In this document: positions 1 to 64,000 of the stretch, in pieces
How positions within the stretch are numbered: position 1 is the first letter of the stretch
How the letters are laid out: every line of letters starts with the position of its first letter
Virus record (IMG/VR): IMGVR_UViG_3300032241_002083
Span: 25,717 to 89,716 of that record
From: a virus
DNA: 64,000 nucleotides
Reading direction: 5' to 3' (one strand)
The notes under the pieces: model-generated
The model's database searches: none
Told to the model about the DNA's origin: nothing
Seen by the model: the letters and a program-made list of their open reading frames with translations, nothing else
Position numbers and translations under genes: made by a program

Positions 1-1
1 T

Positions 2-3000
2 AATTTTGAGCAAATTAATTTAGTTAAAAATCTTTCATTAACAGATACATATGACCTAATACAAGATATTAATGATATGTATTATACACATTTTGACACT
101 TATCAGTATGGTTGGGGCTTAACATATGCTACTGCTGTTGATTTAATGGCTGGTAATGGAATCACATATTCTATGGATTGCTTATTTATGGTTACAAATA
201 ATAGCAATATTTTATGTTATGAGATTAATAATTTTGTAACTGAACATGATGTTTTATATTTATCATTTAGTCAATCTTTGGGCGATTTAACTTCTATTAC
301 AAGACAAAATGGTACAAATAATATGTTCGTTTCAGGAGATAATTTATATACATTTGATATAAATACTTTTAAATATGTAAGCACAACTTCTAATCAAATT
401 GGCGGTTCTTCTTATTCAATTGTTGCTTCAACTTATAGTAATCGCATATTTGATTTTGAAGGAGTAGATTTATATAGAGCTTGTAATTTTGCTAATATTT
501 ATGATTATAATTATACTTCAAGCATTGAAACTTCAATACAAACAGAAACAGTAATTCCAAAAATGTTATTTATGGAGTATGATATGGCAGACAAATTAAA
601 TTTCTTTGATGAAAATTTTAATTATAGATTGCCAAATTCTGTAACATTTAGTGGTTCTACTTTATCTGAAATTTATTTTAATAATAATCAAGCCACTTGG
701 TTAGATTATTTAAAAGATATTTGGAAAGTTTATCCAGCCGTTGGCGCAGATACTTCATCTGGAAATGAAATAACACTTAATACATTATTCAGTATTAGAA
801 ATACTTCTTCAATTACTTTTAGTAGTTCCGATATAACATTAAATTATAATGATATATCTGGTTTATATCCAAACGTAGGAAGTTATATAACATCAAGATG
901 GAATCCTTTTACTCCAACTGTACCATCATCAGGATATTCTGTTTTTATGAACAGTTATATATCAGTTTTTAAATTACCCAATGATTTTTGTGTTCCTGGT
1001 GATATTCTGATGATTTCTGCTTCTAATATAAATGCAAATTTAATGGTAAATTATGGTTTGACAACAAGTGCGTTGTTTACATATTTTTATGCTTTTAATG
1101 ACTTCAATACAGCGATTTTAAACAGCATAAAAAATAGCCCTTCACTTAGTATTACAAACTTAAATAAGTTTGAAAATGCGTCTGTATTAGTGTCTAATTT
1201 TGAAAATCACCCTATATCAACTGGGTATAATTTAACATATGACGGAAATAATTTAACTGTAAATCCTGTTTTTAACAATTATACCGCTTATAAATCATTA
1301 GAAGCTAATTTAAATGTAATAAATGGTTCTACTTTAACAACAAATAATTTAATTTATGAAGATACGTTTAATTTATTTGGATATACACCAAAATATAGTT
1401 TATTAAATTATCTTTCAAATATAAACTCAACATTTACCGCAAGTAAAATTTTTTACAGCATGCCTATTTATGTAGGTCTTCCTTGTAATGGAGCAAGTAG
1501 TTTTACTTCAACAAATATTTATTTTGATTCTAATCTTCCTTTACCAGGAACTATGAGTTATGCTAAAAATAAATTATTATTTGGTTCAGAATTAAAGTTT
1601 CAATATGATACACTTTGGCTTAATACATTTGTTGATTTAAATCTTTATACTTCTGCTGGTAATTTTACAAAAACACAAGTTTTAATAACTAACAAATACT
1701 ATGATTCTGTATATGGTGGATGGGCTTTAGAATTTAATGATAATATAATTAAAACTGATGATGGTATAACACATTATCGAGTTGCTTTAAATTCTATTGA
1801 TATAATTTCGAGAAATACATTAGGGCAAATATCAGCAGATTTAGAAATTTTTAATAATTTGAATAAACCTCTAATCGATAAAAAATTTAATTCTGGTTTA
1901 TGGAATGTCAATATTTATGATAATCCTATTAAAACAAAAATAAATACAGATTCTTATACTAAAATACTTTTATCTGACGGTGATATTAAAAAGTATATTA
2001 ATTCAATAATTTTTACTAATTCTGATAATATCTTAACTTTAAATGTTGTTAATATTCCTTATATGGAACAAATAACAATAAATGACACTTTTACAGACAT
2101 GGGTAATTTAGCAATTACAACAGATGGATTAAAAGATGTTAATGGAACATTTTTAGGCTATTTAAATTTTACAGGAGGAACTGGCTCTTCACAACAATTA
2201 AATCCAAGTTATATAGGCATTAATTCAGTTACAAAAATTGATGAATATATAGCTATGATAAACACTGAATATTTAATTACACCAAGTGTAACTGATATAG
2301 GTTATTTAACAACATTTATATTTGATCCATTTTTTAATTATTCACCTGTTAATCTTTTAGAAATATCTAATGATATGATGTTTAAAATACCGACAATCTT
2401 ATCAGCGAATAATTTACTAATTAATGGTAAAACAAATAGTATAGTACAAAATTCAACAAACCCAGCATTTAGATTGGTTGATGGTTTAGATATAAATATA
2501 ATACAAAATAACTATCATTGGATTCTAGAAGCTGAAATAGAAGATGCTGTTATTGGTATAAATAATAATGGTATAGTTTGGTATAGTGGAATTTGGTATT
2601 CTGGTAGATGGTTTGGAGACACTTGGTATTCCGGAACTTGGGTTTCTGGCGATTGGTATAGTGGAAACTGGTTTTCATCTCAAGTAATAGATAACGGTGA
2701 TAGTATATTCATAGGGAATACTAATTATAATAACTATAATTCTGTATGGTATAATGGTCGATTTTTTTCAGGCACATGGAATTCTGGTTCATGGATAAAT
2801 GGTCGCTGGTATGGCGATACATGGAAATCTGGGTTGTGGTTTAATGGTATTTGGAATAATGGTATTTGGGAATCTGGTATATTTTATGGTGGTGTTTGGA
2901 TAGAAGGAAATTGGTATTCTGGCACTTTTAATTCATTTAACAAACCTGCTTATTGGTTAAATGGTTCTTTTAATAGTGGAGATTTTCAAAATGGAATGTG

Positions 3001-3682
3001 GTATAATGGTATTTTTGGAAATAATTTTAATACATTAAATAAGTTTGGATCTTTGGCATCTAATAGTAGAAATGCCATTTGGCAAGGTGGAGTATTTTCA
3101 TCAGGTAATTTTTATTCAAGTGAAAATATAGTAGGTGGAACAATTAGTGCTTCACCAATTCATAAATACTCACAATGGAAAACTGGTAGTTTTAATTCTG
3201 GCAATTTTTATGGAGGTATAGTTTATAATATAAACATAAGTGGTAGTGAATGGATTTCAGGTATTTTAATGGATATAGAAATTATAGGAATTAATTTACA
3301 AACAAACATAATAACATTAAATGGCTTATTTATGTTTAACATAGGTGATTATGTTAATATGCTTGCTAATGGAACTACAACACCTTATTTACAACTTGGT
3401 AATTATTCTAATTATGGCAGATATCGTGTTGCTTTAATTGAGTATGACTACAATAATAATTGGACTTTCTTAACTTTAAATTATGATTTAAGTAGTTTAG
3501 GTGTTACAGGTTATTATGCAGGCACAGCAAGTTATAATATAGATACTGGTATGAGATTAGTTAGTAAATTTAATAACATAGATTGGAGTAGCGGCATTTG
3601 GTATAATGGTATATTCGAAAGTGGTAATTTTTACGGAGGAATGTGGTATAATGGTGTATTTAATGGTAATTGGGGAATTTAA
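2..3682 (+). CDS. Giant putative virion protein with W/F-x-x-G-x pentapeptide repeats (5'-truncated by window edge)
   Basis: Frame is open from base 2 (NFEQINLVKN...) through the ATG at 77; N/S/T/Y-rich; C-terminal WYSGI/WYSGR/WFGDT... 5-residue repeats. Confidence 0.7.
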   Translation, partial: NFEQINLVKNLSLTDTYDLIQDINDMYYTHFDTYQYGWGLTYATAVDLMAGNGITYSMDCLFMVTNNSNILCYEINNFVTEHDVLYLSFSQSLGDLTSITRQNGTNNMFVSGDNLYTFDINTFKYVSTTSNQIGGSSYSIVASTYSNRIFDFEGVDLYRACNFANIYDYNYTSSIETSIQTETVIPKMLFMEYDMADKLNFFDENFNYRLPNSVTFSGSTLSEIYFNNNQATWLDYLKDIWKVYPAVGADTSSGNEITLNTLFSIRNTSSITFSSSDITLNYNDISGLYPNVGSYITSRWNPFTPTVPSSGYSVFMNSYISVFKLPNDFCVPGDILMISASNINANLMVNYGLTTSALFTYFYAFNDFNTAILNSIKNSPSLSITNLNKFENASVLVSNFENHPISTGYNLTYDGNNLTVNPVFNNYTAYKSLEANLNVINGSTLTTNNLIYEDTFNLFGYTPKYSLLNYLSNINSTFTASKIFYSMPIYVGLPCNGASSFTSTNIYFDSNLPLPGTMSYAKNKLLFGSELKFQYDTLWLNTFVDLNLYTSAGNFTKTQVLITNKYYDSVYGGWALEFNDNIIKTDDGITHYRVALNSIDIISRNTLGQISADLEIFNNLNKPLIDKKFNSGLWNVNIYDNPIKTKINTDSYTKILLSDGDIKKYINSIIFTNSDNILTLNVVNIPYMEQITINDTFTDMGNLAITTDGLKDVNGTFLGYLNFTGGTGSSQQLNPSYIGINSVTKIDEYIAMINTEYLITPSVTDIGYLTTFIFDPFFNYSPVNLLEISNDMMFKIPTILSANNLLINGKTNSIVQNSTNPAFRLVDGLDINIIQNNYHWILEAEIEDAVIGINNNGIVWYSGIWYSGRWFGDTWYSGTWVSGDWYSGNWFSSQVIDNGDSIFIGNTNYNNYNSVWYNGRFFSGTWNSGSWINGRWYGDTWKSGLWFNGIWNNGIWESGIFYGGVWIEGNWYSGTFNSFNKPAYWLNGSFNSGDFQNGMWYNGIFGNNFNTLNKFGSLASNSRNAIWQGGVFSSGNFYSSENIVGGTISASPIHKYSQWKTGSFNSGNFYGGIVYNINISGSEWISGILMDIEIIGINLQTNIITLNGLFMFNIGDYVNMLANGTTTPYLQLGNYSNYGRYRVALIEYDYNNNWTFLTLNYDLSSLGVTGYYAGTASYNIDTGMRLVSKFNNIDWSSGIWYNGIFESGNFYGGMWYNGVFNGNWGI

Positions 3683-3705
3683 TTATTAAAAATAATATAT
3701 ACATT

Positions 3706-4065
3706 ATGAAAAAATTCACGATTTATTTAAAAGAAGCCGAAGAAGTAAAAATTGATATTAAACTTAAAGAAGAATTATTAGAGATGGTAAAAAAATCTTT
3801 AAATACTTCTGATGCTAAAACTGTAAATGATTTCATTGAGGCATATAAAGAAGATTCTGATAAGAATCAAATAGAGGGTTTGATAAACGATGCTGATGTT
3901 TATGACTTTTATTTAAAATTTATGGATGAGATAGATGAAATTTTATCAGAATCAAATTTTTTTGAAAAAACTCCGAAAGAATTAAATACCTTTTCTTTAT
4001 ACACTTATTTAGTAGCTGGCACAAAAAATGCCGTCAAAATTACTATTGACGGCATAAAAGAATAA
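3706..4065 (+). CDS. Hypothetical acidic protein with capsid-targeting-like N-terminus (MKKFTIYLKE)
   Basis: ATG at 3706 follows AATATATA motif; helical acidic protein. Confidence 0.65.
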   Translation: MKKFTIYLKEAEEVKIDIKLKEELLEMVKKSLNTSDAKTVNDFIEAYKEDSDKNQIEGLINDADVYDFYLKFMDEIDEILSESNFFEKTPKELNTFSLYTYLVAGTKNAVKITIDGIKE

Positions 4066-4071
4066 TTTAAT

Positions 4072-5127
4072 TTATTTAAAACCTATTTTGTTTTTAACTT
4101 TATTTAAGAAATTATTTTTTATAATATCAGAGTTATAAATATCAGTTAATGTATTTTGTCCTTCAACATATTCCCTACCGAGTTTTTTGGCTAATTTCTT
4201 AGCTTTTTCTTCTTCTAATGGTAAAAATTCATGAGAAGAAAGTAATCTTCCCCTTCTTAATAAAGCTTTGTCTATTTTATCAATGTTGGTATTAAAAGTG
4301 CAAATAAATTGTGATTTTAAGGTTTGACCAAGTAATCCATCACTTAAATTAAGTAATGCTGAAATTGGCGAGTGTCCATCTATTTCTCTGCTTATAATAA
4401 TTTTTTCAGCATCTTCAATTATAAAGACTGAATTGCTTTGACTCATTAGTAATTGTAAAAATTGTGGAGAATCCATCATTACCGCAACACTATTTGGAAT
4501 ATAGATAAGATTTTTATCTACTAAACTAGTAAGGCAAGAAATATATGAAGTTTTACCTGTGCCAGGAAGACCATAAAATAAATGCACTCCATTTTTATCA
4601 GAATTAAGTTCGTTGACTATTAATTCATGATTTTGCACTAAATCATCATTATAATTATCTACATCAAAATCATAACGAGTTAATGGTGAATAATAAACTG
4701 TTAATCCATTAGAATTTTGAATTATTACACCAATTTCCTTTTTCTTTCTCTCTAATTTTAGAGAAAGTGATTCAAAATCTGATATTAATTTTTTAGGATA
4801 ATTAACATAAAAAATCATATAACTTGAAGAATCAGAATGATGGTCCTTATAAAGACGAACCATTATATCTTCAAAGAAGTAAATATAATTAATTTGAGAA
4901 TTAGTATCATGAATATATTTTTTATGTCGTGGCAGATTCTTTTCTATAAACCTACATATCTTATCAATATCTGGGGTAGTTTCATTATTATCTTGGTTTC
5001 TATAAGAATGTAAACTACATAATTTACCATATTCTGTAAAATATAATCTATAAAGATTATCATAAAAATAACCAAACCCATCAGAATAAATAGCGGGCGT
5101 TCCTTGAATTGAATGATTTTCTATCAT
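4072..5127 (-). CDS. AAA+ ATPase
   Basis: Walker A GLPGTGKT, Walker B FIIEDAE, SRH TFN..IDKALLRRGR, C-terminal KIGF. Confidence 0.85.
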   Translation of the reverse strand: MIENHSIQGTPAIYSDGFGYFYDNLYRLYFTEYGKLCSLHSYRNQDNNETTPDIDKICRFIEKNLPRHKKYIHDTNSQINYIYFFEDIMVRLYKDHHSDSSSYMIFYVNYPKKLISDFESLSLKLERKKKEIGVIIQNSNGLTVYYSPLTRYDFDVDNYNDDLVQNHELIVNELNSDKNGVHLFYGLPGTGKTSYISCLTSLVDKNLIYIPNSVAVMMDSPQFLQLLMSQSNSVFIIEDAEKIIISREIDGHSPISALLNLSDGLLGQTLKSQFICTFNTNIDKIDKALLRRGRLLSSHEFLPLEEEKAKKLAKKLGREYVEGQNTLTDIYNSDIIKNNFLNKVKNKIGFK

Positions 5128-5402
5128 TATTTAAATGTTATTTTAGTGCTACCGAAACCATATAAAGGATGATATTCGTTGACACAATTGTCAACATGTG
5201 GATGACTCTTTGCTAAAAGATGAATTTCTTTTTTTAAAATTCCACTTCCTATACCGTGTATAATTATCAATTCAAATTCACCATTTACTAATGCTTTATC
5301 TAATTCAGATTCAAATAAATCTAATTGCATTTGAAGTGCTTGGCGAGGATCAAAATCCTTTGATTGTGTTATATAACTTGGAAGATGTAAATCAATTACC
5401 AT
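5127..5402 (-). CDS. Smr-domain protein
   Basis: IDLH, IIHGIGSGILK and GFGSTKI motifs of Smr domains. Confidence 0.85.
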   Translation of the reverse strand: MVIDLHLPSYITQSKDFDPRQALQMQLDLFESELDKALVNGEFELIIIHGIGSGILKKEIHLLAKSHPHVDNCVNEYHPLYGFGSTKITFK

Positions 5403-5604
5403 ATTTTCTTTTTAAGAAGTAATAAATATGTATTGATACTACTGAAAAATTGACAAGTGTAATAGGAATATCTGCTTTACAAATACCATAAACTATCCAC
5501 AAAACACATGCGATAGAGCTAACTATGCGTAGTTTTAGAATATCTTTGAATGTAAAAGATAATATAGTAGTTATTGTGGCAAGATATCCTATTGCATCTA
5601 TCAT
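5392..5604 (-). CDS. Small inner-membrane protein (YgjV/PQ-loop-like)
   Basis: IGYLAT..LSF...KLRIVS...W.YG pattern with three hydrophobic helices. Confidence 0.6.
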   Translation of the reverse strand: MIDAIGYLATITTILSFTFKDILKLRIVSSIACVLWIVYGICKADIPITLVNFSVVSIHIYYFLKRKYGN

Positions 5605-6044
5605 TACGCTAAACACTTTTTAGCAATATCAGAAATAGTTTTACCGTCTGCTTTACCAATTAATTTTTTAGAAACTAAACCGATAACTTTGCCCATTTCT
5701 TTAATAGAAGTAGCATTAACTTCCGCAATAGCCGCCTTAACTTCGGCTTCAATTTCAGATTCAGACATTTGTTTTGGTAAAAATTTTTCAATTACAGAAA
5801 TTTCAAACATTTCTTTTTCAGCCAATTCATTTCTACCGTTTTGTGCGAAAATAGCAGCCGATTCTTGCCGCTGTTTGACCATACGTTGTAATTCTTTAAG
5901 ACGGATATCTTCCGTAACTTCTTTACCAGAAGTGTTAAGTGTTAAAAATGATGCTTTAATACCTCTTAAAGCATTAAGAGTTTCAGAATCTTTTGCTTTC
6001 ATGGCTTCCTTCATGGATTCCATGACTTTTGTTTCGAGTGTCAT
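5604..6044 (-). CDS. yqeY: GatB/YqeY domain protein
   Basis: MKEAMKAKD, KQRQES, E..EI.VIEKFLPKQMSE, KEMGKV, GKADGK. Confidence 0.9.
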   Translation of the reverse strand: MTLETKVMESMKEAMKAKDSETLNALRGIKASFLTLNTSGKEVTEDIRLKELQRMVKQRQESAAIFAQNGRNELAEKEMFEISVIEKFLPKQMSESEIEAEVKAAIAEVNATSIKEMGKVIGLVSKKLIGKADGKTISDIAKKCLA

Positions 6045-6048
6045 ATTA

Positions 6049-6555
6049 CTAGTTTTTAATTAATTCAATTAAATTTAAAAAACGATGAAATGATTTTTCT
6101 TTAATTTCATCCGCTGTTAAAAATCCAGCCCAATCAACTTCTTCTATTTGAAGCTGATCTTTCGGAACTATTTCAGAAGTTAAACCAATTTCTGATAAAT
6201 CATTTATTTTAACAATAAAAAGATAAACTATTTTATGTATAGTTTTCTTTTTCGAAAAATACAAAACCTCTATTGGAGTTTCAATATTTAATATTTTATT
6301 TTTCGAAATGGAAATTCCAATTTCCTCTTTTGTTTCTCTTATAGCTGCATCAATAAAAGATTCTCCTTCATCAACACCACCTTTTGCTGGTGAATATGAG
6401 CCAAACCAAGAACCGTTTGTTGGATGACAAAATAATATTTTATTCTTGTAAAGAATACAAGTACCAGCAGAGATTTTCATTTTCTTTTTCTTTGATTCAA
6501 AGATACGAAAATTATTTGATAATTCAAAATCTAAACTTATATTATTTTTTTTCAA
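6049..6555 (-). CDS. Nudix hydrolase
   Basis: Nudix box GGVDEGESFIDAAIRETKEEIG. Confidence 0.9.
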   Translation of the reverse strand: MKKNNISLDFELSNNFRIFESKKKKMKISAGTCILYKNKILFCHPTNGSWFGSYSPAKGGVDEGESFIDAAIRETKEEIGISISKNKILNIETPIEVLYFSKKKTIHKIVYLFIVKINDLSEIGLTSEIVPKDQLQIEEVDWAGFLTADEIKEKSFHRFLNLIELIKN

Positions 6556-7456
6556 CTTTCTTTTTCTTTCTTTTTTCTAAAATTTCTTCTCTGGAAATTA
6601 TAAAATTATTTTTTTGATTTTTATTTTCATTTGAATAAGGAATAACATTTTGAATTCTTTGTTCGGATAAAGTCACATAAATTTCATTTATATCAATTCC
6701 TATAAAATTTCTATTATTCATTTTAGCCATTTTAAGCGTTGTTCCAGAACCACACATAGGGTCTAAAATTACATCTCCTTCGTTGCTCCAACTTAAAATA
6801 TGATCTTCTGCTAAAGATTCTGGAAAACTTGCTGGATGATAGTAAGATAATTTATCACCACCAAAACCTTTTCCATTTACAATATACCAAACATTATATC
6901 TTGTTCCATATTCACCAACGGTAAATCCTTCTTTCATTTGTTTAATTGAACCGTCTTTTTGACGTGTAGAAGGTGTGCCAAATGTTTTTGATCCAGCCCA
7001 TTTATTTGGCTTATCTTTAATTAGATTAACAATATTAGGACGTTTACCTTTTAAAAAAATAAACATGTATTCAAATACTTGATCATATCTACCTGTTTCA
7101 TGATAAGCGGCGCCATTTTTATGATAAATCATAGTATCATAAATTTTAAATCCAATTTCTTGGAATTTAAGTGCTTGTCGAAAAGAAGTGCCTGTTTCGC
7201 CACCATCAATAACTTGATCATTGACAACCCAAACAACTATACCACCCTCTTTTGTAATTCGGTATAATTCTTGTGCCATTTCCACAAATGGAAATGAATA
7301 ATAATCATCAAAAATTTTGTCAGTAATTTTATTATTATAGGATCTTAATGTGTCATAAGGAGGAGAAGTAACCGTTAAATCTATTGAATTATCGGGTATA
7401 TTTTTCATTATATCAACACTATTGCCGTGTAAAACTTTATTTAAAAATCTATTCAT
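6542..7456 (-). CDS. DNA N4-cytosine/N6-adenine methyltransferase (beta class)
   Basis: VTSPPY catalytic motif before HPASFP and DPMCGSGTT SAM-binding motif; no cognate restriction enzyme adjacent. Confidence 0.9.
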   Translation of the reverse strand: MNRFLNKVLHGNSVDIMKNIPDNSIDLTVTSPPYDTLRSYNNKITDKIFDDYYSFPFVEMAQELYRITKEGGIVVWVVNDQVIDGGETGTSFRQALKFQEIGFKIYDTMIYHKNGAAYHETGRYDQVFEYMFIFLKGKRPNIVNLIKDKPNKWAGSKTFGTPSTRQKDGSIKQMKEGFTVGEYGTRYNVWYIVNGKGFGGDKLSYYHPASFPESLAEDHILSWSNEGDVILDPMCGSGTTLKMAKMNNRNFIGIDINEIYVTLSEQRIQNVIPYSNENKNQKNNFIISREEILEKRKKKKVEKK

Positions 7457-7478
7457 ATGTGTTATATGACAGATTGAT

Positions 7479-7961
7479 TTAAAGTTTTTTATACCAAAAA
7501 TGAATATGACGTATAAATTTAAACGAGGGTTTTACTAATTTTGTTTTCATACCAAAAGGTCTTTCAAATATAATTGGTTGAAAATCATTATTTAATTCAA
7601 ATAAGTCTATGCATTTTTTATTAATAAATTCAAATACTTCTTTTTGAGAAGTATTTTCTTTTATCCAAATAATATATTGCTCTACATCATTTGGAAGCAT
7701 ATATGGAAATTGATTTTTTAAAAAAAGACAATTAGAATTATCAAATTTAATAGTTTCTAAAAGTTGATTTTTATCAAAGGAATGGTAGTATTTTTGCATT
7801 TCATCTGATTTAATCGGAACTAATCGTAAATCTCTAATTAATTCTCTTACTTTTAGTAAATCATCAAATGATTTAAAATCTTCTATAAAAATAAGATATG
7901 GTTTATCTAATTCTTCTTTTATAAGAATATTTTGTGATGTTAATAATTTTTCAGTGAGCAT
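7479..7961 (-). CDS. DUF3605/GIG1-like HIT-fold protein
   Basis: N.FPY.LP.DVE.YIIW and C-terminal S...IRHIHF motif. Confidence 0.5.
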   Translation of the reverse strand: MLTEKLLTSQNILIKEELDKPYLIFIEDFKSFDDLLKVRELIRDLRLVPIKSDEMQKYYHSFDKNQLLETIKFDNSNCLFLKNQFPYMLPNDVEQYIIWIKENTSQKEVFEFINKKCIDLFELNNDFQPIIFERPFGMKTKLVKPSFKFIRHIHFWYKKL

Positions 7962-8294
7962 TTAGTCTAATTTAATAATAACAAAATGAAAATCTTTCCA
8001 ATCACCTTTTGTTTTTAGAATACCACGAAATGGATCTTTCCATGTCTTATAATATTTATTACCTTTTTCTAATAAGAAATTTAGAAATGATTGTGCTTCT
8101 TCTTTTGTTTTCCAAATTTTTATATAATCTCTATTATCATACCAATTGATGAATTTTATATCATCGTTAAATCCTATAAAATTTGATTTTTCAGTAAGAT
8201 TTGGATTGAAATTTTCATCAAGTATTTGGGATATTTTAAGATCCCTTAATTCGGCTATCTTTTCCACTACATAAATAACCCATTTTTCTTGCAT
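7962..8294 (-). CDS. Hypothetical protein carrying ELRDLKISQILDE motif
   Basis: ORF track; shares R-D-x-x-I-x-x-I-L motif family. Confidence 0.6.
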   Translation of the reverse strand: MQEKWVIYVVEKIAELRDLKISQILDENFNPNLTEKSNFIGFNDDIKFINWYDNRDYIKIWKTKEEAQSFLNFLLEKGNKYYKTWKDPFRGILKTKGDWKDFHFVIIKLD

Positions 8295-8297
8295 TAA

Positions 8298-8344
8298 TAA
8301 AACTATATTTATATGTTATATAACAACCTATAAATATAGTTTTA
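8298..8344. repeat. 16-bp perfect inverted repeat overlapping a putative promoter
   Basis: TAAAACTATATTTATA (8298-8313) / TATAAATATAGTTTTA (8329-8344). Confidence 0.75.
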
Positions 8345-8346
8345 AT

Positions 8347-8619
8347 TTAATCCGATAATATGTCATCTATTCTGCTATCTCGCTGTTTTGCTAATAGATA
8401 ATCATGATAAATAGTATCCTTTGTAACAGCTATTTCATATATTTTTTGAAATACTTCTTCATGATTATGAAAATCTTCTTGCCATAATTCTTCCTAATCA
8501 TTTACTTTTGAAAAAATTGTGATACTATCCTTATCAAGATAACAAAACTTTGTATGATATTTTTTTGGATAATTATCCTTCAAATGTTGATAAATTAATT
8601 CAATATAAAAATATTCCAT
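8347..8619 (-). pseudogene. 90-codon gene interrupted by in-frame TAG (8494-8496)
   Basis: ATG overlaps aspS stop; reads ...SKVND*EELWQED...KQRDSRIDDILSD; ends with the family C-terminal motif. Confidence 0.65.
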
Positions 8620-10169
8620 TAGTGTATAAACTTTTCTTTGGTCCTTGGAATTAGAGATGCTTCATCTGCTGTTTGTAAATTAAGAATGCATTTTAAAAGT
8701 CTTTCTAAACCAATTCCAAAGCCTCCATGTGGAGGCATACCATATTTAAATGGCATTAAATAGCTTTCAAAATTATCTGGATTTAATCCTTTACTTTTGA
8801 TTGATTCGACTAATTGATTATAATTATTAATGCGCATTCCCCCACTTGTAATCTCTGTACCTTTGTATATTAAATCAAAACTTTCTGTTAGAAATTCTTT
8901 ACCTTCATTTAAGATAGTTTCATTAGAAGGCATAGTATAAAATGGTTTTTCATTTAATGGATAGCCATATATAAAAACAAAATCAGAATTATATTTAGCC
9001 TTTGTATAATCACCAATCCATTTTTCAATCTCGGAATTAATACCATTACTATACATATGAGCATATAATCTAAATTCGCCAGATTCTTCAAGAATTGAAA
9101 ATAATTGATTATATGAAATTCGTGGAATATTTGGTAAAATAATTCCCGGAGTTGAATTAAAGTATAAATACTTATCGTTTTGTGGTTTAAAATCAATATT
9201 TAAATACTTCAATTCTTTCGAGCAATTTTCATAAATCCTATAAAAAATAAAATTTAAAATTTCTTCTTCAATATCCATTATATCAAAAACAGAATCAATA
9301 AATCCCATTTCTAAGTCAAGACCAATAAATTCAGAAAGATGTTTATTTGTATTAGAGCCTTCGGCACGATAAACTTTGCCTACTTCAAATACTCTTTCAA
9401 ATACACCAACCATAGTTTGTTTATAAAATTGTGGTGATTGTGTTAGATACATTGGTGTTCCAAAATAGTCAACTGTAAACATATCAGCACCGCCTTCTAA
9501 CCCAGCAGCAGATATTTTTGTTGATTGTATTTCGGTAAATCCTTTCTTATTGAGAAAGTCTCTAAAAGAAGATATAACTTCGGCTTGTATTTTAAATATA
9601 CATCTTTCTTTTTCTTTTCTCAAAGTTAAAGGCCGATACAAATTTAAAGTATTAAATGGTGGTATGTCTTCTTCTCTTGAAATTGGGAATGGTAAAACTT
9701 CAGATTCTGAAATTATATTTAAATTTTGTGCAAAAATTTCCAAAGAAAAATTATTAGATTGATTTGTTTCTTTGACTTCACCAACTATTTCAACAACACT
9801 TTCAACTAACAAAGAACGACATAAATCTTTTGGAACTATAACTTGGCAATAACCAGACATATCCCTTAAAATAAGGAATGACATTTTTTTAAGATCTCGC
9901 CATTGTGAAACCCAGCCTTTTATTAAGACTTTATCACCTATTTTTTGATTTAATTCAGAAATAAGTGTCCTTACTTTTGGATTATCATCATTCCAAGGTT
10001 CCACGATAACTTCTTCTGGCTCATAATTTTTAGAATTAATTGTCCAGTATAAAGTTATTTTTTCGTTACCTATGTGATAAATTTCATGATATATATGTAA
10101 GGAATTACCAATTTCAATAGGTTTGAAATTTCTAGTTAATTCAAAATAATAATTGTCTGTAGTTGTCAT
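8619..10169 (-). CDS. aspS: Aspartyl-tRNA synthetase, archaeal/non-discriminating type, with ~60-aa N-terminal extension
   Basis: OB fold (GWV..RD...F.ILRD.SG..Q), EGGA..F...YF, QSPQFYKQ, motif 2 YRAE.S.T.KHLSEF, motif 3 GMPPHGGFGIGLER; no GAD insert. Confidence 0.85.
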   Translation of the reverse strand: MTTTDNYYFELTRNFKPIEIGNSLHIYHEIYHIGNEKITLYWTINSKNYEPEEVIVEPWNDDNPKVRTLISELNQKIGDKVLIKGWVSQWRDLKKMSFLILRDMSGYCQVIVPKDLCRSLLVESVVEIVGEVKETNQSNNFSLEIFAQNLNIISESEVLPFPISREEDIPPFNTLNLYRPLTLRKEKERCIFKIQAEVISSFRDFLNKKGFTEIQSTKISAAGLEGGADMFTVDYFGTPMYLTQSPQFYKQTMVGVFERVFEVGKVYRAEGSNTNKHLSEFIGLDLEMGFIDSVFDIMDIEEEILNFIFYRIYENCSKELKYLNIDFKPQNDKYLYFNSTPGIILPNIPRISYNQLFSILEESGEFRLYAHMYSNGINSEIEKWIGDYTKAKYNSDFVFIYGYPLNEKPFYTMPSNETILNEGKEFLTESFDLIYKGTEITSGGMRINNYNQLVESIKSKGLNPDNFESYLMPFKYGMPPHGGFGIGLERLLKCILNLQTADEASLIPRTKEKFIH

Positions 10170-10178
10170 TGTTATTTT

Positions 10179-10649
10179 TTAAGCGGTAATATTTAATACC
10201 TCTAATTCAAGTTCGCCAGCAGGAGTATTGACTTTTACAACATCACCTATAACCTTACCAATTAAGGCTTGCGCAACTGGACTATTAACGGATATTTTTC
10301 CTTCTTTAATATTCGTTTCTAAATGTGGAACTATTGTATAAGAAATTTCTTTATTTAATTTCTTATTTTTAAGATTAACCGTAGTTAATATTTGAACTGA
10401 ATCAGTTTGAATAAATTCGTGGTTAATAACCACAGAATTAAGAAGTATTTCTTGTAATTTTTGTATTCTATCGTTTACAGAATCATATTTTTCTTTGGCC
10501 GCATCATATTCAGCATTTTCAGAAAGATCACCTTTATCACGAGCTTCTGCAATATCTTCAATACATTCACGAACCTCAACAGTCTTTAAATGATTAATTT
10601 CGAAATGTAATTTCTCCATTCCTTCTTTTGTTAAAAATGTTTTAGACAT
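10179..10649 (-). CDS. greA: Transcription elongation factor GreA
   Basis: ARDKGDLSENAEYDAAKE, ISVNSPVAQALIGK, TPAG. Confidence 0.95.
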   Translation of the reverse strand: MSKTFLTKEGMEKLHFEINHLKTVEVRECIEDIAEARDKGDLSENAEYDAAKEKYDSVNDRIQKLQEILLNSVVINHEFIQTDSVQILTTVNLKNKKLNKEISYTIVPHLETNIKEGKISVNSPVAQALIGKVIGDVVKVNTPAGELELEVLNITA

Positions 10650-10652
10650 AAT

Positions 10653-10868
10653 TTAATTTTTATTTAATTCTAATGTTTCGCACCATTTTTTTGCAGTTTC
10701 TATATCAGAAAAATACCATTTGTCTTTCTGATTATCATATATTCTTAAAAGAAATTTATTATCTCCTTTAGATTTAGATATGATATATTGTGTATTTTGC
10801 GAAACTCCAACCATTTGGAAGAAACTACCATATTCGCTATTACTTTTCCAATCTATTATTGTTTTCAT
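10653..10868 (-). CDS. Hypothetical protein
   Basis: ORF track, co-oriented, preceded by promoter-like motif. Confidence 0.55.
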   Translation of the reverse strand: MKTIIDWKSNSEYGSFFQMVGVSQNTQYIISKSKGDNKFLLRIYDNQKDKWYFSDIETAKKWCETLELNKN

Positions 10869-10875
10869 AGCATGT

Positions 10876-10936
10876 TATATAAGCATTAACTTAAAAGTTG
10901 AGTTTTTGCTCAAAAATTTAAGTTAATGCTTATATA
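10876..10936. repeat. 20-bp perfect inverted repeat (long hairpin) overlapping putative promoter
   Basis: TATATAAGCATTAACTTAAA / TTTAAGTTAATGCTTATATA with inner TTGAGT/GCTCAA stem. Confidence 0.8.
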
Positions 10937-11007
10937 TATTGAAACTTGACGAAGATCGGCAACATCATGATATATATAATACTACTATTAATATATACTA
11001 TACATAG

Positions 11008-11316
11008 TTATTTTCTCAATGGTAAGTATTCTATTCTTTTGACTTCTGTTGGAAATACTTCTTCGTAATCTTGTCCAGAGAAGTCAGTTCCTTCATAAGA
11101 AGAGTAATAACCGTCAAGTCTTATATAGACATCGTGATCGACAAAATGTTTTACTGTATACCATTCGGAACCCTGATCTTCACCGCCGTATGAGTCTACT
11201 TCTTTAACTTTACCAAGTCCGAGACCTTCAAAGTCGATATCATCGTAACCGAAATCTTGTATTTTGCAATTTTCATTAAGAATTTCTTTAATCTGTTCGA
11301 ATGTTAATTTTTCCAT
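11008..11316 (-). CDS. Conserved phage protein, paralog 1
   Basis: VDSYGGEDQG.EWY.V..F.DHDVYIR.DGYYSSY.G shared with next gene. Confidence 0.75.
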   Translation of the reverse strand: MEKLTFEQIKEILNENCKIQDFGYDDIDFEGLGLGKVKEVDSYGGEDQGSEWYTVKHFVDHDVYIRLDGYYSSYEGTDFSGQDYEEVFPTEVKRIEYLPLRK

Positions 11317-11345
11317 TTTTATTTGTTTTTAATTATATAATTTAA

Positions 11346-11672
11346 TTATTGTATAATAGGTAAGTATTCTATTTTTTTTACTTCTGTTGGATATACTTGA
11401 AGAAATTTAGAACCTTCAAAATCAATGCCATCATAAGAAGTGTAATAAGCATCTATTCTTATATAAACATCATGATCTGTAAAATTCCACACAACATACC
11501 AGTCTGTTCCTTGATCTTCACCACCGTAGGAATCTACTTTTTTACAAGGACCAAGTTCATCAATAGTCCAATTATTTTTATACCCACCGCCAAAATAGCC
11601 ACGAGCAAAATCTTCAACAGATATATTTAGTTGCTTTAATTTTTCTATAATTTGATTAAATGTCAATTGCAT
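11346..11672 (-). CDS. Conserved phage protein, paralog 2 (tandem duplicate)
   Basis: Same motif; both end PTEVK.IEYLP. Confidence 0.75.
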   Translation of the reverse strand: MQLTFNQIIEKLKQLNISVEDFARGYFGGGYKNNWTIDELGPCKKVDSYGGEDQGTDWYVVWNFTDHDVYIRIDAYYTSYDGIDFEGSKFLQVYPTEVKKIEYLPIIQ

Positions 11673-12441
11673 TTTTTAGTTTTTTGTCTGTTTTTTTATG
11701 CCATTTATCGTCATGTTTCATATGTTCCTGAATTATTTCTACATAATTGATAGGACATTTTTGTATGATTCTATAATTTTCGATTATAAAAAGTGCTTGC
11801 CACATAGGAGCATGATTCATGATGAATTTTTTTAGCATCCAATTATATGCAACACGATAATCACGATTAAAAAGTCTTTCAAATGCCATTACATAAACTT
11901 CTTCTCTGGTTAAAGAGATTTTTTCTTCAAAAGAAAGTTTATTAAACTTTTCCTCACTAACATCAACATCAGCTCCATCTTTTAAGACTTTAAAATAAGT
12001 TGGAGTTGGAGTTATATAAGTATGTAAGACATCATGATCGTATTTAGTTAACGCATTATCAAAAAAATCATCACCAGTCATAGATAAATCAGAGCGATGA
12101 TTTTTACCATGTATTTGATTCCAATAATCATATAATTCATAAAATAATGGTTTTATTAATTTGGCTCCATGCTCTTTTAAAAATACAATGTCGAACATAT
12201 GTTTTGACCAAAAAATATCCCAAAATATATGACTTACTTTTAAGGTAAAAAGAACGTCAGCATTAATACCATTTTTTGAAATGTAGTTATATAATGGTTG
12301 ATTAACATGATATTCTTCTATTAAACCTTCTTGTCTTAAAGTAGGTTGTTTGGTTTGAACCAAGTAATCAAAATCTTTTGGTTCTCTTGAAAAGTCCGGG
12401 AAAATATTTTTGATTGCTTGACTACCTATTAAGTATTTCAT
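11656..12441 (-). CDS. Phage protein with nucleotidyltransferase-like N-terminus
   Basis: IGS....R.PKDFD (GS...DxD) followed by K.SH..W and HD.LH motifs. Confidence 0.5.
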   Translation of the reverse strand: MKYLIGSQAIKNIFPDFSREPKDFDYLVQTKQPTLRQEGLIEEYHVNQPLYNYISKNGINADVLFTLKVSHIFWDIFWSKHMFDIVFLKEHGAKLIKPLFYELYDYWNQIHGKNHRSDLSMTGDDFFDNALTKYDHDVLHTYITPTPTYFKVLKDGADVDVSEEKFNKLSFEEKISLTREEVYVMAFERLFNRDYRVAYNWMLKKFIMNHAPMWQALFIIENYRIIQKCPINYVEIIQEHMKHDDKWHKKTDKKLKNAIDI

Positions 12442-12458
12442 ATTTGAATATTATAAAG

Positions 12459-12489
12459 CAAAGATACGAAGAAATTTTTAAAAAGCAAA
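12459..12489 (-). promoter_or_regulatory. Bacteroidota-type housekeeping-sigma promoter
   Basis: TTTG-N19-TATCTTTG on minus strand upstream of 12441. Confidence 0.7.
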
Positions 12490-12614
12490 AATTTTGTTAA
12501 AATTATTGTATATTATAAGTTTTAATAAAAAAAGAAAAATTACGAGAATTTATTTTTATTTTTACTGTTTTATTTAATATCACAAATTATATATTAAATA
12601 ACCAGTTTCGACAT

Positions 12615-13190
12615 CTAAACTTTATAAGTTTTTTTAAATACATCTTCTATTGCTTCTTCTCCTTCTTTCGTTAGTTTTCTTGTTCCTATTCCGGCAAAAT
12701 TTTTTGATTGAATGATTGGTATTTCTTTCATTTCGATAAATTTATCTATTATATAAGACCATTTAAACCATTTATTTTTTATCAAGTCATAAACATAGAC
12801 AGTTTTCGTATTCTGTATGGACATAGCAACTGCCCAACCAGTGCCACCAGAAACTATTCCATTAGAATAGGATTTTATTATACCAATAGCAAAGATTTCT
12901 TCTGAATATTTAACTTGTGCCCAATTACGAGCCAATAAATTCATATGCTTAACTATATTTTTTCGTCCTAAAACTTTATTGGCTTTTTTAATTTTTTCAA
13001 TACCTTCTTCAAAATCTTCTTTTGATACTTCAATTTTATTAGAAGATTTATGATATTTTGTTTTATATGACCAAGCTTTTACTTTTAAGCCATATAAAGT
13101 TGAAAACATTTCCCATATAGTATCAGCACCTTCGGCTCCGCCACTATGACAAGTAGTTTCTTCTGGTTTATAACTAAATACTTTACACAT
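12615..13190 (-). CDS. SLOG/DprA-like nucleotide-binding protein
   Basis: HSGGAEGAD, ARN..Q, GGTGWAV, FAGIGTR. Confidence 0.6.
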   Translation of the reverse strand: MCKVFSYKPEETTCHSGGAEGADTIWEMFSTLYGLKVKAWSYKTKYHKSSNKIEVSKEDFEEGIEKIKKANKVLGRKNIVKHMNLLARNWAQVKYSEEIFAIGIIKSYSNGIVSGGTGWAVAMSIQNTKTVYVYDLIKNKWFKWSYIIDKFIEMKEIPIIQSKNFAGIGTRKLTKEGEEAIEDVFKKTYKV

Positions 13191-13381
13191 TAGAAATGAT
13201 TTAAAATTTCGGTTAAACAATCTTTACAAATTATAGCCACATCATCGCAAACTAGACTTATTGATGCACATTTTTTCATCTCATCACAACCATCACATAA
13301 TCTTGATTCTTCTGGAATAAAGATTAAAGAAACTTTTTTAATTTCTTTACCATTTTTAATTATCTTAGCGTCTGTAATCAT
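13190..13381 (-). CDS. Small Zn-ribbon protein
   Basis: CDGC...CKDC. Confidence 0.55.
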   Translation of the reverse strand: MITDAKIIKNGKEIKKVSLIFIPEESRLCDGCDEMKKCASISLVCDDVAIICKDCLTEILNHF

Positions 13382-13383
13382 AT

Positions 13384-13971
13384 CTATTGTGGATTTTTAA
13401 CTACATGATGATCCAATTCAGAAATTTCTTTTTTAGACATTATATCTATAATTTCTGTGATTGAAAAAGGACGATACTTACCAAGTAATCTATAAGCCGT
13501 ATCTATACCAACATCAATAGATTTTCCAAAATCTGGTATAGAATCGTGACTATGACCGTATAGATGGATAGTTCCGTGATGAGAACTAGGCCATACTCTA
13601 TGAGAATAATGAGATAAGAAGAAATTTTGCCCATTTATAGTAAAGAAATCAACATCTTTACAAGATGTGAATAACTTTTGGTATTCTTCGTTAAATCTTA
13701 TTTCGTCATCATGATTTCCATAGAAAAAATTAATGTTTTGGCAATTAATTTTCCATCTTAATTCTGGTATTTTTGTTGGATCACCAAAAGCAAAATCGCC
13801 TAGAAAATTGAGTGTATCATCATATTTTACATACTCATTTATATTATTTATGATAGTATCATTCATTTCAGGTATAGAGTTAAAATCTCTATAACCTGAT
13901 TTCCAACGGGATATTTTTGGACCTGTAATATTGCGATGGTTGAAATGCGTGTCTGAAGTAAAGTATATCAT
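13384..13971 (-). CDS. Calcineurin-like metallophosphoesterase
   Basis: SDTHFNH, LGDF, GNHD, HLYGHSH motifs. Confidence 0.9.
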   Translation of the reverse strand: MIYFTSDTHFNHRNITGPKISRWKSGYRDFNSIPEMNDTIINNINEYVKYDDTLNFLGDFAFGDPTKIPELRWKINCQNINFFYGNHDDEIRFNEEYQKLFTSCKDVDFFTINGQNFFLSHYSHRVWPSSHHGTIHLYGHSHDSIPDFGKSIDVGIDTAYRLLGKYRPFSITEIIDIMSKKEISELDHHVVKNPQ

Positions 13972-14066
13972 TGTGTTTCTCTGATGTTAAACAATTTTAA
14001 CAAAAATACAAAGTTTTTTACTGACAGACAAATATGTTTTTAATATATAAAATAAAAATAAATATT

Positions 14067-15146
14067 ATGAAATGGACAGAACAGGAAATAAATTACCTTA
14101 AAGAAAATTACAAAAATGGCGATAAAGAAGAGATATTAAATAATTTAGACTCAAAGAATTGGAAATCTGTTAAATATATTGCTAAAAAATATAACTTAAC
14201 AAGAGAAAGAAAAAATGATAATTGGAGCGAATGTGAAATAAAATATTTATCAGAAAATTATCAAAATGAAATAAAGGAAAAATTAGTAAAAAATTTACCT
14301 AAAAGAAATTGGACTTCTATTAAATTAATGGCTGGAAAATTGAATTTATATAGAACTAATGATTTTTATAGAAAATCTGACATGTATAGATTGATGGAAG
14401 ATACAAACGAATCTTTTTACTGGATGGGATTTTTATCTGCTGATGGGCATTTTAATCAAAAAGATAAAAGAATTAATATTAATTTATCAGTAAAAGATAA
14501 AAAACATTTAATTAGGTTTTCTAATTTTGTTAATAATGTCAAGGTAATTATATCTGAAAATATTTGTTCTACATCTTTGCAAAATATAGATGTGTTTGCT
14601 GAGTTATGTAAAAAGTTTGATTTAAAACACGACAAAACATATTTTCCACCTAATTTTGATGTTATAAACAAAGATAAAGAATTATTCTTCTCTTATATAG
14701 TTGGATTTATAGACGGCGATGGTTACATAAATAAACTATACAAAAGAGAAGATTGCAATCTAGGAATACATTTACATAGTTCTTGGTTAAAGAATTTGAT
14801 TTATATAGAAAATTTTCTATATAAATATTTCAATATTAGTAAAAATAAATTATCTTCTAAAATAGGCAATGATGGTTATGCTAGAATGACTATATCCGAT
14901 AGTTCAATTTTGAGTAAAATAAAGAAAGAGGTCATAAGATTAGAATTACCTGTTTTAAACAGAAAATGGAATATAATAAATGAAAACCATATTTCTAGAT
15001 ATGAAGTTTCAAAAATTAACAAAGAAAGAGTAATTAAACTTTATTTAGAAGGACTAAATGGTGTAGAAATAATTAAACAAACTAAATTAAAAAAAGGAGT
15101 TGTATATTCATATATTAGAGATATAAAAAAAGAGGCTACAGCATAG
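14067..15146 (+). mobile_element. Free-standing LAGLIDADG homing endonuclease with N-terminal W(T/S)xxE repeats and C-terminal HTH
   Basis: YWMGFLSADGH and YIVGFIDGDGY motifs; oriented opposite to its neighbours. Confidence 0.8.
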
Positions 15147-15156
15147 CCTCTTTTTT
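15125..15156. terminator. Bidirectional intrinsic terminator
   Basis: AAAAAAAGAGGCTA-CAGCA-TAGCCTCTTTTTT between convergent units. Confidence 0.8.
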
Positions 15157-15160
15157 ATAA

Positions 15161-15353
15161 AAACGGTGGCAGGACTTGACCTGCATGATGTGAGTTTAAT
15201 TTCTCTTTTGTTTTTTTGAAGGAACATCCTTACGAATTCAACCCTGAATTGTTACACGGTAATTTTTATTTTACGTCTACAGGATTTGTAACTTAGTTAC
15301 TGACAACACATCTATAAGAGCTTCACTTTAGCGTCTAATTCCGCCACACCGTT
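15161..15353 (-). ncRNA. tRNA-shell ncRNA A (193 nt): acceptor, D and T arms with a large structured insert and no canonical anticodon arm
   Basis: AACGGTG/CACCGTT acceptor; TGGCGGAATTAGACGC Leu-like D arm; GCAGG-TCAAGT-CCTGC T arm; insert closed by GATGTG/CACATC. Confidence 0.7.
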
Positions 15354-15357
15354 TAAC

Positions 15358-16605
15358 TTAACTTAATTCTAAATCTTTTTTAATTTCTACCAATCCGCCA
15401 GTTTTATCTGATAAATCAAAATTTTCTTTGATAAAATCAATTACTTCTTTTGGATTTATTGAATGGTGAAAAACTATATTTGGACCATGATTATCTAACA
15501 TTACAGCGGATAAATTATCAAATCTTTTTAAACCATTTGAAGTATTTTGACCACATTCATGACTGCCACATTCATATTCTCTTTGAGATACAACTGGAAC
15601 TTTTGAACCTTCTTTAATAGGGCAGTGGAAATGAACGATACAATCGTAATCGTTATGCTCACTAAATATAATTCTCTGTGATTGACCACCAACAGAAGGT
15701 TTAGCACCATAAGCAGTAACCGTATCTTCTGTATCAGTAATAACTCTAACTAAACCATTTTTGTCTAAATCATTAAAGTTAGATTTTCTGATAGAAGTTA
15801 AAAATTCTTTTTCACCAATCTTACAAGCAAAATGCCCTACGGTTGCTCCATTAAATGGTTTATAAGCAGATTGCTCTATGCAGAAATTAACAACCTCTCT
15901 TAAAGATGGAAAAACCATATCAGAGTTCCAATCAACAGGTGTGCCTTCGACAACGGTTGCATGTGTAAATGAAAGATGACTTCTGTAATAAGTCATATCT
16001 ACTAGCTGTTTAAGTGCTTCATCTCTATCAGTAGTTACATGGTATTTGGCTTCTTCGGGTGTAATAATCATATTAACTCTTGTGATAACATCATTAGATA
16101 AAACTAAATTACAAGAATTTTTCTTCATTAAATTAAGTCCTGATAAATATTGCTCTTGTTCAGTAGCACCGGAAGTTGTTTTAAAAGCAACTAAGAATAT
16201 ATCTTTTCTACCTTCTCTTATTTGTTTAATTACTTTATTTTTAGGTGTTAATTTTAATAAATATTCTTTTTTAGATGATAATCTTTCAGAATATTTTCCA
16301 GATTTTATATTTTCTATATTACCATCAAAATCAGTCATGCCTACATTAAAGAATACAACTTTTGTATTAAAATCTTCTTTTAATCCTAAAACATGTTTTT
16401 CAACATCTTCGTTAGTGGTGAGATTTGAATTAGAATCAGCCATTTTAGTTAGATGTAAATTAACATCCATGTTGTCAAATCTTTCTTTACATAAGATTTC
16501 TAACTTTTTGGCAGTTTCGCCAAAAGCGGGCATAGATAATGCTAAATGTGTGCGAACATAAGAAAATGTTCCACCGCCGTATATATGTATTTGTTTCTTA
16601 AACAT
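15358..16605 (-). CDS. CoaB/DFP-like domain fused to class II aldolase-like domain
   Basis: GGGT...VR.H, FLVAFKT, CNLVLSND resemble CoaB; IVHFH and LDNHG resemble class II aldolase metal site. Confidence 0.5.
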   Translation of the reverse strand: MFKKQIHIYGGGTFSYVRTHLALSMPAFGETAKKLEILCKERFDNMDVNLHLTKMADSNSNLTTNEDVEKHVLGLKEDFNTKVVFFNVGMTDFDGNIENIKSGKYSERLSSKKEYLLKLTPKNKVIKQIREGRKDIFLVAFKTTSGATEQEQYLSGLNLMKKNSCNLVLSNDVITRVNMIITPEEAKYHVTTDRDEALKQLVDMTYYRSHLSFTHATVVEGTPVDWNSDMVFPSLREVVNFCIEQSAYKPFNGATVGHFACKIGEKEFLTSIRKSNFNDLDKNGLVRVITDTEDTVTAYGAKPSVGGQSQRIIFSEHNDYDCIVHFHCPIKEGSKVPVVSQREYECGSHECGQNTSNGLKRFDNLSAVMLDNHGPNIVFHHSINPKEVIDFIKENFDLSDKTGGLVEIKKDLELS

Positions 16606-16687
16606 AAAAATTATTTTTGTAAAAATACTAAAAATTGTTAAAGAAAACAAATTTTTTTTTACATATAGTTATTTAATATATAATTTT

Positions 16688-17098
16688 ATGAAATATTTGA
16701 AATCTTTTAATAAATTTGAATCAGTCGGATTTGGTGATAATGTAAGTGGTATAGGTTCTGATGAAGGCACTTTTGATCATAGTAATAATCCAGTTTTAAA
16801 ACAACAAGTAGAAAGATATGTAGATTCTATGTTAAAATCAGAAATTACTGTTTTATGTAAGAAAATAGGTATAGAACCGCCAAAAGATTTAGAAGCAGCA
16901 CAAATGGATGATTTTGAATCAAAAGTAAGAGAAAAAGCAATCAAATTTTTTATGAAAAATCCCGCTCATATGGATGCTGATGATGACAAAAAGATAAAGA
17001 AAGATGTTAAATTTACCATGTATGATACTGATAGAGTGCCTTTGACGAATAATATAGGCGGAACTTCTTTTGCTAACTCTATTCAAGTTGGACAATGA
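16688..17098 (+). CDS. Hypothetical protein with capsid-targeting-like N-terminus (MKYLKSFNKFES)
   Basis: Preceded by TTTAATATATA; N-terminal K-x-x-F-x-x-F-E pattern. Confidence 0.65.
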   Translation: MKYLKSFNKFESVGFGDNVSGIGSDEGTFDHSNNPVLKQQVERYVDSMLKSEITVLCKKIGIEPPKDLEAAQMDDFESKVREKAIKFFMKNPAHMDADDDKKIKKDVKFTMYDTDRVPLTNNIGGTSFANSIQVGQ

Positions 17099-18145
17099 TC
17101 AAAAATAATTATTTAATATTTCTTCTATTTTGTCTATTTCTGTATATTTTATTCGGATTAAATTTATGTAATTATCTTCACAAAAATTATTTTTTATATT
17201 ATCATTTATTTTTAATTTTTCAAAAGCTTTTAATCCGCCAAAAAAAGTTAAAGGTTCGAAATGTTGTTTCCCATCGAATTCTATACAAATTCTTTTGGAT
17301 GGAATATAAAAGTCAAATGGTAATTCGTAAATATTTTTACAATTTGTAAATTTTTTTTGTCTATCAAAGTTTATTTTATTCTTTTTGAGAAAAGAAGCAA
17401 TTTTTTTTTCACCTTTAGATTCATTGCATGACGGACATCCCATTCCTTGAATATGTGATAATGGACGTTGAAGAAAATCTCCGTGTTCTGGACAGGTTAT
17501 AATAATTTTTGATTGATTTTTAATATAATTTGTTTTATCATATGAATATTTGAAGTCATGTATTTGGTTAGATTCGTTTATAAATTGTTTATTTGTTTTT
17601 TTAATTGATAAAATTTGTTTTTCTGGACAATTTCCGCTTAAATGGTTATATGGCTTTTGTAAATATATTATTCCTTTGTATTTTATTTGCACTGGTGTTT
17701 CGCCATTAATTATTTTTTTTATCAGACTATAATCATATTTATTTTCACCATGTATTTTTTTTGATTTATTTATAAAATTTTCAAGAGTTAGTGCTTTTTC
17801 AACACAAAATCCTTGCAGATGAGAAGAAGGTGTTTGTTCGAATATAATCCCTTCATATATTATTTTTATTTTTTTATTTGCTCCTTTATATTCCGTCATT
17901 GAGTAATCATATTTGTTATTCCATATTTTTTTTGCTTCTTTTATGAAATCTTTGGTGGTTTTAGTAGGTGTATTTTTTTCGGGACATCTTCCCATTAGAT
18001 GCTTACACACCTTTTGTGTGTAAGCTATTCCGTCATACATCATAGTTATATTATCGGATGATAGTATTTTTTCGGATAAATCTAAGTATAAATATTTATT
18101 TTTATGTTTTTCGAAAGCTTTATTTAAAAATTCTTGTTTTGTCAT
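17099..18145 (-). mobile_element. Homing-type endonuclease with repeated F(I)xxxxKI(H/W)xxKYDYS modules, Zn finger and PD-(D/E)XK-like C-terminus
   Basis: Repeats, CPEHG...CPSC, LPFDFYIP...IEFDGKQH. Confidence 0.75.
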
Positions 18146-18149
18146 ATCG

Positions 18150-18239
18150 TATATATAAAATTGTTTAAATCCCCCCTTTAACTTTTATTGTGGTATTTTA
18201 AAATAAATCAAAGGGGGGATTTAAACAATTTTATATATA
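18150..18239. repeat. 30-bp perfect inverted repeat between divergent genes
   Basis: TATATATAAAATTGTTTAAATCCCCCCTTT (18150-18179) / AAAGGGGGGATTTAAACAATTTTATATATA (18210-18239). Confidence 0.9.
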
Positions 18240-18264
18240 ATTATATAAAAATAAAAATTAAATT

Positions 18265-19488
18265 ATGGCAAAAGCAAATAGTAAAAAATTTGAGTTTAGT
18301 AAAGTAGGAGATTTATTAGATAAAATATCAGAAAAAGTTCCTATTTTTATAGATAAAAAAGAAAGACCTAGAAAGTATATTTCTACTGGCAGTTATATAT
18401 TAAATGCTGCAATAAGTGGATCACTATTTGGTGGTATAGGAGATATGGGAATTCAGGTATTTGCTGGTCCTGAAGCTAGTGGGAAAACATTTCTCGCTCT
18501 CAACACAATTAGAGAGGCTCAAAAACTTGGTTATTGCGTTATATATATTGATACTGAATATGCAATTAATCGTTCTGAATTACCAAAATATGGTATAGAT
18601 AATGATCCTAATAAATTTATAATTATAAGAGGTAATCAAGTAGAGGAATTAAATATGGCTGTTACGCAATTAATTGACCAATTAAAAACAGCTAAAATGG
18701 ATGGGTTTGATATGCCATTACAGATATGGGCTTTAGATTCTTTAGCTCAATTGTCATCTAAGAAAATGAAAGAAGATCTAATTGCCGGTAATATGAAGAC
18801 AGATATGTCTAAGGCTAAGGCGATAGGTTCATTATTTGTTTCTATAACAGCTGATTTGAGTTTTTTAGAAATTCCATTGATTGTGAATAATCAAACATAT
18901 GAAACGATGGATTTATTTAGTCAAACTATAATGAAAGGTGGTAAACAATTATACTATTCAGCTAATAACATAACATTTTTAACTAAAGCTAAATTAAAAG
19001 ATGATATAGATGATATGGATTTAGGACAATCTGGTATTGTAGTTACTGCTAAATGTGTAAAAAATAGACTTGCAAAACCTAAAAAAGTGCAATTTGAAAT
19101 TTCATTCGAAAAGGGAATGAACCCCTACAAAGGATTAGAAAATTTCTGTCGTGCTGAATATTTTGATAAAATTGGAATAGCACAAGGTAAAATGGAAGTT
19201 GATAAAAAAACAGGTGAAATGAAATTTACAGCAGGTGCCGGTAATAGATGGTATGTGAGTCATTTGGATAAATCAATGACACTTAAACAATTATTTACAA
19301 AAGAAGTTTTTACATCAGAAATCCTCAACAAGATGGAACCAATTGTAAATAATTATTTTAGGTATAAATCAATAGAAGAAGCTGAGGCAGTTGAAAAACA
19401 ATTTGAATCTCTAATAGAAGGTGAGGAAGATGAAGACGGCTTTACAAATTCATCTGATGTTGATGCAGAAGATTTTTTTGGAAAATAA
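18265..19488 (+). CDS. uvsX: RecA/UvsX-like recombinase
   Basis: ISTGSYILNAAISG, GPEASGKT, YIDTEYA, DSL, MKGG, KNR. Confidence 0.9.
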   Translation: MAKANSKKFEFSKVGDLLDKISEKVPIFIDKKERPRKYISTGSYILNAAISGSLFGGIGDMGIQVFAGPEASGKTFLALNTIREAQKLGYCVIYIDTEYAINRSELPKYGIDNDPNKFIIIRGNQVEELNMAVTQLIDQLKTAKMDGFDMPLQIWALDSLAQLSSKKMKEDLIAGNMKTDMSKAKAIGSLFVSITADLSFLEIPLIVNNQTYETMDLFSQTIMKGGKQLYYSANNITFLTKAKLKDDIDDMDLGQSGIVVTAKCVKNRLAKPKKVQFEISFEKGMNPYKGLENFCRAEYFDKIGIAQGKMEVDKKTGEMKFTAGAGNRWYVSHLDKSMTLKQLFTKEVFTSEILNKMEPIVNNYFRYKSIEEAEAVEKQFESLIEGEEDEDGFTNSSDVDAEDFFGK

Positions 19489-19618
19489 TAAATGATTATG
19501 AGAATATTAGCACCGCAGAAAGATGTGAAAATTATATCGGGTCATAAATGGTATAAAAGAATCTGGATATGGATTTCAAATCCATTTACTTATATCTTTC
19601 TTGGATATATTAGATATT

Positions 19619-19646
19619 AAAAAAGCGGCTTTAAGCCGCTTTTTTA
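19619..19646. terminator. Bidirectional intrinsic terminator
   Basis: AAAAAAGCGGC-TTTAA-GCCGCTTTTT. Confidence 0.8.
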
Positions 19647-19952
19647 TTTTAAAATTTCATCAATTTGCATATCTCTCCATTTACATAAAGGCGTGAAATG
19701 CTCATTAAATTCGTTTTCGGTTAATGGACACATGGTGAAATTTTCAACTTTTATGCCAACTTCAATCCAATTATCATATCCTTTATCATCTGGACCATCA
19801 TATCTCACCCCATTTCCTACAACTTTACAAAATTCTCCGTTATTTAACTCTCCAAAAATATTTTCTACTTCAGTAAGTATTTGTCCAATATAAAATATTT
19901 TTGTTTTATTATCTTTAAGAGAATAATAATCAGCAATACATATATATTTCAT
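19644..19952 (-). CDS. Hypothetical protein with C-terminal KWRDMQIDEILK tag
   Basis: ORF track; motif family. Confidence 0.65.
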   Translation of the reverse strand: MKYICIADYYSLKDNKTKIFYIGQILTEVENIFGELNNGEFCKVVGNGVRYDGPDDKGYDNWIEVGIKVENFTMCPLTENEFNEHFTPLCKWRDMQIDEILK

Positions 19953-20362
19953 TAAAGCAATTTTAAATGACCAGTAATCTTATCAATTTTTTCTGAATAG
20001 TGTGGTCCAATGGCAAGACAAGTTTTAGTTTTTACACCATTAAACTCTGTTAAACCATTATCAACTATCATATGAACGGTCAAACCGGCTTCTTCTGCCT
20101 TTCTATAGATTTCGTCTAACTCTTCTTCTGATTTAACACCAACACAGATTTTAGTAAAAGAATTTCCCATCCAATCTTCTGCTTCTTTAAGATTAGTCAT
20201 TCTTTCGTTATGAAATGCTCTGTTATCTTCTAAAGAAGATTGATAAAATCCGCCATTTCTTGTTAAGAAAGCCATAGAAGCATGACTTGCTTGTGCACAC
20301 ATTTTGCCTTTACGCATATTTAAGTCAGTTCGCATGACTATTACTTGTTTTGTGTTTGCCAT
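19952..20362 (-). CDS. pth2: Peptidyl-tRNA hydrolase, Pth2 type
   Basis: KQVIVMRTDLNMRKGKMCAQASHAS, KIC, DNGLTE, AIGP, IDKITGHLKLL. Confidence 0.95.
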   Translation of the reverse strand: MANTKQVIVMRTDLNMRKGKMCAQASHASMAFLTRNGGFYQSSLEDNRAFHNERMTNLKEAEDWMGNSFTKICVGVKSEEELDEIYRKAEEAGLTVHMIVDNGLTEFNGVKTKTCLAIGPHYSEKIDKITGHLKLL

Positions 20363-20363
20363 A

Positions 20364-21071
20364 TTATATACAATATAAAATTGTTGGTGAATCTTTTTTG
20401 ATTTCTATATTTGGATACTTTTTAGTAAAAAGATTTGGATTAAATCCAATTGTAATGATATGATGACCATTTTTAGTTGGAATTACACCTATTACTTTTG
20501 TAATTGTTTCTAAATAAGATTTCACTTCATCTAATTTAGAATTATCATCAATATCTATAATCCATTTTTTTACTGGATCAGAAGTAAATTGTCCCGCAGC
20601 AGATAAAACTTGATATCTAATCACGCTATTATACCAATCACAATCCATTAAACAATCGCTTATCATACGAAGAATATAGAATTTCTTTTCAGTTTCCGAA
20701 ACAAAGTTTTCATTAATTTTATTATTTAAATAATAAAATTTAAGCGGTTCTTCGTATTTTTGGTTAATTGAATTTATTAATTCATCAGTAGAGATTTTAA
20801 ATGCCTGTAAGGAAACTTTATCTTCATTTCTTTTATTTAAACGAATATAGGCTCTTGCATTATGTTCCTGACATAAATTAATAATTTGGTGTTTGTAATT
20901 GTCTAAATCTTTATCGTCAATAATAAAGAAATTATCAATTAAAGAAACATCCTTTTTTAAGTCTGGATTTTCTTTTCTTCTCTTGAGTATTTGTAGAAAA
21001 AAGAAATCACCTTTATTCAAAGTATAATTTTCTTTTATTAGTTTTTTTATTAATTCAAAATTATCAGTCAT
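20364..21071 (-). CDS. Conserved phage protein, possible AEP/prim-pol-like fold
   Basis: WIIDIDD, PTKNGHH and KDS resemble AEP motifs I-III. Confidence 0.4.
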   Translation of the reverse strand: MTDNFELIKKLIKENYTLNKGDFFFLQILKRRKENPDLKKDVSLIDNFFIIDDKDLDNYKHQIINLCQEHNARAYIRLNKRNEDKVSLQAFKISTDELINSINQKYEEPLKFYYLNNKINENFVSETEKKFYILRMISDCLMDCDWYNSVIRYQVLSAAGQFTSDPVKKWIIDIDDNSKLDEVKSYLETITKVIGVIPTKNGHHIITIGFNPNLFTKKYPNIEIKKDSPTILYCI

Positions 21072-21121
21072 AGATACAAAATTAAAGTGTAAAGATACGA
21101 TTTTATTTTGAATTTTTAAAA

Positions 21122-21763
21122 TTATTTTCTTATATCATTATTTTTTTTATCAAAAGTTGTATTATTAGATAATTTAATATTAAACGGATGAAAAGCACAT
21201 ATTTGATGTGCGCCATCAAAATATCCATCAAATCCATCTATTATTGCCATATCAGTGCTATCATTGCCTGTCATAAAAGACACCCACCATGTGGATTTTA
21301 AATTAGATAATTTGTTTTTTAAATAGATTTCATCATATTTATTTTTATATTTATCTTCTATAAATTTAATTGATTTATCAGATGGAGTATGATTAAATCC
21401 CCATTTGTGTATTAGTGGATTTCTTATATTTAAGAAACATTCATAAATATATCCATTACCATTGTTTGCATAATAAATTACATCTTGTTTATTATCGGCA
21501 AAATAAAATCCAGCAAAATTATTCGTTCTTTCTTTTTTTTCAGCATTTATATTAAATTCATTAAATAAGTTGTATGAACCATGATACATAATTTTTGGTT
21601 CGCCATTTTCATCTAATACTTTTGAGCCTTCGTTTTTTTCCCAATCACCAAACCAATTTTTAAATTCTGGTGTTCGAACTATATGCCATTGTGTTTTATT
21701 TAAATTAGAAATATTACCATTTGGTGCTAAATTATGGTTTTCAAAAAGTCTAATATATTTCAT
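21122..21763 (-). CDS. ADP-ribosyltransferase-like (ART-PolyVal type) protein with capsid-targeting-like N-terminus
   Basis: [44 protein letters not shown]; starts MKYIRLFE. Confidence 0.65.
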
Positions 21764-21794
21764 AAACTATATATTAATAAAACATATAAATATT

Positions 21795-22724
21795 ATGGAA
21801 TTAAATGCTAAAATTTATTTAGCCGGACATAATGGACTTGTTGGTTCAGCCATCGTAAGAAAATTAAAAGAATTGGGTTATACTAACATATTAACTAATT
21901 CTTCTAAAGAATTAGATTTAAGATTACAGACATCAGTATATAATTGGTTTTCTGAAAATAAGCCTGAATATGTATTTTTAGCAGCAGCTAAAGTTGGTGG
22001 TATAAAATCAAACTCCTTATATAAAGGAGATTTTATATATGATAATTTAATGATTCAAACCAACATAATTAATGCTGCAAAAGTAAATAATGTTAAAAAG
22101 CTTTTATTTTTAGGTTCGTCTTGTATTTATCCTAAAATGTGTCCTCAACCTATTAAAGAAGAATAATTATTATCAGGTTATTTAGAAGATTCAAATGATG
22201 CTTATGCTATTGCTAAAATTGCTGGTATTAAAATGTGTCAAAGTTATAATAAGCAATATAGCACTAATTTTATTTCAGTTATGCCAACTAATTTATATGG
22301 CATAGGTGATAATTACCATCCTGAAAACTCGCATGTAATTCCTGGATTAATTAGAAGATTTAATGATGCTAAAATTGCTAATCAAAAAGATGTTATTTGT
22401 TGGGGTGATGGAACACCTAAGAGGGAATTTTTATTTTCAGATGATTTAGCAGATGCTTGTATTTGGTTGATGAATAATTATAATGATTCTGAAATAGTAA
22501 ATATAGGAACAAGTAAAGATATGACTATAAAAGAATTAACAGAAATAATTAAAAATATAGTTTATCCAGAAGCAAATATAGTATTTAATAATGATTTGAA
22601 GTTAAATGGCACACCAAGAAAAGTATTAGATACAACAAAAATAAACACCCTCGGATGGTATCCGAAGGTGTCATTTGAAGATGGAATAAAACAGGCTTAT
22701 AATGACTTTTTGAGTCAAAATTAA
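21795..22724 (+). pseudogene. fcl: GDP-L-fucose synthase interrupted by an in-frame TAA (22164-22166)
   Basis: [27 protein letters not shown], then IKEE*LLSGYLEDSNDAYAIAKIAG in frame, PTNLYG, WGDGTPKREFL. Confidence 0.9.
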
Positions 22725-22939
22725 TTAGGAAAACTATTGATAAAACGAGGCCAATATAAAATTAACATAATAACAATTATTTTTTTAACTTTATTGAAAT
22801 CTTTTTCTTCAAAAACTTCATCTTCGTCAATTTCCATTACTTTTTCTATAAAAAGAGGTATTAGTTTAATATTTTTGAATACAAAAATAAAGCCTATTGC
22901 TATATAGCAATATATAATCCATAGTATAAATAAAATCAT
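22721..22939 (-). CDS. Small membrane protein
   Basis: Two hydrophobic segments. Confidence 0.5.
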   Translation of the reverse strand: MILFILWIIYCYIAIGFIFVFKNIKLIPLFIEKVMEIDEDEVFEEKDFNKVKKIIVIMLILYWPRFINSFPN

Positions 22940-22981
22940 ATAAAATTTAATTGATTACAAATAATGCATTTAATTGCTTCT

Positions 22982-23200
22982 TTACCTTTTTCTTGATTTA
23001 GAGTAATCATTTGCCAAGTGACTTCGCCACAAAATGTTTTCATCCAAAAATAGGTATTTTCCATCATAAGGTATTTTATATAAATTATCCCAATTTTTAA
23101 GAATTGTATTTCCGATCAATTCTGGTGTAATATACACAACCTTATTTGTATCACCCTTTCCGTGACCATATTCTCCATCTATTTTAAGAAAATTTTTCAT
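22982..23200 (-). CDS. Hypothetical protein
   Basis: Likely start MKNFLKIDGE at 23200, overlapping the upstream stop. Confidence 0.5.
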   Translation of the reverse strand: MKNFLKIDGEYGHGKGDTNKVVYITPELIGNTILKNWDNLYKIPYDGKYLFLDENILWRSHLANDYSKSRKR

Positions 23201-24323
23201 TAAAAAACTTTTGTCTTGTTTTATAAATAAATTTCTTGATATAATTGATATGCTCAAATTTATCTGGTAAATCAGAATTTTTGAATAATTCATCCATTTT
23301 AGCCAAATTTTCATCAGATTTATCAATTAGAGTTTGTAAGTCATACTTACCTTTACGAATATCTATCAAATATTCTCTATTAGGACGAAATATATTAATA
23401 GTTTTGTGTAAAGGTATTTCCATAGCAGTTTCAATAATTCTTATATTATGAAGAATATTTTTACCGTCTATTTTTTGACCATGCCCCTCTACATCAACAT
23501 ATCTATCAGTATTTCTGTTTTCTAACCAATATTTATATTGTGCCCATTTTTTACATGCCTGTGAATAAGCATCTTTATGAAAGAAAAGAATTGCTAATGG
23601 TTTATCACCAATTTCTATTTCAGAAAGGCAAACATCATTTGCATCTTCACCAGTTGTGATACCTCTATATTGATAAGTAGTAGAATGAAAAAGTAAATAA
23701 GAATCTCTAAAATGCTCAAGTTTAGAAAGACCGCAGTTTTCGGTTTTAAAACTATTTTTTTCCAACCATTCAGTATATTTAATAGCATTAGTATCAAACA
23801 TTTTACCATCCTTAATAGAAGAAAAATCATAAACAGAGCATAATTGTTCAACGGTTTTACGTTCAATTTTTTCTTTTTCCCAATTCATCATTTTATCTTT
23901 TCCTTTTGCTTGATGTATCTGTCCTGATGCATAATTTGCGAAACTATGTCGAAGATTTTTGGTCAAAAAAATATCCTTAAACTTTAAGATTTCTCTAAAA
24001 GTATCAGTAATATGAACGATACAATTCTCTGGGGAATAAAGCAATTCTAACTGATTAGGATCGCCTTTTGAGCAAGAAGTTAAAAACTTTTCTAATTCAA
24101 AGTATTTTTCATCCTTATTTATGATTATTTCATCACGGTAGCCGTTGATATATTTATCATAAGGGTCTTGTAAAAAGACACCTTTATAATCGACATCCGA
24201 ACCAGCCTGGGACTCTGTTTTTTCAATGTTTGTTCCGTATGCTTGCGAGCCGACTATACATTTAAATATTATTACATGATTTTGGATCTTTAGCAAACAT
24301 TCTTTTTCTTTCTGGATATTCAT
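23184..24323 (-). CDS. Pol-beta-superfamily nucleotidyltransferase (RlaP/NrdC.11-like)
   Basis: VGSQAYGT....SDVDYKG, G.PN.LELLY, YA..Q, K...H..R, IRKGKY, SDLPD. Confidence 0.8.
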   Translation of the reverse strand: MNIQKEKECLLKIQNHVIIFKCIVGSQAYGTNIEKTESQAGSDVDYKGVFLQDPYDKYINGYRDEIIINKDEKYFELEKFLTSCSKGDPNQLELLYSPENCIVHITDTFREILKFKDIFLTKNLRHSFANYASGQIHQAKGKDKMMNWEKEKIERKTVEQLCSVYDFSSIKDGKMFDTNAIKYTEWLEKNSFKTENCGLSKLEHFRDSYLLFHSTTYQYRGITTGEDANDVCLSEIEIGDKPLAILFFHKDAYSQACKKWAQYKYWLENRNTDRYVDVEGHGQKIDGKNILHNIRIIETAMEIPLHKTINIFRPNREYLIDIRKGKYDLQTLIDKSDENLAKMDELFKNSDLPDKFEHINYIKKFIYKTRQKFFNEKFS

Positions 24324-24705
24324 AGCCTATTTCGTTTATTATTTTTCTTGTTTTTCGTTTGTCTATGTTAAATTGTAAAGATATTTGTCTAATACTATAA
24401 CCTTTATCTAAAAGCGAAACAATAAGACTGCATTCAATATCTTTTAAATTATCTGTGTTTATTTCATATGCATATAACTTTTCATCACTATAAAATCACT
24501 CAAAATCATTTATCGTAAAATCTAACCACTCAAAGCCAATAGAATACCATAATCCGAATGGCTTTGATACTATACCTTTATTTTTTTGCTCTGTAATTTT
24601 TGTTTCAATTTTATTACAATGAGTTACATGTAACTTAGTTTTAGAATCAATTCCTAATGCTTTTAATTGCGATTTAAAAGAGTTTGTATGTCCGCTGATT
24701 TTCAT
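24262..24705 (-). pseudogene. Hypothetical gene with in-frame TGA (24496-24498)
   Basis: KPFGLWYSIG.EW...FE*FYSDEKLYAYEI stays in frame for 77 more codons; extended frame overlaps the next gene, so the tail is uncertain. Confidence 0.4.
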
Positions 24706-24817
24706 AATAACAAAGATACAATTTTTTTTAATTTTCTTCAAAAAAGAGAAACATATTTTTTTCAATTATTTCTCTTGCGGGGGAAGGAAATGTTTTAATA
24801 TATAAAAATAAAATAAT

Positions 24818-25516
24818 ATGAATAATTATATAGGAATAGATATAAGTATAAATAGCACTGCGGTTTATATAAATAGCAAAAAAGGAGAAACGATATTATC
24901 TTTTACTAACAAAAAGGATAATAATGTTTATATAAAAGGATTAGATAATTGTGGAGTCAAATTCTTTCACAATACTAGAGATGTATCAGAAAATTATTCT
25001 GAAAATGAGATATTAAAATTAATACATTATGCTAAAATTTCTGATTTATTTTTAGAAGAATTAAAGAAATATATTGATGTTAGTGAAAAAACATATTGTC
25101 AAATCGAAGGTTATTCATTTTCAAAAAACACAAGTTCTATTTTAGATATTGTTTCGTTATCCACTTTGATTAGAAGAAATTTATTAACTTTAAAAAATAT
25201 AGATATTACTATAATTTCCCCAAAATCTCTTAAATTAGAAACTTGTAAAATTTGTTATGAGCCAATAAATATTGGAAAAAAGAAACCAAAATATGATTAT
25301 AGAAATAATCAGGGAATTTCTGGTGGTTCGTTTAAAAAGCCAGAAATGTTCAGAGCAATGATTGAAGGTAATATAAGTTCTCCGATAATTTCTTTTTTAT
25401 TAAATTATAAAGATTTGATGGATAGAGATAAAATTCCAAATCCTATAGAGGATATAATAGATTGTATTTTTGCCGGTAAATTGAAAATTAAAGAAATAGA
25501 AAATGTTATTAGATAA
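24818..25516 (+). CDS. RuvC-like Holliday junction resolvase
   Basis: YIGIDISINSTA, IEGYSF, ISPKSLK, K..M, EDIIDC RNase H-fold acidic residues. Confidence 0.7.
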   Translation: MNNYIGIDISINSTAVYINSKKGETILSFTNKKDNNVYIKGLDNCGVKFFHNTRDVSENYSENEILKLIHYAKISDLFLEELKKYIDVSEKTYCQIEGYSFSKNTSSILDIVSLSTLIRRNLLTLKNIDITIISPKSLKLETCKICYEPINIGKKKPKYDYRNNQGISGGSFKKPEMFRAMIEGNISSPIISFLLNYKDLMDRDKIPNPIEDIIDCIFAGKLKIKEIENVIR

Positions 25517-26690
25517 ATTTGTTGAGATAGAAGTAAAATCCTCAAGAATTATAGGTGAATTAAAAAAAATAGATTTATATGTAAAAATTGGTGAAATAAT
25601 ACAATTGGATATAAATAAATTATGGAAAAATTCGAACATAATGATTAATGTTAAATGCGATGTTTGTGATTTAAAAAAATCTATTTCTTATGCTTCTTAT
25701 AATAAAAATTATTTTAAGCATAAAATATATTGCTGTTCTAATAAATGTGCTGTTATTAAAAATAATTTAACTAAATTAGAAAAATATGGAGATAAAAATT
25801 ATACAAATCCAAATAAAGCAAAAGAAACAAAAGAAATAAAATATGGAAATAAAAATTATATTAACCATCAAAAAATAAAACAAACTAATATTAAAAGATA
25901 TGGAGATGAAAATTTTAATAATCGTGATAAATATAAAGAAACTTGTTTAGAAAAATATGGAGTTACTAATTCTTTTTTAATAGAAGAAGTTAAAGAAAAA
26001 ATAAAAAAAACAAATATTAAAAAATATGGAATTGAAGATGCAAGAAAATCAGAAATTATAAAGGATAAAAGAATTAAAACATTAATAGAAAAATATGGAG
26101 TTGATAATTATTCTAAAACAGAAGAATTTAAAGATAAAGTTATAAGAACATCCATTGAAAAATACGGAGTTGATAGTTTTAATAAATCACAAATAATGAA
26201 AGATAAAAAAATCGAATCTATGCTTAATAAATTTGGATATATATCAAATTCAATGACATATGAAAGTAAAGAGAAATTAAAAAAAACTAATTTAGAAAGA
26301 TATGGAGTTGATTATCCAATGCAGGTTGAAGAATTTTATTTAAAACAGCAAAAAAATTCATTTAAAATTAATTATTTAAATGGTATTCCATATCAAAGTT
26401 CTTATGAGAAACATTTTTTAGAATTTATGGAGCAAAATGGACTATTTAATGAAATAAAAAGAGGAAAATTTATTAAATATGAATATGAGAATAAAATAAA
26501 AATACATTATCCAGATTTTTTTATCGAAAAATTTAATTTAATAATTGAAATTAAATCAAGTTATTATTATAATAAATTTTTTGAAAAGAATAAAGCAAAA
26601 ATGGAAAAATGTATATCAGAAGGTTATAATTATTTATTTATTATAAATAAAAATTATGAAGTTTTAAAATACATATTATTTTATGGTTGA
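25503..26690 (+). mobile_element. Homing-type endonuclease with xxEKYGVxN repeats and PD-(D/E)XK C-terminal domain
   Basis: Multiple LEKYG/IEKYGVD repeats; SSYE, HYPDF..IIEIKS. Confidence 0.7.
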
Positions 26691-26730
26691 TGATTGTAGC
26701 AACTATTATATATTTTTTAATATAAGGAAT

Positions 26731-27228
26731 ATGAAAAAAAGAAATAATTTAAGAAGATATATTACTAAGGTAATGCAAGAATCAAAAGAGGCAAAATCTA
26801 AAAAGTATGTAGATACTTTTAAGTATTGTAAATATACGCCTGAAATTTCTGAAAAATTCTATAAATTTTTAGATTTAAGTTTAAAAATGCCTTTTGAAAT
26901 TCAAAATGAAAAAGATAGTTTTATTTTGACGATTAATTTATCAGAATATGATGACTCAAAACAAAATAATAATAAATCTACAATCACATTATATGATGAT
27001 AATTTTATAACATTTTACATAACCAAAAATAATTTTAAAATAACTAAAAATCATATGGAAATTTGTGGCTATCAAGATCCAAATATATACGAACTTTATA
27101 AAATTAAATTTGAAGAAAATTATAAAAAGAAATCTGATGAATCATTCCACAAAACAATTAATGAAATTTTAGATATTATACCTCAAATCGGTAGAGAGTA
27201 TAAAATTGACGAAATACTAAAAGATTAA
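26731..27228 (+). CDS. Hypothetical protein with C-terminal REYKIDEILKD tag
   Basis: ORF track; motif family. Confidence 0.6.
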   Translation: MKKRNNLRRYITKVMQESKEAKSKKYVDTFKYCKYTPEISEKFYKFLDLSLKMPFEIQNEKDSFILTINLSEYDDSKQNNNKSTITLYDDNFITFYITKNNFKITKNHMEICGYQDPNIYELYKIKFEENYKKKSDESFHKTINEILDIIPQIGREYKIDEILKD

Positions 27229-27260
27229 AACTTTTCGATTGATTTAAACTATCATGTAAT

Positions 27261-28949
27261 ATGATAATAAGCGAAATTACAATTAAAAATTTTAAATCCT
27301 TCGGCAATAATGAGCAAACTTTAAAACTTAATACTAATAAAGGTGAGTTAATACTTTTAGCCGGTTCAAATGGTAATGGCAAATCATCTTTGATAGAATC
27401 GTTTGAATATATTTTGTATGGAGCAGTCAAAAGTGGTAAAACTAAAAAATGGGCCACGCTTTCATCGCTTCCTAATAGAATTAATGGTGAATTATTAACA
27501 AAAATAGTTTTCACTTCTGGTGGAACAGAAGTGAAAATTGAAAGAGGTTATGATCCAGCCGTTCTTAAACTAACTGAAAATGGTGTTTTAAACGAAAGAG
27601 CCGGTAAAACTAATATAAATGATTTAATTGAGAAATATATTGGATTTGACGTTGAAACATTTAAATCTTTTATTTCTATGTCGGTTAATCATTTTAAAAA
27701 TTTTATTTCTCTTTCTAATGAGGAAAAACAAATTCTTTTAGATAAGTTATTTAATTTAGAGGTTATTAATCTTTTAAACTCTATATTGAAGGACTTAAAT
27801 AAATCAAATAAGAATTTAATTTTAAAGCATGAAACTGAAATTTCTACTCTGGAACAATCAATTAATTCAATTCGCCAATCTATACTGAAATCTTTAGAAA
27901 AAGAGCAAGAAGATATACAAGGTGAAATTGAGTCTATTAAACAATTAATGGAATCTCAAAAATCTAAATATGCTGAATTGAAAGAAAAGGTTGAAAAAAT
28001 TAAATTAAAAGATCAAGAATTAAAGCAGCAACTTGATAAAGAAAGAGAGGCACATATGTCAATTCAAAATGAATTAAGAAATACACAAAAAAGTATTGAT
28101 TTATATAATTCTGGTAAATGTCCTACCTGTCAAACTCCTTTTGATAGTGAGCATTTTGTTAGTTTATTAGAAACTTTGATTGAGAAGAAAAAATCATCAG
28201 AAGGAATTATGAATGAAATAGGTTCTAATATAAATGCTTTAAGAGAAAAACAAAAGAAATTAGGAAATATTTCAGAAGAAACTACAAAGTCGTTTAATGA
28301 TATAACATGGCTTTTAAAAAGTTATAAACAACAGATAGATAAATTACAATTAAAAGCAAATTCAAATGAAAAAACTTCTTCTTCGGTAGAAGAGTTTCAA
28401 AAAACTATTGATGAATTATTAGAAAAACAAACGGGAAGTAGAGAAACTTGCGATTTGTTTAAAGAAAAAGAAATTTATTATAAGGAATTGTCAAAAATAT
28501 TTTCTGATGAAGGAGTTAAAAAATCTATAATTTCTGGTATAATTAAACCAATTAATATATTTATTTCGGAAAATATAAAACATATGGGACTTCCATTTCA
28601 AGTTGAATTAGACGAAACATTTTCGGCAAAAATTAAACAATTCGGTATTGAAGTTGAACATGATTCATTAAGTTTAGGAGAAACAAAAAAATTAAATTTA
28701 TGTTTTTTGATGGCATATCTTAAATTGATAAGAACCAAGAAAAATGTTAATATTCTATTTTTGGATGAAGTATTTTCATCATTGGATATGGAAAGTATTG
28801 AATCAGTATTGTTTTTATTAAAAGATTTTTCAACTAATTATAATGTTAATATATTTGTAGTACACCATTCAATTATGAACCAAGAATGGTTTGATAGAAT
28901 AATTGAGATCAGAAAAAATGTGTTTTCCGAAATTATATATATAAAATAG
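27261..28949 (+). CDS. SbcC/Rad50/T4 gp46-like recombination ATPase
   Basis: NFKSFG, GSNGNGKSS, coiled coil with CPTC zinc hook, LSLGE signature, LFLDEVF, HH. Confidence 0.9.
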   Translation: MIISEITIKNFKSFGNNEQTLKLNTNKGELILLAGSNGNGKSSLIESFEYILYGAVKSGKTKKWATLSSLPNRINGELLTKIVFTSGGTEVKIERGYDPAVLKLTENGVLNERAGKTNINDLIEKYIGFDVETFKSFISMSVNHFKNFISLSNEEKQILLDKLFNLEVINLLNSILKDLNKSNKNLILKHETEISTLEQSINSIRQSILKSLEKEQEDIQGEIESIKQLMESQKSKYAELKEKVEKIKLKDQELKQQLDKEREAHMSIQNELRNTQKSIDLYNSGKCPTCQTPFDSEHFVSLLETLIEKKKSSEGIMNEIGSNINALREKQKKLGNISEETTKSFNDITWLLKSYKQQIDKLQLKANSNEKTSSSVEEFQKTIDELLEKQTGSRETCDLFKEKEIYYKELSKIFSDEGVKKSIISGIIKPINIFISENIKHMGLPFQVELDETFSAKIKQFGIEVEHDSLSLGETKKLNLCFLMAYLKLIRTKKNVNILFLDEVFSSLDMESIESVLFLLKDFSTNYNVNIFVVHHSIMNQEWFDRIIEIRKNVFSEIIYIK

Positions 28950-29095
28950 TATTTTTACAAATGGCTTATAAACATTAGGATTAAAAATGGATGTCCTAAA
29001 TATAAAGGATTAAATAAGTGAAAGTTGTTTAAAGAATAATATAAAACTTATAAGAATTCCATATATAGAAAAGAATATAGAAACGATATTAAAAT

Positions 29096-29311
29096 ATGTG
29101 GTTGGTTAATATTAAAAAGATGCCAGATGAATTTTTATTTTCATTAAAAGGAACTGCTGTGGTAAGATTATTCAAAACTTGTGGTTGGAGTCCTATAATT
29201 AATAGATTTGAAAAATGGTGTTGTGAAAATGATTATTGTTTTGAAAATTATTTTATAACACTCTCTGAATGGAGAAATAAACAAATAGATAAGATTTTAG
29301 AAGATGAATAA
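29096..29311 (+). CDS. Hypothetical protein with C-terminal EWRNKQIDKILE tag
   Basis: ORF track; motif family. Confidence 0.6.
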   Translation: MWLVNIKKMPDEFLFSLKGTAVVRLFKTCGWSPIINRFEKWCCENDYCFENYFITLSEWRNKQIDKILEDE

Positions 29312-30032
29312 ATTAAAGAATTATTACGGTATATTAAATATAAACAATGCAGCAACCGCTAAACAAATAAAGTTAGCGTATTATGCTATTTCAAAAGAAA
29401 ATCATCCTGATAAAGGTGGTGATGAAGATATATTTAAAGAAATAACAGAGGCATATAAAATACTTTCAAATAAAGTTTCAAAGGAAGAATATGATAAAAA
29501 ATCTAAATTTGGTGCTAACTACGATGAAACATTAGAAATTTATGATTTTAAATTTAGTAATCAGACAGCGGAATATAAGAGAGATAATGAAATGTATCAT
29601 GATTGGAAGGATAAAGAAGAATTAACTATTATTCTTTATATTGATGATACATTTAATGGTTCTATTGAATATGAAAGATGGGTCCTTTGTAAAAAATGTG
29701 GTGGTTGTGGTAAAGATACAGAATCAAAAATTCAAATAAAAGGTCCAGACGGCACTATTAAATATTTCGATGCTTCTGAAGGTTGTGATTTTTGCGATGG
29801 GACTGGTAAATGGGGTGATAAAGATTGTTTCTTTTGTTTTGGTGCAGGTAAAATAAATGGTAAAGATTGTGACGCTTGTCAAGGTTCTAAAAGAATTAAA
29901 GGAAAACAAAAATTAACAGGTATTAAAATGAAACCAAATGATAAAGATCATAAAGTTGAATTTATGGGTCATGTATCAAAAGATATTCCTGGTAAGGTAG
30001 GACACCTTTGGTTAGTTAGAAAATCAAATTAA
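29304..30032 (+). CDS. dnaJ: DnaJ-like co-chaperone (J domain plus Cys-rich zinc fingers, short C-terminus)
   Basis: NYY.ILN, HPDK, EAY..LS; four CxxCxGx(G/K) repeats. Confidence 0.85.
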   Translation: MNKLKNYYGILNINNAATAKQIKLAYYAISKENHPDKGGDEDIFKEITEAYKILSNKVSKEEYDKKSKFGANYDETLEIYDFKFSNQTAEYKRDNEMYHDWKDKEELTIILYIDDTFNGSIEYERWVLCKKCGGCGKDTESKIQIKGPDGTIKYFDASEGCDFCDGTGKWGDKDCFFCFGAGKINGKDCDACQGSKRIKGKQKLTGIKMKPNDKDHKVEFMGHVSKDIPGKVGHLWLVRKSN

Positions 30033-33000
30033 AAAGATCTTAAACTTGGTGTAGTTTCAACAGATGATGCTAATGGTAGTGTATAGCCAGTGAATATAGC
30101 AGGACTATAAAAACTTCCAGTATAACCAATTTCTGTTGGATTAATTGATAAAACTACATTTCCAATATAATTAAAATTTGCATTAGTATAATCAATATAG
30201 GGAGCATAAGCGATATAAGATGGATATATTGTTTGTGATATATCCGATTCTGTTGCGTATTCAAAGAATGGAATCATATCTGTTTCATAGAATGAAAGAT
30301 TATTTATGCTAATTTGTGAATTAGTTCCGACTAAGAATAAATTTAATTGTTGTTTATTATAGAACCATTCAGTTTTAATAAGATTTGTGGTTAAAGCATG
30401 ATTAAAATTCGTTGAATCATAAATATTACCAAAAACTAAATTGGAAGCTGTATATGTAGTTAAATTCATAGATATTTGGTAATATCTATTTTGAGTCGTG
30501 CTAATATCGATATTATCAATTACAATACCATTATATCCTGAGAATGTAATTGATAGTATGTCAGAAGTATCATAAGTAACATTAGAAGTTATATGAGTTA
30601 TTCCACCTAAAAGATTACTAAATGTCCATCCATTATTTAACAATGAATTTAAACCAAGATTTGTAATATCACTGCTGGCTGGACTATCAAAATTTCCACT
30701 ATTTGGAATCAAATTTCCATATATTGTTGAAGAATATCCTAGTGAATAATTATTTGTATTAGTTGTGATAGAATCTTTAAAATAAGAATTACTGCTTAAT
30801 ATATCGAAAGTTGGAGAGCCATATAAATTTTTTCGATTCTGGTAATAACTATATGTTCCAATTGGTGATGTTTCATAAATCGTAGTTTTTGTATTTATAT
30901 TAACCTGTGATGTAGTTTGATAATTTACATCAATCCAAGAAAGATATAATGAAGAAGTTCCAGTTCCGATATTCTCATCTTTAAATATGAAATTTTGGAC
31001 TAAACCGGTATCATATGTTACTGATGTTGCATATTTTAAATTAGAGGCTGTTGCAATACTGCTAATAAAATGTCCTCCGTCAAAAATTCCATCTATTAAA
31101 TGAGAATCTTTCATTTCTGTAATATATGGGAAACCTTTAAATAACCCATAATTCCATATACCACTAAAATAACCAGATAAAAATGCTCCCGACAACCAAA
31201 CATTTTTACTTAAATAAATTAAATGATTTGGCGAATCTTTCGTAATGTAATTAATTGGAGTAGTTAAAATATATTCTAATACTATATTATCATATGGATT
31301 AGTTGTATCAACATAAACTACCTTAAATTTATCTCTTAGAATTATTCTTTGATTATTAATATCTAAACCAACAACATTTCCAACACTTACATAATCACCT
31401 ATATTAAAAATTGGTAAAGCACTGTCATTTAAAAATTGTAATTGTATTCTATGTGTTACAGAATCTACTCTAATATAAGAACCACCTAAATATAAATCAC
31501 AAAGTGTTAAAGTTGAATCATTTCTCCAACCATTATTCCAAACACCATTTTCCCATATTCCACTATAAAATTGTCCATTTCCGAACATAACTGGTATATT
31601 CCAGGGTGTTTCTGGAATTATATTTGATGGTAAAGAAATTGTTGCTGACAGTGTAATTGAACTACTGGAACCCCATATATTATATTGTGTATTGTTTAAA
31701 TTTTTGTTATAATTTATTTTTGATTCTATAACTTGAGCTGATAAAATAACAACTTCTTCAATATAAGGATTTAGTGGTGCGGTTCTGTAAATACTAAAAG
31801 ATTTATTTGTTCCACTAGCCCAATATGCAATATCTTCTGCAGTATAATTTAGTGTTATTGTAAATGAGCCTATTCCACATAAAGTAGTTGATGACGTATA
31901 ACCAACATTTACAACAACTCCAACCGGCGAAATATGCGGAATAATAGGTGAAATAGGATGAGTTGTTGATATACCAGGCGCATAAGGATAATCTATATAT
32001 CCAGTTATGATTATAGTATAACTAGATGAATAATCTGTAAAAATATCTTTTGTTCCTATGCTATTGAGAGCATAAAGGGTTGATGTGCTAGAATATGTAT
32101 ATGTTAATTGATAATTAGGTTGGGATATTGTTTCGCCTATCCAATTATAAGTATAACTACCACCAATAGAGGTTTCGTGCCAGTAATGTTTATTATAATT
32201 TGATTTCCAATTCCAAAGTAATCCAGAATGAGTCCAACCAAATCCAGAAGGACTCATGTTAGGATTTACAATCATTTCAACAGAGCTTCCCGTGAATATA
32301 TTTAGTATATGTATAGATGTTTCATTTGTCCAATTAGCAATGTTGTAAATTACATATTTAGCTTCTGGATTAGTTATAATCATACTGTCTGTGTCAATAG
32401 AATTTACATCATAATTTGTTCCAAACCAATTACCATTTCTCCATAAACCAGACTGCCAGTAAATATTTTCAGCAGTTCCATATAACCAAGTTCCATTTAA
32501 CCAAATACCACCTAACATGTATCCTCCATTAAATATACCATTTTGCCATTGAGAAATATAAAATGTGCTATTATTTAATTTACCATTTAACCAAATACAA
32601 GAATTGTTGAAGTTAAAATTAAAATTATTTGAATTAGTAGAACCTGATAAACTTTGGTCTATAAATGGATTAAATGCACTATTATTAAATTGTCCATCTT
32701 CAAATGTTCCATTTAACCAAGCACTATTATTTATAATACCTGATGAATTTGAGAAAGTTCCTCCAAGCCATAGCATGTTTTGAAAAGTTACATTTTTACT
32801 AATAATTTTAGTATCATTATATCTAGGCACAACAGGATAAACTCTTTGACTTGGATCTCCTAAATGTGTTTCAGTTACTACAAAGCCATCTAACCAAATA
32901 CCATAATAATTATTATTTGTAAATGAATTTACAAAATTAGATTCATTTTTATAAACTGAAAATGTAGCACTACCATTAAATATACCATTAGTAAATATTC

Positions 33001-36000
33001 CCGAATACCAAATTTTACCATTAAAAATACCACCATTAAAAGTTCCGTTATACCATGTTGAATTAGTGATAAATATTTGGTTACCAAATTGTCCACCATT
33101 AAATATACCATTTTCCCAAGAGCAATTTTGTTGTAATATATATGTATCTGTTGATATTATACTTATAGTAAATCCTGTGCCAAAACTTGATGAATTTGGT
33201 ATAGTTGGATAATTGCCTATTGTATAACTGGTGCCTTTATATAGTATTGTATAAGATGAAATATGATTTACTGATGTAGGATATAATATTGTATTAGCTA
33301 TATTAGAATATGTATATCCACTTCCAAAATTAGATAACGTAACTCCTGTAACATTTCCTAAATATCCAACAGATGTTACGATTCCAGAAGCTGTGCCACC
33401 ACTTATAGTAAAAGAATCACCCACTATATAGTTTGAACCAGGATCTGATATTATAATATTTGTTATAGGACCCTCATAGCCACTATATATTAATGTTGAA
33501 TATGTTGCAGAAGCTGAGAAACCAGAACCAAAATTTGTAAAATTAATTGAAGAAACACTTCCTCCTGGTGTGACATTTATTATGCCTGTAGCATAAGATG
33601 TGCCACTAAAATTAGGAACATAAATAATTTCAGATGCAGTATAACCATTACCTCCATGCCAAATTGAATAAGAAGCTATACTATATGTTGCATCAGAACT
33701 TACGCTGCCAACTAATAATACTAAACCATTACCAGAAATATTACCAACAGAATCTATTAATAAAGTTAAACCAGAACCAGTACTTATCGAATTAATAATT
33801 CCGTAAGCGTCATCATTTCCTCCATATATACTAAAAGTATCACCAATTGAAAATCCATAACCTGGATAGAGAGCAGTTGTGGAATAATGTGAAATATTAC
33901 TAGAAGTATAACCATATATTGATAAAAATTTTCCATTGTTAAATACACCATCTTTCCATTTAGCAAATCCATCAAAAATTCCACCATTAAAAGAGCCTTT
34001 ATACCAAATTGATTCTGATGTATTTCCAAAACTTGTAAATTGTCCATCGTTAAATTGCCCTTGAAACCAATAAACATTTGAATTTCCACCAATAATTGCA
34101 TTTTCAACTATACCGTTATAGAAATATGTTTGAGTTGCTCCAAATGAAAGATTTAGTAAATTTCCCATTGTGGTTGTTGATTTTGGTGAGTTTTTTAATC
34201 CTAAAATACCATTATTCCAAATGCCTCCAAGCCAATTAGAATAATATAATCTACCATTATTGAATGTTCCATCTATCCAAATTGAGTTATAAAATTGCCC
34301 AGAATTAAATTGCCCATAATTCCAAGAACGGAAATATCCAACTGCTATATTATCAAAAGATAATAAGGAAGCAGTTAAACTATTCGAATTTATGAAATAT
34401 CCATTATTAAATAACCCATTTAACCAGTAGCTATTATTAAAAACTCCATTTGAAAAAGTTTGTGAAGAAAATAGACTATTATATGATATAGCATTATTCC
34501 AATTAGTATTTAATACATGTGATTTGTAAATATAACCACTGTTATATTGATTATTATCATCTTTTAACAAAGTGTTAATGAATCTTAGTTGGTTTATATT
34601 TAATAAATTAAGATTTTGATCTGTAGTGTCAAAATTGCTATTATAAATTGTTGAATTTATAATTAAAGGAGTTTTAAATAAACCAGATTCGATTATTGAA
34701 TTTTTTATTATCAATCTATTTACACTTATATAATTAGGTTGAAAGTTACTAATTGAAAATGTTCCTCCATATGTTAAGCCTAATATGTTGTTAGTTACTT
34801 CTGTGACGTATAATTGTCTCCAAGTTGAAATTGTAGTGATGCTATCAACTTTAAATGTTCCAAAAAAAGAAGTTACATTATTAAAAGGGTCTGTATAATC
34901 AATGCCATTTATCCAAATATAGTCGCCTATATTAAAAGTATCATATTGATTATATACATTATTACTAATTTTTATATTCATTGAATTAGTAACACCATAT
35001 ATAAGCGATAACCCCAAATTGCTACCATTAATTAAAATTTTCGAAGAATTATCGTTAATATAACTACCACTTTCCCAAGTTGTGTCTGTTATTATTCCAC
35101 TTTTAAAATCAGAAATGCATAATGTTGTATTTGTAAATAGACTATTTACATTATCAATTGTTAGAACAGAAGCGGTGGCATAGATAGGATAAGTTCCATT
35201 ATTATACCAATAAATTGCACTACCCAAATCAATATCAATAGAAGCCATTGGTGTTGAATATGCGACCCATTGAGTTGTAAATGATGAATTAATATAACTG
35301 CTATAAATATTTTCATTAGCATTTTTTGTTGATACAATTATAGTATCTGAACTTAAATCAAAATTATTAAAATAATCTAGAATATATTTATTTTCAAGAT
35401 TTAACCAAACTTTATTTTCGTCATTAAATGAAGATAAATAAAATTGTTTATTCATTGATTTAATGTAAAACGTTTCAAAATCTTCCAATCTCAATAAATC
35501 TGTATCAGATATAAAAAGTTTTAAAACACCTCTATTTGAACCACTTATATTATATGACCATAAATCTGCTTTTAAAATATTTATTCCATTATCAGAATTA
35601 TATGTGCCTGTTGAAACACTATTATAAATTTGATTAGAAGACAATCTGTTATTTATAAGTTGTGAGTTTATTATATTCGAATCAAATATTTTTGAATTAC
35701 TTAATAGGGTTGTATTTATATCACATCTTTGAAAATAACCATTAATAGAAGTTATAGAATAAGAGAAACTCAAACCATAATAAACATCAATTGTATTTAC
35801 ACCATAATTTGTTAAACCTAAATTGCAATTTATAAAATTGCCATTATTTATATTTATTTCATAAATATCAGAATCTATTATATAGTTAAACCCATTTCCC
35901 TTGTTATTTGTAAAATCTGTTGATTGAACTGGCTTTCCATTATCATCTATTTTAGCATAATAATTTTCAGTTTTTTGATTTATTCTTGAATAAGCAGGAT

Positions 36001-37021
36001 AATTATAATTTATATTTCTTGATGCTGTTGTAGAATTAATAGTTATTGGTGATGTTATTAAAATTTCACTACTGTTAAAAAATGGTGACAATAATGATGT
36101 ATTTGAATTACTAAAAACAGGAGTTATAGTATCTGATTTAGAATTCATTATTCCTGAAATCCAATTAGAATTTATAAAAATTCCTGAATTCCAAATTGAA
36201 TTTCCATACCAATTATTAGAATTAATATATGTGCCAAAAATACCATCATTCCAATTTCCGTTAAATTGCCCACCTCTGAAATTTAATTTAGATATGTATG
36301 GTTTGTATGAAGTTATATCAAACTCCCATGAATTTAATTGCTGATTAAATGAATAAATACCATTTTGTTTTAATATTGTATCTCCTACTATAATGTCTTC
36401 ACCTAATATTAACAATTTACCATTATTATATAGAGAATAAGTTGGAATTCCAGAAGTTTTTATATAAAATGAAGAAGTTCCAAGAAGTGCATATGGGGAG
36501 CCCCCAATTATATTCCATATTGATATTGCAGATAAATTTGTAGTTCTTTGATAAAACCCATAACTTATATCACTATAAGTTCCAAATATATTTGTAGAAC
36601 CAAAAAAATACGAATCTGTATAAACTATATTATTTGATAAACCATACTCAAATTTATTTTGAAATCCATTATATGTATTAATTGTAATATTATTAATATA
36701 ATCAAAATCATGTTGGTTTTTTATATGATAAATTTTTATATAATTATCGGGAGAATCTTGGTTAAATGGCAGAGTTCCTGTGTAATCTATATCTAAAATT
36801 ATGCGGCATCTATCAATAGATATTACGGTATATCCATCAGTTCCAGATGAAAAATTATTAGAAGATATGAAATTATCAGAATCATAATTACCATTAATTA
36901 TAAAAACTTTATCACCAACTTCTAAATTAGTTGCAAATTCAGAATAAAATGCTGTTTTATTAACACCATTTATATTAACTGATTCAACATAATTAAGTAA
37001 TCCAGAAGAAAATTTTCCCAT
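30029..37021 (-). CDS. 2330-aa putative virion protein with W/F-x-x-G-x pentapeptide repeat blocks and GSGY/GNGY repeats
   Basis: N/S/T/G-rich; WLNGLFNNGYF, WQNGIFNGGY, WLNGTWLYG; related to the window-start protein. Confidence 0.7.
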   Translation of the reverse strand: MGKFSSGLLNYVESVNINGVNKTAFYSEFATNLEVGDKVFIINGNYDSDNFISSNNFSSGTDGYTVISIDRCRIILDIDYTGTLPFNQDSPDNYIKIYHIKNQHDFDYINNITINTYNGFQNKFEYGLSNNIVYTDSYFFGSTNIFGTYSDISYGFYQRTTNLSAISIWNIIGGSPYALLGTSSFYIKTSGIPTYSLYNNGKLLILGEDIIVGDTILKQNGIYSFNQQLNSWEFDITSYKPYISKLNFRGGQFNGNWNDGIFGTYINSNNWYGNSIWNSGIFINSNWISGIMNSKSDTITPVFSNSNTSLLSPFFNSSEILITSPITINSTTASRNINYNYPAYSRINQKTENYYAKIDDNGKPVQSTDFTNNKGNGFNYIIDSDIYEININNGNFINCNLGLTNYGVNTIDVYYGLSFSYSITSINGYFQRCDINTTLLSNSKIFDSNIINSQLINNRLSSNQIYNSVSTGTYNSDNGINILKADLWSYNISGSNRGVLKLFISDTDLLRLEDFETFYIKSMNKQFYLSSFNDENKVWLNLENKYILDYFNNFDLSSDTIIVSTKNANENIYSSYINSSFTTQWVAYSTPMASIDIDLGSAIYWYNNGTYPIYATASVLTIDNVNSLFTNTTLCISDFKSGIITDTTWESGSYINDNSSKILINGSNLGLSLIYGVTNSMNIKISNNVYNQYDTFNIGDYIWINGIDYTDPFNNVTSFFGTFKVDSITTISTWRQLYVTEVTNNILGLTYGGTFSISNFQPNYISVNRLIIKNSIIESGLFKTPLIINSTIYNSNFDTTDQNLNLLNINQLRFINTLLKDDNNQYNSGYIYKSHVLNTNWNNAISYNSLFSSQTFSNGVFNNSYWLNGLFNNGYFINSNSLTASLLSFDNIAVGYFRSWNYGQFNSGQFYNSIWIDGTFNNGRLYYSNWLGGIWNNGILGLKNSPKSTTTMGNLLNLSFGATQTYFYNGIVENAIIGGNSNVYWFQGQFNDGQFTSFGNTSESIWYKGSFNGGIFDGFAKWKDGVFNNGKFLSIYGYTSSNISHYSTTALYPGYGFSIGDTFSIYGGNDDAYGIINSISTGSGLTLLIDSVGNISGNGLVLLVGSVSSDATYSIASYSIWHGGNGYTASEIIYVPNFSGTSYATGIINVTPGGSVSSINFTNFGSGFSASATYSTLIYSGYEGPITNIIISDPGSNYIVGDSFTISGGTASGIVTSVGYLGNVTGVTLSNFGSGYTYSNIANTILYPTSVNHISSYTILYKGTSYTIGNYPTIPNSSSFGTGFTISIISTDTYILQQNCSWENGIFNGGQFGNQIFITNSTWYNGTFNGGIFNGKIWYSGIFTNGIFNGSATFSVYKNESNFVNSFTNNNYYGIWLDGFVVTETHLGDPSQRVYPVVPRYNDTKIISKNVTFQNMLWLGGTFSNSSGIINNSAWLNGTFEDGQFNNSAFNPFIDQSLSGSTNSNNFNFNFNNSCIWLNGKLNNSTFYISQWQNGIFNGGYMLGGIWLNGTWLYGTAENIYWQSGLWRNGNWFGTNYDVNSIDTDSMIITNPEAKYVIYNIANWTNETSIHILNIFTGSSVEMIVNPNMSPSGFGWTHSGLLWNWKSNYNKHYWHETSIGGSYTYNWIGETISQPNYQLTYTYSSTSTLYALNSIGTKDIFTDYSSSYTIIITGYIDYPYAPGISTTHPISPIIPHISPVGVVVNVGYTSSTTLCGIGSFTITLNYTAEDIAYWASGTNKSFSIYRTAPLNPYIEEVVILSAQVIESKINYNKNLNNTQYNIWGSSSSITLSATISLPSNIIPETPWNIPVMFGNGQFYSGIWENGVWNNGWRNDSTLTLCDLYLGGSYIRVDSVTHRIQLQFLNDSALPIFNIGDYVSVGNVVGLDINNQRIILRDKFKVVYVDTTNPYDNIVLEYILTTPINYITKDSPNHLIYLSKNVWLSGAFLSGYFSGIWNYGLFKGFPYITEMKDSHLIDGIFDGGHFISSIATASNLKYATSVTYDTGLVQNFIFKDENIGTGTSSLYLSWIDVNYQTTSQVNINTKTTIYETSPIGTYSYYQNRKNLYGSPTFDILSSNSYFKDSITTNTNNYSLGYSSTIYGNLIPNSGNFDSPASSDITNLGLNSLLNNGWTFSNLLGGITHITSNVTYDTSDILSITFSGYNGIVIDNIDISTTQNRYYQISMNLTTYTASNLVFGNIYDSTNFNHALTTNLIKTEWFYNKQQLNLFLVGTNSQISINNLSFYETDMIPFFEYATESDISQTIYPSYIAYAPYIDYTNANFNYIGNVVLSINPTEIGYTGSFYSPAIFTGYTLPLASSVETTPSLRSF

Positions 37022-37064
37022 TCTATATATATCCCTTTAATGTATATATAAAAAGGTTTATTTT

Positions 37065-37628
37065 CTAATAGGTGGATTTTACATATTCTACTAATTTAGT
37101 TAAATTACCAGAATTAAGAGGATATTTTTCTACAAGTGATTCTAAAAAATTTAATCTACCTTCTTTATATGCTTCGCCTGTAAAAGAATATTCTTTATGA
37201 ATGCCTTTTTCCCATTCTAAAAGAGATTCATAATTTTTTTCTACTATATTCATATCATATTTGTTAAATAATTGTGAAAGATAATTTTCCCCTATATGAA
37301 ATTGTGTATCAATAATAGCTTGTTTTATATCTTTGATATGAATGTTATTTTTATCATTACAGAGAGATTCAAAAAATTTAGCTGATTGTAATTCGTTATC
37401 TGTATTTTGCGGATTATAAATTATATCATGAAATAAAGCGGTTAATAATAATTTTTCTGTTGTTTTTTCATTTAATTTGCCTGATACAAAATCATTTGTA
37501 ATCATGTTGTTTAAATCTACTAAATGATCTAAATTATGATAGCCTCTATGTGGTTCATTCCACATTTCTAAAAGCATGTTTATATTTGCTTTAATGTTAT
37601 ATTTTTCTAATAATTGATGAAATTTCAT
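37065..37628 (-). CDS. HD-superfamily phosphohydrolase
   Basis: EPHRGYHNLDH, ALFHDIIY, NE..SA, EYS, GR..FL. Confidence 0.8.
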   Translation of the reverse strand: MKFHQLLEKYNIKANINMLLEMWNEPHRGYHNLDHLVDLNNMITNDFVSGKLNEKTTEKLLLTALFHDIIYNPQNTDNELQSAKFFESLCNDKNNIHIKDIKQAIIDTQFHIGENYLSQLFNKYDMNIVEKNYESLLEWEKGIHKEYSFTGEAYKEGRLNFLESLVEKYPLNSGNLTKLVEYVKSTY

Positions 37629-37684
37629 AATATAATTAATTTTTTATATTATATATATTTGTTTCACAAAGATACGAAAATTAT

Positions 37685-37715
37685 TTTGAGAATTAAATTT
37701 TTTAATTTAATTTTG
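37685..37715 (+). promoter_or_regulatory. Bacteroidota-type promoter
   Basis: TTTG-N19-TAATTTTG upstream of the coaE-like gene. Confidence 0.65.
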
Positions 37716-37725
37716 ACAAAAAACT

Positions 37726-38322
37726 ATGTTTAAAGTAGGACTTACTGGTAATTATTTTTCGGGATTAGAAGATGTTGCAGAGGTATTTAAAAGATTTAAT
37801 ATACCTGTTTTTGAGGCAGATTTAATTGTAAGATTTTTCTTATATAATAATTCAGAAACTATTACAAAAATTAAAAATGAATTCGGAAAATCCGTGTTTA
37901 CAGATAATCAAATTGATTTAAATAAATTTGGAGATACTGATGGTTTTAAAAAACTGCTTGCGGTGATTGAATTAGATTTATTAAAAGCATATGAAAAATG
38001 GAGACAAAAAAATCAAAAATCTAAATTTACAATTTTCAAATCTTCTATAATTTTTGAGGCTGGTTGGAATGAGAGTATGAATTTTAACATTTCAGTTTTT
38101 AAACCTAATGGTGTAAGAATAAACGAAATACAAAGGCATTTTAAAATGAAATTAACTGATGTTTATAAAATGATTGATACAGAAATGGATGTTTTTCAGA
38201 AAAACCGTTTATGTGAATATGTAATTCATAATTATAATACTTATGCAGATTCAGTTGAAAAGCAAATTAATTCAATTACAAAATCTATTAAAGATAAGGC
38301 TACTTCAAGTATTATATACTAG
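37726..38322 (+). CDS. coaE: Dephospho-CoA kinase-like protein with degenerate P-loop
   Basis: KVGLTG, PVFEAD, FG..VF, IFEAGW, YVIHN; P-loop GNYFSGLE lacks GKS. Confidence 0.65.
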   Translation: MFKVGLTGNYFSGLEDVAEVFKRFNIPVFEADLIVRFFLYNNSETITKIKNEFGKSVFTDNQIDLNKFGDTDGFKKLLAVIELDLLKAYEKWRQKNQKSKFTIFKSSIIFEAGWNESMNFNISVFKPNGVRINEIQRHFKMKLTDVYKMIDTEMDVFQKNRLCEYVIHNYNTYADSVEKQINSITKSIKDKATSSIIY

Positions 38323-38356
38323 TAAAAAAGTTACTCAAATGAGTAACTTTTTTACT
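38321..38356. terminator. Bidirectional intrinsic terminator
   Basis: AGTAAAAAAGTTACTC-AAAT-GAGTAACTTTTTTACT. Confidence 0.85.
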
Positions 38357-38613
38357 TATGGTTGTTGAATTTTGATTGTAAAATCTTCATTTTTTTTAAC
38401 TTGCTCTTTAAAGGATTCAAGTGCTTTTGCTATTAAGGCTCTATCTAAATCATTAAATATATCAGAGTTGTCATAACAAACTTGAACGGCATTTATAATA
38501 ATGTTAAGTGCCATAGTTGTATTAATAACTGGTGTGTTTAAGATTTCTTTAATTTCTTCCATTTGTTTTTGCATATCTGGAGTAATATCGATTTCTGGTT
38601 TTGTTTGTTCCAT
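38356..38613 (-). CDS. Hypothetical protein
   Basis: ORF track. Confidence 0.6.
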   Translation of the reverse strand: MEQTKPEIDITPDMQKQMEEIKEILNTPVINTTMALNIIINAVQVCYDNSDIFNDLDRALIAKALESFKEQVKKNEDFTIKIQQP

Positions 38614-38634
38614 AATTTATTTTATTTTTATATA

Positions 38635-39654
38635 TCAATTTGATAATTCACCCTTAATTGCTGGCGAAGATTCATAATTTATTAATTTTATATCGGTATA
38701 ATCTATATTAAAAATAGATTTATTTGCGATTTCTATTGTTGGTAATTTATACGTTTTTTGATGTAATTGTTTATTACATTGTTCCAAATGATTTAGATAG
38801 ATATGACAATCACCACCAGAAAATATTAATTCTTCTGGAATCATATTGACTTCTTTTGCTAATAGATGTAGAAGCAAGCCATATGAGGCTATATTAAATG
38901 GAATTCCTAAGAAAACATCGCAGCTGCGTTGTGTCCATTTTAGGCTTAAAGCTCTTTTTGGAACATTTTGTTGATCTAACTCATAATCCTTCCAATCAAC
39001 TTTATATTTTGGATTTTGATACGCTGTGTTAAAATACCATTTATTTCTTTCTTCGATTGACATTTCTCTTGTATAACATTGAAATCCATAGTGACATGGC
39101 GGCAAAACCATTTTGTCAATCTCACCAACGTTCCAGGCATTCACCATTAACCTTCTTGAATCTGGATTTGTTTTTAAATCATTTATTAAGTTTGTGATTT
39201 GATCAACGTAAATATCATAATCAGTATTTCCCATATTACCTTCACCACGTCCAGACTTCCATTTTCTCCATTGTGCACCATAGACAGGTCCTAATTCTCC
39301 CCATTTAGCGACAAATTCATCATCTATTTTTATTTTTTCAATAAATTCTTCTCTGCTTAAATCGTTGTTAAATTTTGTATAGTTTTTATAAGCATCGCCT
39401 ACCCAAATATAACAACCATTATCTACTAAATATTTTATATTTGTATCACCTCTAAGGAACCAAATAAGCTCAATAACCATTGATTTCCAAGCCATTTTTT
39501 TAGAAGTAAGAAGAGGAAACCCCTCTTGCATATTAAATCTCATGTCATAACTGAAAATCGATTTAGTTCCGGTTCCAGTTCTATCTTTTTTCTCTACACC
39601 AAATTCTTTTATTTGGCGAATAAAGTCGAAGTATTGTTTATCTACGCTATTCAT
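38635..39654 (-). CDS. thyA: Thymidylate synthase
   Basis: DRTGTGT, FPLLTSK, ELIWFLRGDTN, LGPVYG.QWR, LPPCH, QRSCD.FLG.PFNIASY, HIYLNH. Confidence 0.97.
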   Translation of the reverse strand: MNSVDKQYFDFIRQIKEFGVEKKDRTGTGTKSIFSYDMRFNMQEGFPLLTSKKMAWKSMVIELIWFLRGDTNIKYLVDNGCYIWVGDAYKNYTKFNNDLSREEFIEKIKIDDEFVAKWGELGPVYGAQWRKWKSGRGEGNMGNTDYDIYVDQITNLINDLKTNPDSRRLMVNAWNVGEIDKMVLPPCHYGFQCYTREMSIEERNKWYFNTAYQNPKYKVDWKDYELDQQNVPKRALSLKWTQRSCDVFLGIPFNIASYGLLLHLLAKEVNMIPEELIFSGGDCHIYLNHLEQCNKQLHQKTYKLPTIEIANKSIFNIDYTDIKLINYESSPAIKGELSN

Positions 39655-39685
39655 AAAAATTATAATAGTAAATAAAAAAAAGTTT

Positions 39686-39727
39686 AAATAAAAAAAAGCC
39701 GCACATATGTGCGGCTTTTTTTTATTT
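39686..39727. terminator. Intrinsic terminator after the bS1 gene
   Basis: AAATAAAAAAAAGCCGCACAT/ATGTGCGGCTTTTTTTATTT palindrome. Confidence 0.85.
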
Positions 39728-39736
39728 AAACTTTAA

Positions 39737-40849
39737 TTATGCTACTGATAAATAAATCTTACGATTTGATCTTTCAATTGCTATAACTTTAACTTTTGCT
39801 GTTTGACCTTCGTTAAAAGTTTTCCCAACTTTCTCTAATTCGGAAGAGTGAATAAGACCGATAGTTTCTTCATCTAACCAAACAAGAGTTCCAAATCCTT
39901 TGTTTTCTTTAACTTTGGCATTTAAAATTTGTCCAATTTTTAAAGTGTCCCATAAAGTTTCCTTTAAAATCTGTGTTAAGATTATTTTAGAATCTTTTAT
40001 GATTTCTTTAACATAAAACTGAATTTCATAACCAGGCTGAATTTGCTTGATTTTATCTTGCCATTCTGGGTCAATATTTGTTTTATGAATCATGCCGGTT
40101 AAACACTCGTTAAATTCAACGAATACACCAAAATCAGTAGTGCCTGTAACATGTCCTGTATAAACATGTCCTAATTTTAATTCTTTAATTGCTTCTGGAA
40201 TTAAACTTTGTAGGAATTTTCTTCTACTTACGATGTAAGTTCCTTCTTCTCTTGAATAAGATTCAATCATAACTGGAAGAGATTTTCCAACAATTGATTC
40301 TGGTTCAGAGAGTTTGTTAATACCTGCCAATGTATTTGGCATAAATCCTGGTAAAATGATTGTTTCGTATTGTAACTCGACATTGTAACCAGCTGGTGTT
40401 AATTCTTTAATGAAGGCTACAATACTTTCTTCTTCTTTTAGAGCTTTAATAGTATCGTGTGCTTTTGACTCATAAAGTCCTGCAACGGTTCCTTCAATGA
40501 AGTAATTAGAATTATTGACCTTTGAAATTAGTAGGTCAATCTCATCACCGAGATTAAGTGTTTTGAAATACTTAAGTTCGCCTGTTTTATTTTCAACACG
40601 AACATAATCTTTGAAACCACCTTCAAACATAAGTGAGTCTTTGTTTTGCCCAACATATGTTAAAGTATAAACTTCTCCTTGAATTGGAACATTGACTACT
40701 AATGAATCGTAGAGTGAATCTAAAAGAGCTTTTTGAATAGCTAGTTGTTTGTCTGTTTTAACTTCAGTGTCAAAATCGAAGTTAAAATCTTGGTTTGAAG
40801 AAAAATACTTTTTTCTTTTTTCTTTGTAGATAATGGTTTTTTTACCCAT
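39737..40849 (-). CDS. rpsA: Ribosomal protein bS1-like protein (multiple S1 OB domains)
   Basis: GFMP, IVSRR, G.VTGTTDFGVFVE...GMIH, FG.LV.LDE...GLIHSSEL, RKIYLS. Confidence 0.8.
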   Translation of the reverse strand: MGKKTIIYKEKRKKYFSSNQDFNFDFDTEVKTDKQLAIQKALLDSLYDSLVVNVPIQGEVYTLTYVGQNKDSLMFEGGFKDYVRVENKTGELKYFKTLNLGDEIDLLISKVNNSNYFIEGTVAGLYESKAHDTIKALKEEESIVAFIKELTPAGYNVELQYETIILPGFMPNTLAGINKLSEPESIVGKSLPVMIESYSREEGTYIVSRRKFLQSLIPEAIKELKLGHVYTGHVTGTTDFGVFVEFNECLTGMIHKTNIDPEWQDKIKQIQPGYEIQFYVKEIIKDSKIILTQILKETLWDTLKIGQILNAKVKENKGFGTLVWLDEETIGLIHSSELEKVGKTFNEGQTAKVKVIAIERSNRKIYLSVA

Positions 40850-40954
40850 TCTTTTTAAATTTTAAATGATTGCAAAATTGCTTGCTTGTTATTATTAGTT
40901 AAAATTACTTAAAAGTTTTGAATTAAAAAAAATTTTTTTGAATAATTTTTTTTA

Positions 40955-41326
40955 TTATTCGTTTTCTTTTTTATATCCCATTTTAATCATATAATCTCTA
41001 ATTCGTATAGCATCTTCATATTTTTCTAAACGGAGACATTCTTCAAGTTTTTTAGTTAAATCTTCTAGAATTTTTTTAGGATTTTTCTTTTTGGATTTAT
41101 ATGATTCGTCAAATACATTATAATAATCGTTCATTTCATCTAAATCCTTAAAATAAGGAATTGGATTATCTTCTAAATCTGATAGTTTTTCAGATTCAAC
41201 CAATAATTTTAAAAATAAATCGTTAAACGCAATATTATCTAATAAGTATTTGGCCAAATGATTTGGACGATTTTGAAACATTTTTAATAATCGCACGAGA
41301 TTTCTGTAAATCTTTTCTTCTGACAT
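40955..41326 (-). CDS. Protein with C-terminal UVR (UvrB/C) motif
   Basis: LEECLRLEKYEDAIRIRD. Confidence 0.65.
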   Translation of the reverse strand: MSEEKIYRNLVRLLKMFQNRPNHLAKYLLDNIAFNDLFLKLLVESEKLSDLEDNPIPYFKDLDEMNDYYNVFDESYKSKKKNPKKILEDLTKKLEECLRLEKYEDAIRIRDYMIKMGYKKENE

Positions 41327-41355
41327 ATTATGTATAGTTTGGTGTAATTAGAAGT

Positions 41356-42033
41356 TTATATTTTACTAAAATATAAATTAAAATAATAATTAAAATTAAA
41401 TTTTGTGTTATTTTGAGTTTGTGTGAAAGAAATTGTATCTATCATTTTATTTGTATCTAAATTAGAAGTATAAGTCGTTACTAAATTTGCTTCTATTGCA
41501 ATACTTTCATCAAAAATATTATTATTTACCAATAAAGGTGGATTACTATTTGCTATATTATTGTAAGATATAAATAAATCAACCTTTGATAACTGATAAA
41601 TATTAATTAAATTATCAGCAATATAAGATGTTAAAGCAACATTAACATCATTATTTAAGGTTATATTATTTGTAATACCTTCAAATGTCCTATAATTTTT
41701 TAAAGTTGCAAATAAAAAGTTTTGTAAAATATTACCGTAATTTATAGTAAGAATCCAAGAACCATTTGTATTAGATTTATTTTGTATAAGAGAGCTATTA
41801 TTAGATTTATCATTAGATGCATTGTATAATACCGGAGGTAATAAAATTTCGGAATTAATATTAGTTTGCTCACCATTAAGTTGTTGATAATAAACTATAC
41901 TTTGGTTCAGTATAGATAATGCTTCTTCATATTTGATTAACTTAGAACCAAAAAAAGATTTTTTTTCTTTCATAGAAAGAGTTCCAAAAACATTATTATA
42001 GTTAAATTCAGGAGATATATGTGTAATTTTCAT
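41356..42033 (-). CDS. Putative virion protein
   Basis: Start MKITHISPEF at 42033 directly after upstream gene; N-rich composition like its neighbours. Confidence 0.55.
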   Translation of the reverse strand: MKITHISPEFNYNNVFGTLSMKEKKSFFGSKLIKYEEALSILNQSIVYYQQLNGEQTNINSEILLPPVLYNASNDKSNNSSLIQNKSNTNGSWILTINYGNILQNFLFATLKNYRTFEGITNNITLNNDVNVALTSYIADNLINIYQLSKVDLFISYNNIANSNPPLLVNNNIFDESIAIEANLVTTYTSNLDTNKMIDTISFTQTQNNTKFNFNYYFNLYFSKI

Positions 42034-42035
42034 TT

Positions 42036-45000
42036 TTAAGAAACATTTTTTGGTGGAATTTCTACTGGTGTGTATATTACAGGAGTGTCCACTATTAATG
42101 GTGCTGAATTCACAACTACTGGTATACATTCTTTATAATATTCAATATCCCAATTGGATTTGAAAATAAACATATCTTGAGTTGTGTAACCAAATTCGTC
42201 TAACATAGGATAAATTGATTTTAAGTTGGCAGAATTTTTTAATTTTAATTGACTGCCATTTCTATTTACCTTTGATTGTATAACTTCTTTTGCTATACCA
42301 AAATTTGTAAGTTCGGTGTCAAAAATGGTATTCGAATAAGAAAGACCTTTTTTGAATAAATCGATTGTTAAAAATATAGGATCATAATAACCACTATGTC
42401 TGAATAAATTGTTATAAATTTGGTTTGTTATGCCAGAATAATTTGGAATAACTTGTGGATCCACTGTATTTTTTTCTATTGTATTGGCTAAATCTAAATT
42501 GTTATAATAATTTCTTTTACTAAAACTTGGAAGTTCCGTAGCATTGAGTGTTAATGTAGGTTTTAATTGATTTTGAGTTAATGTAACCGAAGTTTTGATT
42601 AATGATTCTAAACGACTATTTAGCGAATCGGGAAAATCAATACTTAGTATAGTTTCTAAATTAACAAAAGAAGTTATTTGTGAAAAATCATAAATATAAC
42701 TACCAGATTGATTAATTATAATATATTTAATTTTATTAACAAAACCATAGTTATTTTCTACATCATTTACAGCATTTATAAAATTATTAGCAGTTAAATT
42801 TACATATAAATCATTATATAGATTGTCTCTTTCTGTATTTGACAAATTTGACAATGTGTTGTCATTAATATAAATATTTATAAGTATATTTTTAAATACA
42901 TTATTTACAAAAATACAAATACCATTATCCATGGTTGAATTTCCGAGATTGGATGTGCATAAATAATATCTATTATTATAAAAAATCAAATTATTATTAT
43001 CTATTGTTGAATTATAAATAGTATTTGTATTTGCTACAAATGAATATATTTGAGTCCAATTTATAGTTGAATCTGGTGTGACTCCTATTGCTGGAACTGC
43101 ATTTGCGTAATATAATACGTTATTATAAACAACTAAATTATTTATATAATAAATATCATATGGATCCCATAAATTAATTAGATTCCATTGCGTTGTCGGT
43201 GAACCATATGAATCTACAAAATCAATTTTATTCCAATAGTTATAATTATTTCCTAAATTATCTTGCCATGTATGATTTTGTGTTGGTAAATAATTATTTG
43301 GGTATGTTGTTGATTGCCAAACTTGATTTGTGTAAATTACTATACTTCCAGTCGCATATGTTGTGTTAGGTATGTAGAATGTATTATTGTTGCCTATAAA
43401 TAATCCATTATTTGTATAATATTCTCCTGAGTTATAAACTAAATTACTAAGTGTTCCACTACCTAAATAATTTGAATAAGTATTCAACGGCGAAAAGAAT
43501 AATGTATTAGTTGTTGAGTATGTCCAATCAGAGCTATTAGATGGATTATAATTTGGATCTTCGATGAAGGAATTAGTTAAAGAAATAAATAAAATTTCAT
43601 TATAATTAACTATATCACCTAAATCATATTCCTTTTCTATTTTCCAATTATCAATAATAATCCATTGTAACGTATTTGTTGAATATGTCCAAGTTAATAT
43701 GTTTTGGTTAGAAATATCTTCAAATATTGTCCAATTATTTTTTGACATCAAAATTGAAAATTTATAATCATCATAAGTATTATTATTTGTTACATTAATA
43801 GAATTTATTAATCCATTTGATTCTTTTATACTGCTAACATCATACGCCTTTATTTTTAATCCATTAAATAAAGTAATATTTGGTATATCTGCGTCTCCTG
43901 TATTAAAATAAGAAAATTTACTTATATTTTCGAGTATAGTTGAATTATTTCTATAAATTTTTCTATCAAAGAACAAGCTAAAATAGTCTTGGTTTAAATT
44001 TAAATATGATAATATATCAAAGTTATAATCTTGTATTATTGAATTATTTTGTATTTCCTCTATATGTAAACTATGGTAAAACCAACTAGCAGTTGAAGAA
44101 TTTATTGAATAGAAATATTCTAAATTTCTTCCTATTTTTTGTGGATAAATTGCAAAATTATCCGCGGTTTTATTATTTATTTCGGAAATAAATGAATTAT
44201 TTAGATAATAAGGATATTCATTTGTTGATAGAGAGTTTTTAAATCCCCATTTAACATAAATGCTATTTTTATTCCATAACCCATTTAAATCATATGAATT
44301 ATTTTGATTCGGTATAATTCTAAAAAGTTCACTATTTGCCGTATAATGTGACGAAGCTGGTATGCTAGTAACAGCATTGTTTATAGTGAATTCAGCTTTT
44401 GGTTTAGGATAATAATTACTTGCTAAATCAGTTAAATACATTTTAGGCTCATCTGTTTGTGTTACTATATTTTCTATCTCATATTGATGATATGTAAACT
44501 TAGTTTCAACTATTGTTTCATCAAATTGTTTAATTTCTGTAAATTGTAATTTATAAATTGGAAAAGATATTGGATTTATTTTGCCGCTAGTATTTGGTAT
44601 TATATTACTAGATGTCCAGCTATTACCTGTTGTTAAGTCTATTGTAGTGTTATAGCTAGGATCTGGATAATTTATATAATAATTTAATGTTGAAGAATTT
44701 ACAGTAAATGCATAATCTGTGTAAATATAATAATCACCATTACTAAATTGTAATGTATGATATTTATCACCAATTTTTATTAGCCATATATCTGCACTAC
44801 AAAAATCATCTATGACAAATGAGTTTCCATTAGCATAGGTAATTTTATTATTTGAATCTATATTTACAATATTTTTATTAATAAGTGATTGCTGTCCACT
44901 TAAATCTATATCACTCAATATTACCCATTGATTAGTTTCAAATCCTGCAATATTAATAGGAACATTTATAACTTCATATATTATTCCTTTTATTTCAATA

Positions 45001-45974
45001 AAAATTTGATCTTGTTTTAATGTGGCGTCACTAAATGGTTTGTTAAAAGTAGAGGTTAGTATATTACCTGGTAGTATTTCAGCATCGGAAACTACAATTG
45101 AAGTTAAGAAAGTTGTCACGCTAATGCTGTAAATCATATCGTCTAAATAAAATCCTGCGTATCTATTTATGCTCCATGTTCTGAGAGAAGTTGCTGTTGC
45201 CGGTGTGTCATTAAATAAAAAATTAAGATTAAATATATTTGGATAAATTATATTATTATTTTTGAAACCATCAAAAATAAACTTTTCTAAATCATTAAAG
45301 GTATTCTCATATTCCAAGACATCATCAAAATAATATGGAACCTTAGTCCAGAGTCCTTTGCTGTAGTCTATACCATTCCAATATGAAAATTCAAGTCCTC
45401 TAAAGTCCATTTCAAAACCACTATTCGGAAATGAATTATTATTTGTAATATTATTTGTTAGCCATTTACCTAATTGAGAGTTTGTTGTTAAATCGAATAA
45501 TGTTACAACCTTTAAATTTGATAAAAATTGAGTTTTAAAATTATCTTTTGTTAGTGGTATTACCCCTGGTCCATCAAGCCTAAAAATAACAAAATATTTT
45601 GGTAATCCTGTTTTTGAAAAATATATAGGAGCAAAATATTCAAAATCCTCATTATAAAATTTATTATCTGTAATATTATTTGAGCCAGAAATGTATAAAT
45701 CATCAATTTGATTATCAAAAGAATCATACATTATAGTTGCATCATCTTTATTAGAAATAAAGAAAACATTTTCTGCTGAAAGTCCATTGTAAAAATTTTC
45801 GATAAGAGTATCATAATTCGAATCTGAACTAAAACCAAAATTCTTAAAGTTATTATTTGACAAAATACTATTACTATCAATGCTATCTAAATAAAGATTG
45901 CCATTTGAATCAATTGTTATTTGTACATTTGAGCTTAAGCCAACATTTGTTTTTAGTAGTGAAAATGATTTCAT
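42036..45974 (-). CDS. 1312-aa putative virion protein with CBM5/12-like W..Y..GD.V.Y repeats
   Basis: WKIEKEYDLGDIVNYN, YATGSIVIYTNQVW, WDPYDIYYINNLVVYNN. Confidence 0.6.
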   Translation of the reverse strand: MKSFSLLKTNVGLSSNVQITIDSNGNLYLDSIDSNSILSNNNFKNFGFSSDSNYDTLIENFYNGLSAENVFFISNKDDATIMYDSFDNQIDDLYISGSNNITDNKFYNEDFEYFAPIYFSKTGLPKYFVIFRLDGPGVIPLTKDNFKTQFLSNLKVVTLFDLTTNSQLGKWLTNNITNNNSFPNSGFEMDFRGLEFSYWNGIDYSKGLWTKVPYYFDDVLEYENTFNDLEKFIFDGFKNNNIIYPNIFNLNFLFNDTPATATSLRTWSINRYAGFYLDDMIYSISVTTFLTSIVVSDAEILPGNILTSTFNKPFSDATLKQDQIFIEIKGIIYEVINVPINIAGFETNQWVILSDIDLSGQQSLINKNIVNIDSNNKITYANGNSFVIDDFCSADIWLIKIGDKYHTLQFSNGDYYIYTDYAFTVNSSTLNYYINYPDPSYNTTIDLTTGNSWTSSNIIPNTSGKINPISFPIYKLQFTEIKQFDETIVETKFTYHQYEIENIVTQTDEPKMYLTDLASNYYPKPKAEFTINNAVTSIPASSHYTANSELFRIIPNQNNSYDLNGLWNKNSIYVKWGFKNSLSTNEYPYYLNNSFISEINNKTADNFAIYPQKIGRNLEYFYSINSSTASWFYHSLHIEEIQNNSIIQDYNFDILSYLNLNQDYFSLFFDRKIYRNNSTILENISKFSYFNTGDADIPNITLFNGLKIKAYDVSSIKESNGLINSINVTNNNTYDDYKFSILMSKNNWTIFEDISNQNILTWTYSTNTLQWIIIDNWKIEKEYDLGDIVNYNEILFISLTNSFIEDPNYNPSNSSDWTYSTTNTLFFSPLNTYSNYLGSGTLSNLVYNSGEYYTNNGLFIGNNNTFYIPNTTYATGSIVIYTNQVWQSTTYPNNYLPTQNHTWQDNLGNNYNYWNKIDFVDSYGSPTTQWNLINLWDPYDIYYINNLVVYNNVLYYANAVPAIGVTPDSTINWTQIYSFVANTNTIYNSTIDNNNLIFYNNRYYLCTSNLGNSTMDNGICIFVNNVFKNILINIYINDNTLSNLSNTERDNLYNDLYVNLTANNFINAVNDVENNYGFVNKIKYIIINQSGSYIYDFSQITSFVNLETILSIDFPDSLNSRLESLIKTSVTLTQNQLKPTLTLNATELPSFSKRNYYNNLDLANTIEKNTVDPQVIPNYSGITNQIYNNLFRHSGYYDPIFLTIDLFKKGLSYSNTIFDTELTNFGIAKEVIQSKVNRNGSQLKLKNSANLKSIYPMLDEFGYTTQDMFIFKSNWDIEYYKECIPVVVNSAPLIVDTPVIYTPVEIPPKNVS

Positions 45975-45988
45975 TTTTAATTATTATT

Positions 45989-48900
45989 TTATAATCCACT
46001 TACTATACCGGGATTTACCACATTTAATAATGGACTACCAGCTACTGGAATATTATTTTTAATACCTGTTGTATTAATTCTATTGAATCTAAAAGTAAGC
46101 GTAAATTGTATAGGCTGACTCGCAGAGTCTATTTGAAGATAAAATTTAAGATATTTTGTATGTGTTTGATTTTGAGTAACACCATTTAGATTTATATATT
46201 GATAATTTGCTCCTGTTTTAGTGTTGTCTAAAGCATTCATTTTAAAGTAAATATTAATTGGAACAGTTACAGTATTTACAGTTGTTAAATTATGAACATA
46301 CTTACCGGAACTTTGATATGAAGTATCAACTAAATCAGTCAACTCAGCCACAACTGGGTGAATAGTTGTTAACAATTTATTTTGCGAGGAAACAGATGAA
46401 GATGTATCTATCCATTTTGTAGTATCCAACAATGATTTATTGTTATTAACAAATTGTAGTATAGAATTTTGTGCAAAACCTAAATTATATTGTGTTGAAG
46501 ATAAAACATTTGTTATAGAATTTGAATTATTTGCTATAAAAGAATTCCCAATATCTTGGCTATACGCCGTCACACTTGTCGAATTTACGGATCCAAAATT
46601 AATGTTCCAAAAAAATTGATTATCTAATTGTGTTTGAGAAATACCAGATGTATCATTAGTAATCAAATTATCAGTATCATCTACCCAAAATACTTGCGGA
46701 ACTGTTGGATTATAAATAGTAGAGCTATTATTTAGATATGTTAAATTTGATAATAAACCAAGTGAGGTATTGGGTGTTATATTGGATATATTTATAAAAA
46801 AATCTTTTATAATGTAAATATTATTAGCATAAACTCTTCCAGATGGAACTCCTGGTGCTGTATATTCAGTGCAATAATCTTCACAGTTGATTATAAATGT
46901 TGATAATTGTTTATTTGTGCTGTTTATTGGTATATCATAAGCGGTGTTGTTTCTATAAAGAGTAATCTTAAGAGTTCCTTGTGCTTTTGATATTTGTGCT
47001 TGTAAATCAGATATAGTATTTGCTAAATTAGTTAAATATTGATAAAGATCGATAGCATTGCCACTAGAATCTTTAAATCCTGATAAAATAACATCTGTAT
47101 TTAAAAAATAAGTATTATTATTTACAGTTGTTTTTTGTGATAATAATTGATTTAGACCTTGATTATTTAAAGTTTGCAAAACATCATTTTTTGCATTATC
47201 TATCATAGAATTTGTAATAATATTCTGAGCGTTTTCATAAGAATTTAATAAACTATTAGGAAAACTTATACTAATAATATTAGACCAATCTGAATAAAGA
47301 GGAGAATCTGGAAATCCAACTTCAGAAATTGAACGTATTCTTATTTGCACAGTTTCATTAGGTAAAATAGGAATACTAAGTTGATTTATATCTATATTGC
47401 CGGCATTGTTTTGATCAGGGATAACCCAACTAAAAGTATTTGTAGAATCATCAAATGTTCTTTCAGCGGCTATAGTAGGTAAATTTTGCCAATTAGAAAA
47501 TATAGCGGTCGAACTTGAATTTGTATTTACTGAAGTATCATATAACTTAAAAGTTAAAGGAGCAGTTTCTGATCCATCAGCAGATAATAATTTATATTCA
47601 ACATCGAATTTAACTATTTGTTGTGGCTTTCCAACTGCCTGTGAAGCATTGGAAAAAGTAGGAACAACAGGCGCTGGTATAGTCCAAAATCCCCTAACTG
47701 CATATTCTGGTGTAACATTAGGTGCTGTATTTGAACTAGCTAATATTTGATTATTAATACTTGTTTTTTGAGCAGCAACCATATTATATTTAGATTGTAA
47801 ATTAATTAAATCATTATTAGCTTTTTGTCTATCGGCTGGTGTTGTAAAACGAGTGACTTGTATTTGTTTATTTTTTGATTCAATAGCGGCTGAAATTTGA
47901 GTAAGTTGAGAGTCTAGTTGTGCAACTTGTGATGCTTGTGATTTTAAAACATTAATATTCTGACTATTTGTTAAATGCAAATTAGTTTGTACCACCTGAA
48001 AATTATTGACATTTAATATAGGTGCAGTAGGAGTTATACCTTCTCTTAATGGAACATTCTTATTTACTAAATCTTCCAAGGCTGAACCATAATCTGTCAC
48101 CACAGAATTATAATATTGAAGCATAGAAAGACCATTATAATTATCGGAAGAAATCAAATTTAAATTATTACTCCAAAATGCTATACCAGAACTCCAGTTT
48201 TTACTTATAATATTATTCGTAGTATTTAAAGATTTTAAAAATATAACAGCATACTCATTATATCCTATTGGTATATTTACACTTCTATCCGTTAAAATAA
48301 CTGAATAGAATTTTAAACCATTAATTATATTAATCGGAACTGGTTGATTTCCTGTAACTGCTGTCAGTTGAACGCGGAAGTCAGAAGCGGATGTTGAAAT
48401 ATTTACTACCTGATAAATAGTGTTTGAATTAACAGTGTTAATAATTAACGAATCTCCTAAAGCTAAAGTTTTAGTAAGTCCCGATAATAAATCTGTATAG
48501 TCCAAAGTGTTAAAATAATACCATAAAATATTATTATTATCAATTGCTGCTTTTAAAACTGTGAATAATCCAGAATATTGTAATTGATTTGGATTTAATT
48601 GAATTGTTTCTTGTTTATACTCAGGATTCCCAGGTAGTAAAATACCAGGAGTTGTTGATTGCCAAATTAAAAAATCGTTCAACACAATATTAGTTTGTCC
48701 ATTATAAGTTGAGTTAAATGAACTTAAAGCAGAATTACCTGCTGATGTCAAATTTCCATTTATATCAGTTTCAAATCCAATTAAATATTTTATGTATAAA
48801 ATTTCTCTAGTATCATTATCAATTTTGCCAGTTAAGTCAATATTTATAAACAATTCAGGATCCATTAAATTATCAACTATGTAATTTCTTTCGGAAACAA

Positions 48901-49249
48901 AATTTGTTGGAATACTAAGTCCCGAAATATCTGCTGGTTCTAAATTTAAATCAACTGTTATAATTCTTTGAAAGCTATTTGGGCCAGTTTGTATAATTGA
49001 GCCATTATTATTTAATCCATATAAAGTATTAACATTATTGGTCAATATTTTAATTTGATTTAGTAGATTAGAAAAAGATGGCACACTCACATATTGTAAA
49101 TTACCTGCTGAATCAGTTATCGTTAAATTCAAAGTAGCTTGTGTTGTTGTAGCTAATGAATTTATTTGTTCAAGAATTTGAACCACATTATTATTGTAAT
49201 TTATTATTTGCTCGGCGACAGTATGATACGAATTATAAGTATTTGGCAT
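45989..49249 (-). CDS. Large putative virion protein with central coiled coil and Fn3-like segment
   Basis: Start MPNTYNS after TTTAATATATA motif; coiled coil LKSQASQVAQLDSQL; IRIRSISE.G.....SDWS. Confidence 0.55.
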   Translation of the reverse strand: MPNTYNSYHTVAEQIINYNNNVVQILEQINSLATTTQATLNLTITDSAGNLQYVSVPSFSNLLNQIKILTNNVNTLYGLNNNGSIIQTGPNSFQRIITVDLNLEPADISGLSIPTNFVSERNYIVDNLMDPELFINIDLTGKIDNDTREILYIKYLIGFETDINGNLTSAGNSALSSFNSTYNGQTNIVLNDFLIWQSTTPGILLPGNPEYKQETIQLNPNQLQYSGLFTVLKAAIDNNNILWYYFNTLDYTDLLSGLTKTLALGDSLIINTVNSNTIYQVVNISTSASDFRVQLTAVTGNQPVPINIINGLKFYSVILTDRSVNIPIGYNEYAVIFLKSLNTTNNIISKNWSSGIAFWSNNLNLISSDNYNGLSMLQYYNSVVTDYGSALEDLVNKNVPLREGITPTAPILNVNNFQVVQTNLHLTNSQNINVLKSQASQVAQLDSQLTQISAAIESKNKQIQVTRFTTPADRQKANNDLINLQSKYNMVAAQKTSINNQILASSNTAPNVTPEYAVRGFWTIPAPVVPTFSNASQAVGKPQQIVKFDVEYKLLSADGSETAPLTFKLYDTSVNTNSSSTAIFSNWQNLPTIAAERTFDDSTNTFSWVIPDQNNAGNIDINQLSIPILPNETVQIRIRSISEVGFPDSPLYSDWSNIISISFPNSLLNSYENAQNIITNSMIDNAKNDVLQTLNNQGLNQLLSQKTTVNNNTYFLNTDVILSGFKDSSGNAIDLYQYLTNLANTISDLQAQISKAQGTLKITLYRNNTAYDIPINSTNKQLSTFIINCEDYCTEYTAPGVPSGRVYANNIYIIKDFFINISNITPNTSLGLLSNLTYLNNSSTIYNPTVPQVFWVDDTDNLITNDTSGISQTQLDNQFFWNINFGSVNSTSVTAYSQDIGNSFIANNSNSITNVLSSTQYNLGFAQNSILQFVNNNKSLLDTTKWIDTSSSVSSQNKLLTTIHPVVAELTDLVDTSYQSSGKYVHNLTTVNTVTVPINIYFKMNALDNTKTGANYQYINLNGVTQNQTHTKYLKFYLQIDSASQPIQFTLTFRFNRINTTGIKNNIPVAGSPLLNVVNPGIVSGL

Positions 49250-49346
49250 CTTAAAATATATGTTTTTATTATATATTAAATCTTTTAGTTTTCTAAAAAT
49301 AATTTTGAAAATCAATTTTTTTGCTTATTTTTGTCAAAAATTTTTT

Positions 49347-51203
49347 ATGAATATTATAGACAATCTTGTCGAACAACTTAAAATTTATAATCAGGCTTAT
49401 CGTTCTGGCGAATCTCTTATTTCTGATGTTGAATACGATTTACTCGTGGAACAATTAGAAGAATTGGATCCAAATAATCCATTCCTTGATACTGTTGGTA
49501 TTCAAATAGCAGATAAAGAAAGAGAAAGAAAACTTCCTATTCCTATGGCTTCTATGAATAAAGTTAAATCAATAGAAGAATTATATGATTGGGCAAGATT
49601 GAAAGGAATACCTTTAACTACATTGGTAATATTAACCCCTAAATTTGATGGACTTTCTTTATGTGTTGATGAAATAAAAGATAAAGCAACTACAAGAGGT
49701 GATGGTAAAATGGGTCAAGCATCTGATGAACATTATAAATTAATAACAAATCATCTTAAAAAGGATGTAGTTTTTTCTCCATTTTTTGCTTTCACCTACG
49801 GCGAAGTCATGATGTCTAAATCAAATTTCAACCAAAAATATGCTATTAATTTTGCTAACCCAAGAAATTTTGTTGCTGGTTTAATTAATAACAAACAAGC
49901 AACAGAGCCACTCAAAGATACTGCGTTTATAAAATATGGAGGTATATTAAAAACAGAATTTTCTGATAAATTTTTCTTAAAACACGAAATTTTAAATGCT
50001 TTAAATAACTGTCAGGAAATACAAGTTCCATTTATAGGCACTACTATTGGCGATTTAACAGAAGATTTTTTAGTTAAAACATTTAAAGAGTGGTCTATTG
50101 AATATGAAATAGATGGTATAATTATTGAAATAGATGATTTAAAATTACAAGAAAAACTTGGACGTGAGCGTTCTGGTAATCCTTGTTGGGCAAGAGCGTT
50201 TAAATCTCCTAAATTTGAGCAATCAGCAATCACAACTATTACTGGTATAACTTGGAATATATCAAAACAAGGTTATTTAAAGCCTACTTTGCATATTGAG
50301 CCTGTTAGATTAGATGGAGTAACTGTATCAAATGTTACAGGTAATAATGCTCGTTTTGTAAAAGATATGGGTCTTGGTATAGGTGCTAAAATTCGTGTAG
50401 TTCGTTCTGGCATGGTTATTCCTCTTGTAAAAGAAGTTATTGAACCAGTTGAATTCCAAATGCCAGATATACAAAATATCGGCTGGAATGAAAATGAGGT
50501 TGAATTAATGACTTTAACTGAAACCGACGAACAAAAATTTAAACAATTAGTTTCTTTCTTTGAGATTTTAGAAGTTGAAAATGCCGGTGAAGGAGTATTT
50601 TCTCAACTCTGGGATGCTGGTTATAAAACGGTTAAACAAATTTTAGAATTGAAACCTTCTGATATGGAAAGATTAGAAGGTTTCGGTAAGCGTAAAGCAG
50701 AAATAGTTTATAATGCTATTCAATCTAAAATTAAAGATGTGCAGCTTTCTAAACTACAACATGCAAGTAATTTGTATAAGGGTTTGGGCTCCAAAAAGCT
50801 AGCTCTTTTAGAACAATTTGGTTATGAAGATAAGCCAAATATAGAAGATATTTTAAAAATTCAAGGATTTTCAAATATATCTGCTATTTCATATCTGGAA
50901 GCATTTGATAAATTTAAAATCTTCATAAAAGATTTGCCTTTAACCATAAATAAGAAAGAAATCGTTAAATACTCGGATTCTTTGGAAGGTAAATCTTTTT
51001 GTTTTACGGGAGTAAGACGACAAGATTTGGAAACTATTATAGAAGAAAATGGCGGCAAAGTAGCTTCTGGTGTTTCCAGAAACTTAACATATCTTATCTG
51101 CAAGGATAAAAACTCTGGTTCATCTAAATTAGTTAAGGCAGAAAAATTGGGTGTAATATTATTTGATATAGAAGAATTGGAAAAATTTTTAGAAAAGGTA
51201 TAA
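49347..51203 (+). CDS. ligA: NAD-dependent DNA ligase
   Basis: Y..G...ISD.EYD, PKFDGLS, TRGDG..G, NPRN, IDGIII, OB fold, HhH, BRCT (FCFTG...GG.V..GVS). Confidence 0.95.
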   Translation: MNIIDNLVEQLKIYNQAYRSGESLISDVEYDLLVEQLEELDPNNPFLDTVGIQIADKERERKLPIPMASMNKVKSIEELYDWARLKGIPLTTLVILTPKFDGLSLCVDEIKDKATTRGDGKMGQASDEHYKLITNHLKKDVVFSPFFAFTYGEVMMSKSNFNQKYAINFANPRNFVAGLINNKQATEPLKDTAFIKYGGILKTEFSDKFFLKHEILNALNNCQEIQVPFIGTTIGDLTEDFLVKTFKEWSIEYEIDGIIIEIDDLKLQEKLGRERSGNPCWARAFKSPKFEQSAITTITGITWNISKQGYLKPTLHIEPVRLDGVTVSNVTGNNARFVKDMGLGIGAKIRVVRSGMVIPLVKEVIEPVEFQMPDIQNIGWNENEVELMTLTETDEQKFKQLVSFFEILEVENAGEGVFSQLWDAGYKTVKQILELKPSDMERLEGFGKRKAEIVYNAIQSKIKDVQLSKLQHASNLYKGLGSKKLALLEQFGYEDKPNIEDILKIQGFSNISAISYLEAFDKFKIFIKDLPLTINKKEIVKYSDSLEGKSFCFTGVRRQDLETIIEENGGKVASGVSRNLTYLICKDKNSGSSKLVKAEKLGVILFDIEELEKFLEKV

Positions 51204-51909
51204 TTATACCTTTTCTAAAAATTCCCAAATAAAGCCATAGCTTTTACCATATTTGCTATATGATTTATTACATGCTCTTGAAATACAAGACCTATCAAAT
51301 TTATAATAATTTGCCGCTTCTGCTATTGACTCCCATATTCTTATAAATTGACCATCTAATGATTTCTGGATTACTTGTTTTCTTTGGTCAATTTTTTCCT
51401 TTAGTGGTTTAGGCATTTTATTATATTTTAATCCTCTGTGTCCGTTTCTTATATTTTCCTTTTGTTCGTTAGTGAGTTTTTTGCCTCTCTTTATAATACT
51501 CATTTTTTCTATACTTTCCTTACTATGTTTTTTCCCTTTAAATGGATGTCCATTATTTTTAAATGGTTTTTTACTGCTACACTTAATTTTTGTTTAGTAA
51601 TTTCTGATTTTTTATTTCCTTTCTTACCATAGGTGCTATTTCCACCAATAGATAAGTTGTAACCAATTTACAAATTATTCGAATTGTGTGTTTTATCCAA
51701 AAAATTTCTCTTTCGCACAATAAATTATTATCTATTTCCTCAATTATTTCTCTTACGAAATTTTCTAATACATATTTACTTATGGATTGTTTGAACAATT
51801 TACCACTTCCATAATAATTAGTTCTCATAAATTTATCTTTACTAAAAATTCTTTTTACAATATAAATTTTGCCATTTATTAAATTTGTTGTTTTATATAT
51901 CACTCCCAT
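51204..51909 (-). pseudogene. Frameshifted GIY-YIG homing endonuclease with NUMOD3/NUMOD1 tail
   Basis: VIYKTTNLINGKIYI..YYGSG..RE.FWI in one frame; LTNEQKENIR and W.SI.EAA...ISRAC..YGF.W in another. Confidence 0.75.
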
Positions 51910-52217
51910 CTTTATTAATTTTCTTTTTTAACCTCTGCTTGTATTTTAATTCATTTCTCTTACATCTAATGCAACAAAATCTTTTATTAGGTCTACCAGA
52001 AACTTCATTAACACAATTTCTATAATTACATTTTCTCATAGATTATATATTAAAAATCTGTCCTTCTTTTTTAATCTTTATTTCATAAAAAAATATATAA
52101 AAATTATTTGTTAAAATTTGTTAAATAAATAAATATGTAGTATCTTTATAAGATAAAAATAAATATACAAAATTTTTATAATTTGTTAAAAAATGTTAAA
52201 AATAATTTAAACTTTTT

Positions 52218-52244
52218 AAACTTTTTAATATCTATATTATATAA
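52218..52244 (+). promoter_or_regulatory. Putative ECF-sigma promoter AAACTT-N16-TATAA upstream of the sigma gene
   Basis: Same bipartite motif recurs before several genes (see findings). Confidence 0.45.
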
Positions 52245-52310
52245 TATATAATTAAGTTAAATTAATTTTTAACGAAATTTAATAGCAATTTATAAAAATT
52301 AACGGCAATT

Positions 52311-52922
52311 ATGGCAGAAAACACAACTACCCAACAAGAATTATTATTTAAACAACGCACTGGCGAATCCTTCGCTTATTTTTACGAAAAATTTTATCCA
52401 AGATTAGTTTACAACATTAATGGAATTACAAAAGATGAATATCTTGCAGAAGATGTAGCTACCGAAGCTTTCATCAAAGCATTTGAAAAAATTGATCAAT
52501 ATGAAAAAGGCAAAGCACAATTTTCAACTTGGCTATTTACAATAGCAAGACATTTGGCTCTTCAAGAAATCAAACAAGGTAAAAAGACCATGTCAATGGA
52601 TACTCAATTAGACGAAGAAGGCACAACTATGAAAGATTTTATTCAGGAAGAAACTAATAATGATGAATTCTTACACATTTTAAATAAAAAGAAAGCAGAA
52701 ATAATAAAGGATGAAATACCTAAATTAAAAGAACCATTACAAACGGTAATTCGTATGAGAGAAATTGATAAAATGCAATATAAAGATATTGCTGATGCAC
52801 TTGACCGCAATTTATCAACGGTTAAAAGTCAAATTAAAAAAGCAAGAGAAGTTTTGATTAAAGCCGTGGAGAAAAAATTCAAAGATCTAGAAGATAACTT
52901 AGAATTAGAAGAATTTTTTTAA
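52311..52922 (+). CDS. ECF-type RNA polymerase sigma factor
   Basis: Region 2 AEDVATEAFIKAF...FSTWLFTIARH; region 4 Y.DIA..L....STVKSQI..AR. Confidence 0.9.
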   Translation: MAENTTTQQELLFKQRTGESFAYFYEKFYPRLVYNINGITKDEYLAEDVATEAFIKAFEKIDQYEKGKAQFSTWLFTIARHLALQEIKQGKKTMSMDTQLDEEGTTMKDFIQEETNNDEFLHILNKKKAEIIKDEIPKLKEPLQTVIRMREIDKMQYKDIADALDRNLSTVKSQIKKAREVLIKAVEKKFKDLEDNLELEEFF

Positions 52923-52971
52923 TATAAAGTCCTCCATAACGAGGACTTTAACTTTTTTTAACTTTTTTGTT

Positions 52972-53002
52972 TTTGAATTTTCATCAAATTTTCGTATCTT
53001 TG
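52972..53002 (+). promoter_or_regulatory. Bacteroidota-type promoter
   Basis: TTTG-N19-TATCTTTG. Confidence 0.7.
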
Positions 53003-53009
53003 TCTTAAT

Positions 53010-53756
53010 ATGAAAAAGTTATTATTTCTTTGTTTTATCTCAAAAGCTGCTTTTGCATCTAATGATAGTTTGCGTAATGCAATTGCTATGCAGGGTAGTT
53101 ATACCTCCGGTAATTTTAATAATTATTCTCTCGGTTTAAGGACCGATAGTAAATTTACCAACCAATCTAATAATTTAGAATTTTCAACTATTGGTAAATT
53201 TACTAAAGTTAATTATATTCTAAGGGAAAAAGAAGCTTATTCAAATTTTACTTATTCATATACAAAAACAAATAAAAAAATTTTAATTTTTACAGAAAAC
53301 GAATCTTCTTATTTAAGAAAAATAAATTGGAGAGGCTCAATAGGTTTAGGATATGGATATAAGTTTATTAATAAAAAAGATAATTTATTTGAAATAAGTG
53401 AAGCTTTGATGCCTGAAAGAATTAATTTTAATTATAGTCCTAAATTAGATTCGTTGAATTTCATAAATTTAACATCAGTTAGATTATCTACTAAATTAAA
53501 ATTAATTTTAACCAAATCTAATTTTAAATTTTCTTTTATAACTTTAATTCAACCTCCTATCTGGAATTCTATAAATATAGGATGGTCAGATAATATGATT
53601 ATTAGAAATTCGACATCTATAAGTGTTTTAATTACTAAATCTTTACAATTAGGTATTGTTAATGATTATGTAATGAATACATACCCAGCAAATGTTTTAC
53701 ATATAAAAAAGCCATATGATAATTCTATGAATTTTTTCATAAAGATGAATTTTTAA
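53010..53756 (+). CDS. Outer-membrane beta-barrel protein (DUF481-like)
   Basis: Signal peptide, G.YTSGN, G.GYGYKF, alternating strands, terminal Phe. Confidence 0.6.
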   Translation: MKKLLFLCFISKAAFASNDSLRNAIAMQGSYTSGNFNNYSLGLRTDSKFTNQSNNLEFSTIGKFTKVNYILREKEAYSNFTYSYTKTNKKILIFTENESSYLRKINWRGSIGLGYGYKFINKKDNLFEISEALMPERINFNYSPKLDSLNFINLTSVRLSTKLKLILTKSNFKFSFITLIQPPIWNSINIGWSDNMIIRNSTSISVLITKSLQLGIVNDYVMNTYPANVLHIKKPYDNSMNFFIKMNF

Positions 53757-53814
53757 ACTTTTTTATATGTAGAAAATATAATTAAAAATATAATTAAAAA
53801 TAAACAATAGACGT

Positions 53815-54135
53815 ATGATTTTAGAAGTAAATTCGAATAATTTTGATGAAATAACCAAAGATGGTTTGGTATTAGTAAAACTTGAAGCAGTTTGGTGTGG
53901 GCCGTGTCGAGCTCTTACTCCCATCTATGAAGACGTGGCTAAAGATTTGATGGTGCAAAATTCGCCAGTAAAATTGACAAAAATGGATGTAGATAAAAAC
54001 AGAGATAAGGCTGTTGAATTGGGTGTAAGTTCTATACCAACTATTTTGGTTTATAAAAATGGTGAAGTAGTTGATAAAGCTATTGGTATGTTGCAAAAAA
54101 TTAAATTACAAGAATTGATTGAGAAAAATTCTTAA
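53815..54135 (+). CDS. trxA: Thioredoxin
   Basis: WCGPC active site, SIPT. Confidence 0.95.
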   Translation: MILEVNSNNFDEITKDGLVLVKLEAVWCGPCRALTPIYEDVAKDLMVQNSPVKLTKMDVDKNRDKAVELGVSSIPTILVYKNGEVVDKAIGMLQKIKLQELIEKNS

Positions 54136-54145
54136 ACTTTTTGGA

Positions 54146-54571
54146 ATGAAATTTGATAATAAAAAAGCCTATTTTGACTACTCTATTATAGAAGAGTATG
54201 TTGCCGGAGTTAAATTATTAGGTTCAGAAGTAAAGTCTTTAAGAGAAGGCAATGCTTCTATTAAAGATACATATGTATATTTGAATAATGGTGAGGTTTT
54301 TGTTAAAGGTATGTATATTGCTAAACATAAAGAATCATCATGGATGAATCATGAAGAAGTTCGTGATAGAAAATTACTCTTAACTAAAAAACAAATTAGA
54401 GATTTACAAAAAGATTTAAAGGTAAATGGCATAACAATCGTTCCTTTGATGATGTATTTGGTAAATGGTAAATTTAAATTAAAAATTGCTGTTGCCAAAG
54501 GCAAAAAAACCTTTGATAAGAAAAAAAGCATTAAGGAGCGCGAAATGCTTATTAATTCTATGCGAGATTAA
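54146..54571 (+). CDS. smpB: SsrA-binding protein
   Basis: NKKAYFDY, AG..L.GSEVKSLR, RKLLL, GKK.FDK. Confidence 0.95.
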   Translation: MKFDNKKAYFDYSIIEEYVAGVKLLGSEVKSLREGNASIKDTYVYLNNGEVFVKGMYIAKHKESSWMNHEEVRDRKLLLTKKQIRDLQKDLKVNGITIVPLMMYLVNGKFKLKIAVAKGKKTFDKKKSIKEREMLINSMRD

Positions 54572-54611
54572 AAAATCTCTTTTTCCATATAGTATATATT
54601 AAATATACTAT

Positions 54612-55628
54612 ATGGAAAAAATTAAACATTATTCAGAAGAAGAAATCCTCTATCTAAAGGAAAATTATGCTACTGCGGCAAAGCAAGATATTTTATATAA
54701 ATTAAAAAGATCTTGGATTTCTATACAAAAAAAGGCATTTTTACTTGGTTTAAAAAGAATTAACTACGAAAGTAAAAATAATCATAAATATTCTAAATTA
54801 CTTTTAGAAACACCAGAAACTTACTATTGGTTAGGCTTATTAATGTCAGATGGGCATTTTAACAAAAACCACTTTATAACATTATCAATAAATGATATTG
54901 AGCATACTAATAAATTACGAAGTTATTTAGGCATGGAAAAAACTGATAAAAAACTGATATCTATATCAGACATGCCAACATTTAAAAAATTAACTGAAAA
55001 ATTTAAAATAAATAATAATAAGACTTATGAACCATGTGATTTATCTTGTATTACTAATGAGGATTTATTATTTTCATTAATAATAGGATTTATAGACGGA
55101 GACGGAACAATAAGTAATAAATATTTAGGTATAGTAAGTCATAAAAATTGGTATAACAATCTTTATTTATTCAATCAAGTATTGAAAAATACAACAAATA
55201 TATACTATAGTAATAAGTTAATTAATATACGAGTATCAAGAATAAAATTATTAAAGGAAATAAAACAAAGAGCAATTTCTCTCAAATTACCTTTCTTGGA
55301 AAGAAAATGGAATAAAATTAATCTGGAGCAAATAACTAAAAACGAAAAGAAAGATTATTGTTTTCAACAATTTGAAAAAGGCTTATCACCTGTTGATATA
55401 ATCAAGTTAGGAGTAGCCAAGAAATGTGTTTATAAATATTATGCTATTTACAGAGATATTAAAAATAATAATGAAATATTTAATAGCAAGGATAAAATGC
55501 AATATTGTTTTCAAAAGTTTGACGAAGGATATTCAAAGGAACAAATTATCAACTCAGGTAAAGTCAGCCGTTCTTGTGTTTATAGAAATTATAAAAAATA
55601 CCATAACGACAAACCGAAAGAGAATTAA
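54612..55628 (+). mobile_element. LAGLIDADG homing endonuclease, paralog of 14067..15146
   Basis: YWLGLLMSDGH and LIIGFIDGDG; LP.L.RKW shared; tandem C-terminal HTH. Confidence 0.8.
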
Positions 55629-55631
55629 ACA

Positions 55632-55668
55632 AACAAAAAAATCAGCAATATTGCTGATTTTTTTGTTT
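55632..55668 (+). terminator. Intrinsic terminator
   Basis: AACAAAAAAATCAGCAAT/ATTGCTGATTTTTTTGTT. Confidence 0.75.
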
Positions 55669-55709
55669 TTACAAGAATTTTTCTTATATTTGCATAACGA
55701 AACAACAAT

Positions 55710-55868
55710 ATGTATTTGAAAACATTTGAAATTACGGAAGACGATTTTAATAAATTGTCTGAAACAGACCTTAATAAAGTCTTAATCACTTTAGATTGTG
55801 GTTATGAATATAATGAAAGCAATAGACAAAAATTAATGAAAATTATAAAAAATATTAAACATGTATAA
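55710..55868 (+). CDS. 52-aa hypothetical protein
   Basis: MYLKTFEITEDDFNKLS...; follows TATATTTG -7 element, overlaps leuS start. Confidence 0.5.
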   Translation: MYLKTFEITEDDFNKLSETDLNKVLITLDCGYEYNESNRQKLMKIIKNIKHV

Positions 55869-57138
55869 CAACGAAGATTTGTATATTACGGTAATGTTTC
55901 CATACCCATCCTCAGATGGGTTGCATATAGGACATGTTTATAATTATGCTATAATGGATAGTTGGTGTCGATATAAAAGACACATCGGAAATTCTGTTTA
56001 TCAGCCTTTCGGCTTTGATGCGTTCGGCTTGCCCGCTGAAAACTATGCCAAAAAAGTAGGACGAGATCCAAAAGATGTAACTTATGAAAACATAGAAAAG
56101 TTCCGTATTCAAATGAAACAAATGAATACAGAATTCAAAGAAGTATTGATTACCTCTGACCCTTCTTATCAAAAATGGACTCAATGGTTGTTTTTGAAAT
56201 TGAAAGAGCATGGTTTGGCTTATAAAAAAGATGGTGAAGTAAATTACTGTCCTTCTTGTGAAACTGTATTGGCTCGTGAACAAGTAAAAGATGGTAAATG
56301 TGATAGATGTAGTTCTGTCATTGAAATGAAAGTTATGAATCAGTGGTATTTTAAAATTACTGATTATAAACAACGTTTGATTGATAATTTAGATAAAATT
56401 GATTATCCTACTTCTACTATTAATGCACAACGCATGTGGTTGGAAAACTTGCATGATTGGTGCGTAAGTCGTCAAAGAAAATGGGGTTGTCCAATTCCAA
56501 TTGAAGGTGAAGAAGATACAATGGATACTTTTGTTTGTTCCTCTTATTATTTAATCCGTTATTGTGACCCTGATAACGAAAATGAATTGTGTTCCAAAGA
56601 TAAATACAAACAAGTTGATATTTATGTTGGCGGCAATGAACATGCGACAGGACATTTAATATTCGCCCGTTTTATAAATATGTTTTTGTATGATATTGGC
56701 GTGGTTCCTTGTGAGGAACCCGTAAAGAGGTTCTTTAGTCAGGGAGTTATATTATATAATGGCGAAAAAATGTCAAAATCAAAAGGAAATACTATAAACC
56801 CAGACGATTATGATCAGGACGAATTACGCTTTTTTCTTATGCAACTTGGTCCGTATTCTGACGGTGGCTCCTGGAATGATAAAGCGATAAATGGAATCAA
56901 ACGATTTATCAATAGATTTAAAGAATGGATGAGCAGAGAGGGCGAAGATGTAATAGATGTAGAAACATTTAGAATAAAGATATTTGAACTAACAGAAAAA
57001 ATGAAATTTAATAAAGTGGTATCTGAATTTTTTATTCTTTTGAATTCTAATAGAACGAAAAATCTTAAACCAGAAATCAAGGAAGAATTAATCTCTATAT
57101 TGGAGATATATATGCCTGGATTGAGAGATAAGTTATAA
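55861..57138 (+). CDS. leuS: Minimal leucyl-tRNA synthetase (425 aa; lacks CP1 editing and C-terminal domains)
   Basis: MFPYPS..LHIGH, GFDAFGLPAENYA, Zn knuckle CPSC..CDRC, DWCVSRQR.WG.PIP, MDTF..SS, GG.EHA..HL..ARF, KMSKSKGN. Confidence 0.85.
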   Translation: MYNNEDLYITVMFPYPSSDGLHIGHVYNYAIMDSWCRYKRHIGNSVYQPFGFDAFGLPAENYAKKVGRDPKDVTYENIEKFRIQMKQMNTEFKEVLITSDPSYQKWTQWLFLKLKEHGLAYKKDGEVNYCPSCETVLAREQVKDGKCDRCSSVIEMKVMNQWYFKITDYKQRLIDNLDKIDYPTSTINAQRMWLENLHDWCVSRQRKWGCPIPIEGEEDTMDTFVCSSYYLIRYCDPDNENELCSKDKYKQVDIYVGGNEHATGHLIFARFINMFLYDIGVVPCEEPVKRFFSQGVILYNGEKMSKSKGNTINPDDYDQDELRFFLMQLGPYSDGGSWNDKAINGIKRFINRFKEWMSREGEDVIDVETFRIKIFELTEKMKFNKVVSEFFILLNSNRTKNLKPEIKEELISILEIYMPGLRDKL

Positions 57139-57148
57139 TAAGAAAGTC

Positions 57149-57190
57149 ATAGGAGCAAAATATTCAAAATCCTCATTATAAAATTTATTA
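57149..57190 (+). repeat. 42-nt exact copy of 45625-45666
   Basis: ATAGGAGCAAAATATTCAAAATCCTCATTATAAAATTTATTA at both loci. Confidence 0.9.
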
Positions 57191-57257
57191 CCTAAAAAAT
57201 ATAATAATTTTAATGTTTTTTATAAAGTAATAGGCGTTATTAGTCCAAGAAAATAGT

Positions 57258-57464
57258 ATGAGATTAGATAGAATGCGATGGTTTGGTCCATCAAGACCCG
57301 AAGATAAGCCAGGTGTAGAAGGTTGGCGACACAGCAGATTATTCAAAGTAGTTAGGCATCAAGGTGCTAAAGCTATTCGTGCTATAAGCAAAAAATTATG
57401 TAAGAAATCTATATCAGATAATGATATAGATTTTCCTACGTCTAAATATATAAGAAATCACTAA
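57258..57464 (+). CDS. Basic hypothetical protein
   Basis: ORF track. Confidence 0.5.
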   Translation: MRLDRMRWFGPSRPEDKPGVEGWRHSRLFKVVRHQGAKAIRAISKKLCKKSISDNDIDFPTSKYIRNH

Positions 57465-57515
57465 TGGATATAAAATTAATAGGTATTTGGAATGATTCAG
57501 ATTCAATTTTAGAAG

Positions 57516-57692
57516 ATGGCGAATAAAAATAAAAAACCACGAGATATAATTAAAGAAACTGAAGAATATTTAGTTTTCCTTAAAAAGAGATTAGATTCAG
57601 CCAATTATAAAGCCAATGTTTCCAAAGAAGAATATGATGAAACAAAGGCTAAATATGATAAGGCTAAATTAAGATTAAAACTATTAAAGTAA
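57516..57692 (+). CDS. 58-aa coiled-coil protein resembling the ValRS C-terminal tRNA-binding arm
   Basis: IIKETEEYLVFLKKRLDSANYKANVSKEEYDETKAKYDKAKLRLKLLK; below the ORF-track size cutoff. Confidence 0.45.
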   Translation: MANKNKKPRDIIKETEEYLVFLKKRLDSANYKANVSKEEYDETKAKYDKAKLRLKLLK

Positions 57693-57746
57693 TAATAAGT
57701 AAGGTTTATGAGTTTTGTATAAAAAATAAAATTTGTGGATTTAAAA

Positions 57747-57932
57747 ATGACTGGTAAAGCAATCATGAAATTCAACGGTGGGCTTGGCTCTATCATTTGT
57801 TCCAAATGTGGAGTTATAATTAAAACAGGTAAAAATTTTACTGACGAAGAGTGGAAAGCAATTAGATGAGAATTGAAATTAAAGGCACAATTTTGTGATT
57901 CTTGTAAAGCAAAATTAAGAGAAGAAAAATAA
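57747..57932 (+). pseudogene. Small Zn-finger gene with in-frame TGA (57867-57869)
   Basis: KFNGGLGSIICSKC...KAIR*ELKLKAQFCDSC: the two CxxC pairs flank the stop. Confidence 0.65.
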
Positions 57933-57977
57933 ATTAAAAATAAAAGCAACCTTAAAGGTTGCTTTTATTTTTAATTT
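57931..57977. terminator. Bidirectional terminator
   Basis: AAATTAAAAATAAAAGCAACCT-TAA-AGGTTGCTTTTATTTTTAATTT. Confidence 0.8.
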
Positions 57978-58288
57978 TAAATTTTATTAATTTCTGTTTT
58001 AACTTCGCTTTCTACATTAGAAGCTTCTGTTTTAACTTCGCTTTCTACATTAGAAGCTTCTGTTTTAACTTCACTTTCGTCTTCTTCTCCTAAATTTAAC
58101 ATATACCTTGTGTAATCTGCTAAACATTTAGTTTCTTCTGAAACGTGTGTTTTTATACTATTAATTTCATTATTAAAATGATTTTTAATATTGTTTTCTA
58201 AATTATCAAATTTAGATGAGATCCCTGAGTTTCTACCAACGAAAAAACCAACTATCAAAGACCCAATTACTAATAAAATTGTAATCAT
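57977..58288 (-). CDS. Membrane-anchored protein with 33-nt (ESEVKTEASNV) tandem repeats
   Basis: N-terminal TM helix; ~2.6 copies of an 11-aa repeat. Confidence 0.65.
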   Translation of the reverse strand: MITILLVIGSLIVGFFVGRNSGISSKFDNLENNIKNHFNNEINSIKTHVSEETKCLADYTRYMLNLGEEDESEVKTEASNVESEVKTEASNVESEVKTEINKI

Positions 58289-58452
58289 AATTTTTATTTT
58301 TTATATAATAAAAAATTTAAAAAGTTTAAAAGATTTGAAATAAATTTTGCTCGTTCAAAACTTTTTCGTAATTTTGTATAAAATAACAAAACAGCAAAAA
58401 AGCACTTTTAGAATATAATATATATAATTATACAAAAAAAGTCAAAATAAAT

Positions 58453-58483
58453 TTTGCGATTACAAAACTTTATTGTATCTTTG
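58453..58483 (+). promoter_or_regulatory. Bacteroidota-type promoter of the tRNA region
   Basis: TTTG (58453)-N19-TATCTTTG (58476). Confidence 0.7.
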
Positions 58484-58598
58484 CTGTATAATAAAAAAGA
58501 TTAAAAATACTTAGTAAGACAGGGTAAATATCTGGACAAGTTTTTAAAAGAAAACAGGATAAATATCTGGACAGTCTGAAAAGTTTTAAAATATAAAA

Positions 58599-58670
58599 TG
58601 CGGGATAGAGCAGTGGTAGCTCGTAAGGCTCATAACCTTAAGGTCATTGGTTCGAATCCAGTTCCTGCAT
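58599..58670 (+). tRNA. tRNA-Met (CAT), initiator-like body
   Basis: TGCGGGA/TCCTGCA acceptor; TAAGG-CTCATAA-CCTTA; GGTTCGAATCC. Confidence 0.9.
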
Positions 58671-58700
58671 CAAATAATAACAATTTTAAAAAATCATAGT

Positions 58701-58793
58701 ATGAAACATTTTAGCTCACATAAACATTCGTTTAAATTCTGGTTTAGTAACCAGGGTTCGGTAGAGTTATGTTTCAATAACAAGACTTCTTAA
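58701..58793 (+). CDS. Leader peptide 1 (MKHFSSHKHSFKFWFSNQGSVELCFNNKTS)
   Basis: Codons 2-16 use only K/H/F/S/W; sits within attenuator hairpins. Confidence 0.75.
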   Translation: MKHFSSHKHSFKFWFSNQGSVELCFNNKTS

Positions 58794-58850
58794 AAAGAGT
58801 TATTGTAAGAAACTGAAAAAGCCGAACTTTTATAAAAGTTCGGCTTTTTT
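58702..58850 (+). promoter_or_regulatory. Transcription attenuator 1 (protector, antiterminator, terminator)
   Basis: 58702-58717 pairs with 58764-58776; GGGTTCGGT (58754-62) pairs with GCCGAACTT (58821-29); terminator AAAAAGCCGAACTTTT-AT-AAAAGTTCGGCTTTTTT (58816-58850). Confidence 0.8.
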
Positions 58851-58854
58851 ATAT

Positions 58855-58941
58855 GGTGATCGTAGCCGGTAATGGATGCCGACCTGCCTGTGGAGCAGGA
58901 ATAATTTCGATTTAATGCGGGTTCAATTCCCGTCGATCACC
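58855..58941 (+). tRNA. tRNA-His (GTG) with G-1 and a 17-nt variable region
   Basis: G-GTGATCG/CGATCAC-C; CCTGC-CTGTGGA-GCAGG; GGTTCAATTCC. Confidence 0.9.
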
Positions 58942-58947
58942 CAAAAA

Positions 58948-59058
58948 TTAGTTGCCCAGCTTGTTCCGTCAAGGGTTATAAAACTATACATTGTTAACGG
59001 AGCCCATGATGGATACTCTACCAAAAAAGTGAGTGAGAAAAGTTGTAACAATGACTAA
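58948..59058 (+). ncRNA. Candidate structured RNA between tRNA-His and tRNA-Phe
   Basis: Nested pairings TTAGTTG/TGACTAA, CAGCTT/AAGTTG, GTTCCGT/ACGGAGC, TACTC/GAGTG; GC-richer than background. Confidence 0.4.
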
Positions 59059-59064
59059 AAATAA

Positions 59065-59136
59065 GGTGTCGTAACATAGAGGTTTATGTGTTGATCTGAA
59101 AAATCAAAAATGCTAGATCGTTACTAGCCGATACCA
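59065..59136 (+). tRNA. tRNA-Phe (GAA)
   Basis: GGTGTCG/CGATACC; TTGAT-CTGAAAA-ATCAA; T arm GCTAG-ATCGTTA-CTAGC. Confidence 0.85.
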
Positions 59137-59197
59137 CAAAAATAACTTCAAAGGAAGACGAACCTATTTTATATATAAGTAAATAACAAATATAAAA

Positions 59198-60079
59198 ATG
59201 GGTGCGAAATTAAAAGAATGGACAGAAAAAGAAAAGGAAATACTTTTTAAATATTTCCCAAGTATGGGGTGTAATTATTGTTCGAACTTAATAGGAAGAA
59301 CAAAAAGAGCGTGCCAAGAAATGGCAAAAAAACTAAAATTAGAGAGAGATTTAAATAAGTATGAAGATAAGGAAAAATTAGAGGAATTAGTTAAAAGTTG
59401 TAAAACATATACAGATTGTGTAATAAAATTGGGATTATCTCCCAGATGTTCTGGTAATTTTCAAACTATTAAAAAATATATTATGTTGCATAATATAGAT
59501 ATTTCACATTTTGAAAATGGATTTCAAATAGGTAACAACCCTCAGAATAAGAAAGAATTATCTGAAGTTTTAGTAGAAAACTCTTTTTTTAGTAGATCTC
59601 ATTTGAAAGAGAGATTATATAAAGAGGGATTAAAAAAGAAAGAATGTGAGATATGTGGAATGGGAGAAGATTGGTTTAATGGAACAAAAATAGTTCATAT
59701 TTTAGATCATATAAATGGAGAACCTTATGACAATCGTCTTGAAAATTTAAGAATTGTTTGTCCAAATTGTAATTCAACATTAGAAACAAATTGTGTTGGG
59801 AATAAAGTTAATAAAATATATGATTCTAAAAAAGATGAATATAAAAGTGAAAAAACACATAAAAAATGTAATTGTGGTAAAATAATCTTGAAAGAAAGTA
59901 AATTTTGTTTAGAATGTAATGCCAAAAGTAAAAGAAAAGTTATTAATAGACCAACGTTTGAAGAATTGGTTAAGTTAATAGAAGAAAATGGTAATACTGG
60001 AACAGGTAAAATATACGGCGTTAGCGAATCTGTCATAAGAAAATGGTTAAAACAATATAAAAATAAAGCATTAATATAA
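59198..60079 (+). mobile_element. HNH homing endonuclease inserted in the tRNA operon
   Basis: CEICG, LDHING...DNRLENLRIVCPNC, C-terminal HTH. Confidence 0.85.
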
Positions 60080-60081
60080 AT

Positions 60082-60154
60082 ACGGGTATGGTGAAAATGG
60101 CTATCATTTTTGACTCCAAATCAAAAGTTCCGGATTCGAGTTCTGGTGCCCGTG
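60082..60154 (+). tRNA. tRNA-Trp (CCA)
   Basis: ACGGGTA/TGCCCGT; TTTGA-CTCCAAA-TCAAA; CCGGA-TTCGAGT-TCTGG. Confidence 0.9.
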
Positions 60155-60161
60155 CTAAATT

Positions 60162-60244
60162 GGAAGATGCGTTGCATGGAGCAAAAACAGTTTTGAAAAC
60201 TGTCGTATCGTTAATTCGGTAGGGGTCGGTTCCTCCATCTTCCT
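60162..60244 (+). tRNA. tRNA-Ser (TGA), divergent D/T arms
   Basis: GGAAGAT/ATCTTCC; ACAGT-TTTGAAA-ACTGT; long variable region. Confidence 0.7.
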
Positions 60245-60264
60245 CAATATTAAAAAAAATTAAG

Positions 60265-60300
60265 ATGAAACAGATAAAACAGAAACAGAAACAGGTATAA
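60265..60300 (+). CDS. Candidate leader peptide 3 (MKQIKQKQKQV)
   Basis: Four AAA and four CAG codons; followed by a long hairpin and tRNA-Lys(TTT). Confidence 0.45.
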   Translation: MKQIKQKQKQV

Positions 60301-60341
60301 AGTAGGTACAATCAATTGATATGTAGCCTATTTATATAAAT

Positions 60342-60417
60342 GCGCTATTAACTCAATTTGGTTTAGAGTACCAAGCTTTTAACTTGGGAGTTGTAGGTTC
60401 GAGTCCTACATGGCGCA
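60342..60417 (+). tRNA. tRNA-Lys (TTT)
   Basis: GCGCTAT/ATGGCGC; CCAAG-CTTTTAA-CTTGG; GGTTCGAGTCC. Confidence 0.92.
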
Positions 60418-60462
60418 CAAAAATTTTTAGTCAGGTGTTCTACTATATTTTATATATAAAAT

Positions 60463-61074
60463 ATGGGAAAATTTACTAAAAATTATTTAAAAAAATATGA
60501 TTGGGTACAAATACAAAATTATTATAATGAGGGGAATTCATGTAGAGATGTAATCAAAAAATTTGATATATCAAGTGCCGGATTGTCTTTTGCGGTAAAA
60601 TCTGGGGTTCTAAGAACTAGGACAAAAAGTGATTCAAATATATTAGGGCATAAAAAATTTCCACAAAAACATTCTGATTCAACCAAAAAAAAGATAAGTG
60701 AAAGTAGAATTAAATATTTGAAAGATAATCCAGATAAAGTTCCGTATTTATTAAACCATAGTAGTAGGGAATCTTATCCTGAAAAATATTTTTGGGAAAT
60801 ATTTGAAAAAGAAAATTTAAATATTAAAAGATATCTTCAAGTAGGATTATATGAATTAGATTTTTATAACCTTGATAAAAAAATAGATATTGAAATAGAC
60901 GGTGAGCAACATTTCACAGATAAAAAAATAGTTGAGTCTGATAAAAGAAGAAACAGTTATTTAATTGATAATGGATGGACAATAATTAGAATTAGATGGT
61001 CGAATTATCAAAAATTAAATTTTGAAGAAAAGAATAAATATATTGAAGAATTAAAGAAAAAATTGGTTTCGTAG
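60463..61074 (+). mobile_element. DUF559/Vsr-like endonuclease with NUMOD3 motif
   Basis: KHSDSTKKKISES, S.PE, YELDF, IEIDGEQH, D..R...L...GW.IIRI. Confidence 0.8.
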
Positions 61075-61138
61075 CTTAAATGGATAAAGCTCCCGACTCT
61101 TAATCGGAGGACTGTGATATCGTACCTCACCGAAACCA
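61065..61138 (+). tRNA. tRNA-Lys (CTT)
   Basis: GGTTTCG/CGAAACC; CCCGA-CTCTTAA-TCGGG; T loop ATCGTAC; 5' end overlaps the upstream ORF end. Confidence 0.85.
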
Positions 61139-61151
61139 CAAAAATAAAAAT

Positions 61152-61394
61152 ATGGAAAATTATAAATCAATAATAGAGCAACATAAAGTTCAAATAGGAA
61201 ATTATATTATTTCTTCAAAAGACCAATTAGAAGAATACCGAAAAAAGTATTTAAGCGCAAATGGTGTTGTAAAACAAGTTTATAATCAATTAAAACAAGT
61301 TCCTGCGGAAAACAGGAAGCAAGCAGGAGAATTGTTAAGAGAATTAAAATACTTAGCAGAAAATTATTACGAAAAAAACCAAAACAAGACATAA
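61152..61394 (+). CDS. Stand-alone PheRS alpha-subunit N-terminal coiled-coil-like protein
   Basis: LEEYRKKYLSANG.V...Y..LK.VPAENRKQAG..L.ELK matches the PheS N-terminal LE..R..YL.KKG.....LP.EER...G..IN.LK pattern. Confidence 0.7.
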   Translation: MENYKSIIEQHKVQIGNYIISSKDQLEEYRKKYLSANGVVKQVYNQLKQVPAENRKQAGELLRELKYLAENYYEKNQNKT

Positions 61395-61415
61395 AAATTA
61401 TAATATATATATAGT

Positions 61416-61475
61416 ATGAAAATAACATTAACATCGTCAAGTCGCAGTCCTTATAACTTCGAAATCCGAAGATGA
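61416..61475 (+). CDS. Leader peptide 2 (MKITLTSSSRSPYNFEIRR)
   Basis: TCG TCA AGT CGC AGT core plus CGA AGA; sits within attenuator hairpins. Confidence 0.75.
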   Translation: MKITLTSSSRSPYNFEIRR

Positions 61476-61532
61476 TAGTGTTATGTAGATACTTCAAAAC
61501 TCGGATTTTAAAAAAAATCCGAGTTTTTTTTT
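61422..61532 (+). promoter_or_regulatory. Transcription attenuator 2
   Basis: 61422-61435 pairs with 61471-61484 (13/14); AAATCCGA (61462-69) pairs with TCGGATTT (61501-08); terminator AAAACTCGGATTTT-AAAA-AAAATCCGAGTTTTTTTTT (61496-61532). Confidence 0.8.
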
Positions 61533-61534
61533 AT

Positions 61535-61623
61535 GGTGGGTTACTCAAGAGGATTAAAGAGGCTTGTTTGCTAAACAAGTAGGGCAGTAAAATGTTGCGT
61601 GGGTTCGAATCCCACATCCACCG
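61535..61623 (+). tRNA. tRNA-Ser (GCT)
   Basis: GGTGGGT/ATCCACC-G; CTTGT-TTGCTAA-ACAAG; long variable arm; GGTTCGAATCC. Confidence 0.92.
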
Positions 61624-61629
61624 CTGAAT

Positions 61630-61858
61630 ATCCAGATAGTTTAATTGGAAAGAACGATCCTAAAACGGCAGGATTACTCTGTGAGGGATTTTGACTTGCT
61701 ACCAAAGGCATTCAAATTATGGTTGTATTTCAACCGTTGTAAGACCAATGGGTGTGAGGATTAATTGTATGGTTGCGGATGCACTGATATAAAATCAGGA
61801 AGCGAGTTTTCCAAGATTAATTGCAAAATCTATACGGGTTCGAGCCCCGTTCTGGATA
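61630..61858 (+). ncRNA. tRNA-shell ncRNA B (229 nt) with a giant structured insert
   Basis: ATCCAGA/TCTGGAT-A acceptor; TAGTTTAATTGGAAAGAAC D arm; ACGGG-TTCGAGC-CCCGT T arm; insert closed by GGATTTTG/CAAAATCT. Confidence 0.75.
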
Positions 61859-61866
61859 CAAAAAAT

Positions 61867-61953
61867 GGCTCCATAGTTTAATGGATTTAAAACGCCCCGC
61901 TACGAACGGGGAGACAGATATGTTTTATGAGGGTTCGAATCCTTCTGGAGTCA
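61867..61953 (+). tRNA. tRNA-Arg (ACG) with a long variable arm
   Basis: GGCTCCA/TGGAGTC; CCCCG-CTACGAA-CGGGG; variable AGACA-GATA-TGTTT. Confidence 0.9.
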
Positions 61954-61959
61954 CTATAA

Positions 61960-62048
61960 GGAAAGATGGCAGAGCGGTTGAATGCTTCGGTCTTGAAAAC
62001 CGATGACTGGCGTAAGTCGGTCCGTGGGTTCGAAACCCACTCTTTCCT
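61960..62048 (+). tRNA. tRNA-Ser (TGA)
   Basis: GGAAAGA/TCTTTCC; TCGGT-CTTGAAA-ACCGA; long variable arm. Confidence 0.92.
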
Positions 62049-62054
62049 CTTACT

Positions 62055-62143
62055 GGAGAGTATAGGAGGTGACAGGTGGTCCCCGCTCGTTTGGAAAACG
62101 AGAACCCATTAGGTTGGGCGAGTTTCGATTATTCTGCTCTCCT
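62055..62143 (+). tRNA. tRNA-Ser (GGA), divergent
   Basis: GGAGAGT/GCTCTCC; CTCGT-TTGGAAA-ACGAG; TTCGATT loop. Confidence 0.75.
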
Positions 62144-62323
62144 CTTTAAAATTAATTTAAAAATGAAAGTTAAACAACAAATTAGAGAAAAATTCCGGAA
62201 TTTACTGCTGAAAATCTTTATAAAAAGATTAAATCCAGTTATGAAATAGCATATAAAAAATCTGAAAGACTTTAACAAAATAAAAATATGTTAAAGTCAA
62301 TTTAATTTTGTATATTTGTATTT

Positions 62324-62671
62324 ATGAGTAAAGTAAAATCTTATCAAATAATGTCTAAAATAAAACTGGTTCGCAAAGTTTTAGATTATGGTTTTCGAAA
62401 AGCTTTGGAATATTCTGATTTTGGTGAGGAAGAAGAATATACAAAAAGTCTAGAAACTAAGACGAAAGAAGAATTGAGAGAAATTATAAAGGAACTTAAA
62501 GACGAATTAAATGCTGGTTCTGTTAGAAACCAAAACCCAGGTTTAAAGTTTTGTATAGGTAAATGTCAAAGAGAGTATATTCCAAAAGATGGTAATTTAG
62601 AAGTTTATTGTCCGTCATGTGATAGGACAATAGCGGTTAGACCTATTAAAAATGATTATAAGGATATATGA
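62324..62671 (+). CDS. Hypothetical protein with C-terminal Zn ribbon
   Basis: CIGKC...CPSC; preceded by TATATTTG. Confidence 0.6.
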   Translation: MSKVKSYQIMSKIKLVRKVLDYGFRKALEYSDFGEEEEYTKSLETKTKEELREIIKELKDELNAGSVRNQNPGLKFCIGKCQREYIPKDGNLEVYCPSCDRTIAVRPIKNDYKDI

Positions 62672-62825
62672 TTAAAAGAATAAGAAATTGGACTGATAAG
62701 TCTTTTGAAAATAGGCAATATTTTATAGCACTATGGAACTATGCCGAGATATTTTATTTTTATTGTATTAAGTTTAACTCTTTTATCTATATGGATAGGA
62801 TTTAAAATTGGAATGAAATTTTTAT

Positions 62826-63056
62826 ATGGGAAAGAAAAATAAAGAGTTTGATATAGAAAGGTCAGAATATGACGATAAGGTTGAGGAAATCCGCAAAAAG
62901 AAAAGAAAGTTGCGAGATATCCAAGAACCTGGTCTTGTTAAAAAGATTAAAAAGGATCTTAAAGCCGAGCAACGTGCGGCAAAGCGTTCTAATAAGAATG
63001 CACTTCGTAATTATTTAAAAGACGAAATAAATAAATATGATGATGGAGAAGAATAG
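62826..63056 (+). CDS. Basic coiled-coil hypothetical protein
   Basis: ORF track. Confidence 0.6.
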   Translation: MGKKNKEFDIERSEYDDKVEEIRKKKRKLRDIQEPGLVKKIKKDLKAEQRAAKRSNKNALRNYLKDEINKYDDGEE

Positions 63057-63294
63057 AATGCAATTTATTTCTAAAAAAGAATTAAAATTAGGTGAAATTT
63101 GTTATATAGAAAAAAACAAGGTTTATTTTTTAGAAAAAAATGAATCATGGAAAGACAAAGGCAGACCTTCTACTCATTTAATTTATGATGAAGAAGATGC
63201 ATTAGTATTTACTCTTAATTCTGAATTATTAGAAGAATACTTTATGAGTGTGGCAGAGTATCGTGATACTCAAATAAATTCAATTTTAGATTAA
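63037..63294 (+). CDS. Hypothetical protein with EYRDTQINSILD tag
   Basis: Motif family. Confidence 0.65.
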   Translation: MMMEKNRMQFISKKELKLGEICYIEKNKVYFLEKNESWKDKGRPSTHLIYDEEDALVFTLNSELLEEYFMSVAEYRDTQINSILD

Positions 63295-63296
63295 TT

Positions 63297-63536
63297 ATGG
63301 GTAGTTTAACATCGATGATAAATGATTTATATGATGATTATGTTTATTTTTGTAAAACTCTAAATGTAGAATCAGTCGGAATGCATGATAATAAAATATC
63401 ATTTTTAATACATGAATATCAATTATTGGAGAAAATAGGATTTAAGACAAAAGAAGATTTTTATGAAGTTTTAAGAAAGGCGGAAAATCGTGATAAAAAA
63501 ATAAAAGAGATTTTAGATGATAAAATGCATATGTAG
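63297..63536 (+). CDS. Hypothetical protein with ENRDKKIKEILDD tag
   Basis: Motif family. Confidence 0.65.
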   Translation: MGSLTSMINDLYDDYVYFCKTLNVESVGMHDNKISFLIHEYQLLEKIGFKTKEDFYEVLRKAENRDKKIKEILDDKMHM

Positions 63537-63759
63537 AGAATCATTATCTTTTTTAAAAAAAGATTCAATTTATTATGTAGATATTGCTTTATCTAAAACA
63601 AATTATCCTGATGAATTATTTACGGATTATTTAGAAGTTTTTGATTCAGAAGAAAAATATCTTGGTGGGTTTTGGATAGATAAAGATAGGTATTTTATTG
63701 ATATATCTGAATTTAGGGATGAAAGAATAAATCAAATTTTAGATGAGAAAGGTGATTAA
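63517..63759 (+). CDS. Hypothetical protein with EFRDERINQILDE tag
   Basis: Motif family. Confidence 0.65.
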   Translation: MIKCICRESLSFLKKDSIYYVDIALSKTNYPDELFTDYLEVFDSEEKYLGGFWIDKDRYFIDISEFRDERINQILDEKGD

Positions 63760-64000
63760 TAAATTGAAGGTAGTTATCATTAAAGATATTTATTTTGAAT
63801 TTGATATAAATAGTTTAAGATTGGCATCTGGTTATATTTATGATTTAGAAATTTGTGAATCAGGCACTTATACATTCTTAATTAGTGACCCCAAAATCCT
63901 TCCGGTTAATGCTACAAATACATGTTACTTCTATAAAGCGGAATGTGAAAGTATTGAAATTTCAAAATATTTTTGCACATTAGCCGAATGGCGAGAATTA
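63752..64000 (+). CDS. Hypothetical protein (3'-truncated) ending YFCTLAEWREL
   Basis: GTG start overlapping upstream stop; frame open to window end; start of the family motif. Confidence 0.6.
   Translation, partial: MINKLKVVIIKDIYFEFDINSLRLASGYIYDLEICESGTYTFLISDPKILPVNATNTCYFYKAECESIEISKYFCTLAEWREL

Follow-up and report, generated by a model that had tools for sequence, protein, structure and literature searches.

Why should a phage place a short open reading frame (ORF) and a terminator-like hairpin directly in front of its own tRNA genes, and why should the codons of this ORF correspond to the tRNAs that follow? The question is raised by a window of 64,000 nt from IMG/VR record IMGVR_UViG_3300032241_002083 (25,717–89,716 of the record), in which we consider positions 58,701–62,143 and their surroundings. 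The source is a giant lake phage, the DNA of the window has 26% GC, and the host is unidentified, probably a member of Bacteroidota. The comparison set consists of four other huge-phage records, namely two IMG/VR contigs (G001 and G002) and the published genomes LR756501.1 (735-kb) and LR756504.1 (636-kb), and tRNA genes were called with ARAGORN and Infernal. Together these sources provide 27 leaders: two in the window (w1 and w2, for gates 1 and 2), 14 in the two IMG/VR relatives, and 11 in the two published genomes. Because the genomes are related, the 27 gates do not represent 27 independent events.

We consider it likely that each gate regulates a block of tRNA genes by ribosome-mediated (leader-peptide) attenuation of transcription, a reading in which translation, termination, and read-through are inferred without RNA data. 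The phage probably makes the gated tRNAs only when ribosomes read the matching codons slowly, a control in the style of the trp operon. A literature search returned no published description of attenuation governing tRNA genes or tRNA arrays, which agrees with an earlier sequence-only reading of this DNA that was aware of none for phage tRNA arrays.

Architecture of the two gates

The arrangement proposed in the sequence-only reading, a short ORF with alternative pairings and a terminator adjoining the tRNA, is present at both gates (Table 1). Codons 2–16 of leader 1 specify Lys, His, Phe, Ser, and Trp exclusively, and the SSSRS core of leader 2 stands ahead of Ser(GCT), Arg(ACG), Ser(TGA), and Ser(GGA), as that reading had stated. 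The strong U-tailed hairpins likewise end close before the first tRNA, the U-run stopping 4–5 nt before tRNA-His at gate 1 and 2 nt before tRNA-Ser(GCT) at gate 2, and the leader stop codons lie 20–26 nt before the terminator stems. The shared ATAGT-ATG start fared less well: it occurs exactly twice in the window (58696 and 61411), once at each leader, but ATAGT is kept ahead of the ATG in just two of six related contigs and is not a conserved part of the gate.

Table 1. Features of the tRNA array and its two gates (window positions).
Feature	Position	Strand	Remarks
Two tandem promoter-like motifs (TTTG, 17–21 nt, TAnnTTTG)	58346–58376, 58453–58483	+	Bacteroidetes-type; ahead of entire array
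tRNA-Met(CAT)	58599–58671	+	65.4 bits; upstream of gate 1
Leader ORF 1	58701–58793	+	30 codons + stop; regulatory run codons 2–16 (58704–58748)
Regions 1 and 2 of gate 1	58735–58763	+	Inside leader ORF 1
Terminator 1	58816–58855	+	Stem-loop 58816–58849, 12–15 bp stem, U-rich tail; tRNA-His next
Gated block 1	58856–61139	+	tRNAs, HNH endonuclease ORF, DUF559 ORF
tRNA-His	58856–58942	+	Block 1, ARAGORN
tRNA-Phe	59065–59137	+	Block 1, ARAGORN
HNH endonuclease ORF	59198–60079	+	Block 1
tRNA-Trp	60082–60155	+	Block 1, ARAGORN
Degenerate Ser(UGA)-like tRNA	60162–60243	+	Block 1, uncalled
tRNA-Lys(TTT)	60342–60418	+	Block 1, ARAGORN
DUF559 ORF	60463–61074	+	Block 1
tRNA-Lys(CTT)	61065–61139	+	Block 1, ARAGORN
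80-codon ORF, PheRS alpha N-terminal domain only	61152–61394	+	PF02912, 1.1e-11; between block 1 and leader 2
Leader ORF 2	61416–61475	+	19 codons + stop; last two codons Arg
Regulatory run of leader 2, Ser-Ser-Ser-Arg-Ser (SSSRS)	61434–61448	+	5 codons
Regions 1 and 2 of gate 2	61457–61471	+	Inside leader ORF 2
Terminator 2	61496–61534	+	14 bp stem 61496–61527, then nine T
Gated block 2	61535–62144	+	Four tRNAs and 242-nt element
tRNA-Ser(GCT)	61535–61624	+	Block 2, ARAGORN
tRNA-framed 242-nt element	61625–61866	+	Block 2
tRNA-Arg(ACG)	61867–61954	+	Block 2, ARAGORN
tRNA-Ser(TGA)	61960–62049	+	Block 2, ARAGORN
tRNA-Ser(GGA)	62055–62144	+	Block 2, ARAGORN

The operons had also been thought to begin at their leaders, but operon 1 starts earlier, with two promoter-like motifs and a tRNA-Met(CAT) that sits before gate 1 and is thus not gated by it. 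This tRNA is found upstream of leader 1 in all six contigs, and by eye the tandem motif pair also precedes it in G002, L015, and L018. The promoter consensus, which does not derive from a tool, occurs 14 times in the window, where shuffled sequence gives 5.9 ± 2.6; the motif scan saw none upstream of leader 2 in the window. Behind leader 1 the tRNAs for His, Phe, Trp, Lys(TTT), and Lys(CTT) were called as expected, but neither ARAGORN nor Infernal reported the Ser(TGA) of operon 1, a sequence that can be aligned with called Ser(TGA) genes of the relatives and that folds into a cloverleaf with a degenerate T-loop. Leader 1 has AGC and AGT codons, for which the reading tRNA is Ser(GCT), encoded behind gate 2. 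An 80% identical copy of the PheRS N-domain ORF occupies the same place in G001.

Leader codons and downstream tRNAs

The four other genomes contain 25 further gates of like build and divide their tRNAs differently among them. The sequence-only reading had proposed that leader codons should co-vary with the downstream anticodons in related huge phages, and this is what is observed: the true pairing of leaders with tRNA clusters outscores every other permutation, out of 5040 in each of G001, G002, and LR756504.1 and out of 24 in LR756501.1, a result that holds under the alternative to the one chosen start codon. The leader's own cluster is the row maximum for 22 of 25 leaders, and the matching codons sit as one contiguous block in the middle of the leader; the Asp leaders match weakly (4/30 and 3/34 codons). 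The Ser/Arg run of leader 2, five codons in the window, has 6–7 codons in all three relatives examined (G001, G002, and L018).

The U-run and the tRNA are separated by merely 2–9 nt, an interval in which the motif scan detected no promoter, and in the two published genomes the terminator lies 9–283 nt upstream of the first called tRNA. Not every tRNA is gated: one of the five tRNA regions fetched from LR756501.1 (L023) has no terminator ahead of its first tRNA by the rule used, and isolated tRNAs of G001 (Gly-TCC and one with a CTA anticodon) have no gate. In the Lak-C1 control, of similar GC and the same broad clade, no terminator lies in the 30 nt ahead of any of the 25 called tRNAs, and matching leaders are absent.

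Within the window, the 15-codon K/H/F/S/W run of leader 1 is the longest across all six frames, the runner-up having nine codons, and the longest such run in 30 dinucleotide shuffles has 8–10. When short ATG ORFs are ranked, leader 1 comes first by its best 15-codon window and leader 2 third for Ser+Arg content. SSSRS by itself is unremarkable, with 0–6 runs of this type in the shuffles. AAA (Lys) follows the start codon in 18 of the 27 leaders; among the window's ORFs it does so in 8 of 44 long ones and in 33 of 375 random short ones, and this excess fits selection for translation.

Alternative pairings and the proposed mechanism

At gate 1 a local hairpin pairs 58735–58744 with 58749–58758, and an antiterminator pairs 58752–58763 with the terminator 5′ arm (58820–58830; duplex −13.1 kcal/mol, z −3.6, none of 200 shuffles equally strong). 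The local hairpin between regions 1 and 2 can coexist with a shortened form of the antiterminator. Both pairings are retained in all six contigs, with changes from G-C to G-U or A-U, and the outer stem of terminator 1 covaries among these contigs through compensatory changes, its core CCGAAC being invariant. The corresponding elements of gate 2 pair 61457–61461 with 61467–61471 and 61460–61470 with the 5′ arm at 61500–61509 (−10.9 kcal/mol; p 0.015), and a compensatory change from G-C to A-U distinguishes the window and G002 from G001 and L018 in both pairings. Across the family, the partner of the 5′ arm within the ORF, which in 19 of the 27 leaders pairs more strongly than in 95% of the 200 dinucleotide shuffles (mean z −2.8), is always located 3–42 nt before the stop codon, 3′ of the regulatory block; the other eight leaders fail this comparison, including the leader-2 orthologues c2 (p 0.40) and d2 (p 0.15).

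From the observed ORFs, terminators, and alternative pairings, with their conservation and covariation, and from the codon–tRNA match, we infer a course of events for which no transcript, Term-seq, or ribosome data exist; leader translation, coupling of transcription and translation in the host, termination at the hairpins, and stall-driven read-through all belong to the inference. Transcription would enter from the promoters upstream of tRNA-Met and would probably reach gate 2 of the window by read-through from block 1. A ribosome would translate the leader and, if aminoacyl-tRNAs were scarce, would stall on its central codons (Lys/His/Phe/Trp/Ser in leader 1, Ser/Arg in leader 2), leaving region 2, in the ORF just downstream, free to pair with the newly made 5′ arm of the terminator. 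The terminator would then be blocked and RNA polymerase would continue into the tRNA genes. Under fast decoding the ribosome would cover region 2 and reach the stop codon, and the terminator would form, leaving the tRNA genes untranscribed. If this is true, each amino-acid group has a separate negative feedback in which synthesis of its tRNAs continues until the corresponding codons are decoded quickly enough.

When a ribosome footprint is masked in the folds, the predicted pairing of the terminator 5′ arm is high with the A site at or before the regulatory codons and falls just past them: from 0.9 to 0.3 at codons 16–17 of w1, and from 0.8–0.9 (codons 1–12) through 0.3 (codon 13) to 0.0–0.1 (codons 14–16) in w2. 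The hairpins had been described as mutually exclusive, and alternative pairings do exist, but the antiterminator still forms in equilibrium folds without a ribosome (P 0.74 in w1 and 0.68 in w2), so that the untranslated state may be ON, unlike that of trp.

Competing explanations

It remains possible, if unlikely, that the attenuator works as proposed and was mainly selected for replacing tRNAs cleaved by host anticodon nucleases, once their loss has stalled the ribosome in the leader. A codon-specific stall sensor would, by inference, answer cleavage like any other shortage; Lys, given in the sequence-only reading as a target of PrrC and PARIS, is among the amino acids sensed by leader 1, and genes for translation abound nearby, among them those for SmpB, an S1-domain protein, and a class I aaRS. 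However, gates in the relatives serve tRNAs for nearly all amino acids, beyond the known nuclease targets, which general supply control fits better. Moreover, no RNA-repair or anti-nuclease gene occurs among the ten neighbours scanned, and no sequence feature bears on cleavage or on anticodon nucleases such as PrrC and PARIS.

Somewhat more doubtful is the idea that what the gates detect is the supply of amino acids or the charging of tRNA, not the amount of tRNA, and that they adjust tRNA and synthetase genes to starvation in the way that pheM adjusts pheST. A stalled ribosome cannot distinguish an absent from an uncharged tRNA, as is established for trp, his, and pheST attenuation. In G001, block 1 includes a gene for seryl-tRNA synthetase behind the Ser-containing leader, and the PheRS N-domain ORF is found at block 1 of the window. 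Yet the gated genes are mostly tRNAs, and extra tRNA cannot relieve amino-acid starvation, so the feedback would stay unclosed.

The conservation of leader 1 could also be that of an RNA structure alone, with untranslated ORFs and with hairpins acting as ordinary terminators, insulators, or processing or stability elements of the tRNA precursor. Its first 65 nt are near-invariant in the six contigs and its peptide is identical over codons 1–22 in five of them, while the flanks diverge and both the spacer before and the first tRNA after it differ; since this invariance includes synonymous sites, selection on peptide and on RNA cannot be separated in this leader family. The recurrent Gly/Val codons near the ORF ends are accounted for by the need of region 2 to resemble the G-rich 3′ arm, and expression data are lacking. 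Even so we find this account improbable, as it fails to explain why leader amino acids match their own tRNA block (best of 5040 three times), why all 27 leaders retain an ATG and an in-frame stop 19–48 nt before the stem, or why AAA recurs as second codon. Chance, by which short ORFs would simply be common at 26% GC (the window has 375 short ATG ORFs and seven SSSRS-like runs) and terminators would merely end upstream transcription units, is very unlikely in view of the ranks of 1/375 and 3/375, the permutations, the conservation, the antiterminator excess, and the negative Lak-C1 control.

Comparison with known systems

If the gates are leader-peptide attenuators, they resemble several known systems without coinciding with any. 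T-box riboswitches also control translation-supply genes by antitermination according to the state of a specific tRNA, but in their case the uncharged tRNA itself is bound, by way of a specifier codon and the T-box motif, and neither an ORF nor a ribosome takes part, whereas the phage gates have start and stop codons and many sensed codons; no T-box match was obtained at E ≤ 1. The trn tRNA-gene array of Anabaena PCC 7120 is silent until translation is impaired (PMC8421152; PMC10272220). It too is an accessory set of tRNA genes that is expressed more strongly when translation is disturbed, but its control lies at the promoter, through direct repeats and the repressor TrcR, and is not codon-specific; the terms attenuat-, leader, and terminator are absent from PMC8421152.

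In E. coli, pheM is annotated (NC_000913.3) as the leader peptide of the pheST-ihfA operon. It exemplifies attenuation of a translation-apparatus gene according to how the codons for the gene's own amino acid are decoded, but it is cellular, controls a synthetase, and senses one amino acid. The E. coli tRNA-Phe genes pheV and pheU have neither a leader ORF nor a terminator upstream.

Leader peptides that sense several amino acids are known from enterobacteria, as in thrL (Thr/Ile) and the ilvGMEDA leader (Ile/Leu/Val), beside trpL, hisL, pheL, and leuL. On the reading proposed here, both they and the phage gates have a short translated ORF in which codons for several amino acids are grouped in a block, can form either an antiterminator or a terminator hairpin, place an intrinsic terminator ahead of the genes under control, and leave the decision to the position of the ribosome; ilvL is mentioned in PMC5179076. 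The phage gates have no sequence or Rfam similarity to these attenuators, and their region 2 often lies deep in the ORF (up to 42 nt before the stop) and not at the stop. Their output is tRNA genes in place of biosynthetic enzymes, so that the loop closes on the tRNA pool itself, and they form a phage-borne family of paralogous gates spanning most amino acids.

Gates ahead of the tRNA blocks

Each of the two tRNA blocks of the window lies behind what we call a gate, a short leader ORF with its own start and stop codon followed by a U-tailed terminator hairpin, upstream of the tRNA genes. The sequence-only reading had described both short ORFs, both hairpins and the order of the tRNAs, and all of these were recovered in the window. 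The predicted terminators are GC-containing stems of 12–15 bp (gate 1) and 14 bp (gate 2) with U-runs, situated 2–5 nt 5' of the tRNA. Codons 2–16 of leader 1 specify only Lys, His, Phe, Ser and Trp, and this 15-codon run is the longest of its composition in the six frames of the window, where the next reaches 9 codons and shuffled sequences reach 8–10. Among the 375 short ATG ORFs of the window, leader 1 ranks first for the match of its codons to the amino acids of its own tRNAs and leader 2, which carries a Ser-Ser-Ser-Arg-Ser run, ranks third for Ser plus Arg. These ranks fit the earlier proposal that leader codons mirror the downstream anticodons; the Ser-Ser-Ser-Arg-Ser run by itself is not rare (seven in the window).

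The whole array is headed by two tandem promoter motifs and a tRNA-Met(CAT) gene located upstream of gate 1. The first operon therefore does not begin at its leader, as the sequence-only reading had it. ATAGT, retained before the ATG in only two of six contigs, was rejected as a functional part. tRNA-Met(CAT) stays outside the gate in all six contigs, which would make sense if it serves the leader's own initiation, its initiator identity being untested. A motif scan found no promoter motif ahead of leader 2 in the window; in relatives a promoter-type sequence ahead of leader 2 was judged by eye. An independent promoter between hairpin and tRNA, which would have refuted the sequence-only reading, was rejected, since the gap of 2–9 nt leaves no room and no motif is found there. 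Several passenger genes also lie behind gate 1: two endonuclease ORFs (HNH and DUF559) and one ORF for a PheRS N-domain, to which the related 190-kb IMG/VR contig G001 adds a seryl-tRNA synthetase.

The two endonuclease-like ORFs sit among the tRNA genes, and the last of them, DUF559, shares 10 nt with the beginning of tRNA-Lys(CTT); homing endonucleases occur similarly in tRNA regions of other phages. The free-standing PheRS ORF of 80 residues corresponds to the alpha N-terminal domain only (PF02912). Its counterpart in G001 is 80% identical and follows a complete gene for seryl-tRNA synthetase. A pair of 20-nt direct repeats (19/20 identical, 35 nt apart) between the second promoter motif and tRNA-Met is also present in contig L015 and could be an operator or a processing signal.

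Coordinates of the features in the window
Feature	Position	Strand	Remark
Thymidylate synthase			neighbour of tRNA array
NAD-dependent DNA ligase			neighbour of tRNA array
S1-domain protein	39737-40849		neighbour of tRNA array
ECF-type sigma factor	52311-52922		neighbour of tRNA array
SmpB	54119-54571		neighbour of tRNA array
Class I aminoacyl-tRNA synthetase	55861-57138		neighbour of tRNA array; short, 425 aa
68-codon ORF	57253-57464
Bidirectional terminator	57931-57977
ORF with 11-residue repeat	57977-58288	minus
20-nt direct repeats	58519-58538 / 58554-58573
Leader ORF 1	58701-58793
Gate 1 local hairpin	58735-58744 : 58749-58758
Gate 1 antiterminator	58752-58763 : 58820-58830
tRNA-His	58856-58942	plus
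HNH ORF	59198-60079
Ser(UGA)-like gene	60162-60243
DUF559 ORF	60463-61074
PheRS N-domain ORF	61152-61394
Leader ORF 2	61416-61475
Gate 2 local hairpin	61457-61461 : 61467-61471
Gate 2 antiterminator	61460-61470 : 61500-61509
Element with tRNA-like ends	61625-61866
tRNA-Arg(ACG)	61867-61954	plus

Genomic setting

The window, with a GC content of about 26%, is the final 64 kb of an 89.7-kb IMG/VR record whose completeness is estimated by CheckV as 17%. All tRNA genes of the window lie on the plus strand at 58.6–62.1 kb, and a domain scan of the neighbouring ORFs revealed a translation-rich island around the array. No tmRNA was found in the window, although SmpB is encoded. A Bacteroidetes-type promoter motif is enriched, with 14 matches in the window against 5.9 ± 2.6 in shuffles. 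The closest DNA matches among GenBank phages are short stretches of two genomes deposited as "uncultured phage", LR756501.1 (735 kb) and LR756504.1 (636 kb), which their description places in the Mahaphage clade with predicted Bacteroidetes hosts (Al-Shayeb et al., 2020, PMC7162821).

Several minor features lie upstream of the array. A third ATAGTATG stands at the head of an ORF of 68 codons that is without Pfam or Rfam match; over its first 30 codons the GC content is unusually high for the genome. A bidirectional terminator is found beside a minus-strand ORF with a hydrophobic segment at its N-terminus and a tandem 11-residue repeat unit near its C-terminus.

Gates in related huge phages

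Relatives were collected in several ways: G001 was located via the PheRS N-domain ORF just 5' of leader 2, a back-translated pattern of leader 1 recovered G001 again together with the 159-kb contig G002, and the same kind of pattern yielded three further metagenome contigs; a search with the class I aminoacyl-tRNA synthetase protein found none in the viral contigs searched. In the fetched tRNA regions of G001 and G002 a terminator was taken to be a U-run preceded by a perfect stem with 6 or more base pairs, 3 or more of them GC, and where several ORFs lay near one terminator the longest with its stop 15–50 nt before the stem was chosen, a rule fixed before the counts. For the Pro/Asp leader of G002 an internal ATG was used because the first ATG falls within the promoter motif, the result being the same with the first ATG. 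The tRNA sets comprise ARAGORN calls only, so that uncalled tRNA-like genes are excluded.

By these rules a hairpin stands ahead of all multi-tRNA clusters in the regions fetched from G001 and G002, 7–30 nt from the first called tRNA except for one at 114 nt. Upstream of each hairpin comes a short ORF that starts with ATG and stops 19–28 nt from the stem, giving 14 gates. Only the tRNA-Met genes ahead of gate 1 and, in G001, the isolated tRNAs with anticodons Gly-TCC and CTA are ungated. The same build was found at 11 sites of LR756501.1 and LR756504.1, with the hairpin 9–283 nt before the first called tRNA; one region of LR756501.1 (L023) has no hairpin by the terminator rule and was left out of the counts, its leader not being sought. 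The leader ORF is thus present in all 27 gates from five genomes. As a control, the same scripts were applied to the Lak-C1 phage (MK250029.1), whose GC content is 25% and which falls in the same broad clade, and there a terminator was found within 30 nt upstream of none of the 25 called tRNAs, nor were there any leader matches. The gates are real and extend well beyond the window.

Leader codons and the tRNAs behind them

The codons matching the downstream tRNAs form one contiguous block in the middle of the leader. For instance, five Gln codons precede three tRNA-Gln; an Ile/Met/Arg block (9/10) stands ahead of Arg(TCT), Ile and Met tRNAs; a leader with Leu/Ser/Cys at 10 of 10 codons precedes a Leu-Leu-Ser-Cys-Ser-Ser-Leu-Leu block; and one with Ala/Gly/Pro/Arg/Thr/Val, again 10/10, precedes an Arg/Thr/Val/Ala/Gly/Pro block. 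Each leader was scored against each cluster of its own genome, using both raw fractions and background-corrected z-scores. With both scores the true pairing outranked every other permutation, out of 5040 each in G001, G002 and LR756504.1 and out of 24 in LR756501.1, so the co-variation that the sequence-only reading had proposed to look for in related huge phages was seen in all four genomes. The tRNAs are divided among clusters in different ways from one genome to the next, and the leaders have therefore followed their clusters. For 22 of 25 leaders the cluster that matches best is their own; the three exceptions are Asp or Pro/Asp leaders with a weak match (6/28, 4/30 and 3/34 codons), two of which are richer in Gln, and it is a Gln tRNA block that comes next.

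The second codon is AAA (Lys) in 18 of 27 leaders, compared with 8/44 long ORFs and 33/375 random short ORFs. These counts include orthologues and hence are not independent; the excess fits selection on translation initiation. Leaders of differing amino-acid groups share similar Gly/Val-rich ends, which encode the G-rich segment complementary to the terminator 5' arm (region 2). This likeness suggests either that the gates are paralogues diversified via their regulatory codons or that a common RNA constraint acts on them.

RNA structure and conservation

The strongest upstream partner of the terminator 5' arm, a putative antiterminator, beats 95% of 200 dinucleotide shuffles in 19 of the 27 leaders (mean z −2.8), with z of −3.6 for leader 1, where none of 200 shuffles was as strong, and −2.6 for leader 2 (p 0.015). 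This partner always lies within the ORF, 3–42 nt 5' of the stop and downstream of the regulatory block. In gate 1 the same segment also enters a local hairpin with the Lys-Phe-Trp-Phe codons, and the antiterminator of gate 2 overlaps a local hairpin as well.

For 16 leaders the transcript up to the terminator loop was folded with the ribosome footprint masked at each codon. In nearly all of them the 5' arm is predicted to be paired as long as the A site has not passed the regulatory codons, and its pairing falls just after. For leader 1 it drops from 0.9 to 0.3 at codons 16–17; for leader 2 it goes from 0.8–0.9 (codons 1–12) to 0.3 at codon 13 and 0.0–0.1 at codons 14–16. Local hairpins that might act as anti-antiterminators exist and are conserved, but in ribosome-free folds the antiterminator is still predicted (P 0.74 for leader 1, 0.68 for leader 2), so that the untranslated state may be open, unlike that of trp. 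The mutual exclusivity of the hairpins claimed at the outset thus holds only in part, as the antiterminator is predicted even without a ribosome. In long leaders region 2 lies about 30–40 nt before the stop, so that a terminating ribosome would sit in the antiterminator loop and not on region 2; we infer that a ribosome inside this loop would block the helix.

Leaders that were not conserved would have counted against the sequence-only reading, and they are conserved, leader 1 in six contigs and leader 2 in four. The first 65 nt of leader 1 are nearly invariant in the six contigs, while the preceding spacer has indels and the first downstream tRNA differs in sequence. The few changes in codons 1–22 are three synonymous substitutions and two replacements, and those in the hairpins preserve pairing (G-C to G-U or to A-U); the outer stem of terminator 1 varies with compensation and the core pairing with both partners is fixed. 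Leader 2 retains its Ser/Arg run while its remaining codons vary, and a compensatory G-C to A-U change is seen in both alternative pairings.

Probable ribosome-mediated attenuation with tRNA as output

On this evidence we think it very probable that the gates are ribosome-mediated attenuators with tRNA as their output, with the caution that translation, termination and read-through are without direct data, as the stretch is contained in no listed RNA run and a cultured host is lacking. Slow decoding of the central leader codons would leave region 2 free to capture the terminator 5' arm, so that the polymerase could enter the tRNA genes, whereas fast decoding would let the ribosome remove region 2 and the terminator form. 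Each gate would thus act as a negative-feedback supply controller, its output being the tRNAs by which the sensed codons are decoded. A leader ORF, a cognate codon block, a predicted intrinsic terminator and a predicted antiterminator placed for control by ribosome position are all present, and so the gates fit an attenuator by their architecture; translation of the leader and read-through on stalling are inferred, and termination in the absence of translation is in doubt. The usual targets, genes for amino-acid biosynthesis or synthetases, are not matched, as the gated genes are tRNAs and passenger endonuclease ORFs; this departure is what is new about the gates, and the mechanism does not demand the usual target class.

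In working principle the gates resemble the multivalent leaders known from the thr and ilv operons, as well as pheM of pheST, which is annotated in E. coli K-12. An account of leader-peptide attenuation of tRNA genes was not found in a full-text literature search that did not cover supplements, in agreement with the earlier remark that attenuation is not known to have been described for phage tRNA arrays, and the main text of Al-Shayeb et al. (2020) contains no occurrence of "attenuat-", "leader" or "terminator", though its supplements might mention regulatory features. The only tRNA array found in print as induced by translational trouble is the Anabaena trn operon, which is under a promoter-bound repressor (PMC8421152, PMC10272220).

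Among other known leader types, none of the Rfam amino-acid operon leader families matches at the gathering threshold; the sole leader match, Thr_leader, scores 24.1 bits (threshold 55; E 0.36) and falls on the minus strand, where it covers the palindromic terminator. A T-box riboswitch is rejected, with no T-box match at E <= 1 in 57000-64000. A possible precedent, an attenuator-like leader of the E. coli tRNA-Phe genes pheU and pheV, was dropped: in K-12 each tRNA follows immediately on its promoter, and neither an ORF nor a terminator intervenes.

The gates may serve homeostasis, timing or counter-defence. A link to anticodon nucleases is possible, since a sensor of decoding speed would respond to tRNA cleavage, and there is no sequence evidence for it; that nearly all amino acids are covered speaks for a general control of supply. 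The tRNA genes of phages are commonly regarded as cargo with constitutive expression. We put forward only tentatively, as an idea that may well prove wrong, that in huge phages, the largest known (735 kb) among them, tRNA supply is controlled by paralogous, codon-programmable ribosome-speed sensors, one per amino-acid group and together covering nearly the whole code, which act as self-closing homeostats and, since they read decoding speed, would also restore tRNAs depleted or cleaved by the host. If true, no earlier case of leader-peptide attenuation would have tRNA as its output, and the gates would be a natural sensor set for individual aminoacyl-tRNA pools. A classic regulatory principle would thereby reach a new output class, the decoder molecules themselves, and codon-by-codon feedback would explain how a giant phage of 26% GC fits its tRNA supply to codon demand in a foreign host. 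The gates would also be direct genomic evidence that transcription and translation are coupled during such infections. Public records, published genomes included, carry no annotation of the leaders. Being compact, modular and apparently reprogrammable by codon change, they are candidate synthetic sensors of single tRNA pools, and they offer a handle for testing whether phage tRNAs respond to tRNA-targeting defences.

Unusual tRNA-like genes

Neither ARAGORN nor Infernal calls the Ser(TGA) gene that the sequence-only reading had placed in the first operon. Two relatives have called Ser(TGA) genes in the corresponding place, and these align with it. It can be folded into a cloverleaf whose anticodon is UGA, but the T-loop is degenerate; a tRNA gene in decay is one possibility, an atypical tRNA another. 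In block 2, a 242-nt element has tRNA-like ends, with a 7-bp acceptor, a 5' D-arm and a canonical 3' T-arm around an insert of about 170 nt. The element is conserved in G002 (181 of 251 aligned columns), where its acceptor stem shows a compensatory change; G001 has only a 3' remnant of it. A group I intron was rejected for the insert, as there is no Rfam match and the intron option of ARAGORN calls nothing there.

At 87–88 nt, tRNA-His and tRNA-Arg(ACG) both carry an additional arm (about 14 nt) in their variable region, which is unusual for class I tRNAs such as His and Arg; in relatives the tRNA-His genes found in this place have the normal length and a different sequence. Finally, an isolated tRNA of G001 (L008:3413-3486) without a gate carries the anticodon CTA; it is labelled Pyl by ARAGORN and is a candidate amber suppressor.

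Follow-up and report, generated by a model that had tools for sequence, protein, structure and literature searches.

The locus lies in a window of 64,000 nucleotides, the whole stretch of DNA that was analysed; the window was taken from a larger fragment (89.7 kb) whose source is a Mahaphage/Lak-like megaphage. The promoter-like elements, tRNA genes, leaders and terminators described for the window are all on the plus strand. At the upstream end, two copies of a promoter-like element were inferred from the sequence, AAATAAATTTTGC ... TAATTTTG at 58338..58378 and AAATAAATTTTGC ... TATCTTTG at 58445..58485; within the window, their exact 13-mer is confined to these two sites (58338 and 58445). 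The elements may resemble the Bacteroidota promoter, with TTTG at -33 and TAnnTTTG at -7. In LR745206.1, the leaders likewise lie behind analogous AAATAAATTAGGTAGA..TATATTTGTA elements. Two 23-nt direct repeats are situated between the promoter-like elements and the gene of tRNA-Met(CAT) (58599..58671; found by ARAGORN, Rfam score 65.4 bits). This tRNA is initiator-like, with identity of 0.75 to the E. coli initiator metZ compared to 0.65 to the elongator metT. Because merely 29 nt separate it from the ATG of the leader, the two are probably co-transcribed.

The span 58701-58941 holds a short leader ORF, an intrinsic terminator and tRNA-His. The gene of tRNA-His(GTG), the first one after the attenuator, occupies 58855..58942 with an encoded G-1 at 58855 (58856-58942 in ARAGORN; 40.4 bits) and has an unusually long variable arm. 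Operon 1 extends beyond it over 59065..61139, with tRNA-Phe(gaa) at 59065-59137, tRNA-Trp(cca) at 60082-60155, tRNA-Lys(TTT) at 60342-60418 and tRNA-Lys(CTT) at 61065-61139, all identified by ARAGORN; homing-endonuclease-like ORFs (59198-60079 and 60463-61074) lie between these genes. Operon 2 (61535..62144) was found by the same program to comprise tRNA-Ser(GCT), Arg(ACG), Ser(TGA) and Ser(GGA), and it is preceded by a putative attenuator of its own. A sigma-70-family gene at 52311-52922 suggests that transcription of the region relies on bacterial RNA polymerase, an enzyme that responds to intrinsic terminators.

The first leader ORF (58701..58793) has 30 codons followed by TAA, running from the ATG at 58701-58703 to the stop codon at 58791-58793, and its 30-aa peptide is MKHFSSHKHSFKFWFSNQGSVELCFNNKTS. 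It is open in this single frame, while the +1 frame contains two stops and the +2 frame six. Codons 2-16 form a regulatory block (58704..58748) made up exclusively of Lys, His, Phe, Ser and Trp codons. A sequence-only reading of the same DNA had spelled out this block as AAA CAT TTT AGC TCA CAT AAA CAT TCG TTT AAA TTC TGG TTT AGT and had stated that all of its codons are read by tRNAs encoded downstream; the spelling is exact, and the ARAGORN set combined with simple wobble rules agrees with the statement. For codons 2-18, 15 of 17 are readable by the downstream tRNAs under simple wobble rules, compared to 4.7 expected. The Ser codons of the operon 2 tRNAs are present in this leader as well.

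The leader transcript is predicted to be strongly folded. The ViennaRNA minimum-energy fold of 58672-58855 has -50.7 kcal/mol, compared to -25.0 +/- 3.4 for shuffled sequences (n=200), which gives a z of -7.5 with none of the 200 shuffles equalling it. The protector domain (58702..58776), seen in the single-sequence fold and in the consensus fold of G0, L129 and L135, is closed by an outer stem of 58702-58717 with 58764-58776 and contains hairpins at 58722-58733 and 58735-58758. In the minimum-energy fold, the AUG of the leader lies within the outer stem. The second of these hairpins, AATTCTGGTT/AACCAGGGTT (58735..58758; -10.4 kcal/mol), pairs segment 1 with segment 2; its 5' arm AATTCTGGTT encodes Lys-Phe-Trp-Phe, and its partner AACCAGGGTT belongs to the 5' part of the antiterminator, which is thus sequestered. 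The outer stem pairing and the inner hairpin that hides part of the antiterminator had both been proposed from the letters alone, and both are formed in the minimum-energy fold. A domain of this kind might also be a decayed tRNA, and this possibility was rejected as neither ARAGORN nor Rfam gave a match in 58702-58776.

Downstream of the ORF lies an intrinsic terminator, recognised from sequence alone, AAAAGCCGAACTTT-TATA-AAAGTTCGGCTTTT followed by TT (58817..58850), with 14 pairs and a hairpin energy of -17.4 kcal/mol. Its 5' arm spans 58817-58830, the loop 58831-58834 and the 3' arm 58835-58848, and the T run reaches 58850, so that the terminator ends 4 nt before the G-1 of tRNA-His. Segment 2, CAGGGTTCGGTA (58752..58763), is the complement of the terminator 5' arm. 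The alternative pairing with this arm that had been suggested earlier was recovered for 58752-58763 at -13.1 kcal/mol, a value equalled by 7/500 and 3/500 dinucleotide-shuffled leaders. When the leader is folded on its own, 9 of the 12 nucleotides of segment 2 pair upstream. The second-tier attenuator (61416..61532) has the same parts, namely the leader MKITLTSSSRSPYNFEIRR (61416-61475), a terminator (61496-61527) followed by a T run, and an antiterminator, CGAAATCCGAA, with -10.9 kcal/mol (13/500 shuffles equal it).

An Rfam scan of 56000-64000 with E values up to 1 produced no T-box, leader or small-RNA family near threshold. The only amino-acid operon leader listed was Thr_leader, on the minus strand and with 24.1 bits where the family cut-off is 55; HrrF had 24.2 bits against 77. 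With blastn, 58672-58855 was unmatched in 50,697 phage records, where only tRNA and HNH parts had matches. An exact 25-mer of the spacer had 0 matches in viral contigs, a stricter degenerate pattern had 0 matches as well, no second copy of the spacer was found in the phage's own contig, and a search for related loci with a LeuRS-like protein as a query found none.

Relatives were obtained by tblastn against phages. Altogether, we observed 22 units of a leader and a terminator next to tRNAs in four genomes: two in this window, seven in LR745206.1, eight in LR756504.1 and five in LR756501.1. The first 16 units (2 from this contig, 7 from LR745206.1 and 7 from LR756504.1, all adjoining tRNAs) were used for the own-tier test, and 21 units were tabulated for counts of codons, frames and antiterminators. 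Each of the first 16 units has an ATG-initiated ORF of 16-38 aa with the stop 18-33 nt 5' of the terminator, and a start ATG and a stop codon in one frame were present in all 21 tabulated units. A leader may feature up to seven amino acids, mirroring the set of tRNAs downstream; the five leaders of LR756501.1 jointly span all 20 amino acids. For the additional unit of LR756504.1, richness in Leu, Ser and Cys was forecast before inspection, and the leader reads MKAMILSLCLSLSLSLQ...

In the 21 units, 212 of the 355 codons at positions 2-18 matched the whole downstream tRNA cluster, compared to 71.8 expected, and 185/355 matched at the codon level. The alternative frames gave only 64/355 (+1) and 47/355 (+2). 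The match peaked at codons 8-16, where 15-20 of the 21 units agreed, and dropped to about a quarter past codon 19. With respect to the tRNAs of their own tier, the 16 leaders had 132/270 matches over codons 2-18 versus 39.5 expected, and the own tRNA set was at rank 1 for ten of them. The observed sum was attained in none of 200,000 permutations of these leaders against tRNA sets, and within a genome by one of 5040 assignments in LR745206.1 and likewise in LR756504.1. Weak own-tier matches were found for W02-6b (1/17) and W01-E (4/17), and low codon-level matches for W01-A2 (4/17) and W03-WHFKS (8/17).

The terminator stems vary in sequence among the units, with the matching antiterminator located inside the respective ORF and always within its second half. 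The antiterminator was better than chance (no more than 25/500 shuffles equal it) in 16 of the 21 units and not in the remaining 5. In the leader-alone folds of 19/21 units, the upstream partner of segment 2 is found among the regulatory codons. Roughly every second unit has its stop codon 20-40 nt past the antiterminator.

For leader 1 itself, a pattern scan yielded 43 matches, nine of which precede His/Phe/Trp/Lys tRNAs while 34 have no tRNA. This pattern already demanded TGGTTTA, TTCGG and CCGAACT; therefore, the 5-bp core pairing in the nine homologs is not independent evidence. The two closest homologs, L129 and L135, retain the KHFSSHKHSFKFWF block, the fold, the terminator and the upstream tRNA-Met. 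In G0, L129 and L135, which share a consensus fold, 30/30 protector pairs are kept in at least two of the three sequences, and the inner hairpin shows two one-sided changes with the pairing retained in both. In the distant homologs, the antiterminator is rebuilt to fit the respective terminator, with TTCGGGGTT versus AACCCCGAA (LR756501.1, L114). Since an alignment of 12 homologs was one column off in the terminator of some rows, anchored pair tables were used instead.

The effect of a translating ribosome was represented by a thermodynamic mask model, in which the leader 1 transcript was cut at 58834 and the probability P(2:3) that segment 2 is paired with segment 3, the terminator 5' arm, was computed for each A-site codon. 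The values of P(2:3) were 0.83-0.99 with the A site at codons 2-15 and 0-0.10 at codons 16-29, with 0.30 in the absence of a ribosome. A ribosome parked at the stop codon gave 0.86: the stop codon is 28 nt past segment 2, so a ribosome in this position leaves segment 2 uncovered. Termination in the state of plenty would then have to depend on timing, unless the local hairpin re-forms fast enough. In the full-length RNA at equilibrium, the terminator had a probability of 1.00 in every masked state. Therefore, if there is a switch, it must be kinetic.

These results bear on what the sequence-only reading had inferred as a whole. One of its own tests, set in advance, was conservation of the pairing between 58754-62 and 58821-29, and this pairing is kept in L129 and L135 and made of new letters in the distant homologs. 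The proposal that one leader integrates five signals as an OR gate fits the mask model, where the antiterminator is released by a ribosome halted anywhere within codons 2-15. The notion of a multivalent attenuator of a tRNA operon gained support from comparison and not from experiment, as the units in this phage and three relatives mirror their own tRNAs.

We consider it probable that the locus is a ribosome-mediated (leader-peptide) transcription attenuator of a phage tRNA operon, with the reservation that there are no RNA or ribosome data for this uncultured phage. Further points that weigh against it are the position of the stop codon past segment 2, the preference of the full-length RNA for the terminator, the AUG inside the outer stem, the five units without a better-than-chance antiterminator and the weak codon matches of some units. 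What the analysis shows is the anatomy, the computed alternative pairings with their conservation, and the codon-tRNA correspondence in 22 units. Leader translation, termination, read-through and the cause of a tRNA shortage are inferred only.

An attenuator of this type would have to be distinguished from a genuine terminator/antiterminator switch that does not read tRNAs codon by codon. It might respond to general translation capacity, much as antibiotic-induced leader attenuators react to any slowdown of ribosomes, or to a protein or a small RNA. The mirrored codons would then be sensitivity tuning or a by-product of the origin of the units. The alternative structures, the best-supported part of the evidence, suit such a switch, the position of the stop codon misfits the textbook trp model, and the two 23-nt direct repeats could bind a protein. 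What remains unexplained is that 22 leaders carry the amino acids of their own operons, given the permutation and within-genome results (0/200,000; 1/5040 per genome) and the correctly forecast leader, and that the match depends on the reading frame and is restricted to codons 8-16; we therefore regard this explanation as improbable. Still less probable is that an untranslated leader RNA senses tRNAs directly, in the manner of a T-box with many specifier triplets, or that the product is a tRNA-derived terminated small RNA. The domain 58702-58776, of about 75 nt with a closed stem and internal hairpins, has a suitable shape, and T-box RNAs are established to couple tRNA status to an antiterminator. 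No T-box or leader family reached the Rfam threshold, however, and ARAGORN placed no tRNA in the domain. The triplets are in one ATG-to-stop frame in 21/21 units while the other frames contain stops, and binding of up to seven tRNA species by one RNA is without precedent.

A third account would need no regulation: a chance ORF followed by an ordinary terminator of the tRNA-Met transcript, with tRNA-His and the genes beyond it expressed from another promoter or by leakage. Short ORFs are indeed frequent in this AT-rich DNA (103 of at least 25 aa in 12 kb), and in LR745206.1 the terminator before a lone tRNA-Met merely trails an ordinary gene. The T run, only 4-7 nt away, leaves no room for a promoter before tRNA-His, though, and the statistics of codon match, frame and antiterminator all oppose a chance origin, as does conservation of the peptide block, fold and synteny in L129, L135 and seven further homologs. 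We find this account hardly credible.

If the leader-peptide attenuator is real, transcription would begin at the promoter-like elements, cross the initiator-like tRNA-Met and enter the 30-codon leader, where a ribosome would load on the nascent RNA. With plentiful Lys, His, Phe, Ser and Trp aminoacyl-tRNAs, the ribosome would clear codons 2-16 and cover segment 2 during synthesis of the terminator; the 58817-58848 hairpin could then form and stop transcription at about 58850. With no ribosome, segment 2 would be held by the protector (the segment 1:2 pairing and the outer stem), again with termination as the predicted result. Scarcity of a charged tRNA would stall the ribosome at any of codons 2-15, melting the protector and leaving segment 2 free to pair with the terminator 5' arm, so that read-through into tRNA-His, Phe, Trp, Lys and Lys would follow. 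The second, Ser/Arg attenuator would next gate tRNA-Ser, Arg, Ser and Ser. Such an arrangement would produce negative-feedback control of the phage tRNA supply, with one gauge per operon and first-tier leaders that sample the codons of the nested operon. The initiator-like tRNA-Met had earlier been placed outside this control, and we concur: it is upstream of the terminator and of initiator type, and an elongating ribosome cannot gauge an initiator tRNA. Host shut-off, a tRNA-cleaving defence and the phage's own codon demand are inferred candidates for the cause of the shortage. Amino-acid starvation could also trip a switch of this kind, and extra tRNA would then be useless.

Multivalent leader attenuators are familiar from enterobacteria, where the thr leader responds to Thr/Ile and the ilvGMEDA leader to Ile/Val/Leu; other examples are trp, his, leu and pheA. 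As far as the sequence allows one to infer, the phage units have in common with them a short, presumably translated leader in which regulatory codons are clustered, sensing of more than one amino acid, and mutually exclusive protector, antiterminator and terminator pairings. The enterobacterial attenuators, however, govern biosynthetic enzymes, whereas the phage units precede tRNA genes, feature up to seven amino acids in nested tiers with the first tier sampling second-tier codons, and in about half of the cases have the stop codon 20-40 nt past the antiterminator. There is no sequence similarity to the enterobacterial leaders in Rfam. Closer in function is E. coli pheST, the operon of phenylalanyl-tRNA synthetase attenuated through the pheM leader peptide, since it too concerns a component of the translation apparatus and not amino-acid synthesis; it differs in that a synthetase, a single amino acid and a bacterial gene are involved. 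Phe-rich leaders were considered for the E. coli tRNA-Phe genes pheU and pheV and rejected, as in K-12 both have a simple promoter about 40 nt ahead of the gene and lack a leader. T-boxes share with the mechanism proposed for the phage units the sensing of tRNA status and the terminator/antiterminator choice upstream of translation-related genes, but a T-box is untranslated, binds one uncharged tRNA directly and has the conserved T-box sequence.

The trn operon of Anabaena sp. PCC 7120 is an inducible array of supernumerary tRNAs that is silent by default and is reported to be activated upon impaired translation; its control is described as acting at the promoter, where the repressor TrcR binds to direct repeats (PMC8421152, PMC10272220). 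As a candidate for an attenuated array it was rejected, being under repressor control; attenuat-, terminator and leader peptide had 0 occurrences in PMC8421152. In phiCbK, annotated terminators are located directly before three tRNA blocks. One 45-aa ORF of this phage, gp083, has 23 Leu, Ser, Pro or Lys residues out of 44 and precedes a block of Pro, Pro, Lys, Lys, Leu x3 and Ser x2 tRNAs, which is suggestive. Our literature search, which did not extend to subscription journals and supplementary files, did not reveal any description of tRNA genes attenuated through a leader peptide. To our knowledge, this mode of control has been described for amino-acid operons and one synthetase operon and not for tRNA genes, and we know of essentially nothing on how phage tRNA genes are regulated.

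The leaders provide a way to define co-regulated tRNA genes from sequence only and help to assign non-canonical tRNA-like genes to amino acids, and the design could be adopted as it stands to sense tRNA charging through several inputs. We lean slightly towards a broader reading, that in this clade of megaphages the entire tRNA complement is organised into self-gauging operons, a tRNA-pool homeostat and host-depletion sensor that replaces missing tRNAs. Each operon would open only upon stalling at the codons of its own tRNAs, nested second-tier gauges would control subsets, and depletion would be sensed whether it came from shut-off or from an anticodon-nuclease defence. If the units do work as proposed, the virus gauges how well each codon class can be decoded in the infected cell and replenishes this capacity on demand, which would bear on whether transcription and translation are coupled in Bacteroidota, on how phages cope with host tRNA-cleaving defences, and on the reason for the near-complete tRNA sets of large phages.

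The leader ORF in front of tRNA-His runs from the ATG at 58701 to the TAA at 58791-58793. A sequence check confirmed the codons that the sequence-only reading had listed for positions 2-16, which specify no amino acid other than Lys, His, Phe, Ser and Trp; all the elements named by that reading were found at their positions. The terminator (AAAAGCCGAACTTT/TATA/AAAGTTCGGCTTTT followed by TT) occupies 58817-58850, and tRNA-His starts with its first base, G-1, at 58855. The spacer 58672-58855 folded at -50.7 kcal/mol compared to -25.0 ± 3.4 in 200 shuffles (z -7.5), and the computed fold included the proposed protector (58702-17 paired with 58764-76) as well as the inner hairpin 58735-58758 and the terminator. 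The alternative pairing, antiterminator 58752-63 with the terminator 5' arm, had an energy of -13.1 kcal/mol, which was equalled by 3/500 or 7/500 shuffled leaders in two runs.

The possible action of this unit was modeled by masking 28 nt per A-site codon and folding the transcript as before synthesis of the terminator 3' arm. With stalls at codons 2-15, the probability of the antiterminator was 0.83-0.99, while a ribosome at codons 16-29 reduced it to 0-0.10; with no ribosome it was 0.30, and the minimum-energy fold was the protector. Given these probabilities, a stall at any Lys, His, Phe, Ser or Trp codon in the block would favour read-through. The proposal that the leader acts as an OR gate for five signals fits this model, where stalls at codons 2-15 all raised the probability, though read-through itself is inferred. 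In the same model a ribosome at the stop codon left the antiterminator segment uncovered (P 0.86), and in the fold model the terminator won at equilibrium in every case. From these two results we infer that the decision between termination and read-through must be kinetic; the steps of the mechanism likewise remain inference.

Since one leader alone might be luck, we surveyed the relatives. The phage genomes LR745206.1 and LR756504.1 were tiled in full, and every hairpin with a T-run that lay no more than 120 nt ahead of a tRNA called by ARAGORN was listed. Among the 17 rows, one was a duplicate and one a negative example (a terminator after an ordinary ORF of at least 71 aa, before a lone tRNA-Met); to the 15 kept we added one unit seen by eye, which adjoins a tRNA-like gene missed by ARAGORN. 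All 16 units had an ATG ORF, 16-38 aa long, whose end lay 18-33 nt ahead of the terminator stem.

Compared with the tRNAs predicted behind them, the leaders appeared transparent. For example, MTTMNLNMTMNLTLNVVNITL.. is followed by tRNAs for Asn, Arg, Leu, Val, Ile, Thr and Met; ..APVNPQPQDQDP.. by Pro, Asp (four genes) and Pro, and next by three Gln; MTTTQQIQQQQINQ by three Gln; MKTIAMIIRMRIIR.. by Arg, Ile and Met; and ..IAIVEIAVIGGAEEGV.. by Glu, Ala, Ile, Val, Gly and Glu. In the second unit of the window, the leader MKITLTSSSRS.. stands ahead of tRNAs for Ser, Arg, Ser and Ser. One LR756504.1 cluster (Leu, Leu, Ser, Cys, Ser, Ser, Leu, Leu) had no apparent unit at first; a Leu/Ser/Cys leader was predicted further upstream and then found, MKAMILSLCLSLSLSLQKLGVVGVCKVIS with a terminator. 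The more distant relative LR756501.1 (735 kb, with 34% identity in the synthetase-like protein) had units at five clusters, with leaders (loci L094-L099 and L100) rich in M/Q/I/E, I/C/D/N/Y, L, W/H/F/K/S and R/T/V/A/G/P; combined, these five leaders name all 20 amino acids. The total number of units was 22.

No unit was found for the tRNAs Cys 270989, Arg 3337 (complement strand), Met 522651 and the group 419836-421559 in LR745206.1; for the start of the 136390 cluster, 281120, 336606, internal Asn 134208 and internal Arg 133266 in LR756504.1; or for two CTA-anticodon tRNAs (amber readers) and the 228-kb group in LR756501.1. Directly behind terminators we also observed tRNA-like genes not called by ARAGORN (LR745206.1 ~365190-365260, LR756504.1 ~309815-309890 and several in LR756501.1), among them one whose anticodon loop holds GTA (Tyr) and another with CCA (Trp); the codons of the respective leader suggest the identity of such genes. 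Many leaders of LR745206.1 and LR756504.1 share an N-terminus, MKT(I/V)N..NIA or MTT..., and a 5' hairpin followed by TAATATATAAGAA ahead of the ATG, which suggests that these units arose as paralogs by duplication, with their regulatory block rewritten afterwards.

The agreement between leaders and tRNAs was quantified for the first 16 units with a mechanical rule defining the own tRNA set (ARAGORN calls until the next unit, gaps of at most 2.5 kb) and expectations based on how often each amino acid is used in ORFs of 150 aa or longer. Codons 2-18 matched the own set in 132/270 cases compared to 39.5 expected. For 10 leaders the own set came first among the 16, counting as first any tie with a homologous unit of another genome, and none of 200,000 random leader-to-set assignments equalled the observed total; within LR745206.1 and within LR756504.1, the true assignment alone, of 5040, attained it. 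When all cluster-downstream tRNAs were considered for 21 units, the match was 212/355 compared to 71.8 expected, and the downstream anticodons read 185/355 leader codons under simple wobble rules. The same nucleotides in the +1 and +2 frames gave 64/355 and 47/355, with stops in both frames. By position, codons 2-7 matched in 4-10 of the 21 units, codons 8-16 in 15-20, and codons from 19 onward in about a quarter. Codons of the nested second-tier operons occur in the first-tier leaders as well; as had been noted for AGC/AGT, the match of the first window leader rose from 11/17 to 15/17 with the Ser and Arg tRNAs of operon 2 included.

Terminator stems showed no sequence kinship between leader families. 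Still, a leader segment complementary to the unit's own terminator 5' arm was present in 16/21 units (equalled by at most 25/500 shuffles), always in the second half of the ORF, immediately 3' of the regulatory block. In leaders folded alone, the antiterminator segment paired upstream with the regulatory codons in 19/21 units. The predicted pairing scheme is the classical 1:2 / 2:3 / 3:4 layout.

A pattern built from motifs common to the leaders of the window, LR745206.1 and LR756501.1 matched 43 IMG/VR stretches. In nine of them, on AT-rich contigs, the match lay inside an ORF of the same family followed by His/Phe/Trp/Lys tRNAs; the other 34 had no tRNA downstream and were rejected as chance. 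As the pattern fixed TTCGG and CCGAACT, the flanks alone are informative in the nine homologs. The close relatives L129 and L135 have an identical KHFSSHKHSFKFWF block, the same fold, and a terminator 6-8 nt ahead of tRNA-His, with an initiator-like tRNA-Met upstream. Their inner-hairpin differences keep the pairs (G-C to G-U, U-G to U-A), as does one double change in the terminator, U-A to A-U. In the LR756501.1/L114 lineage the antiterminator is lengthened by GGTT facing AACC of its own terminator; in the LR745206.1-like lineage AG faces CT, and the pairing partner of the Ser-codon stretch AAATCGA is the antiterminator itself. Locus L128 carried two more, unselected units, in which YYYEAEG is followed by Glu and Tyr and ISVVIATGAG by Ile and Gly tRNAs.

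The tRNA-Met at 58599-58671, which the sequence-only reading had left outside the attenuator, aligned with the E. coli initiator metZ and not with the elongator metT. The Met tRNAs just ahead of leaders in five contigs (also L129 7531-7690, L135, L128 10257 and LR745206.1 364870) were all initiator-like, with 0.71-0.88 identity to metZ compared to 0.51-0.65 to metT, while those inside the attenuated operons of LR745206.1 and LR756504.1 were not. LR756501.1 has three initiator-like genes within a cluster, yet behind their own promoter-like element. Because elongation stalling cannot gauge an initiator tRNA, its upstream place fits the attenuation model. Long variable arms are normal for Ser, Leu and Tyr tRNAs only; tRNA-His(GTG) at 58855-58942 measures 87 nt, of which ~17 form the variable arm, and tRNA-Arg(ACG) at 61867-61954 is 88 nt. 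One of two tRNA-His genes of L135 is 91 nt, and those of L129 are 74 nt.

The source, an IMG/VR virus contig (89,716 bp, rated 17% complete; the window is its bases 25717-89716, GC ~27%), carries ten tRNA genes near the attenuator, together with three ORFs resembling homing endonucleases, a sigma-70-family gene and a half-size gene resembling class-I aminoacyl-tRNA synthetases. The endonuclease ORFs, situated between tRNA genes, are HNH- (59198-60079), DUF559/Vsr-like- (60463-61074) and LAGLIDADG-like (54612-55628); the first two lie inside operon 1, so that the attenuator would govern their transcription unless they have promoters of their own. Between tRNA-Lys and the second attenuator, an 80-aa ORF (61152-61394) consists solely of a phenylalanyl-tRNA synthetase alpha N-terminal domain (PF02912, E 1e-11). 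Upstream of the tRNA region, a perfect 20-bp palindrome resembling a bidirectional terminator (57931-57977) separates convergent ORFs. Two 23-nt direct repeats AAGACAGGGTAAATATCTGGACA (58516-58538 and 58551-58573, 91% alike, 35 nt apart), located between promoter-like elements and tRNA-Met, may be a protein-binding site. The closest phage-collection record was LR745206.1 (634,780 bp; synthetase-like protein with 75.8% amino-acid identity by tblastn). According to a preprint on huge phages (10.1101/572362), genomes >634 kbp form the 'Mahaphage' clade with the Lak phages, with Bacteroidetes as predicted hosts; membership of the window phage in this clade is our inference from the tblastn match.

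A T-box was rejected for the window unit, as Rfam gave no T-box or leader family match there; no Rfam family explained the leader and terminator region, and none of the 50,697 phage records searched had a sequence resembling the window leader region. The anatomy of the leader and attenuator was as first described, and its interpretation as a leader-peptide attenuator of a tRNA operon is supported by strong comparative evidence, with function inferred and no experiment behind it. We did not find leader-peptide attenuation of tRNA genes described in full-text literature (supplementary files were outside the search). In E. coli, no leader precedes the tRNA-Phe genes, and the nearest published case, the inducible tRNA array of Anabaena, employs a promoter repressor, as opposed to the attenuation proposed here. 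In the cultured Caulobacter phage phiCbK (JX100813.1), rho-independent terminators are annotated just ahead of three tRNA blocks (48120-48166, 49745-49769 and 51465-51502); its gp083 (45 aa), before a Pro/Lys/Leu/Ser tRNA block, is rich in Pro, Lys, Leu and Ser residues.

By inference from sequence, the window unit shares the leader-peptide mechanism of the multivalent thr/ilv attenuators and meets every sequence-level criterion of that class. Unlike them, the phage units would target tRNA genes, have up to 7 amino acids per leader mirroring the operon, and are nested. Judged from sequence, the proposed attenuation of phage tRNA genes is of a known mechanism class, and differs in its target, the breadth of its leaders and its nesting.

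What the first reader, a model, noticed from the sequence alone, without database searches (positions are those of the whole stretch)
61416..61623. Attenuator 2: Ser/Arg leader upstream of a Ser/Arg tRNA operon
Core codons TCG TCA AGT CGC AGT (and later CGA) cover both Ser codon boxes and CGN Arg, matching Ser(GCT), Ser(TGA) and Arg(ACG) downstream; GC-rich TCG/CGC codons are unexpected in so AT-rich a genome. Protector 61422-35:61471-84 plus CTTCG/CGAAG sequester AAATCCGA, which can pair with TCGGATTT of the terminator. Its sequence is unrelated to attenuator 1 but the logic is the same, which argues against chance.
Basis: partly seen in the sequence, partly recalled or inferred. Interest (0 to 1): 0.85.

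Follow-up and report, generated by a model that had tools for sequence, protein, structure and literature searches.

The report
Leader-peptide attenuator gating phage Ser/Arg tRNAs
A tiny serine/arginine-rich test gene wired to a switchable transcription stop sits directly in front of a giant phage's serine and arginine tRNA genes, so the phage probably makes these tRNAs only when ribosomes run short of them, a trp-operon-style control that I could not find described for tRNA genes.

Summary
At 61416-61475 a 19-codon ORF (MKITLTSSSRSPYNFEIRR) is followed by a strong hairpin plus 9 T (61496-61532) that ends 2 nt before tRNA-Ser(GCT). tRNA-Arg(ACG), Ser(TGA) and Ser(GGA) follow.

Main evidence:
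- **Orthologues.** All four orthologous loci found keep the ORF. Length changes are whole codons only, one of them an added Arg codon, and Ser codons are swapped synonymously.
- **Covariation.** One terminator base co-varies with both its terminator partner and its antiterminator partner.
- **Folding.** With a ribosome modelled as stalled on the Ser/Arg codons, a 9-bp antiterminator captures the terminator's 5' arm. A ribosome at the stop codon covers that strand.
- **Generality.** In the window and two related phage records I picked out 16 such units by eye. Each leader is enriched in the amino acids of the tRNAs behind it. The true leader-operon pairing is the single best of 5040 permutations in each record.
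- **Distant phages.** LR756504.1 and LR756501.1 have analogous units; the Lak-C1 region examined has none.

No RNA or experimental data exist, and the window copy lacks the promoter its relatives have. This scan noted the same kind of element before on other phage DNA. Five literature searches found no published account.

The parts
61397..61415 (+). AT-rich block directly upstream of the leader ATG. It is conserved in the relatives, but the window has no Bacteroidota-type promoter box here.
   Evidence: Searches show the ATATATA-containing block invariant in 4 sequences. One search finds no TTTG-N17-21-TAnnTTTG within 150 nt upstream in the window, whereas G001 and G002 have one ending 49 and 44 nt before the ATG.
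61416..61475 (+). Leader ORF of 19 codons plus TGA stop: MKITLTSSSRSPYNFEIRR.
   Evidence: It is intact in 4 of 4 orthologous loci, with whole-codon length changes only.
61434..61448 (+). Regulatory codons TCG TCA AGT CGC AGT (Ser Ser Ser Arg Ser), read by the downstream Ser(TGA), Ser(GCT) and Arg(ACG) tRNAs.
   Evidence: codon-level match. CGC is 0.88 and TCG 3.04 per 1000 codons in this phage.
61476..61478 (+). Second in-frame stop (TAG) right after TGA. The tandem TGA-TAG is identical in all five loci.
61422..61438 (+). Protector helix, 5' strand. It overlaps codons 3-8.
   Evidence: MFE folds. Protector plus terminator is the full-length MFE in W, G001, G002 and L012.
61468..61484 (+). Protector helix, 3' strand. 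It spans the stop codons.
61461..61469 (+). Antiterminator 5' strand GAAATCCGA, 4-12 nt before the stop codon.
   Evidence: it pairs with 61501-61509 when codons 7-11 are masked by a modelled ribosome; 0 of 300 shuffles do as well; 94% of cells pair across 4 sequences, with one compensatory pair.
61473..61496 (+). Inner hairpin enclosed by the antiterminator.
   Evidence: helix 2: 100% of cells paired, with one pair changed on both sides.
61496..61527 (+). Intrinsic terminator hairpin: 14 bp with a 4-nt loop. Its 5' arm, 61496-61509, is shared with the antiterminator.
   Evidence: -15.7 to -16.3 kcal/mol; 3 pairs changed on both sides across 4 sequences.
61524..61532 (+). Run of 9 T. The first 4 are in the stem. 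The run ends 2 nt before the tRNA.
61535..61624 (+). tRNA-Ser(GCT), the first gene behind the terminator.
61631..61866 (+). tRNA-like element with a large insert, inside the operon. It is not part of the switch.
   Evidence: Its core is conserved in lake metagenome contigs.
61867..61954 (+). tRNA-Arg(ACG).
61960..62049 (+). tRNA-Ser(TGA).
62055..62144 (+). tRNA-Ser(GGA).

Best explanation
This is a ribosome-mediated (leader-peptide) transcription attenuator whose output is a tRNA operon: Ser(GCT), Arg(ACG), Ser(TGA), Ser(GGA).

Proposed mechanism:
- **tRNAs plentiful.** RNA polymerase transcribes the 19-codon leader while a ribosome translates it. If Ser- and Arg-tRNAs are plentiful, the ribosome runs to the TGA-TAG stops. 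There it covers the strand GAAATCCGA (61461-69). The terminator hairpin 61496-61527 then forms and transcription ends in the T run, 2 nt before the first tRNA.
- **tRNAs scarce.** If the ribosome stalls on TCG TCA AGT CGC AGT (61434-48), it opens the protector helix but leaves 61461-69 free. That strand captures the terminator's 5' arm (61501-09) before the 3' arm is made, and polymerase reads on into the tRNA genes.
- **Feedback.** The tRNAs made are the ones that relieve the stall, so the loop is a negative feedback on tRNA supply.

Shown here: the parts, their conservation, the covariation, and the leader-to-tRNA matching across operons. Inferred: translation of the ORF, termination, read-through, and the nature of the signal.
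For: 1. **Anatomy.** ORF, protector, antiterminator, terminator and T run lie in the classical order. There is no room for a promoter between the terminator and the tRNA.
2. **Modelled ribosome positions.** With the A site on any of codons 7-11, the nascent RNA folds into the antiterminator (-15.3 kcal/mol, against -15.7 to -16.3 for the terminator). With the ribosome at the stop, only a -1.1 kcal/mol structure remains. Without a ribosome the protector forms (-15.8) and 0 nt of the terminator arm are paired. 0 of 300 shuffles of the intervening segment give an equally good antiterminator.
3. **Orthologues.** 4 of 4 orthologous loci keep the ORF: MKTISSSSRSSLTLEIQR, MNTIFSSSRSSFNFEIRR, MKTLLSSSRRSSLTLEIQR, MKTLLSSSRSSLTLEIQR. 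Lengths are 18-19 codons. L010 has one extra in-frame CGT. Synonymous swaps occur among TCG/TCA/TCT and AGT/AGC. CGC is kept in all five. The pattern used to find them did not include the Ser/Arg codons or the ATG.
4. **Covariation.** Alignment column 48 (window 61502) changes C to U, together with G to A in both its antiterminator partner and its terminator partner.
5. **A promoter precedes the leader in relatives.** A TTTG-N17-21-TAnnTTTG box ends 44-49 nt before the ATG in G001 and G002 by regex. The same box is seen by eye in L010 and L012. So in those relatives the order is promoter, leader, terminator, tRNAs.
6. **Generality.** I identified 16 leader-terminator units by eye in W, G001 and G002. 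Each leader is rich in the amino acids of the tRNAs behind it. The real pairing is the unique maximum of 5040 permutations in G001 and again in G002, at both amino-acid and codon level. 15 of the 16 give an antiterminator pairing with the terminator's 5' arm.
7. **Unrelated huge phages.** LR756504.1 and LR756501.1 carry analogous units, for example IAMIIRMRIIR before Arg, Ile, Met, and IAIVEIAVIGGAEEGV before Glu, Ala, Ile, Val, Gly.
Against: - No RNA data exist for this phage, so translation, termination and read-through are untested.
- The window copy has no promoter box within 150 nt of the leader. Here the unit must be reached by read-through from upstream, past the stand-alone PheS-N ORF.
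- Only 7 of the 18 residues after Met are Ser or Arg. Only 6 of 18 codons are read by the downstream tRNAs. AGA (61470-72) is not read by them, and the window leader has no TCT/TCC codon for Ser(GGA).
- The covariation rests on 4 sequences from about 3 lineages. 21 of 500 shuffles reach the observed covariation score for the antiterminator.
- In G001, 23 of 300 shuffles give as good an antiterminator.
- In the truncated folds without a ribosome, the protector is the MFE only in W and L012, not in G001 or G002. The default state without translation may therefore differ between relatives.
- At equilibrium the terminator always wins, so the switch depends on kinetics that I cannot compute.
- The G001 and G002 permutation tests are not independent, because the records are related. 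I also chose the leader ORFs by eye.
Confidence: 0.78

Rival explanations
1. The hairpin is a plain, leaky terminator or insulator that ends the upstream transcription unit. The small ORF is a conserved micro-protein gene, or a translated spacer, with no regulatory link to the tRNAs.
For: The hairpin plus T run is a good intrinsic terminator in its own right. In the window it follows a protein gene (61152-61394) with no promoter in between. At equilibrium the terminator is always the most stable fold.
Against: The tRNAs start 2 nt after the T run, with no promoter of their own. In G001 and G002 (regex) and L010 and L012 (by eye) a promoter box sits in front of the leader, so a terminator about 150 nt later would be pointless. 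The peptides of the different operons share composition rules rather than sequence, and that composition follows the tRNA set: 1 of 5040 permutations. An antiterminator copy is present in 15 of 16 units.
Confidence: 0.08
2. The structured leader is an RNA-processing platform that helps cut out the 5' end of the first tRNA, for example as an RNase III, RNase E or RNase P guide. The ORF is incidental.
For: The hairpins end 4-21 nt before the first tRNA in every unit. Phage tRNA precursors do need processing (general knowledge, recalled).
Against: This does not explain the conserved reading frame, the whole-codon indels and the synonymous Ser codon swaps. It does not explain the tandem stops at a fixed distance from the hairpin: 18-27 nt in the 15 units where the script picked the true terminator. 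It does not explain the amino-acid matching. tRNAs inside the operons lack such hairpins.
Confidence: 0.05
3. The switch is a real attenuator, but it reports general translation stress or amino-acid starvation (uncharged tRNA) rather than the amount of Ser/Arg tRNA. The phage uses it to time tRNA synthesis during infection.
For: Leader-peptide attenuators respond to charged tRNA, whatever lowers it (established for his and trp; recalled). The only tRNA array with described regulation that I found, in Anabaena, is induced by translation stress (abstract of PMC10272220; passages of PMC8421152).
Against: Each operon has its own leader written in its own amino acids. That is needless for a global stress signal. 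Making more tRNA does not relieve amino-acid starvation.
Confidence: 0.07
4. The element is a ribosome-independent riboswitch that binds tRNA directly, in the manner of a T-box.
For: It is a terminator/antiterminator switch in front of translation-apparatus genes, and its codons match tRNA anticodons.
Against: No T-box or other Rfam family matches 61395-61534 at E up to 1. The only hit there is a chance palindrome match to a microRNA model. The start codon, frame, stop position and multi-codon runs point to translation.
Confidence: 0.02

Closest known systems
Multivalent leader-peptide attenuators of enterobacterial amino-acid operons (ilvGMEDA: Ile/Val/Leu; thr: Thr/Ile; also trp, his, leu, pheA). 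Recalled from textbook knowledge, not from a call.
   Same: Both have a short ORF with runs of regulatory codons for more than one amino acid, a protector, an antiterminator and a terminator in series, and a stop codon placed so that a finishing ribosome blocks the antiterminator.
   Different: Here the regulated genes are tRNAs, not biosynthetic enzymes, so the product acts directly on the sensor. The element is in a phage. No Rfam leader family matches it. The promoters in relatives are of the Bacteroidota type.
pheST attenuator (pheM leader) of E. coli, which controls phenylalanyl-tRNA synthetase. Recalled.
   Same: Leader-peptide attenuation applied to a gene of the translation apparatus, sensing the charged cognate tRNA.
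   Different: The output there is a synthetase protein, with one amino acid and a bacterial chromosome. Here the output is the tRNAs themselves, with two amino acids and four isoacceptor families.
T-box riboswitches. Recalled.
   Same: A terminator/antiterminator decision driven by tRNA status, placed upstream of translation-related genes.
   Different: A T-box binds uncharged tRNA directly, without a ribosome or an ORF. No T-box match was found here.
Inducible tRNA array (trn operon) of Anabaena sp. PCC 7120.
   Same: An accessory block of tRNA genes that is off by default and switched on when translation is impaired (abstract of PMC10272220; passages of PMC8421152).
   Different: Control there acts at the promoter, through direct repeats bound by the repressor TrcR. 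The words attenuat-, leader and terminator occur 0 times in PMC8421152.
The other leader-terminator units of the same phage clade, and of LR756504.1 and LR756501.1.
   Same: They have the same architecture and the same rule that the leader is written in the amino acids of the tRNAs behind it. Attenuator 1 of this window (58702-58849) is one of them.
   Different: The sequences are unrelated. Some (the Gln, Leu/Met and large Leu-Ile-Arg-Val-Asn-Thr-Cys units) have no protector in the fold. In those, no translation would mean read-through.

Membership tests
Ribosome-mediated (leader-peptide) transcription attenuator | A short ORF with start and stop inside the leader transcript, kept in frame among relatives. 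| tested here: met
   The 19-codon ORF is at 61416-61475. It is intact in 4 of 4 orthologous loci, with whole-codon indels only.
Ribosome-mediated (leader-peptide) transcription attenuator | Clustered regulatory codons cognate to what the operon supplies. | tested here: met
   The Ser Ser Ser Arg Ser run is read by the downstream Ser(TGA), Ser(GCT) and Arg(ACG) tRNAs. Leader-operon pairing is the unique best of 5040 permutations in G001 and in G002.
Ribosome-mediated (leader-peptide) transcription attenuator | An intrinsic terminator between the ORF and the regulated genes. | tested here: met
   A 14-bp hairpin plus 9 T ends 2 nt before the tRNA. It is kept with 3 compensatory pairs in 4 sequences.
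Ribosome-mediated (leader-peptide) transcription attenuator | A mutually exclusive antiterminator that uses the terminator's 5' arm and is occluded by a ribosome at the stop codon. | tested here: met
   61461-69 pairs with 61501-09 in masked folds. 0 of 300 shuffles do as well. One compensatory pair is shared with the terminator. This is modelling only.
Ribosome-mediated (leader-peptide) transcription attenuator | A promoter directly upstream, so that the leader heads the transcript. | tested here: inconclusive
   The promoter box is present in G001 and G002 by regex and in L010 and L012 by eye. It is absent within 150 nt in the window itself.
Ribosome-mediated (leader-peptide) transcription attenuator | Demonstrated translation of the leader and regulated read-through. 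| not testable with these tools
   No RNA run is listed for this DNA.
Rfam amino-acid operon leader families (His, Thr, Trp, Leu and similar leaders) | A match to the family covariance model. | tested here: not met
   No leader family matches 61395-61534 at E up to 1. The only leader hit in 56000-64000 is Thr_leader on the minus strand at 58812-58927, at 24.1 bits against a gathering score of 55.
T-box riboswitch | Stem I with specifier loop and the conserved T-box sequence, as scored by the Rfam model. | tested here: not met
   No T-box match in 56000-64000 at E up to 1.

The most novel reading that the evidence does not exclude
Huge phages may run a modular, codon-resolved tRNA homeostat. 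Nearly every tRNA operon would be gated by its own mini-gene that samples the codons its tRNAs read. The phage would then sense, operon by operon, when a class of host tRNA is missing and replace exactly that class on demand. The cause of the shortage could be codon-usage mismatch, phage-induced host shut-off or host anticodon nucleases. On this reading the Ser/Arg unit is one sensor of a counter-defence and surveillance network, and the leaders could serve as natural reporters of the tRNA pool in uncultured hosts.
Probability: 0.3. Interest if true: 0.92.

Novelty: new variant of a known kind. Interest (0 to 1): 0.82.

Why it matters
Leader-peptide attenuation is a textbook mechanism, but it is known as a control of amino-acid biosynthesis and a few related protein genes. 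Here the regulated product is the tRNA itself, which closes a direct feedback loop between decoding speed and tRNA supply.

This would explain how giant phages with 40 or more tRNA genes avoid making them blindly. It gives a testable rule: the leader's composition predicts the tRNA set behind it. It also bears on the open question of why phages carry tRNAs, whether for codon-usage compensation or to replace tRNAs lost to defence systems or shut-off.

The rule holds in several unrelated huge-phage lineages. Per earlier notes of this scan, which I did not check, it also holds in phiCbK-like phages. So it may be a general and overlooked layer of phage gene regulation. The leaders could also be used to annotate tRNA operons and odd tRNA-like genes in metagenomic phages.

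Tried and rejected
- **RNA evidence.** The look-up of sequencing runs listed no RNA holder. One DNA run is probably the source sample, and 19 hold small shares.
- **Laying contigs.** Read laying on four DNA runs did not cover the leader. One 151-nt contig of X5 covers 61492-61642 and differs in the terminator (2 letters put in behind 61514, 2 left out at 61524). It adds nothing on the ORF.
- **Close relatives in the phage collection.** None were found. The best matches were homing-endonuclease and tRNA pieces at 69-80% identity.
- **Neighbour-protein searches in IMG/VR.** Searches found only the two records G001 and G002. L004 was a 37% partial match that I did not examine.
- **Pattern scans.** Searches returned 9 stretches. 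Five are copies of G001 or G002, two are new orthologues (L010, L012), and three (L007 and L008, which are the same sequence, and L011) are chance matches in coding DNA with no leader.
- **Phage-specific promoter idea.** I tested whether the conserved AATATAATATATA block before the ATG is a phage-specific promoter. It is not enriched in the window: 6 matches against 4.2 expected.
- **Rfam.** No leader, T-box or group I intron match in 56000-64000.
- **Lak-C1.** By my eye, none of the 12 tRNA cluster starts listed in the 16-kb region shows a leader plus terminator.
- **LR756501.1.** I saw only one clear unit among the five regions examined.
- **The Lys/Gln mini-ORF (60265-60300).** I left it out of the permutation test because its hairpin has no T run.
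- **Choice of start.** For the G002 Asp/Pro/Gln leader I used the internal ATG at 10280 rather than the longer ORF from 10208, by likeness to G001.
- **Literature.** Searches (listings only) showed no paper on leader-peptide control of tRNA genes. I read the abstract and outline of PMC10272220 and find-passages of PMC8421152. Supplements were not consulted. Statements about the trp, his, ilv, thr and pheST attenuators, about T-boxes and about the Bacteroidota promoter consensus are recalled.
Full report
**What is there.** The window is the last 64 kb of an 89.7-kb IMG/VR virus record that CheckV rates 17% complete. GC content is 22-32%. Together these point to a fragment of a very large, AT-rich phage.

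Ten tRNA genes lie on the + strand between 58599 and 62144. At 61416-61475 there is a 19-codon ORF, MKITLTSSSRSPYNFEIRR, ending in TGA and followed at once by TAG. Codons 7-11 are TCG TCA AGT CGC AGT (61434-48).

A 14-bp hairpin (61496-61509 with 61514-61527) with a run of nine T (61524-32) ends 2 nt before tRNA-Ser(GCT) at 61535. Behind it lie a tRNA-like element with a large insert, then tRNA-Arg(ACG), Ser(TGA) and Ser(GGA).

The 140-nt leader folds to -36.5 kcal/mol, with z -6.99, and 0 of 200 shuffles fold as well. In 53 long ORFs of this record, CGC is used 0.88 times and TCG 3.04 times per 1000 codons.

**Alternative structures.** The full-length minimum-energy fold is protector (61422-38 with 61468-84) plus terminator. 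The same holds in the three relatives that reach the terminator.

I then folded the nascent RNA up to the terminator loop, with the stretch covered by a ribosome forbidden to pair:
- **A site on any of codons 7-11.** GAAATCCGA (61461-69) pairs with TCGGATTTT (61501-09) of the terminator's 5' arm and encloses a small hairpin. The energy is -15.3 kcal/mol, against -15.7 to -16.3 for the terminator.
- **Ribosome at the stop codon.** That strand is covered and only -1.1 kcal/mol of structure remains.
- **No ribosome.** The protector forms (-15.8 kcal/mol) and the terminator arm is free.

None of 300 shuffles of the segment between the ribosome and the terminator gives as good an antiterminator. 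The last Ser codon ends at 61448. A ribosome there would reach to about 61460, just short of the antiterminator strand. The geometry is that of the trp and his attenuators. At equilibrium the terminator always wins, so the decision must be kinetic, as in the classical cases.

**Relatives.** A neighbouring protein led to a 190-kb record, G001. DNA patterns led to a 159-kb record, G002, and to two metagenome contigs, L010 and L012. The pattern covers only the antiterminator and stop region, not the Ser/Arg codons or the ATG. Three further hits (L007 and L008, which are the same sequence, and L011) are chance matches inside coding DNA.

All four orthologous loci keep the ORF:

| Locus | Leader peptide |
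|---|---|
| G001 | MKTISSSSRSSLTLEIQR |
| G002 | MNTIFSSSRSSFNFEIRR |
| L010 | MKTLLSSSRRSSLTLEIQR |
| L012 | MKTLLSSSRSSLTLEIQR |

- Lengths differ by whole codons only.
- L010 has an extra CGT (Arg) inserted in frame.
- The Ser positions use TCG, TCA, TCT, AGT or AGC interchangeably.
- CGC and the tandem TGA-TAG are kept in all.

In each locus that extends far enough, tRNA-Ser(GCT) follows the terminator.

On a four-sequence alignment, the antiterminator pairs in 96.6% of cells and the terminator in 92.7%. Sliding the partners by one to three columns drops these to 20-64%. Column 48 (window 61502) is C in W and G002 and U in G001 and L012. Both its antiterminator partner (column 14) and its terminator partner (column 67) change from G to A with it. 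That is a three-way covariation, as expected if both pairings matter. With only four sequences the shuffle controls are modest: 21 of 500 shuffles reach the covariation score for the antiterminator and 2 of 500 for the terminator.

**Promoters.** G001 and G002 have a TTTG-N17-21-TAnnTTTG box ending 49 and 44 nt before the leader ATG. L010 and L012 show the same box by eye. From memory, this is the consensus of Bacteroidota housekeeping promoters.

So in the relatives the order is promoter, leader, terminator, tRNAs. A plain end-of-gene terminator would make no sense in that order. The window copy lacks the box: about 45 nt seem to be missing after the preceding ORF. Here the unit must be reached from an upstream promoter, the nearest box being at 58453. 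This is the main oddity of the window's own copy.

**The same logic at the other operons.** I listed the DNA upstream of every tRNA preceded by a gap of more than 110 nt, in the window's last 9 kb and in 80 kb of G001 and G002. By eye I found 16 units, each a short ORF plus a hairpin and T run just before the first tRNA.

| Leader core or peptide | tRNAs behind it | Found in |
|---|---|---|
| KHFSSHKHSFKFWF | His, Phe, Trp, then Lys | all three records (the window's attenuator 1, 58702-58849) |
| the Ser/Arg leader | Ser, Arg, Ser, Ser | all three records |
| GAYEAGYAYEG | Tyr, Tyr, Glu, Glu, Glu, Gly, Ala, Ala | G001 and G002 (core shown from G001) |
| NINRNNNTINLVINNVNTLCVIR | Leu, Ile, Arg, Val, Asn, Thr, Cys tRNAs | G001 and G002 (core shown from G001) |
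| NLNMNLLNLM | Leu, Leu, Leu, Met | G001 and G002 |
| PQQQPDQDPD | Pro, Asp, Pro | G001 and G002 (core shown from G002) |
| QQQQQ | Gln x3 | G001 and G002 (core shown from G001) |

I scored each leader by the share of its residues, or of its codons under wobble rules, that are served by the tRNAs between it and the next leader. The true assignment is the single best of all 5040 permutations in G001: sum 3.08 against a mean of 1.15. It is again the single best in G002: 3.12 against 1.19. The result holds at both amino-acid and codon level. The two records are related, so these are not two independent tests, and I chose the ORFs by eye.

In 15 of 16 units the masked fold gives an antiterminator that uses the terminator's 5' arm. 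In those 15 units the stop codon lies 18-27 nt before that arm. Shuffles match the antiterminator in 0 of 300 cases for 11 units, and in 1, 2, 5 and 23 of 300 for the others. For the sixteenth unit my script picked the wrong hairpin. Ten of the 16 have the promoter box within 150 nt. The three His/Phe/Trp leaders sit behind a tRNA-Met that has the box.

**More distant phages.** LR756504.1 (636 kb) has unrelated sequences with the same rule:

| Leader core | tRNAs behind it |
|---|---|
| IAMIIRMRIIR | Arg, Ile, Met |
| IAIVEIAVIGGAEEGV | Glu, Ala, Ile, Val, Gly |
| TTIIRNMNNNINRTRTT | Thr, Asn, Thr, Arg, Arg, Ile, Met |
| KKKK | Lys x3 |
| QQYKQYQPQYK | Tyr, Tyr, Gln |
| FWHFHF | His, Phe |

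LR756501.1 (735 kb) has one clear unit, KHSKHFSSSSKWF before Trp, His, His, Phe, Lys, Ser. Most of its clusters have none. The 16-kb tRNA region of Prevotella phage Lak-C1 shows none at the 12 cluster starts listed. The device is therefore widespread but not universal.

**How it most likely works.** A ribosome translating the leader reports how fast Ser and Arg codons are read.
- Fast reading takes the ribosome to the tandem stops, where it hides the antiterminator strand. The terminator forms and the tRNA genes stay silent.
- Slow reading leaves the ribosome on codons 7-11. The antiterminator forms and the operon is transcribed.

The operon's products are the very tRNAs that read those codons: TCA/TCG by Ser(TGA), AGT by Ser(GCT), and CGC/CGA by Arg(ACG), assuming inosine at position 34. 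The circuit is therefore a direct negative feedback on tRNA supply.

What lowers the supply cannot be told from sequence. It could be codon-usage mismatch with the host, host shut-off, or defence nucleases that cut anticodon loops. Shown here are the parts, their conservation and the matching rule. Translation, termination and the response itself are inferred.

**Comparison with known systems.** The element works like the multivalent leader-peptide attenuators of ilvGMEDA and thr, and like the pheST attenuator that controls a synthetase (recalled). It is not a member of any Rfam leader family or of the T-box family.

The only regulated accessory tRNA array I found in print is the Anabaena trn operon. 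It is controlled at its promoter by the repressor TrcR (abstract of PMC10272220). The paper describing the array contains no mention of attenuation, leaders or terminators (PMC8421152). Five full-text searches listed no paper on leader-peptide control of tRNA genes.

Earlier notes of this scan report the same kind of element on other phage DNA, including phiCbK-like phages and other lake phages, and likewise found no published account. I did not check those claims. My verdict rests on the calls above.

**Verdict.** I rate it a new variant of a known kind. I put the attenuator reading at about 0.78. The remaining doubt is the complete lack of expression data and the missing promoter in the window's own copy.

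Noticed in passing
window 58702-58849: Attenuator 1. The ORF MKHFSSHKHSFKFWFSNQGSVELCFNNKTS plus a 17-bp terminator ends 4 nt before the position ARAGORN gives for tRNA-His (58856). Phe, Trp and Lys tRNAs follow. The peptide is nearly identical in G001, G002, L010 and L012, while the terminator stems differ by compensatory changes.
   Followed up: partly
window 60265-60341: Mini-ORF MKQIKQKQKQV (Lys/Gln) 42 nt before tRNA-Lys(TTT), followed by a hairpin (-12 kcal/mol, z -3.6) without a T run. It is conserved in G001 (MKQYKQIKQKQ), G002 (MKQIKRKQKQVS) and L010. It may be a weaker or different kind of gate.
   Followed up: partly
window 61631-61866: tRNA-like RNA with intact acceptor, D and T arms but a roughly 155-nt structured insert after a non-canonical anticodon-position hairpin. 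G002 has the same element. G001 keeps only the 3' remnant. The core of the insert recurs in contigs of three lake or freshwater metagenome runs. There is no Rfam match.
   Followed up: partly
window 61152-61394: Stand-alone 80-aa ORF that is only the N-terminal domain of the PheRS alpha subunit (PF02912, E 1.1e-11). In G001 it follows a gene whose C-terminus looks like seryl-tRNA synthetase by eye; I did not test that.
   Followed up: partly
window 59198-60079 and 60463-61074: Homing-endonuclease-type ORFs sit between tRNA genes inside the operons. The first has weak HNH hits below Pfam cut-offs. The second matches DUF559 (E 3.2e-10).
   Followed up: partly
window 58346-58483: Two Bacteroidota-type promoter boxes (TTTG-N19-TAnnTTTG) lie in tandem before tRNA-Met. 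The first is followed by the same AT-rich block that precedes the leader ATGs, but with no ATG. It may be a decayed leader. G001 has the same arrangement.
   Followed up: no
L047 2412-2485 (G001) and L003 4643-4732 (G001): The related phage G001 carries a tRNA with anticodon CTA, an amber suppressor by anticodon. It also carries a Ser-type tRNA that ARAGORN reads with a four-base anticodon, ctga. The leader's tandem TGA-TAG stop may matter if TAG is read through.
   Followed up: no
L056-L059 (LR756501.1): In this 735-kb phage, several of the tRNA cluster starts listed are preceded by a repeated motif (agttctttgac-N-t-N-ttgaaata) instead of a leader and terminator. It is possibly a dedicated promoter.
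   Followed up: no
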